17,092 nt of DNA from a bacterium (GTDB lineage: Bacteria > Acidobacteriota > Thermoanaerobaculia > Multivoradales > JAHEKO01): contig JAAENP010000289.1 of NCBI GenBank assembly GCA_024224155.1, forward strand, positions 1 to 17,092, written 5' to 3'. The notes under the pieces are model-generated. The model saw nothing but the letters and a program-made list of their open reading frames with translations, did not search any database and had not been told where the DNA came from. This document shows positions 1 to 17,092 of the stretch, piece by piece (position 1 is the first letter of the stretch; every line of letters starts with the position of its first letter). The position numbers and the translations under genes are program-made.

Positions 1-133
1 CAGTCTCCGCGAGGTTCCAGAATCATGAGTTTGTGCGCCGGAGAGGACCGGTGGCCGAGAGGCGCGCTTCGTCAATCTAGCATGGGCTCCGCGCAGGACC
101 GGTGCCGGATTCCACTCGAGTACCGTAGCAATC

Positions 134-152
134 GGCGCCCGGGAGGGGCGCC
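134..152. other. Perfect 7-bp GC stem (GGCGCCC / GGGCGCC) with a 5-nt loop. Possible terminator-like hairpin of an upstream gene outside the window, or a leader structure of the crotonase gene.
   Basis: Read directly: GGCGCCC-GGGAG-GGGCGCC at 134-152. No U-tract follows. Confidence 0.25.
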
Positions 153-229
153 GAGGCCGGCTCTCCTGCTTCCGTAAGGACTGGACGCGTGCGTTCGATG
201 GGCTACCATCGGCAAGAGAGGATGGGCCG

Positions 230-982
230 ATGAGCTCCTGGAGTCTCGAGATCGACGAGAGAATCGCTACGCTGGCCCTCGGCCGGGGCAAGGTCAACGC
301 GCTCAACGAGGAAACCGTCGAGGAGCTCGCGAAGCACCTCCCCATTCTCGCTGCCGACGCCGGTGTCCGGGGCGTGATCCTGACCGGACGCGGCAGCTTC
401 TTCTCTTTCGGATTCGATATCCCGGAGTTCCATTCCTATTCGCGGCAGGACTTTACCCGTTTCCTCGAGAAGTTCACCGGGCTCTACACAGCGCTCTTTG
501 TCTTCCCCAAGCCCGTCGTCGCCGCCCTCAACGGTCACACCATCGCAGGTGGATGCATGCTGGCGCTGGCCTGCGATCGGCGTCTCATGGTGGAAGGGCG
601 AGCTAAGATCTCCTTGAACGAGATTACCTTCGGTGCGTCGATCTTCGCGGGCAGCGCCAGCATGCTGACGAGCCTGGTGGGCCGCAAGAGTGCCGAGACT
701 GTTCTCTTCTCGGGAGCCATGCTCGACGCGGGCCACGCCCAGCAGCTCGGACTGATCGATCAGGTGACCGACCCTGACGATCTCGCCTCTAGCGCCCGGG
801 CCGTGTGCACGAGCCTGGCGGCGGCCGACCCGGTTGCCTTCCGAAGCCTCAAGCGGCTCGTTCGGGGCCCGATCGCCGAGCGCATGAAAGCGCGCGAAGC
901 CGAATCGATCCGCGAGTTCGTGGATATCTGGTACTCGGACGACACCCGGCGGCGGCTCGAGGAGATCCGCATCCGTTCCTGA
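230..982 (+). CDS. Enoyl-CoA hydratase/isomerase (crotonase superfamily) protein
   Basis: 250-aa ORF with high GC3. The N-terminal fold pattern is typical of crotonases (ALGRGKVNALN...VRGVILTGRGSFFSFGFDI, then GHTIAGGCMLALACD). The oxyanion-hole-like glycine motifs are present. Confidence 0.85.
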   Translation: MSSWSLEIDERIATLALGRGKVNALNEETVEELAKHLPILAADAGVRGVILTGRGSFFSFGFDIPEFHSYSRQDFTRFLEKFTGLYTALFVFPKPVVAALNGHTIAGGCMLALACDRRLMVEGRAKISLNEITFGASIFAGSASMLTSLVGRKSAETVLFSGAMLDAGHAQQLGLIDQVTDPDDLASSARAVCTSLAAADPVAFRSLKRLVRGPIAERMKAREAESIREFVDIWYSDDTRRRLEEIRIRS

Positions 983-1001
983 CGAGGAACGGCTCTGAGG
1001 T

Positions 1002-1187
1002 TCAATCGATGACGGAGCGCCGCAGAACCTCGAGCACCCGGACAAGAACGGCCTTGCGCTCCTTCAACATCTCGCGAAACTCCAGGCGGTCGGTATCCGA
1101 GATCTCCATCCGTAGGTCGGAGAGATAGCTGTCGAGAACCGTACAGAGGATCTGCCGCTCATTGTCATCGAGGTCGAGCTGGATCAC
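1002..1187 (-). CDS. Small acidic, predicted all-helical hypothetical protein (61 aa)
   Basis: GTG start with a strong SD (GGAAGGAGG) 5 nt upstream on the minus strand. High GC3. Convergent with the crotonase gene across a 19-bp gap. No recognisable family. Confidence 0.55.
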   Translation of the reverse strand: MIQLDLDDNERQILCTVLDSYLSDLRMEISDTDRLEFREMLKERKAVLVRVLEVLRRSVID

Positions 1188-1290
1188 GTGAGCCTCCTTC
1201 CCCGGCTTTTCTACGATGCCCGCGCGTTTCGGGCAATACCCGCCGGGGTGGTGTCCTCCCGCCTTCCCCCGGCGCTATGATGATTGACCA

Positions 1291-1569
1291 ATGAAGGCAG
1301 TCGCAGAGATCCAGGTCGTTCCGATCGGCGTCGGCGTCTCCGTGCGGGCCCAGGTTCGCCGCGCCCAAGAGCTCATCCGTGAATCGGGCCTCGTCGTGCA
1401 GGAGCACTCCTTCGGCACCAATGTCGAGGGCGATCTCGAGGCCATCCTCGACGTCGTCGAGCTCATCCACGAGGTGCTGCACGCCGAGGGAGCTCCGCGG
1501 CTCTCGACTTCTATCAAGCTCGGTACGCGCACCGACAAACAGCCCGACCTCGCTTCGAAGCTGCGCTGA
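1291..1569 (+). CDS. YkoF/MTH1187 (UPF0045/DUF77) family small thiamine-binding-like protein
   Basis: 92 aa. The N-terminus MKAVAEIQVVPIGVGVSV and the overall size match the MTH1187/YkoF fold family. Confidence 0.7.
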   Translation: MKAVAEIQVVPIGVGVSVRAQVRRAQELIRESGLVVQEHSFGTNVEGDLEAILDVVELIHEVLHAEGAPRLSTSIKLGTRTDKQPDLASKLR

Positions 1570-1622
1570 CGGCATAGCCGGGGCCCCGGGGGTCCACGCG
1601 GTTGCGCCCGGGGATCCTCGGC

Positions 1623-1670
1623 TTGACACTTGGCGAGTCGAGGTGTACTATTGTTCTAGTGGACTAGTAC
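1623..1670 (+). promoter_or_regulatory. Sigma70-like promoter (TTGACA, 17 bp, TACTAT) overlapped by a perfect inverted repeat GTACTA-N14-TAGTAC. Putative autoregulatory operator of the downstream GntR operon.
   Basis: TTGACA at 1623-1628 and TACTAT at 1646-1651 with a 17-bp spacer. GTACTA at 1645-1650 pairs with TAGTAC at 1665-1670. This is a local AT-rich island in a GC-rich genome, about 40 bp upstream of the GntR start. Confidence 0.5.
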
Positions 1671-1705
1671 TTACGAACACTCAGGCCTTTCCAGGAAGTC
1701 ACCGT

Positions 1706-2083
1706 TTGAAGATCCAGATCGACACTAAGAGCGGCGTCCCCTTCTACCGGCAGATCATCGAGCAGGTCAAGATCGCCGTTGCCCGCGGCCTCCTGAGCCC
1801 TGGGCACCGCCTACCGACCGTCCGCCAGCTGGCGGTCGACCTCGCCGTCAACCCCAATACCGTGGTTCGCGCTTACCGGGAGCTCGAGATCGAGCGGGTA
1901 ATAGACACTCAGCAGGGCTCGGGCACCTTTGTCGGCAAAGAGCGCCCTGAGATCGACGATCTCGAGCGCCGCCGAATGCTCGACCAGATTCTCACCGAAC
2001 TGCTGGCCCGCGCCTCGTCTTACGGCTTCTCGCCCGAGGATGTCTTCGAGGGCCTGCGCCAGCGCAAGGAGGAACCGTCATGA
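1706..2083 (+). CDS. GntR-family transcriptional regulator, YtrA-like short subfamily (about 126 aa)
   Basis: TTG start gives (M)KIQIDTKSGVPFYRQIIEQ..., which parallels the YtrA MIQID N-terminus. The winged HTH is LPTVRQLAVDLAVNPNTVVRAYRELE, followed by a short two-helix C-terminal region. An AGGAAG SD lies 8 nt upstream. The stop overlaps the next start (ATGA). Confidence 0.85.
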   Translation: MKIQIDTKSGVPFYRQIIEQVKIAVARGLLSPGHRLPTVRQLAVDLAVNPNTVVRAYRELEIERVIDTQQGSGTFVGKERPEIDDLERRRMLDQILTELLARASSYGFSPEDVFEGLRQRKEEPS

Positions 2084-3228
2084 CCCCAAAAACCACCGGC
2101 TCCGAATTAGGCAAGGCCCTCTGGGCCCGCTCGCTCGAGAGGTTCGCCACCACGGCGCGCGCGGACCTCCGGTTCGCCCCGCTCAACGTCTTCCTGCTCG
2201 TCGTGATCTTCGCGTTCGGCCTGGCGGTCCACCTGAGTCTCTACCCGTTTACGGTCGATGCCGTCGCCCTCTGTCTCGGCTCGGCTTTGGTCCTCGCCAT
2301 CTGTATCAGGACGGCTCAGGTCTGGGAGGCGGTGGTCATCTTGGGCACGGCCGACTGCCTGCTGATCTACCTCAGGCTCCGACCCGACAGCGAGGTGCTG
2401 CTGGTGACCGTGGTGCTGGCGCTGCTGATCGCGCCCTCCGTGCAGATCGCCTATCAATGGGAGAAGGCCGTGGTCCTGCGCTTCGGACGCTTTCGCGGCC
2501 TTCGCTCCTCTGGACTCTTTCTGATCTTCCCGGTGATCGACAAAGTGGCCCAGTTCGTCGATCAGCGAATCCGGGTCAGTGACTTCTCCGCCGAGACCAC
2601 TCTCACTGCCGACACCGTCCCGGTCAACGTCGACGCCATCGCATTCTGGATGGTCTGGGACGCCGAGAAGTCCGTCCTCGAGGTGGAGCACTACGCCAAA
2701 GCCGTCATCCTGTCGGCGCAGACCGCGTTGCGCAACGCCATCGGCAAGCACGATCTGGCCGAGCTTCTCTCGGAGCGCGACCGGTTGGGCGGCGAGATCC
2801 AGGCAGTTCTCGACGACAAGACCAGCGCCTGGGGAATCACTACGCAGGCGGTGGAGATCCGCGACATCATCATTCCCAAGGGCCTCGAGGACGCCATGTC
2901 ACGCCAGGCGCAGGCCGAACGTGAGCGCCAGAGCCGCATCATCCTGGGCACCGCCGAAACCGAGATCGCCGAGAAGTTCGCCCGCGCGTCCGAGCACTAC
3001 CGCGACAACCCGGTTGCGCTCCATCTGCGGGCGATGAACATGGTCTACGAAGGGCTGCGACAGAAGGGCTCGATGATCATCGTCCCCTCCACCGCCGTCG
3101 AGACTATGGGCCTCGGAGCTCTTGGTGGGCTGACCGCCTTCGACCACGGCGCGCCCAAGGAGAGCGCCCAGACAACGGAGCCATCCGGGCTTCCCGAAGG
3201 TGTCTCGGCAGAGGGCGGTGAGTCGTGA
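2080..3228 (+). CDS. SPFH/band-7 (stomatin/prohibitin-like) membrane protein with an extended N-terminal multi-TM region
   Basis: AAGGAGG SD 7 nt upstream. About four N-terminal hydrophobic helices come before the SPFH core (VVLRFGRF...IFPVIDKV...VDAIAFW...LRNAIGKHDLAELLSERD...AQAERERQ). A glycine-rich acidic tail follows. Confidence 0.85.
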   Translation: MTPKTTGSELGKALWARSLERFATTARADLRFAPLNVFLLVVIFAFGLAVHLSLYPFTVDAVALCLGSALVLAICIRTAQVWEAVVILGTADCLLIYLRLRPDSEVLLVTVVLALLIAPSVQIAYQWEKAVVLRFGRFRGLRSSGLFLIFPVIDKVAQFVDQRIRVSDFSAETTLTADTVPVNVDAIAFWMVWDAEKSVLEVEHYAKAVILSAQTALRNAIGKHDLAELLSERDRLGGEIQAVLDDKTSAWGITTQAVEIRDIIIPKGLEDAMSRQAQAERERQSRIILGTAETEIAEKFARASEHYRDNPVALHLRAMNMVYEGLRQKGSMIIVPSTAVETMGLGALGGLTAFDHGAPKESAQTTEPSGLPEGVSAEGGES

Positions 3229-3752
3229 GCCGCTCTCTCGTCAACGCTGCCTCAGACAAGGGGCTCGTTCACTCGCGCACCTCCTCACCGGCACGGACTC
3301 GCTCAGATCCCAACAAGCCGTGGCGACTCGCATGGCTCTTGCTGACCATAGCCCTGGCGGCGCACGTGCTCGACGAAGCCCTGACCGACTTTCTTTCGGT
3401 CTACAACCCCGCGGTCGCGACTCTTCGGGACACCGTGCCCTGGTTGGCTCTCCCCAGCTTTAGCTTCGGCGCGTGGATCACCGGTCTCGGAATCGGAATT
3501 CTCGTGCTGGCGGCGCTCACGCCCCTTGCTCGCGGCGACAGGCCTTGGATGCGGCGCCTGTCGTACGTCTACGGAATCATCATGACGCTGAACGGCCTGG
3601 GTCATATGGGCGCCTCGTTGGTGCTGGGCCGCTGGATGCCCGGCGTCGTCTCCTCGCCGTTTTTGCTGGCGGCCGCGCTCTTCCTGCTCGTGAGCGTGCC
3701 GGAGCGGCCACAGCCCGCGACGCCCGTCGATCGGGAGAGCTCGGGTCGATGA
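3225..3752 (+). CDS. Integral membrane protein, HXXEE-like (AAHVLDEAL motif), 175 aa
   Basis: GTG start overlapping the upstream stop (GTGA). Four or five hydrophobic helices. An H-x-x-D-E motif sits at the start of the first helix. The family assignment is tentative. Confidence 0.55.
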   Translation: MSRSLVNAASDKGLVHSRTSSPARTRSDPNKPWRLAWLLLTIALAAHVLDEALTDFLSVYNPAVATLRDTVPWLALPSFSFGAWITGLGIGILVLAALTPLARGDRPWMRRLSYVYGIIMTLNGLGHMGASLVLGRWMPGVVSSPFLLAAALFLLVSVPERPQPATPVDRESSGR

Positions 3753-5266
3753 CCAGGGTCCGCTGGTGGCCTGCGGCGGTCATTCTCACTCTGGTGACGA
3801 TTCGCCTGGCCGTTATCTGGCTCGGCGACGCGCCCAGCACCCAGGCGCGCGTGGTGCCCACGCTCAAGGTTATGGTCCTCGCCGCCGCCCTGTTCTTCAT
3901 GTGGGCGCTACTGTTTTCGCGGTTGAAGGGCCGCACTCGGTTGGTCATCCTGCTGGTGGTGCTCCTTGCCGGCGGCGTTCTGGGGTCCACGGTCCGGATT
4001 ACTGGCGTCAGCGGCAACGTGGTGCCCATCCTGGCTTGGCGCTGGGCCGGCGACCAGGCTCTCGAGGATCCCCTTGGACCGGTCTTGGTCACCGACCGAA
4101 TCTCCCTCCTGGGGGACTATCCACAGTTCTACGGCCCGCGGCGCGATGCCACGCTCCCGGGTCCGCGCCTGGCCCGAGACTGGCGGTCGAGCCCGCCGCG
4201 CCAGCTCTGGCGTCGAGACGTGGGTGAAGCCTGGTCGGCCTTTGCCGTCGTCGGTTCTGCGGCGATTACCCAGGAGCAGCGCGGCGAAGAGGAAGTTGTG
4301 GTTCGCTATGACCTGGAGTCCGGCCGACAGGTTTGGGTTCATGCCGACCGCACGCGGTTGGAGACGACCGTCGGTGGCAGAGGCCCCAGGGCGACGCCGA
4401 CGATCGCCGAAGGCCGTGTCTACTCCCTGGGCGCGACCGGCATCCTCAACTGTCTCGATCTCGAAAGCGGTGACCTCATTTGGTCGCGCGACCTAGTCGA
4501 CGATAATCAGGCGCGTCTCGCCGACTACGGGATGCCGTCGTCCCCGTTGCTGGTCGACGATCTCGTGGTCGTCCAGTTGGCGCGGGTGGGCAGCTCCCTG
4601 GTTGCCTACCGCCGGACCGACGGCGAGCCGGTCTGGCGGGCGGGCCAGGACTCGGGAAGCTACAGCTCGCCGATACTGGCCACGGTGGCCGGGATCAGGC
4701 AGCTTGTGATCGTCAACCAAAGAAGCATCGCCGGCCATCTGCCCGAAAGCGGCGAAATGCTCTGGCGCGAGGAATGGCTCCATGCGGGCGAAAAGGTCAC
4801 GCCACCCCTGCTCCTCGGTGACGATCGACTCTTGATCTCGGCGGGCTACGGAGCGGGCAGTCGCCTCTTGCGCCTCCGTGCAGACGGGAGGGGCCTGGCC
4901 ATCGAGGAGCTGTGGAATAGCCTCCGCTTGAAGTCCAAGTTCGCCTCCATGGTGCTCCACGAGGGCACGGTCTACGGGCTCGACGACGGCATCCTCACCG
5001 CTCTCGACCCCGAAAGCGGCGAGCGGCTCTGGAAACGCGGGCGGTACGGTCACGGTCAGATGATCCTGGTCGGCGACCTTTTGTTGATCCAGTCGGAAAA
5101 GGGCGATGTGGCATTGGTCGAACCGACGCCGCAGGAGCATCGCGAGCTCGCGCGCTTCGAAGCGCTGAGCGGCAAGACCTGGAACCCACCTGCGCTTGCC
5201 GGTCGCCACCTGCTGGTCCGCAACAATCGGGAGGCGGCCTGCTACGAGCTCCCGGTCGAGTCCTGA
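3749..5266 (+). CDS. PQQ-like beta-propeller repeat protein (BamB/quinoprotein-like fold) with three N-terminal TM helices, about 505 aa
   Basis: ATG overlapping the upstream stop (ATGA) gives MTRVRWWPAAVILTLV.... Repeated W/G-containing blades are visible (GRQVWVH, GDLIWSRDL, GEPVWRAG, GEMLWREE, GERLWKRG). The track ORF begins at 3473, but that 5' part overlaps the previous gene in another frame. Confidence 0.7.
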   Translation: MTRVRWWPAAVILTLVTIRLAVIWLGDAPSTQARVVPTLKVMVLAAALFFMWALLFSRLKGRTRLVILLVVLLAGGVLGSTVRITGVSGNVVPILAWRWAGDQALEDPLGPVLVTDRISLLGDYPQFYGPRRDATLPGPRLARDWRSSPPRQLWRRDVGEAWSAFAVVGSAAITQEQRGEEEVVVRYDLESGRQVWVHADRTRLETTVGGRGPRATPTIAEGRVYSLGATGILNCLDLESGDLIWSRDLVDDNQARLADYGMPSSPLLVDDLVVVQLARVGSSLVAYRRTDGEPVWRAGQDSGSYSSPILATVAGIRQLVIVNQRSIAGHLPESGEMLWREEWLHAGEKVTPPLLLGDDRLLISAGYGAGSRLLRLRADGRGLAIEELWNSLRLKSKFASMVLHEGTVYGLDDGILTALDPESGERLWKRGRYGHGQMILVGDLLLIQSEKGDVALVEPTPQEHRELARFEALSGKTWNPPALAGRHLLVRNNREAACYELPVES

Positions 5267-5566
5267 GTCTTCTTCCTGTCTAGTTGCGGGCCTTCTTCCC
5301 TGATGCGATCGAGCGAAGCAACAGAGTAGGTGGCGGCTCCAGCCCACCCCGTCGAGTGTTGACTGGCGTAGGCCCGGTCGGGAACTTGCATACCAGAGGC
5401 AGTGGCCGGGGAGCGCCTCCGATTGAGCGCAACCGAAATGTGCGGGATCACCGGCCCTCTCGACGAGCGCGGTGGTCTGAATCGGGGCCACATCTCTGGG
5501 GCTCTCTCCGAGTCAGGTGAGTAGGCGCCTTTGAGCAATTGACTCGTCCTTGGAAAGGAGAGGACC

Positions 5567-6046
5567 ATGAACCGACTTGGAATCGTCAGCTGCATCGCCT
5601 TCGCGCTCGTGTCGCTCCCCGCAACGATCGCCACGGCCGGCCACCTTCCCCTCGATGCCGTCGGCGCCCTGCACCAGTATTGCGCCGACCAGAGCTTCAC
5701 GCCCCATAAGAACCTGATCGTCATGCGGCAGGTGATGATGACCGATGAGCTCGCCACCTTCGGCGGGACCCTCTTCGCGGGCATCTACACGCCGCAAGTT
5801 CCGCCCTCCGGCGACCCCGGAAGGATTACCGTGCGGGTCAGGGTGAGAAGAGCGGACGGGAGCCGGGAGAAGCTCGGGAAGATGGTCGCGCACCAAGGCG
5901 CTGATGGCGTCGCCGAGGCCGAGATGTATCTTCCCGTCGCCATCCGCGAGGGAGACACTGTCCTCTGGAGATGGCGCTTCCGAAACTTCGCCAACCTCGG
6001 CGCCGACGAGTGCTTCATGTTGATCGGCGCAACGGTCAGACCGTAA
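5567..6046 (+). CDS. Secreted hypothetical protein (159 aa) with an N-terminal signal peptide
   Basis: AGGAGAGG SD 4-5 nt upstream. Signal-peptide-like N-terminus MNRLGIVSCIAFALVSLPATIATA. High GC3. No family recognised. Confidence 0.6.
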   Translation: MNRLGIVSCIAFALVSLPATIATAGHLPLDAVGALHQYCADQSFTPHKNLIVMRQVMMTDELATFGGTLFAGIYTPQVPPSGDPGRITVRVRVRRADGSREKLGKMVAHQGADGVAEAEMYLPVAIREGDTVLWRWRFRNFANLGADECFMLIGATVRP

Positions 6047-6082
6047 TTACGTCGCTTGCGTCGGTAGACCGGCTCGATTCCC

Positions 6083-7579
6083 TTATCGATCGCGCCGCGG
6101 CTGCGGATCCAGGGGCTCGAGCGTCCGCCCGGCCAGTGCCGGATGGTGCGGCGGGATATGGGTGGCTCGAAACACGGAGTACGGCGGATCGCCGGCCGGA
6201 TTCGGCGCATTGCCGGAGTAAGGATTCAGATAGCTCCAGACGATGTCGCCTTCCCGAGTGACCTCGAAGAAACGACCGTCGGGACCGGAACAGATCAGCG
6301 TGTTGCCATTCATCAACCGCTGGGCGCCGGAGATGAAGTCGGCATAGAAGGACTCCGGGGGCTCTGCCGTGTACTGCCAGACCGGCCCCTCCGGAGGAAA
6401 CGCGCCTCCCGGGTGGCGCCGGTAGCGCCCGTCGGCGTCGACCGGCGGGGCGATCTCGAGCACCGAGGAGTAGCCGTCACCTGGTCGGCCGGCACCGTTG
6501 TTGAACACCAGCAGGTTGCCGGCTCCAGGATGGCCCGGCGGGATCCAGCTCGCGTCATGCTGCGCGAAGAGCTGCCGATCCTCGTGGGTGCCCCCGTCGA
6601 AGACCTGGGGATTGCCCCAGCGGTACAGAAGGTCCCCACCTCGGCCGGCGCGACCGCCGGTGTGACCGGACGCCTCGCGCGTGCTGGTGGAGTGGTCGAG
6701 GATCCAGATCTCGCTGTATTGATTGACGCTGAGGAGGATCTGATCGAGCCGAAGGTTGTAGGCAATCGAGTTGGTGTGGACGAAATCGGCGGCCGCGTCC
6801 GCCAGGGTGCCGTCCCGGCCTAGGTAGCCCAGCGCCTTCAGACGGCTCAGCAGTGCCTCACTGGGCCGCTCCGGACCCCGACCGGCATTGAGATCGACGA
6901 GCCCGGGGTGCTCACTCAATCTGCCGAAGTTGGCCAAGGCGGGGTCATGGTCCTGGATCAGGTGATCCCAAAGGTGCCACTCCCAGACGACTCGAGCGTC
7001 GTCGGGCGGCCGGGGCTCGACCTCCAGCACCGCATCCGGCCAAAGCCCGCCGAGGCCCAGAAGATCGGACCGTCGTCCCGCCCGCCGGGCCTCGCCGGGA
7101 CTCTTGTTCTCCCAGACGATGAGCAGCACATTGCCGTTCGGCAGCGGTTCAATATCGTGGTGCTGCACCCGGCCCGCGCTCGCCGCCACCCAGTCCCACA
7201 CCAACTCGCCGTCCCAGTCGAACTCTTGGAGCCGCCCCCCCTGGCCACCGCCCCGGAAGGGCACGCCCGGGTGCCGCGCCGTGCGCAGTAGATGGCCGTT
7301 GTTGAGCAGATAGACCGAGACCCCGGGCGGCAGTTCGCTCTCCCAGGTGTGCACCGCCCGCCCCTGCTTGTCCACCAGGTAGGTGACGGTCGACAAGAGC
7401 GGCGAGAAGAGAACGTAGCCGTCCGCCGCCCGGCTGTCGAGCTCTCGAGCATCGAGCAAGCCGATCCCTCGCACGCGCTCCACCTTACCGGTGTCGTCGC
7501 GTCCGGGCGCACATCCGAGGCCTGTCGCCGCTAGGCATGCCAACAAGAGTCCGGGGATGACGCGGCTGAACGGCCTCAA
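6083..7579 (-). CDS. Arylsulfotransferase (ASST) family beta-propeller lipoprotein
   Basis: TTG start with a GGAG SD. Lipobox LLACLAATGLGC. Propeller motifs resemble the ASST family (VQHHD, HTNSIAYN, WEWHLWDHL, LVFNNG, MNGNTLI). It lies 20 bp downstream of the hydrolase gene on the same strand. Confidence 0.6.
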   Translation of the reverse strand: MRPFSRVIPGLLLACLAATGLGCAPGRDDTGKVERVRGIGLLDARELDSRAADGYVLFSPLLSTVTYLVDKQGRAVHTWESELPPGVSVYLLNNGHLLRTARHPGVPFRGGGQGGRLQEFDWDGELVWDWVAASAGRVQHHDIEPLPNGNVLLIVWENKSPGEARRAGRRSDLLGLGGLWPDAVLEVEPRPPDDARVVWEWHLWDHLIQDHDPALANFGRLSEHPGLVDLNAGRGPERPSEALLSRLKALGYLGRDGTLADAAADFVHTNSIAYNLRLDQILLSVNQYSEIWILDHSTSTREASGHTGGRAGRGGDLLYRWGNPQVFDGGTHEDRQLFAQHDASWIPPGHPGAGNLLVFNNGAGRPGDGYSSVLEIAPPVDADGRYRRHPGGAFPPEGPVWQYTAEPPESFYADFISGAQRLMNGNTLICSGPDGRFFEVTREGDIVWSYLNPYSGNAPNPAGDPPYSVFRATHIPPHHPALAGRTLEPLDPQPRRDR

Positions 7580-7599
7580 GCCCGCTCCTCCCGGAGTCG

Positions 7600-9033
7600 C
7601 TACTTCACCACGACCTTCTTGCCGACCTTGAGGTTGTTCTCACGGTCGAGATCGTAGTTGCTCTTGTCCTGATCGGCGACGGTCACCAGATAGTACGTGC
7701 CGGGCGGCACGTCCTCCGGCACGGCGGCCTTGAGCCGCGCACCCTTCTTCTTCCCCGCCGCGAGACCGTTGACTTTCGCCTTTCCCAACCACCAGGCGCT
7801 CTGATCGAGGGTTTTCTCGGGCGCCAGATAGAAATCCACCGAGGTGGCGAGCGACCGGTCGGGGCTGGCATTCTTCAACTTCGCCACCAGGCGCAGAGTC
7901 TCGCCCGGGGCGACACGGCGCGGCTTGGCCTTGGCACGCAAGGTTCGCAGGTCGATGATCTCTCTTCCGGTCAGAATGATCTCGAGAAGCGGTGCGGTCT
8001 CGAGAATGTCCAGGTCTCCGCCGGCCGGAACGTCGACCCCGCACGCCGCGACGATCTCGGCGTCCGGGAGCACCAGGATCGCTTGGCCGCCGTAGCCGCT
8101 GGCGGCGTAGCCCCAAAGCGGCCTCAGCCGAGGATCATGCAAGAAGAGCTGAAAGAACTCCGGTTCGTACGTCCACCACATGTAGCCGTACCCGCGCCCG
8201 ACCGCCTCGCTTTGAGAGTACGCCCGGGTGCTCTCCGCGACCCACTCCTCGGGGATGATCTGACGATCGCCCCAGCGGCCGTTCTGCAGGAAGAGCTGGC
8301 CGAAGCGAGCCCGGTCTCGAGTCGTCATCCTGAAGGTGTAGCAGGGGTGCTCCGAGAACGGCTCGTAGGCGTAGTGGCAGGTCACCGGCGTGAAGTCCTG
8401 CATGCCGATGTGGCGGCCGATCCTGTTCTGAAACTCCTCGAAGATATCGACGCCAGTCTCCTGCCGGAATATCGTGCCGAGGGCGTTGAAGTCCCAGTTG
8501 TTGTAGTACCAAAAGGTGTCGGGCGGATGCGAGCCCCGAGGCGGACGCGCAGCCTTCATCTCCGGCGCTTCACAGGCCGCCTCGATGTAGATGCCGGATC
8601 TCGCTTTGATGAGATGGCGCACCTTCGCTTGCTTCTCGGCCGGGGTCAATGCCGTCGAGTCGTCGATGTCGAGCTCCTCCAAGGTCATGTCGAGATCGAT
8701 GTTGCCGTTGGCGACGTGGATGCCGTACAGAGCGCTCAAGAAGCTCTTGCGCATCGAGTGACACCAGAACGGCGAGGTCTCGCGCCCGAAGCTCGCCAGG
8801 ATCTTGCCCTTGAAGACCATGACGAAGGCCCCGATCGGGGCATCGGGCAGGCCCTGCCAATGCTGCTCGGCGGCCGCGATTGCTGCCGACGAGAAACCCG
8901 CTTCTTCCGGACTCCCCCACCTCTCCCAATCTCCATCGGCAGCCTCGGCGGCAGACGAATGGAGCGCGATCGGCCCGATCAGCGTGGCCGCGGTGAGGAT
9001 CGCGGCGATATGAACTCGGCGCTGTTTGCGCAT
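7600..9033 (-). CDS. Beta-lactamase-fold serine hydrolase (S-x-x-K motif SMRK) with a C-terminal CARDB-like beta-sandwich domain, secreted
   Basis: ATG with a GGAGGGG SD gives MRKQRRVHIAAILTAATLIGPIALHSSAAEA, a signal peptide. The motif FWCHSMRKSF matches the class C / esterase family. The C-terminal roughly 100 aa (PGETLRLVAKLKNASPDRS...GTYYLVTVADQDKSNYDLDRENN) look like a CARDB domain. The track ORF extends to 9117 but lacks an RBS there. Confidence 0.7.
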   Translation of the reverse strand: MRKQRRVHIAAILTAATLIGPIALHSSAAEAADGDWERWGSPEEAGFSSAAIAAAEQHWQGLPDAPIGAFVMVFKGKILASFGRETSPFWCHSMRKSFLSALYGIHVANGNIDLDMTLEELDIDDSTALTPAEKQAKVRHLIKARSGIYIEAACEAPEMKAARPPRGSHPPDTFWYYNNWDFNALGTIFRQETGVDIFEEFQNRIGRHIGMQDFTPVTCHYAYEPFSEHPCYTFRMTTRDRARFGQLFLQNGRWGDRQIIPEEWVAESTRAYSQSEAVGRGYGYMWWTYEPEFFQLFLHDPRLRPLWGYAASGYGGQAILVLPDAEIVAACGVDVPAGGDLDILETAPLLEIILTGREIIDLRTLRAKAKPRRVAPGETLRLVAKLKNASPDRSLATSVDFYLAPEKTLDQSAWWLGKAKVNGLAAGKKKGARLKAAVPEDVPPGTYYLVTVADQDKSNYDLDRENNLKVGKKVVVK

Positions 9034-9138
9034 GTGCCCCTCCTTGTCTGGAGACGCGACATTGGCTGCGATAGTCCGCAAGGGCACGCCGAAGTCGCTG
9101 CTGGACGGCCTCTGCATGGTTTCAACGAGCCAGATCGG

Positions 9139-9507
9139 CTAGATGAGGTGGACGATCTCTCTTTTGCCGGACTCTCCCTGCACTACGTAGGTCGATAGGT
9201 GGACCCGAGTCGCCTTGCCCGAGGCGCTGCGGAAGAGCGTCTCGGCCTCGCCAATCGGGCGAAGGAGCATCTGCTCTCGGTTGACCGGCTCTTCTTGCGG
9301 CGCGATGTAAGGACAGTTCTGGGCGCAGAAGCGCCCGCCGGCCGGGTCTTGGCCCTTCAGCACCGTCCAGCAGCGCCGGCCGACAATGTCGGAGCTGCTG
9401 TAGCCCAAGCGGTTCGTAGCCGCCTCGTTCCAGGCGATCATCCTGCCTTCTGCATCTACCGCGAACGCGGCACCGCTCGCGGTCGCAACGACCTTCGCAC
9501 CGTTCAT
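9139..9507 (-). CDS. Standalone PAS-domain protein (122 aa)
   Basis: AGGAGA SD 4 nt upstream. PAS signature GAAFAVDAEGRMIAWNEAATNRLGYSSSDIVGRRCWTV. Three cysteines cluster in RRCW / RFCAQNCPY. Confidence 0.7.
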   Translation of the reverse strand: MNGAKVVATASGAAFAVDAEGRMIAWNEAATNRLGYSSSDIVGRRCWTVLKGQDPAGGRFCAQNCPYIAPQEEPVNREQMLLRPIGEAETLFRSASGKATRVHLSTYVVQGESGKREIVHLI

Positions 9508-9842
9508 GGTCTCTCCTTTCGCGCTTGCGATGGAGCATTACGTGCCGCCCCATCCGCCCTTCGGCAGCTCGGCGGTCTTGCGATCTTCGTGCGGGGAAAG
9601 CCGTCGCGGAGGAAGCGAGGACCCGCGGCTTTGCGCCCCTGGGTTTCCCCAGGTATGCCCTTATCGAGGCAATTCAGAATGTTACGCTCTCCTTGCGCGA
9701 GCTGCGCCACCCCAACGGGCAGGGGGGTCCAGCCAAAGAGAGGCGCGAATGAAGAAGGGGCTAGTTCGGGCGGCCTCCGGCTTGCGCCGGCGTGTGGCCT
9801 GCTGCATAGCCCGACCCAAGCGGGATCGCCACCCTGGGAAAA

Positions 9843-11678
9843 ATGCTCGCTTTCCCGTTTCGCACGGTGTCGCCGGAGCGTCCGTTCGTGGCTCTTTTCG
9901 CGGCGTGCGCGCTCTGCATGTCGATGCCTGTGACCACACCGGCCACCGCGCAGGTCTCCTTCACTCGTAACTACGTCGATCTGGCCTACGGCGGCAACGG
10001 CCGTCCGGGCTGGGTCCGAGCCGGCGACATGGACGGCGACGGTGACCTCGACATCGTCGCCGGTGGCGGCAACGCTCTTTTCATATATGAGAACGATCCG
10101 GCCACGCCCGGCTGGGCGCGCCACGGCACACTCGACGGTACGGGACAGATGGGCGCCAACGGCGCAGTGCTCTTCGACGTCGATGACGATAGCGATCTAG
10201 ACGTCGTTTGTGCCAAGTACAAGAGCGACCTCGGCTGGTGGGAAAACCCGGGCGGAGTCCTCACGACTGCGTCGTGGACCTTCCACAAGATCTCGACCGA
10301 GAGCCGCTACCTGCACGACGTCATCCGGGCCGACCTCGACGGGAACGGCGTTGCCGAGGAGTTCATCGCCAACCTGAACCAGGGCTACTGGAACTCTCGA
10401 ATAACGATCAAATGGCTGACGCCCGCGGCGGTTCCGACGGACCTGTGGCCGTCACACACGATCGAGGCCGATCGACTCGAGGGTGCTCCCCACGGACACG
10501 CCGGTCTCGACACGGGAGACGTTGACGCTGACGGCCACGTCGACGTCTCCTACGCCAACGGCTGGTACGAGGCACCCGACGATCCGGCCGGCTCGTGGAC
10601 CTGGTACCAGGTCACCGACATCTACGGCATCTCGAACTCCCTCGTCCGGGATATGGACAAGGACGGCAACCCGGACCTCGTGATGTCGGCCGGTCATCAC
10701 GGTACCGGCATCGCCTGGTTCGAGGCCCCAGACAACCCGCCGGGCCCGGCTGCCGGTGCGTGGCTCCGCCACGACGTCGACCCGGCTGTCCATCACCCGG
10801 AGTGCCTCGCCGTTGTCGACCTCTTCGGCGACGGCGATCCGGACATCATCTCCTGTGATCTCTTCTTCGGCGAAGACCCCGGCGAACCCGGCTGGGACGA
10901 GGAGGTCCACAACGTCTATGTGTACGAGAACCTGGGAGGGGCGAGCACCTGGACAAAGCACTCGATCGCACCCGATTCCTACCCCAGCCATCTGCTCCAG
11001 ATGGTGGATTTGAACGCGGACGGGCGTACCGACATCCTTAGCGAAGCGACGGGAACCTCGGTGGTGACCTACTATGAAAACACCACACCGGGCACCGTTT
11101 GCCAAGATGACCTTTACGAGCCCGACGACGTCTGCGCCACGGCTGGCACACTTCCCGGAGAGGTCTTCCAGACTCACGCCCTCTGCGATGAAGACTGGGT
11201 CGAGCTCGCCGTGACCGACGAGGCGACCTACGAGGTTCGGACCACCAACCTGTGGTCGGGGACCGATACACTCATCGAGCTCTACGGCCAGGCGTGCAGT
11301 GACTACGTGTCGAGCGACGACGACTCCGGACCAGGCGTGAGCTCGCTGCTGGTCTGGGCGGCGACGTTCTCCGGCACCTACCGGGCGCGAGTACTCGCCG
11401 CAGGTGGCAACTACGCCGCAGGCAACGCCTACGACCTTGTCTACGAGTGCATTCAGGATTGCGGTCTTTGCACCGGGCTCGACCACCTCATTCTTTCCAC
11501 CGGCACGGTTGTAGGCGTTGTCGTCGAGGAGGCCTGCCAGACGATCACCGCCGGGTCCGACTATGGTGTGGGCCCCACCGGAGACCTCACCCTCCGCGCC
11601 GGCGACCTGGTGACCCTCAGCGAGGGTTTCTCGGCGAGCGGCGAGCTCACGATCGAGCTCGACCTCTCCCTTCGTTGA
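9843..11678 (+). CDS. Secreted FG-GAP/VCBS beta-propeller protein with a PPC (pre-peptidase C-terminal) domain, then a conserved C-terminal tail of about 65 aa
   Basis: Signal peptide (h-region FVALFAACALCM, then ATA-Q). Many DxDGDGxxD FG-GAP calcium-binding blades. PPC-like region YEPDDVCATAGTL...TYEVRTT...GTYRARV. The tail CIQDCGLC...ACQTITAG...LRAGDLVTLSEGFS is homologous to the C-terminus of the next gene. Confidence 0.8.
   Translation: MLAFPFRTVSPERPFVALFAACALCMSMPVTTPATAQVSFTRNYVDLAYGGNGRPGWVRAGDMDGDGDLDIVAGGGNALFIYENDPATPGWARHGTLDGTGQMGANGAVLFDVDDDSDLDVVCAKYKSDLGWWENPGGVLTTASWTFHKISTESRYLHDVIRADLDGNGVAEEFIANLNQGYWNSRITIKWLTPAAVPTDLWPSHTIEADRLEGAPHGHAGLDTGDVDADGHVDVSYANGWYEAPDDPAGSWTWYQVTDIYGISNSLVRDMDKDGNPDLVMSAGHHGTGIAWFEAPDNPPGPAAGAWLRHDVDPAVHHPECLAVVDLFGDGDPDIISCDLFFGEDPGEPGWDEEVHNVYVYENLGGASTWTKHSIAPDSYPSHLLQMVDLNADGRTDILSEATGTSVVTYYENTTPGTVCQDDLYEPDDVCATAGTLPGEVFQTHALCDEDWVELAVTDEATYEVRTTNLWSGTDTLIELYGQACSDYVSSDDDSGPGVSSLLVWAATFSGTYRARVLAAGGNYAAGNAYDLVYECIQDCGLCTGLDHLILSTGTVVGVVVEEACQTITAGSDYGVGPTGDLTLRAGDLVTLSEGFSASGELTIELDLSLR
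11448..11675 (+). other. Shared C-terminal domain, copy 1 (cysteine cluster, then AC...LRAG.LVTL..GFS)
   Basis: Aligns with residues encoded at 14967-15185 with a single 2-aa indel. AC, LRAG, LVTL and GFS are invariant. Confidence 0.6.
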
Positions 11679-11909
11679 CCGCGCGGCGCCAAACCGGAAA
11701 CCTATTCCGAGTTGGGAAAAAAAGGACCCTCAGAGACCGGCCAAGCGGCCTCGCGCAGCCGGCGACAAGCGATCTTTCCAAGCCCTAGGCGACCTTTTGG
11801 AGAAACCCTCTCGGATCTCTCGTTGGGCACAGTGCTTGCGTGTTGACTGTCCAGGTAGAAGCACGCCGAGCCGAGAGCGCGCGAGATGGGCCGCCCAAAG
11901 GAGGCTTCG

Positions 11910-14900
11910 ATGTCACGACATCCCGATTCTCCCTGCAACTCGCACTGGCATGACGCTCGACGGGCGCCGATCCAGCCGGTCCTGGCTCTCACTTTGCTGC
12001 TCTTTCACGGAGGGCTCGCTACCGAGGCTTCGCAGCTGGTTTCGTGGCGTGAAGTCTCTTCCGATCGGCCGAAGTCGACGGTCGACTCGGTCGGTCAGGG
12101 ACTCGAGCCGCTGGGGCTGGCGTCCGCCGACTTCGACGAGAACGGGGCGCCGGACCTGGTCGTTGCCTACGGCGGTGGCGACGAAGGCGCCGTCGCGCTC
12201 TATCGCGGCAACATCGACGCGCTCTTTCCTAACAGCCCGGGAGCTCGCCGGCGCCGCTCGAGCGACGGATGGACCGCCGCTCCCTTCGCGCCGGAGCCAC
12301 TCCTCGTAAGTGTGCCGCGGCCCTCGAGAGTTGCGGCGGGCGACTTCGACGCGGACGGACACGCCGACGCGCTGTTGAGCAGCGCGGACGGCAACCGGCT
12401 GATCCTCCTGGCGGGTGACGGACGGGGCGGGTTTCGGACTCCCGTGGAACGTCGCCTCCCGGGCCGCACTACCGCCTGGGCCACCGGCGAGATCGATCGA
12501 CGAGACGGCTTGCCGGACGTCGCCCTCGCCCTCAATCTCGAACAAGGACAGGGCTCACGGATTCTGGTGCTGAGCTCCCCCCAAGGAGCCTGGGCAACCG
12601 AGGGCGAGGCGATCGACTCCGCCCTACTCGCAGCCGACCTCGCGCTGGTCCGGATCGACCGTGACCCCCTGCCGGATCTGGTCATAGCCGGCGAGCGCGA
12701 GCTCCTGGTGCTGGCGGGGCGCGAGCGCTCAGCGGTCACCAACTCTCAGCCGCGCCGGGTCGTGACGTACCAGCCGCTGCCGGCGAAGATGATCGCACTC
12801 GCCACCGGGGATTTCCTGGGAGACCGGGCGCGCCGTGCCGAGATCGCGGCTGCACTGGACGACGGCCGGCTGCTCGTGATCGCCGATCGGCGCGCTCGTG
12901 AGACAACACGAACCGAAGGTGCGGGGCTCGGGAGCTCTGCGCCGTCGCCGGCCTTTGCCACCGGACTTGGGCTCGTTGAGCGGGATAATCTTCTCGACGG
13001 ACCTGCTTTCGACCCGGTTGGGCCGGTTTTGTTCGAGAGGATGGATCTAGGAGACCTGACCGCCGGCCGGCTCTCTTCGGACCACGCCACCAAGCTTTTC
13101 AGCGCGCGGGTTGCAGGGGGTTCGGCGGAGGATCTGCTCCTGCTGCCCGCAAGCGGCGCTGGTCTCGAGTCGATCTCCCTGCGCGCGACGGCCGCGGGCT
13201 CCGACCTGGCGCGGGCCGGGATCCTGGATTCGGCCATTGGACGCATCGTCGACCTTTTGCCGATGCGTCTCAATGCCGACGCGGTCCCCGACTTCGTCGC
13301 TCTGGAAGCCGGCCGAATCGCACCTAGGATCTTCGCTACCAACGGCCTCACCGCGCTGGCCGTCAACTCCACGGAGGACTCGGACGACGGCTCGTGCGAT
13401 CCGGCGCCGGGTGGCGACTGCACCCTGCGCGAGGCGATCAACGCCGCCAACTCTATGGCCGGCCTCGACACCATCGACTTCTCCGGGCTCTCGTCGGGCG
13501 ACCAGACCATCGCCGTCGGCGCGGCGCCGGACTTCCTTGGAGCGCTTCCCATCGTTACCGATCCACTGGTCCTCGACGGGACGACTCATCCCGACGGCCG
13601 GGTCGAGCTCGATGGCACGGCGGCTGGCCTGACCACCAACGGTCTTCAGATCAATGCCGGCATGTCGACCGTCCGCGGCTTCGTGATCAATCGTTTCAGC
13701 CCCTTCAGTGGCCTGGTGTTCTCGATCGGCGATGGCAATATCGCCGAAGGCAACCTCATCGGCACAGACGTCACCGGAATGCTCGATCTGGGCAATGGCG
13801 GTAACGGAGTGCTTCTGACCGAGAGTGCCGGCAACACGATCGGCGGTACCGCCGCGGCGGCCAGGAACGTGATCTCGGGCAACGAGTTTCCGGCCATCTC
13901 GCTCTCCGGTATCGGCGCGACCGGCAACACGGTTCAGGGGAACTTCGTCGGCACCGACGTCACCGGCGACGCGGCCCTGGGCAACACGACGAACAACCTT
14001 CAGATCATTCTCGGCGCCTCGAGCAACACGATCGGCGGCACGGCGGCAGGTGCCGGCAACGTGATCTCAGACAACCTCATGGCGGGCAATCCGGCCATCG
14101 CCGTGGTCGGAGACACCGGCGCCGGCGGCGGCACGCCCGTCGCGACGAGCGGCAACGTATTTCAGGGCAACCTGATCGGCACGGATCGCACCGGCACATT
14201 TGCCTTCGGCAACGCCAGCGTCGCTCTCTTCATCGCCAACAACGCCCCCGACAATACGATCGGCGGTAGCGCTCCGGGAGCGGGAAATGTGATCTCGGCG
14301 AGCGGCCTGGACGCGATACGGATCGGCAGTAGCACCACGACCGGAACCGCGATTGAGGGCAACCTCATCGGCACCGACCTGACGGGCAGCGCCGCCCTGG
14401 GAAACGGCAATCACGGCATCTTTCTCACGGTCTCGCCGAGCGGCACAACTATCGGCGGCGCGGCGGCCGGAAGTGGCAACCTCATCGCTTTCAACGCCCG
14501 CGACGGGATCTTCATCGATTCTGGCGTCGCCAACTCGGTCCAGGGCAACCGGATCTTCTCCAACGGCGAGCTGGCGATCGACCTCTGTGCCGACTTCGAA
14601 GCTGCCACGTCCAGCTGCCTGGACACGGTCGAGGTCACACCGAACGACGTTGACGACGCCGACGTCGGGGCCAACGACCTGCTGAACTTCCCCAGCCTCG
14701 ACCTGGTCCTCGCTGGGACCGCGACCGTCGAAGGTAGGCTCGACGGCCTGCCGAGCACGGATTTCACGTTGCGGTTCTATTCCAACATGAGTTGTGACTC
14801 CTCCGGGCACGGAGAGGCCGAGACCTTCCTGGGAGACGCGCTGGTGACGACCGATGCGACCGGCGGAGCGTCGTTCGCGGTGCCGCTGGGCGTGCCGCTC

Positions 14901-15188
14901 TCGCCGGGGGAACAGCTGGCGGCAACCGCCACCGATTCGGGCGGCAGCACTTCTGAGCTCTCCGCCTGCCGGACTTCCTGTGGGGCGGCGCCCGATCTCG
15001 TGCTCGAGAATCAGACCGTCTCGACGGAGCAGGAGTTCACGGCGTGTGATTCGATCCTGGCCTTCAATGGCTTCGTTGTCGATGCCCTCGTTGCGCTGCG
15101 TGCGGGCCGCCTTGTGACGCTCGGAGACGGGTTTTCGACGGGCGCCGGAGCTGCGCTGACGGTGGCCGTCGATCCACTCGTGCAATAG
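11910..15188 (+). CDS. Large secreted protein: N-terminal FG-GAP repeats, internal CSLREA-type motif (CTLREAINAAN), right-handed parallel beta-helix repeats (GNLIGTDxTG), an NDLLNFP motif region, and the shared C-terminal tail
   Basis: AAGGAGG SD 5 nt upstream of the ATG at 11910. The track start at 11886 has no RBS. A hydrophobic signal-like segment follows a roughly 20-aa n-region. Beta-helix coils of about 63 aa repeat at 13749, 13938, 14167 and 14356. The C-terminus is homologous to the preceding gene. Confidence 0.8.
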   Translation: MSRHPDSPCNSHWHDARRAPIQPVLALTLLLFHGGLATEASQLVSWREVSSDRPKSTVDSVGQGLEPLGLASADFDENGAPDLVVAYGGGDEGAVALYRGNIDALFPNSPGARRRRSSDGWTAAPFAPEPLLVSVPRPSRVAAGDFDADGHADALLSSADGNRLILLAGDGRGGFRTPVERRLPGRTTAWATGEIDRRDGLPDVALALNLEQGQGSRILVLSSPQGAWATEGEAIDSALLAADLALVRIDRDPLPDLVIAGERELLVLAGRERSAVTNSQPRRVVTYQPLPAKMIALATGDFLGDRARRAEIAAALDDGRLLVIADRRARETTRTEGAGLGSSAPSPAFATGLGLVERDNLLDGPAFDPVGPVLFERMDLGDLTAGRLSSDHATKLFSARVAGGSAEDLLLLPASGAGLESISLRATAAGSDLARAGILDSAIGRIVDLLPMRLNADAVPDFVALEAGRIAPRIFATNGLTALAVNSTEDSDDGSCDPAPGGDCTLREAINAANSMAGLDTIDFSGLSSGDQTIAVGAAPDFLGALPIVTDPLVLDGTTHPDGRVELDGTAAGLTTNGLQINAGMSTVRGFVINRFSPFSGLVFSIGDGNIAEGNLIGTDVTGMLDLGNGGNGVLLTESAGNTIGGTAAAARNVISGNEFPAISLSGIGATGNTVQGNFVGTDVTGDAALGNTTNNLQIILGASSNTIGGTAAGAGNVISDNLMAGNPAIAVVGDTGAGGGTPVATSGNVFQGNLIGTDRTGTFAFGNASVALFIANNAPDNTIGGSAPGAGNVISASGLDAIRIGSSTTTGTAIEGNLIGTDLTGSAALGNGNHGIFLTVSPSGTTIGGAAAGSGNLIAFNARDGIFIDSGVANSVQGNRIFSNGELAIDLCADFEAATSSCLDTVEVTPNDVDDADVGANDLLNFPSLDLVLAGTATVEGRLDGLPSTDFTLRFYSNMSCDSSGHGEAETFLGDALVTTDATGGASFAVPLGVPLSPGEQLAATATDSGGSTSELSACRTSCGAAPDLVLENQTVSTEQEFTACDSILAFNGFVVDALVALRAGRLVTLGDGFSTGAGAALTVAVDPLVQ
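14967..15185 (+). other. Shared C-terminal domain, copy 2
   Basis: CRTSCGAAPDLVLENQTVSTEQEFTACDSILAF...LRAGRLVTLGDGFSTGAGAALTV. Homologous to 11448-11675. Confidence 0.6.
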
Positions 15189-15237
15189 CGATCGCGTCGG
15201 ACGGTTGCTTTGAAGCGGCCAGGGCACCTCAATCGTC

Positions 15238-15259
15238 AGGAGTTCTACGTAGGACTCCT
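15238..15259. other. Near-perfect 22-bp palindrome AGGAGTTCTACGTAGGACTCCT (20 of 22 positions symmetric) between the large beta-helix gene and the subtilase gene
   Basis: Read directly. The core CTACGTAG is self-complementary and is flanked by AGGAGT/ACTCCT. No U-tract. An AT-rich patch GATAGATAG follows at 15285-15294. Confidence 0.3.
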
Positions 15260-15344
15260 ACCTACAGCGTGACGAGTGAATCGCTGATAGATAGCCGTCC
15301 GTCTATGAAGAAGGCTCCTACTGAGCGGCAAGGAGGTATTGCTC

Positions 15345-16958
15345 ATGATCCAAAAGACTAGACGAGCAACGTTCTTCAGCGGCGTCGGCCTCGCGAGCCT
15401 GGTGGTCGCCACCATGTTGAGCGGGTTCATGCCCGGGAATGTCGGCGCTCCCGAGAGCTTCATCGTGCAAGCGAACGATGTCGAAACAGCGGCCGCAGCC
15501 GTCCTCGGCGTGGGGGCCGAGATCGACCGCGAGCTCGGCATCATCGACGCCGTTACCTCCCGCCTGACCGCAGAGCAGGCAGCCGAGCTGCAGGCGGCAA
15601 CCCCGCCGATCCGGATACATGCCAACGGCGGAGTCCGGATCTCTGGAGATGGGGACGGAAACTCGATGGTGACCGACTACCCCACCCTCGTGCGGGCCGA
15701 CCTGCTGCACGCCGAGGGGCTGACAGGCTTCGGCACGACGATCGCGATCGTCGACACCGGGTCCTGGCTGGGCAAAGGGATCAAAAAGAACGCGCAGGGC
15801 CAGCACCGGCTCCTCGCCCGTTTCGACGCTTTTCTGGACCGAGTCGAGACCCCAGCCGAGGAGCATGAGGATCTCAGCGGTCACGGATCGCACGTCACCG
15901 GCGTGGCGCTGAGCAGCCGGCAGGCCGACGGCAAGTTCAATGGCATCGCGCCTGACGCCGACTTGGTCGTCGTCGAGGCGTTCGATGCCGCGGGCGGCTC
16001 TACCTACGCGGACGTGATCAACGGCCTCGACTGGGTGGTCGCCAACAGAAACGCCTACGGCATCGGAGTGCTGAACCTGTCGTTCAGCGCGGCGCCGCGC
16101 TCTCACTACTGGGAGGACCCCCTGAATCAAGCGGTGATGGCCGCCTGGCAGGCCGGAATCGTCGTCGTGGCCTCGGCCGGCAACACCGGCCCGGACGCGA
16201 TGACCATCGGCTCGCCGGGAAGCGTGCCCTACATCATCACCGTCGGGGCGATGACGGACAGCTATACCCCCGCCGATACCAGCGACGACCGGCTGACCTC
16301 TTTCTCCGCCGCGGGGCCGACCTACGATGCGTTTGTCAAGCCGGATCTGGTGGCGCCCGGCGGTCATATGATGAGCACGATCTGGCAGCACACCGAGCTC
16401 GCCGGCGACCACCCCGAGTACGTCGACGGCAAGTACTTCGAGATGTCGGGCACCTCACAGGCTGCAGCCGCGGTCAGTGGAATAGCCGCCTTGCTCCTGC
16501 AGGCGGAACCCGGCTTGACGCCGGACCAGGTGAAATGCCGGCTCTTGGCCTCCGCACGGCCCGCGGTCGATGATCTGGGTGCGCTCGCCTACAGCGTCTT
16601 TCAACAAGGTACCGGGCTCGTGGATGCCTACGACACTATCTACGGCTCCGCCAACGACTGCGCCAACGTCGGACTCGACGTCGATGCGGACCTCGACGGC
16701 ACCGGGCACTTCATCGGCCGCGCTCAGCGTGCCGCGGACGGCAGCTTCTACATCGAGGGCCTGGCCGGCTACGTCTGGAACGACGGCTATGTCTGGAACG
16801 ATGGCTATGTCTGGAACGATGGTTACGTCTGGAACGATGGTTACGTCTGGAACGATGGTTACGTCTGGAACGATGGTTACGTCTGGAATGATGGCTACGT
16901 CTGGAATGACGGACTGACGGAGCCGGCGACGATCAACGTCTGGGTCGAACAGGAGTAG
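15345..16958 (+). CDS. Subtilisin-like serine peptidase (MEROPS S8) with a signal peptide, an I9 inhibitor propeptide and a C-terminal 8x GYVWND tandem repeat
   Basis: AGGAGG SD 8 nt upstream of the ATG (MIQKTRR...). The Asp-His-Ser catalytic triad is present (IAIVDTGS, HGSHVTG, GTSQAAA). The I9-like propeptide is ESFIVQANDV...IRIHANG. The track start at 15339 is a TTG two codons upstream. Confidence 0.9.
   Translation: MIQKTRRATFFSGVGLASLVVATMLSGFMPGNVGAPESFIVQANDVETAAAAVLGVGAEIDRELGIIDAVTSRLTAEQAAELQAATPPIRIHANGGVRISGDGDGNSMVTDYPTLVRADLLHAEGLTGFGTTIAIVDTGSWLGKGIKKNAQGQHRLLARFDAFLDRVETPAEEHEDLSGHGSHVTGVALSSRQADGKFNGIAPDADLVVVEAFDAAGGSTYADVINGLDWVVANRNAYGIGVLNLSFSAAPRSHYWEDPLNQAVMAAWQAGIVVVASAGNTGPDAMTIGSPGSVPYIITVGAMTDSYTPADTSDDRLTSFSAAGPTYDAFVKPDLVAPGGHMMSTIWQHTELAGDHPEYVDGKYFEMSGTSQAAAAVSGIAALLLQAEPGLTPDQVKCRLLASARPAVDDLGALAYSVFQQGTGLVDAYDTIYGSANDCANVGLDVDADLDGTGHFIGRAQRAADGSFYIEGLAGYVWNDGYVWNDGYVWNDGYVWNDGYVWNDGYVWNDGYVWNDGYVWNDGLTEPATINVWVEQE
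16767..16910 (+). repeat. Eight tandem 18-bp repeats (GGYTAYGTCTGGAAYGAY), in frame, encoding (GYVWND)x8
   Basis: Read directly. Copies differ only at third-codon positions (C/T), so the peptide repeat is perfectly conserved. Copies 4-6 are identical and copies 2-3 are identical. Confidence 0.9.
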
Positions 16959-17092
16959 GCGCCTGGAAGAGCTCGAGAAACTTCGGCCAAACGTCGGGAT
17001 CACCCGGCTCCGGTGCCTGACAGCGGCGCTCGCGATACTCGTCACGGGCGCCGCGGCGGTGCGTAGTGAGCCCGGGACCGTCCGCTTTCGCC

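Follow-up and report, generated by a model that had tools for sequence, protein, structure and literature searches.

Organization of the Locus

The window analysed here is a stretch of 17,092 nucleotides of bacterial DNA (GCA_024224155.1 JAAENP010000289.1:1-17092). Between positions 1706 and 5266, the sequence and the ORF list show four co-directional ORFs on the + strand, in which each neighbouring pair shares a 4-nt stop/start overlap (ATGA at 2080-2083, GTGA at 3225-3228 and ATGA at 3749-3752). Their products are, in order, a YtrA-type GntR regulator, a stomatin-type SPFH protein (slipin) with four transmembrane (TM) helices, a HXXEE-family membrane protein and a PQQ-like propeller anchored by three TM helices.

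All four ORFs are genuine genes. Their third-codon-position G+C (0.80-0.85) is similar to that of the adjacent genes, each product matches a Pfam family (GntR, 59 bits; Band_7, 113 bits; HXXEE, 29.1 bits; PQQ_2, 96 bits), and the boundaries are unchanged in independent gene calls for two relatives, L002 and L088. The four overlapping genes described in the original prediction are thus confirmed by the sequence reading, the ORF list, the Pfam matches and the codon-position G+C. Synteny in relatives, set beforehand as a test, was also found, with the four-gene block present again in L002 and in L088, the latter with other flanking genes than the window and L002. The window scan detected no terminator-like site within the block.

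Two further claims did not hold. The 4-nt overlaps do not imply stoichiometric co-production, because the slipin gene has a strong Shine-Dalgarno sequence of its own. Nor are the four genes conserved together as a module, since across bacteria only the GntR and SPFH genes are kept together; tight gene overlaps alone do not define a conserved functional unit.

The YtrA-Type Regulator and Its Putative Operator

The first gene of the operon (1706-2083, + strand) starts with TTG, preceded by AGGAAG 8 nt upstream, and encodes a predicted repressor of 125 amino acids. It comprises a winged helix at residues 14-76 (PF00392, 59.1 bits against a cut-off of 27) and a short C-terminal domain. This is the architecture that defines the YtrA subfamily (about 120-130 amino acids, with a two-helix C-terminal domain of about 50). 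The best matches among solved structures are YtrA-type proteins of 121-134 amino acids (4HAM, 3BY6, 3NEU, 4R1H and 6SBS); residues 11-121 align to the 125-residue 3NEU and residues 10-119 to the 128-residue 4R1H. The predicted YtrA affiliation is therefore upheld by length and by the nearest solved structures. Two named equivalogs were discarded on their NCBIfam cut-offs, Rv1152 (73.5 versus 170) and PmtR (63.3 versus 200).

The Pfam scan found no ABC transporter gene in the four-gene operon, as predicted for this regulator. However, this arrangement is not the anomaly it was taken for, since YtrA-type regulators with a membrane-protein partner in place of an ABC exporter are an already recognised subgroup (PMC6746942). 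The window protein resembles YtrASa of the Sulfolobus acidocaldarius YtrASa-Saci_1850 operon and the Streptomyces SCO3812 group in having about 125 residues, a winged helix and a short C-terminal domain, and the operons share the gene order, with the regulator first and a membrane protein next (PMC6746942). The presence of 6SBS among the best solved relatives adds to the likeness to YtrASa. How YtrA-type regulators, which have no ligand-binding domain, sense anything is unsettled (PMC6746942).

A sigma-70-type promoter precedes the block at 1623-1651 (+ strand), with TTGACA (1623-1628), a 17-nt spacer and TACTAT (1646-1651). It is the only promoter-like site found between 1100 and 5700, and 71 of the 76 related loci have TTGAC at the corresponding place. 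Overlapping its -10 box and the likely transcription start lies a putative GntR operator (1644-1679), composed of nested inverted repeats (TGTACTA-T-TGTTCTA-GTGGAC-TAGTACT-T-ACGAACA), with a G+C content of 42% compared with 64% for the genome. The pattern TGTWCTA-N6-TAGWAC has one site in the window, at 1652-1670, with 0 mismatches, where 0.07 chance matches are expected.

The operator consensus ATTGTACTAtnnnACTAGaACAaTAG is kept in 60 anchored loci, alongside TTGACA-N17-TACTAT. The half-site TTGTACTA, which overlaps the -10 box and transcription start, is kept across phyla and recurs in Bacteroidales, whose loci retain the palindrome TTGTACTAT-AAT-AATAGTACAA but with a TAnnTTTG-type promoter. 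Judging from these alignments, the promoter type is host-adapted and the operator half-site is constant across phyla. As TGTACTA overlaps the -10 hexamer, part of its conservation could come from the promoter alone. The site is putatively assigned to the GntR protein by its position, symmetry and co-conservation, and the candidate operator resembles those of YtrASa-type operons, where a palindrome with extra half-sites lies over the transcription start (PMC6746942).

The Stomatin-Type SPFH Protein

The second gene (2080-3228, + strand) starts with ATG, with AAGGAGGA upstream as Shine-Dalgarno sequence, and encodes a slipin of 382 amino acids matching Band_7 (PF01145) with 112.6 bits. Residues 110-338 align to human stomatin, Pyrococcus horikoshii (PH) stomatin and QmcA; the PH stomatin alignment at 4e-40 spans residues 156-324. 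The structure matches include 3BK6 (4e-40), the human stomatin 16-mer entries (about 3e-36) and QmcA (3e-27). The homology to stomatins runs through the coiled coil and the C-terminal strand.

The N-terminal portion is different. Hydropathy detects four hydrophobic segments within residues 32-124, in agreement with the long multi-TM N-terminus of the original prediction, and not the single hairpin or TM segment of stomatins. No Pfam family covers this domain. Only 94 cluster representatives among 1.84 billion match it, and it is confined to this slipin family. A conserved cytoplasmic motif, (R/W)-F-x-P-(L/I)-(N/S), lies ahead of the first TM segment. From hydropathy and the positive-inside charge distribution, a cytoplasmic orientation is predicted for the SPFH domain. 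Since the AF2 monomer model reaches a pLDDT of only 47.5, oligomeric state and topology were taken from homology and hydropathy; the homology to PH stomatin, human stomatin and QmcA makes a membrane-attached ring or cage likely.

Slipins are known from operons with NfeD (P. horikoshii PH1511/PH1510 and E. coli QmcA-YbbJ), with which the window protein shares a homologous SPFH domain, coiled coil and C-terminal segment. The predicted absence of an NfeD partner was substantiated, as no NfeD match was obtained in the window ORFs scanned or in the neighbourhoods of eight annotated relatives; a dedicated repressor gene is found upstream instead. Unlike the slipin-NfeD operons, the window version has four TM helices in a family-specific N-terminal domain instead of one hairpin (the Parabacteroides version has two), and the downstream partners of the GntR-slipin pair vary.

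SPFH cages enclose FtsH, and one alternative is that this slipin is an HflK/C-like or NfeD-type stomatin gating a membrane protease such as FtsH, with the GntR protein only tuning its level. The source annotation of homologues ('regulator of protease activity HflC'), the shared SPFH domain, the presence of PDB 7VHP among the structure matches and NCBIfam matches to HflK and HflC all point in this direction, but these matches are weak and fall well below the cut-offs (TIGR01933, 58.3 versus 159.4; TIGR01932, 35.7 versus 134.4). Furthermore, there is a single SPFH gene and no K/C pair, the predicted location of the SPFH domain is the cytoplasm and not, as in HflK/C, the periplasm, and neither an NfeD nor an FtsH gene was seen nearby in any context examined. 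In one Parabacteroides variant, the lipoprotein encoded downstream carries an aspartyl-protease motif, but the match is weak and below threshold (E = 0.018). Protease gating is therefore very unlikely, and the 'HflC-like protease regulator' labels on slipin homologues are unsupported.

The HXXEE and Propeller Proteins

The third gene (3225-3752, + strand, GTG start) encodes a 175-residue membrane protein of the HXXEE family (PF13787, 29.1 bits against a cut-off of 25). The H-x-x-E-E motif here reads H47-V-L-D50-E51, and H47, D50 and E51 are invariant across 60 homologues. The AF2 model is a helical bundle (pLDDT 86.6), for which no match was found among solved structures.

The fourth gene (3749-5266, + strand, ATG start) encodes a PQQ_2-type beta-propeller of 505 amino acids (96 bits), with three N-terminal TM segments by hydropathy (residues 8-26, 38-56 and 66-84) and no lipobox. 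The propeller domain is predicted to be periplasmic. PQQ_2-type repeats are shared with BamB and PQQ-dependent dehydrogenases. However, a BamB identity was rejected on the model score (TIGR03300, 49.6 versus a cut-off of 285.2) and the membrane anchoring, and the predicted contrast with BamB-type propellers stands on hydropathy and that same score. An assignment as PQQ-dependent alcohol/glucose dehydrogenase was also rejected (TIGR03075, 24.1 versus 480; PF01011, 21.4 versus 26.7). A further difference from both groups is the usual partner of this propeller, an SGL/strictosidine-synthase-like protein.

It could be proposed that the four proteins form an obligate envelope-stress or membrane-organisation complex, with the slipin as scaffold for the HXXEE protein and the propeller and with their ratios fixed by the gene overlaps. 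The three 4-nt overlaps, the single promoter and the lack of an internal terminator agree with this proposal, as does the four-gene order held in L002 and in the differently flanked L088. Several contigs carry close relatives of the slipin plus the propeller or HXXEE gene. Nevertheless, the great majority of loci with the GntR-slipin pair have neither gene. Apart from the window's clade and L097, HXXEE follows the slipin only in L059 and L060 (Gemmatimonadota) and L069 (Acidobacteriota). L097 (slipin 85% identical) has the linked HXXEE gene but no propeller gene. The relatives in which the propeller gene shares a contig with the slipin gene all have a slipin of 82% identity or more.

Both proteins are also found in other settings. 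Propeller homologues of 58-61% identity have an SGL/strictosidine-synthase-like gene as their translationally coupled partner and no slipin in the vicinity, HXXEE homologues of 52-71% identity stand in unrelated contexts beside Fic, DinB or AIRS genes, and in GCA_947259925.1 the two homologues lie on separate contigs. An obligate complex is thus unlikely. The HXXEE gene is a lineage-specific accessory and the propeller gene a sub-clade-specific one; a real functional tie to the slipin in the window's clade is possible, because the block is kept in at least two flanking contexts.

In other lineages, the slipin gene is followed by genes for different exported or membrane proteins, including a DUF3352-like lipoprotein and 6-bladed propeller lipoproteins, and in Phycisphaerae a DUF3592 membrane protein is inserted between the GntR and slipin genes. 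The propeller lipoproteins behind the Parabacteroides slipin, which could be read as favouring the obligate complex, are non-homologous to the window's propeller. Propeller lipoproteins are abundant paralogue families in Bacteroidales. The recurrence of exported proteins as accessories could be partly due to chance.

Distribution of the GntR-Slipin Pair

The genome set comprises 80 slipin loci. In all 76 of them with upstream DNA (two are truncated), the GntR gene lies directly upstream of the slipin gene, and the loci span about 10 named phyla. The pair is present in Gemmatimonadota, Acidobacteriota, Latescibacterota, Planctomycetota, Fibrobacteraceae, Myxococcota, Bipolaricaulota, Krumholzibacteriia and Eubacteriales; a Petrotogaceae slipin is on a contig without upstream DNA. 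The same arrangement holds in 78 of 78 metagenome loci of gut Bacteroidales, including cultured Parabacteroides distasonis and P. goldsteinii. The pair ranges from sediment bacteria to Parabacteroides of the human gut.

In related loci, the GntR proteins from the position just ahead of the slipin gene show 56-82% identity. Most loci have the two genes translationally coupled or come close to it, with a 4-nt stop/start overlap in 43/75 and a gap of 15 nt or less in most others. Nucleotide homology among the genome loci begins at a median of 52 nt upstream of the GntR gene (95th percentile, 88 nt) and stops at the slipin 3' end, with unrelated flanking genes. By this comparison, the conserved unit consists only of the promoter/operator, the GntR gene and the slipin gene.

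We found no account of a GntR-SPFH pairing in the literature, in keeping with the prediction that the operon is not among the described SPFH types. YtrA-plus-membrane-protein operons and SPFH operons are kinds already known; the pairing of GntR and slipin itself is apparently new.

Such a unit could also be a cassette that moves horizontally and serves selfish or defensive ends, in the manner of toxin-antitoxin or abortive-infection systems. The small autorepressor would then be the antidote or switch, and the membrane protein an effector that permeabilises the cell or arrests it. A small autorepressor first and a coupled effector downstream is the architecture of type II systems. The distribution is patchy across phyla with unrelated flanks, a copy on a Bipolaricaulota chromosome shares 91% identity with copies from Gemmatimonadota, one copy is set among transposases, and the slipin N-terminal domain has no distant relatives. 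On the other hand, none of the four proteins matches any component model of the anti-phage defence database PADLOC-DB 2.0, and the pair was not found in phage records or viral contigs. The very strong purifying selection (57-94% identity, with long invariant runs) is unlike that of arms-race genes, nearest neighbours often belong to the same phylum, and 11 P. distasonis-type loci with identical slipin copies have the same MgtC gene upstream. Finally, a copy whose GntR gene is truncated by an insertion sequence is retained in a complete chromosome, which speaks against a lethal unneutralised toxin, although its promoter may be lost too. We therefore give the cassette only a slim chance.

A Putative Autorepressed Module

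The functional core of the locus is probably a self-contained, autorepressed two-gene module, composed of the YtrA-type GntR regulator and the slipin scaffold under their own promoter/operator. In the proposed mechanism, a GntR dimer would occupy the palindromic operator, block RNA polymerase and keep the operon low until a membrane or envelope cue lifts repression. As YtrA-type regulators possess no more than a small dimerisation domain, this cue may come via a peptide, a lipid or the membrane partner itself. The slipin, anchored by its four TM helices and with its SPFH domain in the cytoplasm, would then form a ring or cage, and this structure would organise an area of the inner membrane or protect it. 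The genes for the HXXEE protein and the TM-anchored periplasmic propeller would be additions made in the window's lineage to the 3' end of this transcript, where they supply accessory proteins of the envelope.

Psp-type membrane-stress circuits include PspA-PspF and the B. subtilis ydjFGHI operon, which contains the SPFH protein YdjI. As a speculative functional analogy, they also encode a membrane scaffold with its own transcriptional control, induced by membrane damage, but their regulator is not homologous to the GntR protein and no PspA/ESCRT-III protein is present here. In a bolder version of the autorepressed module, which we consider doubtful, the pair would be an unrecognised, self-contained circuit for sensing membrane state that has passed horizontally from phylum to phylum. 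By means of its family-specific TM domain and the motif before the first TM segment, the stomatin ring would control the ligand-less repressor, perhaps by sequestering or releasing it in a PspA-PspF-like feedback, and the variable exported proteins downstream would be lineage-specific clients or outputs.

The function of bacterial stomatins is, to our knowledge, still largely unknown. The pair joins a bacterial stomatin with a YtrA-type regulator and a sharply defined putative operator in many phyla, and its occurrence in cultured human-gut Parabacteroides makes both the role of stomatins and the sensing by YtrA-type regulators directly testable. Autorepression has a precedent in YtrASa, which represses its own ytrA-membrane-protein operon via a semi-palindrome covering the transcription start (PMC6746942). 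The Sulfolobus partners are without recognisable homology (PMC6746942), whereas the regulator here is accompanied by a stomatin-type SPFH protein, and the GntR-slipin pair, its putative operator and its coupling are kept across about 10 bacterial phyla.

Organization of the Four-Gene Block

Four genes lie on the same strand between positions 1706 and 5266 of the window, encoding a GntR regulator (1706–2083, TTG start, 125 aa, 59 bits for Pfam GntR), an SPFH protein referred to here as the slipin (2080–3228, 382 aa, 113 bits for Pfam Band_7), an HXXEE membrane protein (3225–3752, GTG start, 175 aa, 29 bits for Pfam HXXEE against a cut-off of 25) and a PQQ-type propeller (3749–5266, 505 aa, 96 bits for Pfam PQQ_2). 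Successive genes overlap through the stop/start sequences ATGA, GTGA and ATGA. The third-codon-position G+C of the four genes is 0.80–0.85, as in the neighbouring genes, and all four ORFs are real genes. This arrangement of four same-strand genes and three overlaps is exactly that of the original prediction, with which both the ORFs and the sequence agree. No terminator-like site was found within the block or just past the propeller stop, leaving the 3´ end of the transcript without a defined limit.

The original prediction also treated the four genes as one module. The comparison with other genomes shifts the weight within that proposal: the link between the regulator and the SPFH protein is far stronger and broader than was guessed, whereas the tie of both to the HXXEE protein and the propeller is far weaker.

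Conservation of the GntR–Slipin Pair

Proteins closely related to the slipin and equal to it in length number in the thousands; among those listed, the top 120 are 363–394 aa long and share at least 74% identity. Scanning species-representative genomes with the slipin returned 80 loci, 64–84% identical, in Gemmatimonadota, Acidobacteriota, Latescibacterota, Planctomycetota, Fibrobacteraceae, Petrotogaceae, Myxococcota, Bipolaricaulota, Krumholzibacteriia and Eubacteriales. In every locus with upstream DNA (76 of 76), a homologue of the window GntR (56–82% identity; two truncated) is located directly upstream of the slipin. A 4-nt overlap joins GntR and slipin in 43 of 75 loci; in most of the remainder, no more than 15 nt separate them. 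By all-against-all blastn, homology between loci sets in at a median distance of 52 nt ahead of the GntR start, with a 95th percentile of 88 nt, and stops just short of the slipin stop, while the genes flanking the pair are unrelated between loci. The conserved unit therefore measures about 1.6 kb and comprises the promoter/operator region, the GntR gene and the slipin gene.

Promoter and Putative Operator

The only sigma-70-like promoter within 1100–5700 is TTGACA-17-TACTAT at 1623–1651. Nested inverted repeats (1644–1679), in a stretch of 42% G+C, lie directly over and after its -10 hexamer. TTGAC is found in 71 of the 76 upstream regions of the genome loci, and the consensus of the motif-anchored upstream regions (n = 60) is TTGACA-N16/17-ATTGTACTAtnnnACTAGaACAaTAGTnnaCTAGnAC. 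This consensus contains a GT..AC-type palindrome, TGTACTA-N6-TAGaACA, together with further half-sites, and spans the -10 box and the transcription start. In the window, TGTWCTA-N6-TAGWAC occurs at a single place, 1652–1670, with zero mismatches, against a chance expectation of 0.07 matches.

The archaeal regulator YtrASa has been shown experimentally to repress its own ytrA-membrane-protein operon, from an operator that is a semi-palindrome over the transcription start with extra half-sites flanking it (PMC6746942). The operator layout of the window's module, here read from sequence, matches that of YtrASa.

Regulator and Slipin Proteins

The GntR protein of the window is of the YtrA type, its best solved relatives being proteins of 121–134 aa (4HAM, 3BY6, 3NEU, 4R1H and 6SBS, the last of which is YtrASa), and it scores below the equivalog cut-offs of Rv1152 and PmtR. 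Judged by its structural homologues, the SPFH protein is a true stomatin/slipin: human stomatin (16-mer entries) is matched along residues 110–338, and PH stomatin and QmcA are matched as well. Four hydrophobic segments lie in the first 125 residues, and the charge distribution predicts that both the SPFH domain and the N-terminus are cytoplasmic. No Pfam family matched the first 130 aa at E-values up to 10, and no NfeD-like TM region appeared there, and a search of the N-terminal domain against 1.84 billion cluster representatives retrieved no more than 94 proteins, most of which are fragments from this family itself. A role as a protease regulator of the HflK/C or NfeD type is argued against by model scores, which for HflK and HflC fall far under the cut-offs, as well as by gene content and predicted topology. 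An AF2 model of the slipin, built from a low-diversity alignment of 42 sequences, reached a pLDDT of 47.5 and was unusable.

Ahead of TM1, at slipin residues 18–36 (window 2131–2187), a near-invariant and predicted-cytoplasmic motif reads SLE-x-F-x4-RAD-x-RF-x-P-x-N; it is a candidate interaction site. The Parabacteroides slipins carry a short echo of it, (W)(F/A)-N-P-I-S, also ahead of TM1.

Descent and Mobility

Within phyla, slipins share a median identity of 73%; between phyla, the median is 67% and the range 57% to 91%. In the 91% pair, Gemmatimonadota copies are matched by one on a closed Bipolaricaulota chromosome, with 82% nucleotide identity over 4.7 kb. Pure vertical descent as the cause of this cross-phylum identity was rejected, since the module is patchily distributed, its flanks are unrelated and copies in Bipolaricaulota and Gemmatimonadota are 91% identical. 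Nearest neighbours of a slipin often, though not always, belong to the same phylum, so that descent is mixed. The patchy spread and unrelated flanks, combined with an N-terminal domain without distant relatives, point to very strong purifying selection with repeated horizontal transfer, and away from an ancient, universally inherited gene.

Between the Gemmatimonadota MAG scaffold L034 and L058, the closed Bipolaricaulota chromosome (CP070725.1), the shared sequence extends beyond the pair by about 1.7 kb on the upstream side and 1.4 kb on the downstream side; either a larger island was transferred or one of the two is taxonomically mislabelled. At 7129–9095 of L001 (the L049 locus, on the Vicinamibacterales chromosome OZ252219.1), an IS240-type transposase gene has shortened the GntR to 44 aa, and several further transposase and integrase genes surround this slipin copy. 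The composition of the window copy is indistinguishable from that of its host.

The architecture and spread of the pair also fit a toxin–antitoxin-like or defence-like mobile cassette. However, PADLOC gave no matches, neither phage records nor IMG/VR viral contigs matched the module, and its sequence evolution is very slow. The missing phage and viral-contig matches likewise leave a phage-borne origin without support. PHROGs returned generic matches only, and plasmid slipins matched in the SPFH domain only, with GntR absent except in Parabacteroides.

The Pair in Parabacteroides and Other Gut Bacteroidales

The best match in the plasmid database leads to Parabacteroides distasonis. Here, a GntR of 131 aa (49% identical, C-terminal domain included) overlaps a slipin of 292 aa (60% identical over 250 aa) with two N-terminal TM segments, and a 6-bladed-propeller lipoprotein of the DUF4934/DUF5128 type begins 12 nt after the slipin. 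Scanning metagenomes with the P. distasonis slipin yielded 80 gut Bacteroidales loci, with GntR directly upstream in all 78 that had room for it; an exact look-up assigned the Bacteroidales proteins to P. distasonis and P. goldsteinii. Upstream of the genes stands TTGTACTAT-AAT-AATAGTACAA, with the same half-site as the genome loci, on a TAnnTTTG motif, the Bacteroides-type promoter. The half-site shared on this different motif indicates an operator that travels with the regulator and a promoter that is suited to the host.

At 2475–5003 of the P. distasonis sequence NZ_OY725779.1 (L098), the orthologous pair is followed by a lipoprotein beta-propeller, as it is at 3558–5916 of a P. goldsteinii-type contig (L139), where the slipin and propeller genes share 4 nt. 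Both are cultured species of the human gut. The 6-bladed lipoproteins belong to two different Pfam families, DUF4934/DUF5128 in one species and TolB_like/BF3164 in the other. In two further Parabacteroides loci (L141, 4929–5846; L151, 4920–5837), the slipin is followed by a lipoprotein of 305 aa that has both a DLG and a DTG motif and a sub-threshold match to Asp_protease_2 (E = 0.018), which may be a retropepsin-like exported protease beside a stomatin.

Accessory Genes

Gene content 3´ of the slipin differs by locus, the products usually being exported or membrane proteins. The commonest third gene, which comes right after the slipin gene in about 16 of the 78 loci, encodes a lipoprotein-like protein of about 520–640 aa (L008, 7158–8729; L058, 7208–9046; L068, 7113–8927; L083, 7198–8886; and about 12 further loci). 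The Pfam DUF3352 cut-off is reached by the L068 member alone, and three others that were scanned had no Pfam match. In two loci of Phycisphaerae/Planctomycetota (L075, 4918–5877; L082, 5066–5950), GntR and slipin are separated by an inserted gene for a membrane protein with two TM segments and a double DUF3592.

The two downstream genes of the window are much rarer partners. Among the genome loci scanned, HXXEE lies directly 3´ of the slipin only in L002 (a 96% relative), L059, L060 and L069, and the propeller 3´ of the slipin only in L002. A further locus (L097, slipin 85% identical) has GntR, slipin and HXXEE without the propeller. The four-gene block recurs in close relatives, in one of which (L088) the flanks differ; it is therefore real but lineage-restricted. 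An obligate complex of all four proteins is argued against, as conservation of all four is lacking, although within the window's clade they may form one.

Elsewhere, HXXEE homologues (52–71% identity) adjoin Fic, DinB or AIRS genes. The AF2 model of the HXXEE protein is a confident helical bundle (pLDDT 86.6), for which Foldseek found no PDB match below E = 1. The propeller has three N-terminal TM segments and a propeller part predicted to be periplasmic, and its model scores set it apart from both BamB and the PQQ dehydrogenases. The usual partner of its family is a different one: homologues at 58–61% identity are translationally coupled to an SGL/strictosidine-synthase-like gene: in L089 (4919–7518) and L090 (4919–7521), a TM-anchored PQQ-like propeller gene overlaps by 4 nt a propeller gene of the SSL_N/SGL/Str_synth type. 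These two propeller genes make up a separate conserved pair.

Proposed Mechanism and Significance

Beyond the observed anatomy, the coupling, the stomatin homology and the conservation of the slipin together with its regulator and operator, a working model can be proposed. A GntR dimer at the putative operator would repress its own operon until a membrane or envelope cue lifts the repression; the four-TM slipin would then assemble a cytoplasm-facing ring or cage, as other stomatins do. In the window's lineage, the operon would also express two accessory proteins, HXXEE and the periplasmic propeller.

The finding is not categorically new; YtrA-type autorepressors with membrane proteins and stomatin operons are both already known. 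A widely conserved GntR–slipin module with its operator appears to be undescribed. Literature searches found nothing on a GntR–SPFH or GntR–slipin pairing, nor on HXXEE function, the sole relevant paper being that on YtrASa (PMC6746942), and the one Bacteroidetes paper to mention both partners does so in unrelated rows. The module offers a tractable handle, in a cultivable gut bacterium, on two open questions: the role of bacterial stomatins and the sensing by YtrA-type regulators.

Other Features of the Window

The region 6083–17045 is rich in secreted or envelope proteins. It encodes an arylsulfotransferase-like propeller (6083–7579, minus strand), a beta-lactamase-fold protein with a CARDB domain (7600–9117, minus strand), two FG-GAP repeat proteins (9843–11678 and 11886–15188) and a subtilase (15339–16958). 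Just upstream of a minus-strand ORF without a Pfam match (9122–9553, 143 aa), a c-di-GMP-I-GGC riboswitch aptamer (RF03167) is located at 9559–9668 on the minus strand, scoring 65.2 bits (gathering score, 59; E = 1e-13).

Follow-up and report, generated by a model that had tools for sequence, protein, structure and literature searches.

The window analyzed here, a stretch of 17,092 nucleotides of DNA from a bacterium of the Acidobacteriota, carries two adjoining forward-strand genes, both of which were confirmed as open reading frames. The first (positions 9843–11678) encodes a protein of 611 amino acids, protein 1, which is 100% identical to the NCBI protein P0001, “MAG: VCBS repeat-containing protein [bacterium]”, and consists of a signal-peptide-like segment (judged by eye from the sequence), an FG-GAP/VCBS β-propeller region (FG-GAP_3 in Pfam, E 4e-20), a PPC-like segment, and a C-terminal tail. 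The PPC-like segment, at residues ~449–517 (11187–11393, forward strand), aligns with positions 1–68 of the 70 in PF04151, but at 16.4 bits, short of the 25.9-bit cutoff, such that the PPC label of the initial annotation stands only as a sub-threshold resemblance. The second gene (11886–15188) encodes protein 2, of 1100 amino acids when read from the first ATG; the corresponding NCBI record (P0121, “CSLREA domain-containing protein”) starts at 11910 and is 1092 amino acids long. Here, a signal-peptide-like segment is followed by FG-GAP repeats, a CSLREA motif (residues 493–522, 13362–13451, forward strand; TIGR04214, E 3.3e-10), Gly/Asn-rich repeats, an Ig-like segment with a weak Pfam match to Big_6, and the tail. 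The FG-GAP and CSLREA labels assigned earlier are thus borne out by Pfam and NCBIfam matches. No Pfam model matched the Gly/Asn-rich repeat region, previously described as a β-helix; Beta_helix and NosD matches are present in relatives of protein 2. Among 72 homologs of protein 2, no ortholog carrying the tail was found.

The tails occupy residues 536–611 of protein 1 (11448–11675, forward strand) and residues 1028–1100 of protein 2 (14967–15185, forward strand), with a family profile covering residues 537–610 and 1027–1099, respectively, and each runs up to the stop codon, protein 1 ending in ELTIELDLSLR and protein 2 in LTVAVDPLVQ. A six-frame scan of the window yielded these two copies only. 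The initial annotation had proposed that the two proteins share this C-terminal element, and the last ~75 residues are indeed homologous, with 37% identity over 67 columns and an E-value of 6e-7 in a single BLASTP comparison; the sequences and coordinates that it quoted are exact, and both tails contain the AC, LRAG, LVTL, and GFS blocks without change. It had also described a single two-residue indel, in place of which the BLASTP alignment takes two two-residue gaps, and a MAFFT alignment of the tails contains two such gaps together with a three-residue gap in the cysteine region.

As the genes adjoin and both are rich in Gly, Ala, and Thr, the shared tail could be suspected of reflecting chance, low complexity, or a recent local duplication of adjacent genes, without any wider meaning. 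Beyond the pairwise E-value, however, the tails score 73.0 (copy 1) and 71.2 (copy 2) bits against an independent profile of ~150 other family members from which the orthologs of protein 1 had been excluded, and a search with the tail profile recovers 1718 public representatives at E ≤ 1e-3, 444 of them at E ≤ 1e-10. Moreover, both tails are nearer to distant family members than to one another, tail 2 matching unrelated members at 47% versus 34% for the neighboring tail 1, so that the match cannot be ascribed to local duplication. Family size, profile scores, and this greater likeness to distant members together refute such an explanation, to which we give practically no weight.

Only one NCBIfam family matches both tails, namely NF045639 (GCX_COOH, “3-coathanger stack domain”), at 14.9 bits and E 0.018 for copy 1 and 15.2 bits and E 0.014 for copy 2. 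At ~15 bits against the curated cutoff of 26, this model would not name either window tail. The tail of the protein 1 ortholog P0005, however, reaches 26.2 bits, and that of P0006 25.3 bits; 60 of 81 retrieved family tails match at E ≤ 1e-3 (best 1.2e-13), as do 21 of 64 full-length family members at E ≤ 1e-5. The homology of the window tails to bona fide members of NF045639 is established through profiles and intermediate sequences, and by this sequence-based assignment, the tails are divergent members of that family. The conserved glycine-rich core “RAG..V.L..GF.V..G” and the stacked all-β model discussed below agree with the name of the domain. We note that this model of 49 positions starts its alignment at the “AC” cysteine and runs to the end of the tail, leaving both the first strand pair and the upstream conserved cysteine outside its bounds. 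The tail, which had been said to match no recognizable sorting domain, is thus part of a family that has already been modeled, with the window copies falling below threshold, although the curated model carries neither function nor publication, and our literature search found no paper on the 3-coathanger stack family. Pfam gave no credible match to the tails, the PDB contained no sequence relative, and no relatives were found in plasmid records or viral contigs. Querying a word index with the alignment of the two tails likewise returned nothing, despite the existence of tail-bearing orthologs, which reflects the limited sensitivity of the tool rather than an absence of relatives.

AlphaFold2 (AF2) models of tail 1 (pLDDT 92.2, six strands) and tail 2 (pLDDT 90.5) show the same strand order, and the structural matches of both are β-helices, with short right-handed β-helices such as the MinC C-domain, bactofilin, TPS/autotransporter passengers, and Candida Awp A-domains as the closest folds; a Foldseek comparison with the PDB gave nothing significant. 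As modeled, the tail is a compact folded β-solenoid rather than a linear signal. Each tail, at ~70 residues, would form a small extracellular domain that folds on its own, with a right-handed-like solenoid of three stacked rungs, ~22 residues per rung, and a short “IDPSL”-type turn closing the protein, which corresponds to the three similar stacked β-arch layers by which NF045639 is defined. Two cysteines recur throughout the family, the first immediately ahead of strand 1 and the second, that of the “AC” block, 22 residues further on; their columns are occupied in 78% and 93% of copies, and 116 of 154 copies have the pair. In the window tails, which both show this spacing of 22 residues, they are C543 (11469–11471) and C565 (11535–11537) in tail 1, and C1032 (14979–14981) and C1054 (15045–15047) in tail 2. 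A cysteine pair had been said to precede the domain; of the family-wide pair, one member does lie before strand 1, but its partner is the “AC” cysteine one rung later. The two are probably disulfide-linked. An additional CxxxC of protein 1 is restricted to its orthologs. Finally, distant members retain the outward-facing T, R, E, and D of the TITAG, VTLRAG, and LTVEID strands, and the motif at the extreme C-terminus is likewise conserved.

Of the best 150 matches to the tail profile, 130 have the domain ending no more than 10 residues from the C-terminus, and 28 of 31 intact copies in fetched DNA end 0–4 codons before the stop codon. Nevertheless, in 11 of 59 full-length proteins, the domain is separated from the end by more than 50 residues, in recurrent architectures in which it follows the signal peptide, sits inside RHS proteins, precedes a conserved extension of ~355 amino acids, or occurs in tandem. 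A strong C-terminal bias is seen, together with a minority of homologs in which the placement is internal, the kind of pattern that, had it been the majority, was named as contrary to a C-terminal tag. No hidden PEP-CTERM-like anchors were found in the short extensions that follow the domain, and the longer ones do not have a helix-plus-basic organization. A C-terminal proline was also seen in 57 of 130 copies, an enrichment that is not interpretable since the comparison set is likewise rich in proline. The cargo is as unrelated as had been anticipated, with 79 Pfam families across 64 proteins, covering propeller and adhesin-like proteins, metallo- and serine peptidases (including metzincins and subtilases), nucleases, phosphatases, RHS toxins, and Ig arrays, and signal-peptide-like N-termini were scored in 50 of 67 proteins by a crude test. 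Also represented are choice-of-anchor Q and D domains and M36 peptidases, the latter with NCBIfam relatives named as myxosortase-, T9SS-, or rhombosortase-dependent; elsewhere, these classes are tagged by recognized sorting signals. The window and three further loci (L003, L007, and L023) each contain two genes with the tail no more than 10 kb apart, and the named carriers, a handful of MAGs, belong to the Thermoanaerobaculia, Vicinamibacteria, and Desulfobacterales. Genomes with the domain include GCA_035457705.1 (Vicinamibacteria), GCA_035524895.1 (Thermoanaerobaculia), and the JAWKHP01 MAG.

The tails had been reported to fit no recognized sorting tag, in agreement with which none of the NCBIfam models for T9SS, PEP-CTERM, GlyGly-CTERM, or LPXTG signals matches them, and they lack a terminal hydrophobic helix. 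The T9SS CTD resembles the tail in outline, being a folded unit of ~70–100 residues that closes a wide variety of secreted proteins at their very C-terminus and is present many times per genome. However, neither its type A (TIGR04183) nor its type B (TIGR04131) model matches the tails, and structure prediction, which had been put forward as a means of comparison, returned a β-solenoid where the T9SS CTD is an Ig-like sandwich; in addition, the coathanger domain has Acidobacteriota and Desulfobacterales MAGs as its named carriers and is also found in N-terminal, internal, and tandem positions. The PEP-CTERM, GlyGly-CTERM, MYXO-CTERM, and LPXTG signals share with the tail the same C-terminal slot and the same cargo (M36 peptidases and choice-of-anchor domains), but consist of a motif followed by a transmembrane helix and a basic cluster, an arrangement that is absent from the tail, a soluble folded domain past which the protein terminates after 0–4 residues. 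Dockerins, SLH domains, and CBMs are small modules that are mostly, but not always, C-terminal on unrelated extracellular enzymes, and this positional pattern, including exceptions and tandems, matches that of the tail domain. They are unrelated to the tail in sequence and fold, and the likeness is a functional analogy only. PPC (PF04151) does not match the tail itself, its sub-threshold match lying only upstream of tail 1. Across 29 loci (±10 kb), no conserved partner or machinery gene was repeatedly seen next to the domain, barring clade-specific synteny, and no candidate protease or channel emerged. The downstream S8 subtilase was considered as a processing partner and rejected, since neither S8 nor any other gene recurs beside tail genes across loci.

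Taking these observations together, a shared anchoring or sorting role for the tail is possible, and the reading that we tentatively prefer, at somewhat less than even confidence, is that of a folded extracellular targeting or retention module built on an NF045639-type domain. The cargo proteins would be exported by Sec, the tail would fold and become oxidized in the periplasm, and, past the outer membrane, it would serve as a common targeting or retention module, docking diverse cargo onto one conserved envelope or matrix ligand, which may be a glycan or a partner protein; as such, it would be more akin to dockerins and cell-surface binding modules than to a signal for a translocon. What counts against such a module is that at least three quarters of the proteins carry the domain at their very end, as an extreme C-terminal bias is better accommodated by a positional, signal-like requirement than by a plain binding module. 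This same bias (130 of 150 matches, and 28 of 31 copies by the stop codon test) favors a folded C-terminal sorting or secretion tag for a dedicated outer-membrane machinery, possibly removed later, as do the conserved motif at the extreme C-terminus, the lack of anything resembling another anchor after the domain, the diverse and secreted-looking cargo with classes whose relatives carry sorting tags, and the several tail-bearing genes per locus. We nevertheless regard a tag of this kind as a minority reading, though a live one, given the 11 of 59 full-length proteins in which the domain is far from the C-terminus (after a signal peptide, in RHS proteins, or in tandem), a fold unlike that of the T9SS CTD sandwich, the lack across 29 loci of any gene recurring beyond clade-specific synteny, and that of a protease or channel candidate. 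Slightly more doubtful still is the more specific proposal that the subfamily with the cysteine pair and an “EIDPSL” ending is the tag of an uncharacterized export or surface-attachment pathway, a β-solenoid-based analog of the T9SS CTD, which would be carried by Acidobacteriota (Thermoanaerobaculia and Vicinamibacteria) and other uncultured diderms. The suggestion in the initial annotation of a cargo tag for an undescribed route therefore survives as far as the recurrent terminal element is concerned, but the family is already modeled and no machinery gene recurs in the 29 loci; because of this, the non-terminal copies, and the solenoid fold, we advance an export or attachment route as a hypothesis.

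The tail could instead be a passive structural element, i.e., a cap, a stabilizer, or a folding aid (an intramolecular chaperone or pro-domain, as with PPC extensions of peptidases), with no common ligand or pathway. The closest folds (MinC, bactofilin, and autotransporter passengers) use small β-helices as caps or self-association units, tail 1 directly follows a PPC-like segment, and no partner gene was detected. However, the same tail is found on a wide range of unrelated folds, among them propellers, metzincins, subtilases, nucleases, and Ig arrays, which is unexpected for a fold-specific cap or chaperone, and the conservation of outward-facing residues across distant members points to a shared interaction, such that we consider a purely passive role improbable.

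Even if the domain is a structural module only, divergent copies like those in the window escape the curated model in its present form, and annotation would benefit from a broader one extended to cover the initial strand pair and cysteine. If, on the other hand, the domain is a common address label, then ~1700 protein clusters, among them secreted peptidases, nucleases, phosphatases, adhesin-like proteins, and RHS toxins of poorly studied phyla, would share one localization mechanism. In that case, the family profile would mark the secreted or surface proteome of these organisms, and would provide a handle for finding the partner through phylogenetic profiling.

The likeness between the C-terminal tails of two co-directional ORFs in the window (G+C ~65%) is real. 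Tail 1 (11448–11675, +) closes protein 1 (9843–11678, +; 611 aa, the NCBI MAG protein "VCBS repeat-containing protein") and tail 2 (14967–15185, +) closes protein 2 (11886–15188, +; 1100 aa, "CSLREA domain-containing protein"), and the two align at 37% identity (E 6e-7). The tail sequences and coordinates given in the initial annotation are exact and its AC, LRAG, LVTL and GFS blocks are indeed invariant, but the alignment takes two or three short gaps, not the single indel described there. A six-frame scan revealed no third copy in the window. Tail 2 is nearer to distant members of the family described below (47% identity) than to tail 1 (34%), which rules out a recent local duplication of the two. 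Neither chance nor local duplication can be the source of the likeness.

Both proteins contain FG-GAP repeats and have N-termini that, judged by eye, are signal-peptide-like, with a CSLREA motif found in protein 2. The longest ORF of the latter begins at ATG 11886, versus 11910 at NCBI, 8 codons downstream, which gives 1092 aa. Many propeller paralogues of protein 1 (P0010–P0031, ~800 aa) lack the tail; in its place another motif, "LFADGFESGDTSAWS..TP", recurs at their C-termini. The stretch upstream of protein 1 encodes many secreted-type proteins; an arylsulfotransferase-like protein and one with a beta-lactamase fold, which carries a CARDB domain C-terminally, lie at 6083–9117 (−), and a PQQ/BamB-like propeller further upstream at 3473–5266 (+). 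Downstream of protein 2, an S8 subtilase ORF (15339–16958, +) holds an 18-bp tandem repeat near its end (16767–16906; 7.8 copies, 95% match), encoding GYVWND x8 just before the C-terminus.

A Pfam search of the tails gave no credible match, and the only NCBIfam family matching both is NF045639 (GCX_COOH, "3-coathanger stack domain"), with scores of 14.9 and 15.2 bits that fall short of its 26-bit cutoff. Six full-length orthologues of protein 1 (58–76% identity) also end in this tail, as does one shorter propeller-plus-tail protein; for two tails among these relatives the NF045639 scores are 26.2 and 25.3 bits. An exhaustive search of 1.84 billion cluster representatives with a nine-tail profile yielded 1718 proteins at E≤1e-3, of which 444 reach E≤1e-10; NF045639 in turn matches 60 of 81 tails from the 1718-protein set at E≤1e-3 (best 1.2e-13) and 21/64 full-length family members at E≤1e-5. 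Against a profile of ~150 members built without the protein 1 orthologues, tails 1 and 2 score 73.0 and 71.2 bits. The tails are therefore divergent members of a family that is curated but functionally uncharacterised, and they score below the threshold of its model. Our literature search found no paper mentioning this family, and there is no sequence relative among solved structures.

The family consensus, C-x(3)-DLxLxNxTVxxTxxFEAC-xTITAGPxFxVxxxGDVTLRAG-xxVxLxDGFSVxxGGxLxVEIDPSL, reads as three repeats of ~22 residues each, and structure modeling predicts that the tail, which bears cysteines and belongs to a widespread family, folds into a three-rung beta-solenoid. The 49-position NF045639 model covers only the stretch from the "AC" cysteine to the tail's end, and leaves out the first pair of strands and the first of the conserved cysteines. 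Of the two cysteine columns, one is occupied in 78% of copies and the other in 93% (both together in 116/154), and the cysteine spacing is 22 residues in both window tails (C543/C565 in protein 1, C1032/C1054 in protein 2). Because this spacing equals one rung, a disulfide staple between them is likely. Among the 130 C-terminal members of the top 150 representatives, 57 finish in proline (an IDPSLxP-type ending), although a comparison set is also proline-rich.

The domain is mostly, though not always, C-terminal. By gene calls, 130 of the 150 best representatives have no more than 10 residues between the domain and the C-terminus, 5 have 11–30 and 15 have more; independently of gene calls, a stop codon follows 0–4 codons after the domain in 28 of 31 intact copies from 29 fetched loci. 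Residues beyond the domain, where present, are short, with no look of a helix-plus-basic anchor. A stricter set of 59 proteins (≥300 aa, starting with Met) gives 44 within 10 residues, 4 at 11–50 and 11 further away. The non-terminal cases are not artefacts, because their architectures recur: a signal peptide and the domain followed by an RHS core or a PKD array; choice-of-anchor Q, the domain and a LenA/B-like region; and varied cargo (metzincin, LRR, other), the domain and a conserved ~355-aa extension, which is 48–58% identical among three proteins (P0291, P0307, P0331) whose N-terminal cargo differs. By eye, this extension resembles PD40/TolB-type propeller repeats. The recurrent architectures also include tandem copies lacking cysteines, in a Desulfobacterales "tandem-95 repeat protein". 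The named carriers are MAGs of the Thermoanaerobaculia, Vicinamibacteria and Desulfobacterales. The sole match in the species-genome collection (L001, 5647–6282; Thermoanaerobaculia MAG JAWKHP010000004.1) is a tail copy split across three frames, reflecting either a pseudogene or assembly indel errors.

The cargo is diverse, with 79 different Pfam families across 64 full-length domain-bearing proteins, including FG-GAP, DUF11, reprolysin-like and other metallopeptidases, subtilases, PKD, cadherin-like and Ig arrays, purple acid phosphatase, endonuclease I, LamG and RHS. N-termini are signal-peptide-like in ~50 of 67 long members by a crude test. Metallopeptidases found by motif carry the domain at their very end. 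NCBIfam matches include choice-of-anchor Q and D domains and M36 peptidases, for which the nearest models are named myxosortase-, T9SS- or rhombosortase-dependent; in other lineages known sorting tags close such M36 peptidases and choice-of-anchor cargo.

Two tail-bearing genes lie ≤10 kb apart in the window and in the fetched loci L003, L007 and L023. No neighbor gene is common to the 29 loci, apart from a fibre-like protein in what may be clade-specific synteny. The window's downstream subtilase, considered as a recurrent neighbor, does not recur. The fibre-like protein (~250 aa, with a signal peptide) adjoins tail-bearing genes in L009 (2297–2944), L010 (309–1181), L011 (524–1638), L015 (895–1773), L016 (2300–3178) and L021 (3317–2904). 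Its N-terminal part matches Bdellovibrio bd2133 (8ond_A; E 2.3e-5), which we take to be a fibre protein, and its C-terminal "RHIGPMAQDF..FGLG" region resembles an S74-type intramolecular chaperone. In L023 (1–21983; Vicinamibacteria, DATIBD010000146.1), one tail-bearing gene sits within a cluster that resembles one for polysaccharide biosynthesis and includes glycosyltransferase, methyltransferase, WbqC and GDSL-like genes, and a second tail-bearing protein, BNR/sortilin-like, is encoded 6 kb upstream of the first.

In most cases the tail closes secreted proteins, and these are of diverse kinds. Our best, still tentative, reading of it is as an extracellular module for targeting or retention, shared among the cargo proteins, that would dock them onto a conserved ligand of the envelope or matrix. 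It would behave as dockerins and surface-binding modules do, being mostly terminal yet tolerating other positions and tandems. The main rival, less likely, is a true folded C-terminal sorting signal with putative machinery of its own: the marked terminal bias and the "choice of anchor" logic of the cargo favour it, and the 19% of non-terminal architectures and the lack of a recurrent partner gene across loci count against it. A passive cap or folding aid would agree with the closest folds; we consider it improbable, and it leaves unexplained why one module with conserved exposed positions closes many unrelated cargo folds.

The observation behind the initial annotation is confirmed and its interpretation partly supported: the tails add a new member, below the threshold of the model, to a domain family that is already known, and are no novel kind of element. 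A role of the domain as address label for some new route is hypothetical, and the findings demonstrate no such route. What is new here is the N-terminal extension of the domain, including its first conserved cysteine, together with the family size and positional statistics, and the link of the domain to cargo that elsewhere carries known sorting tags.
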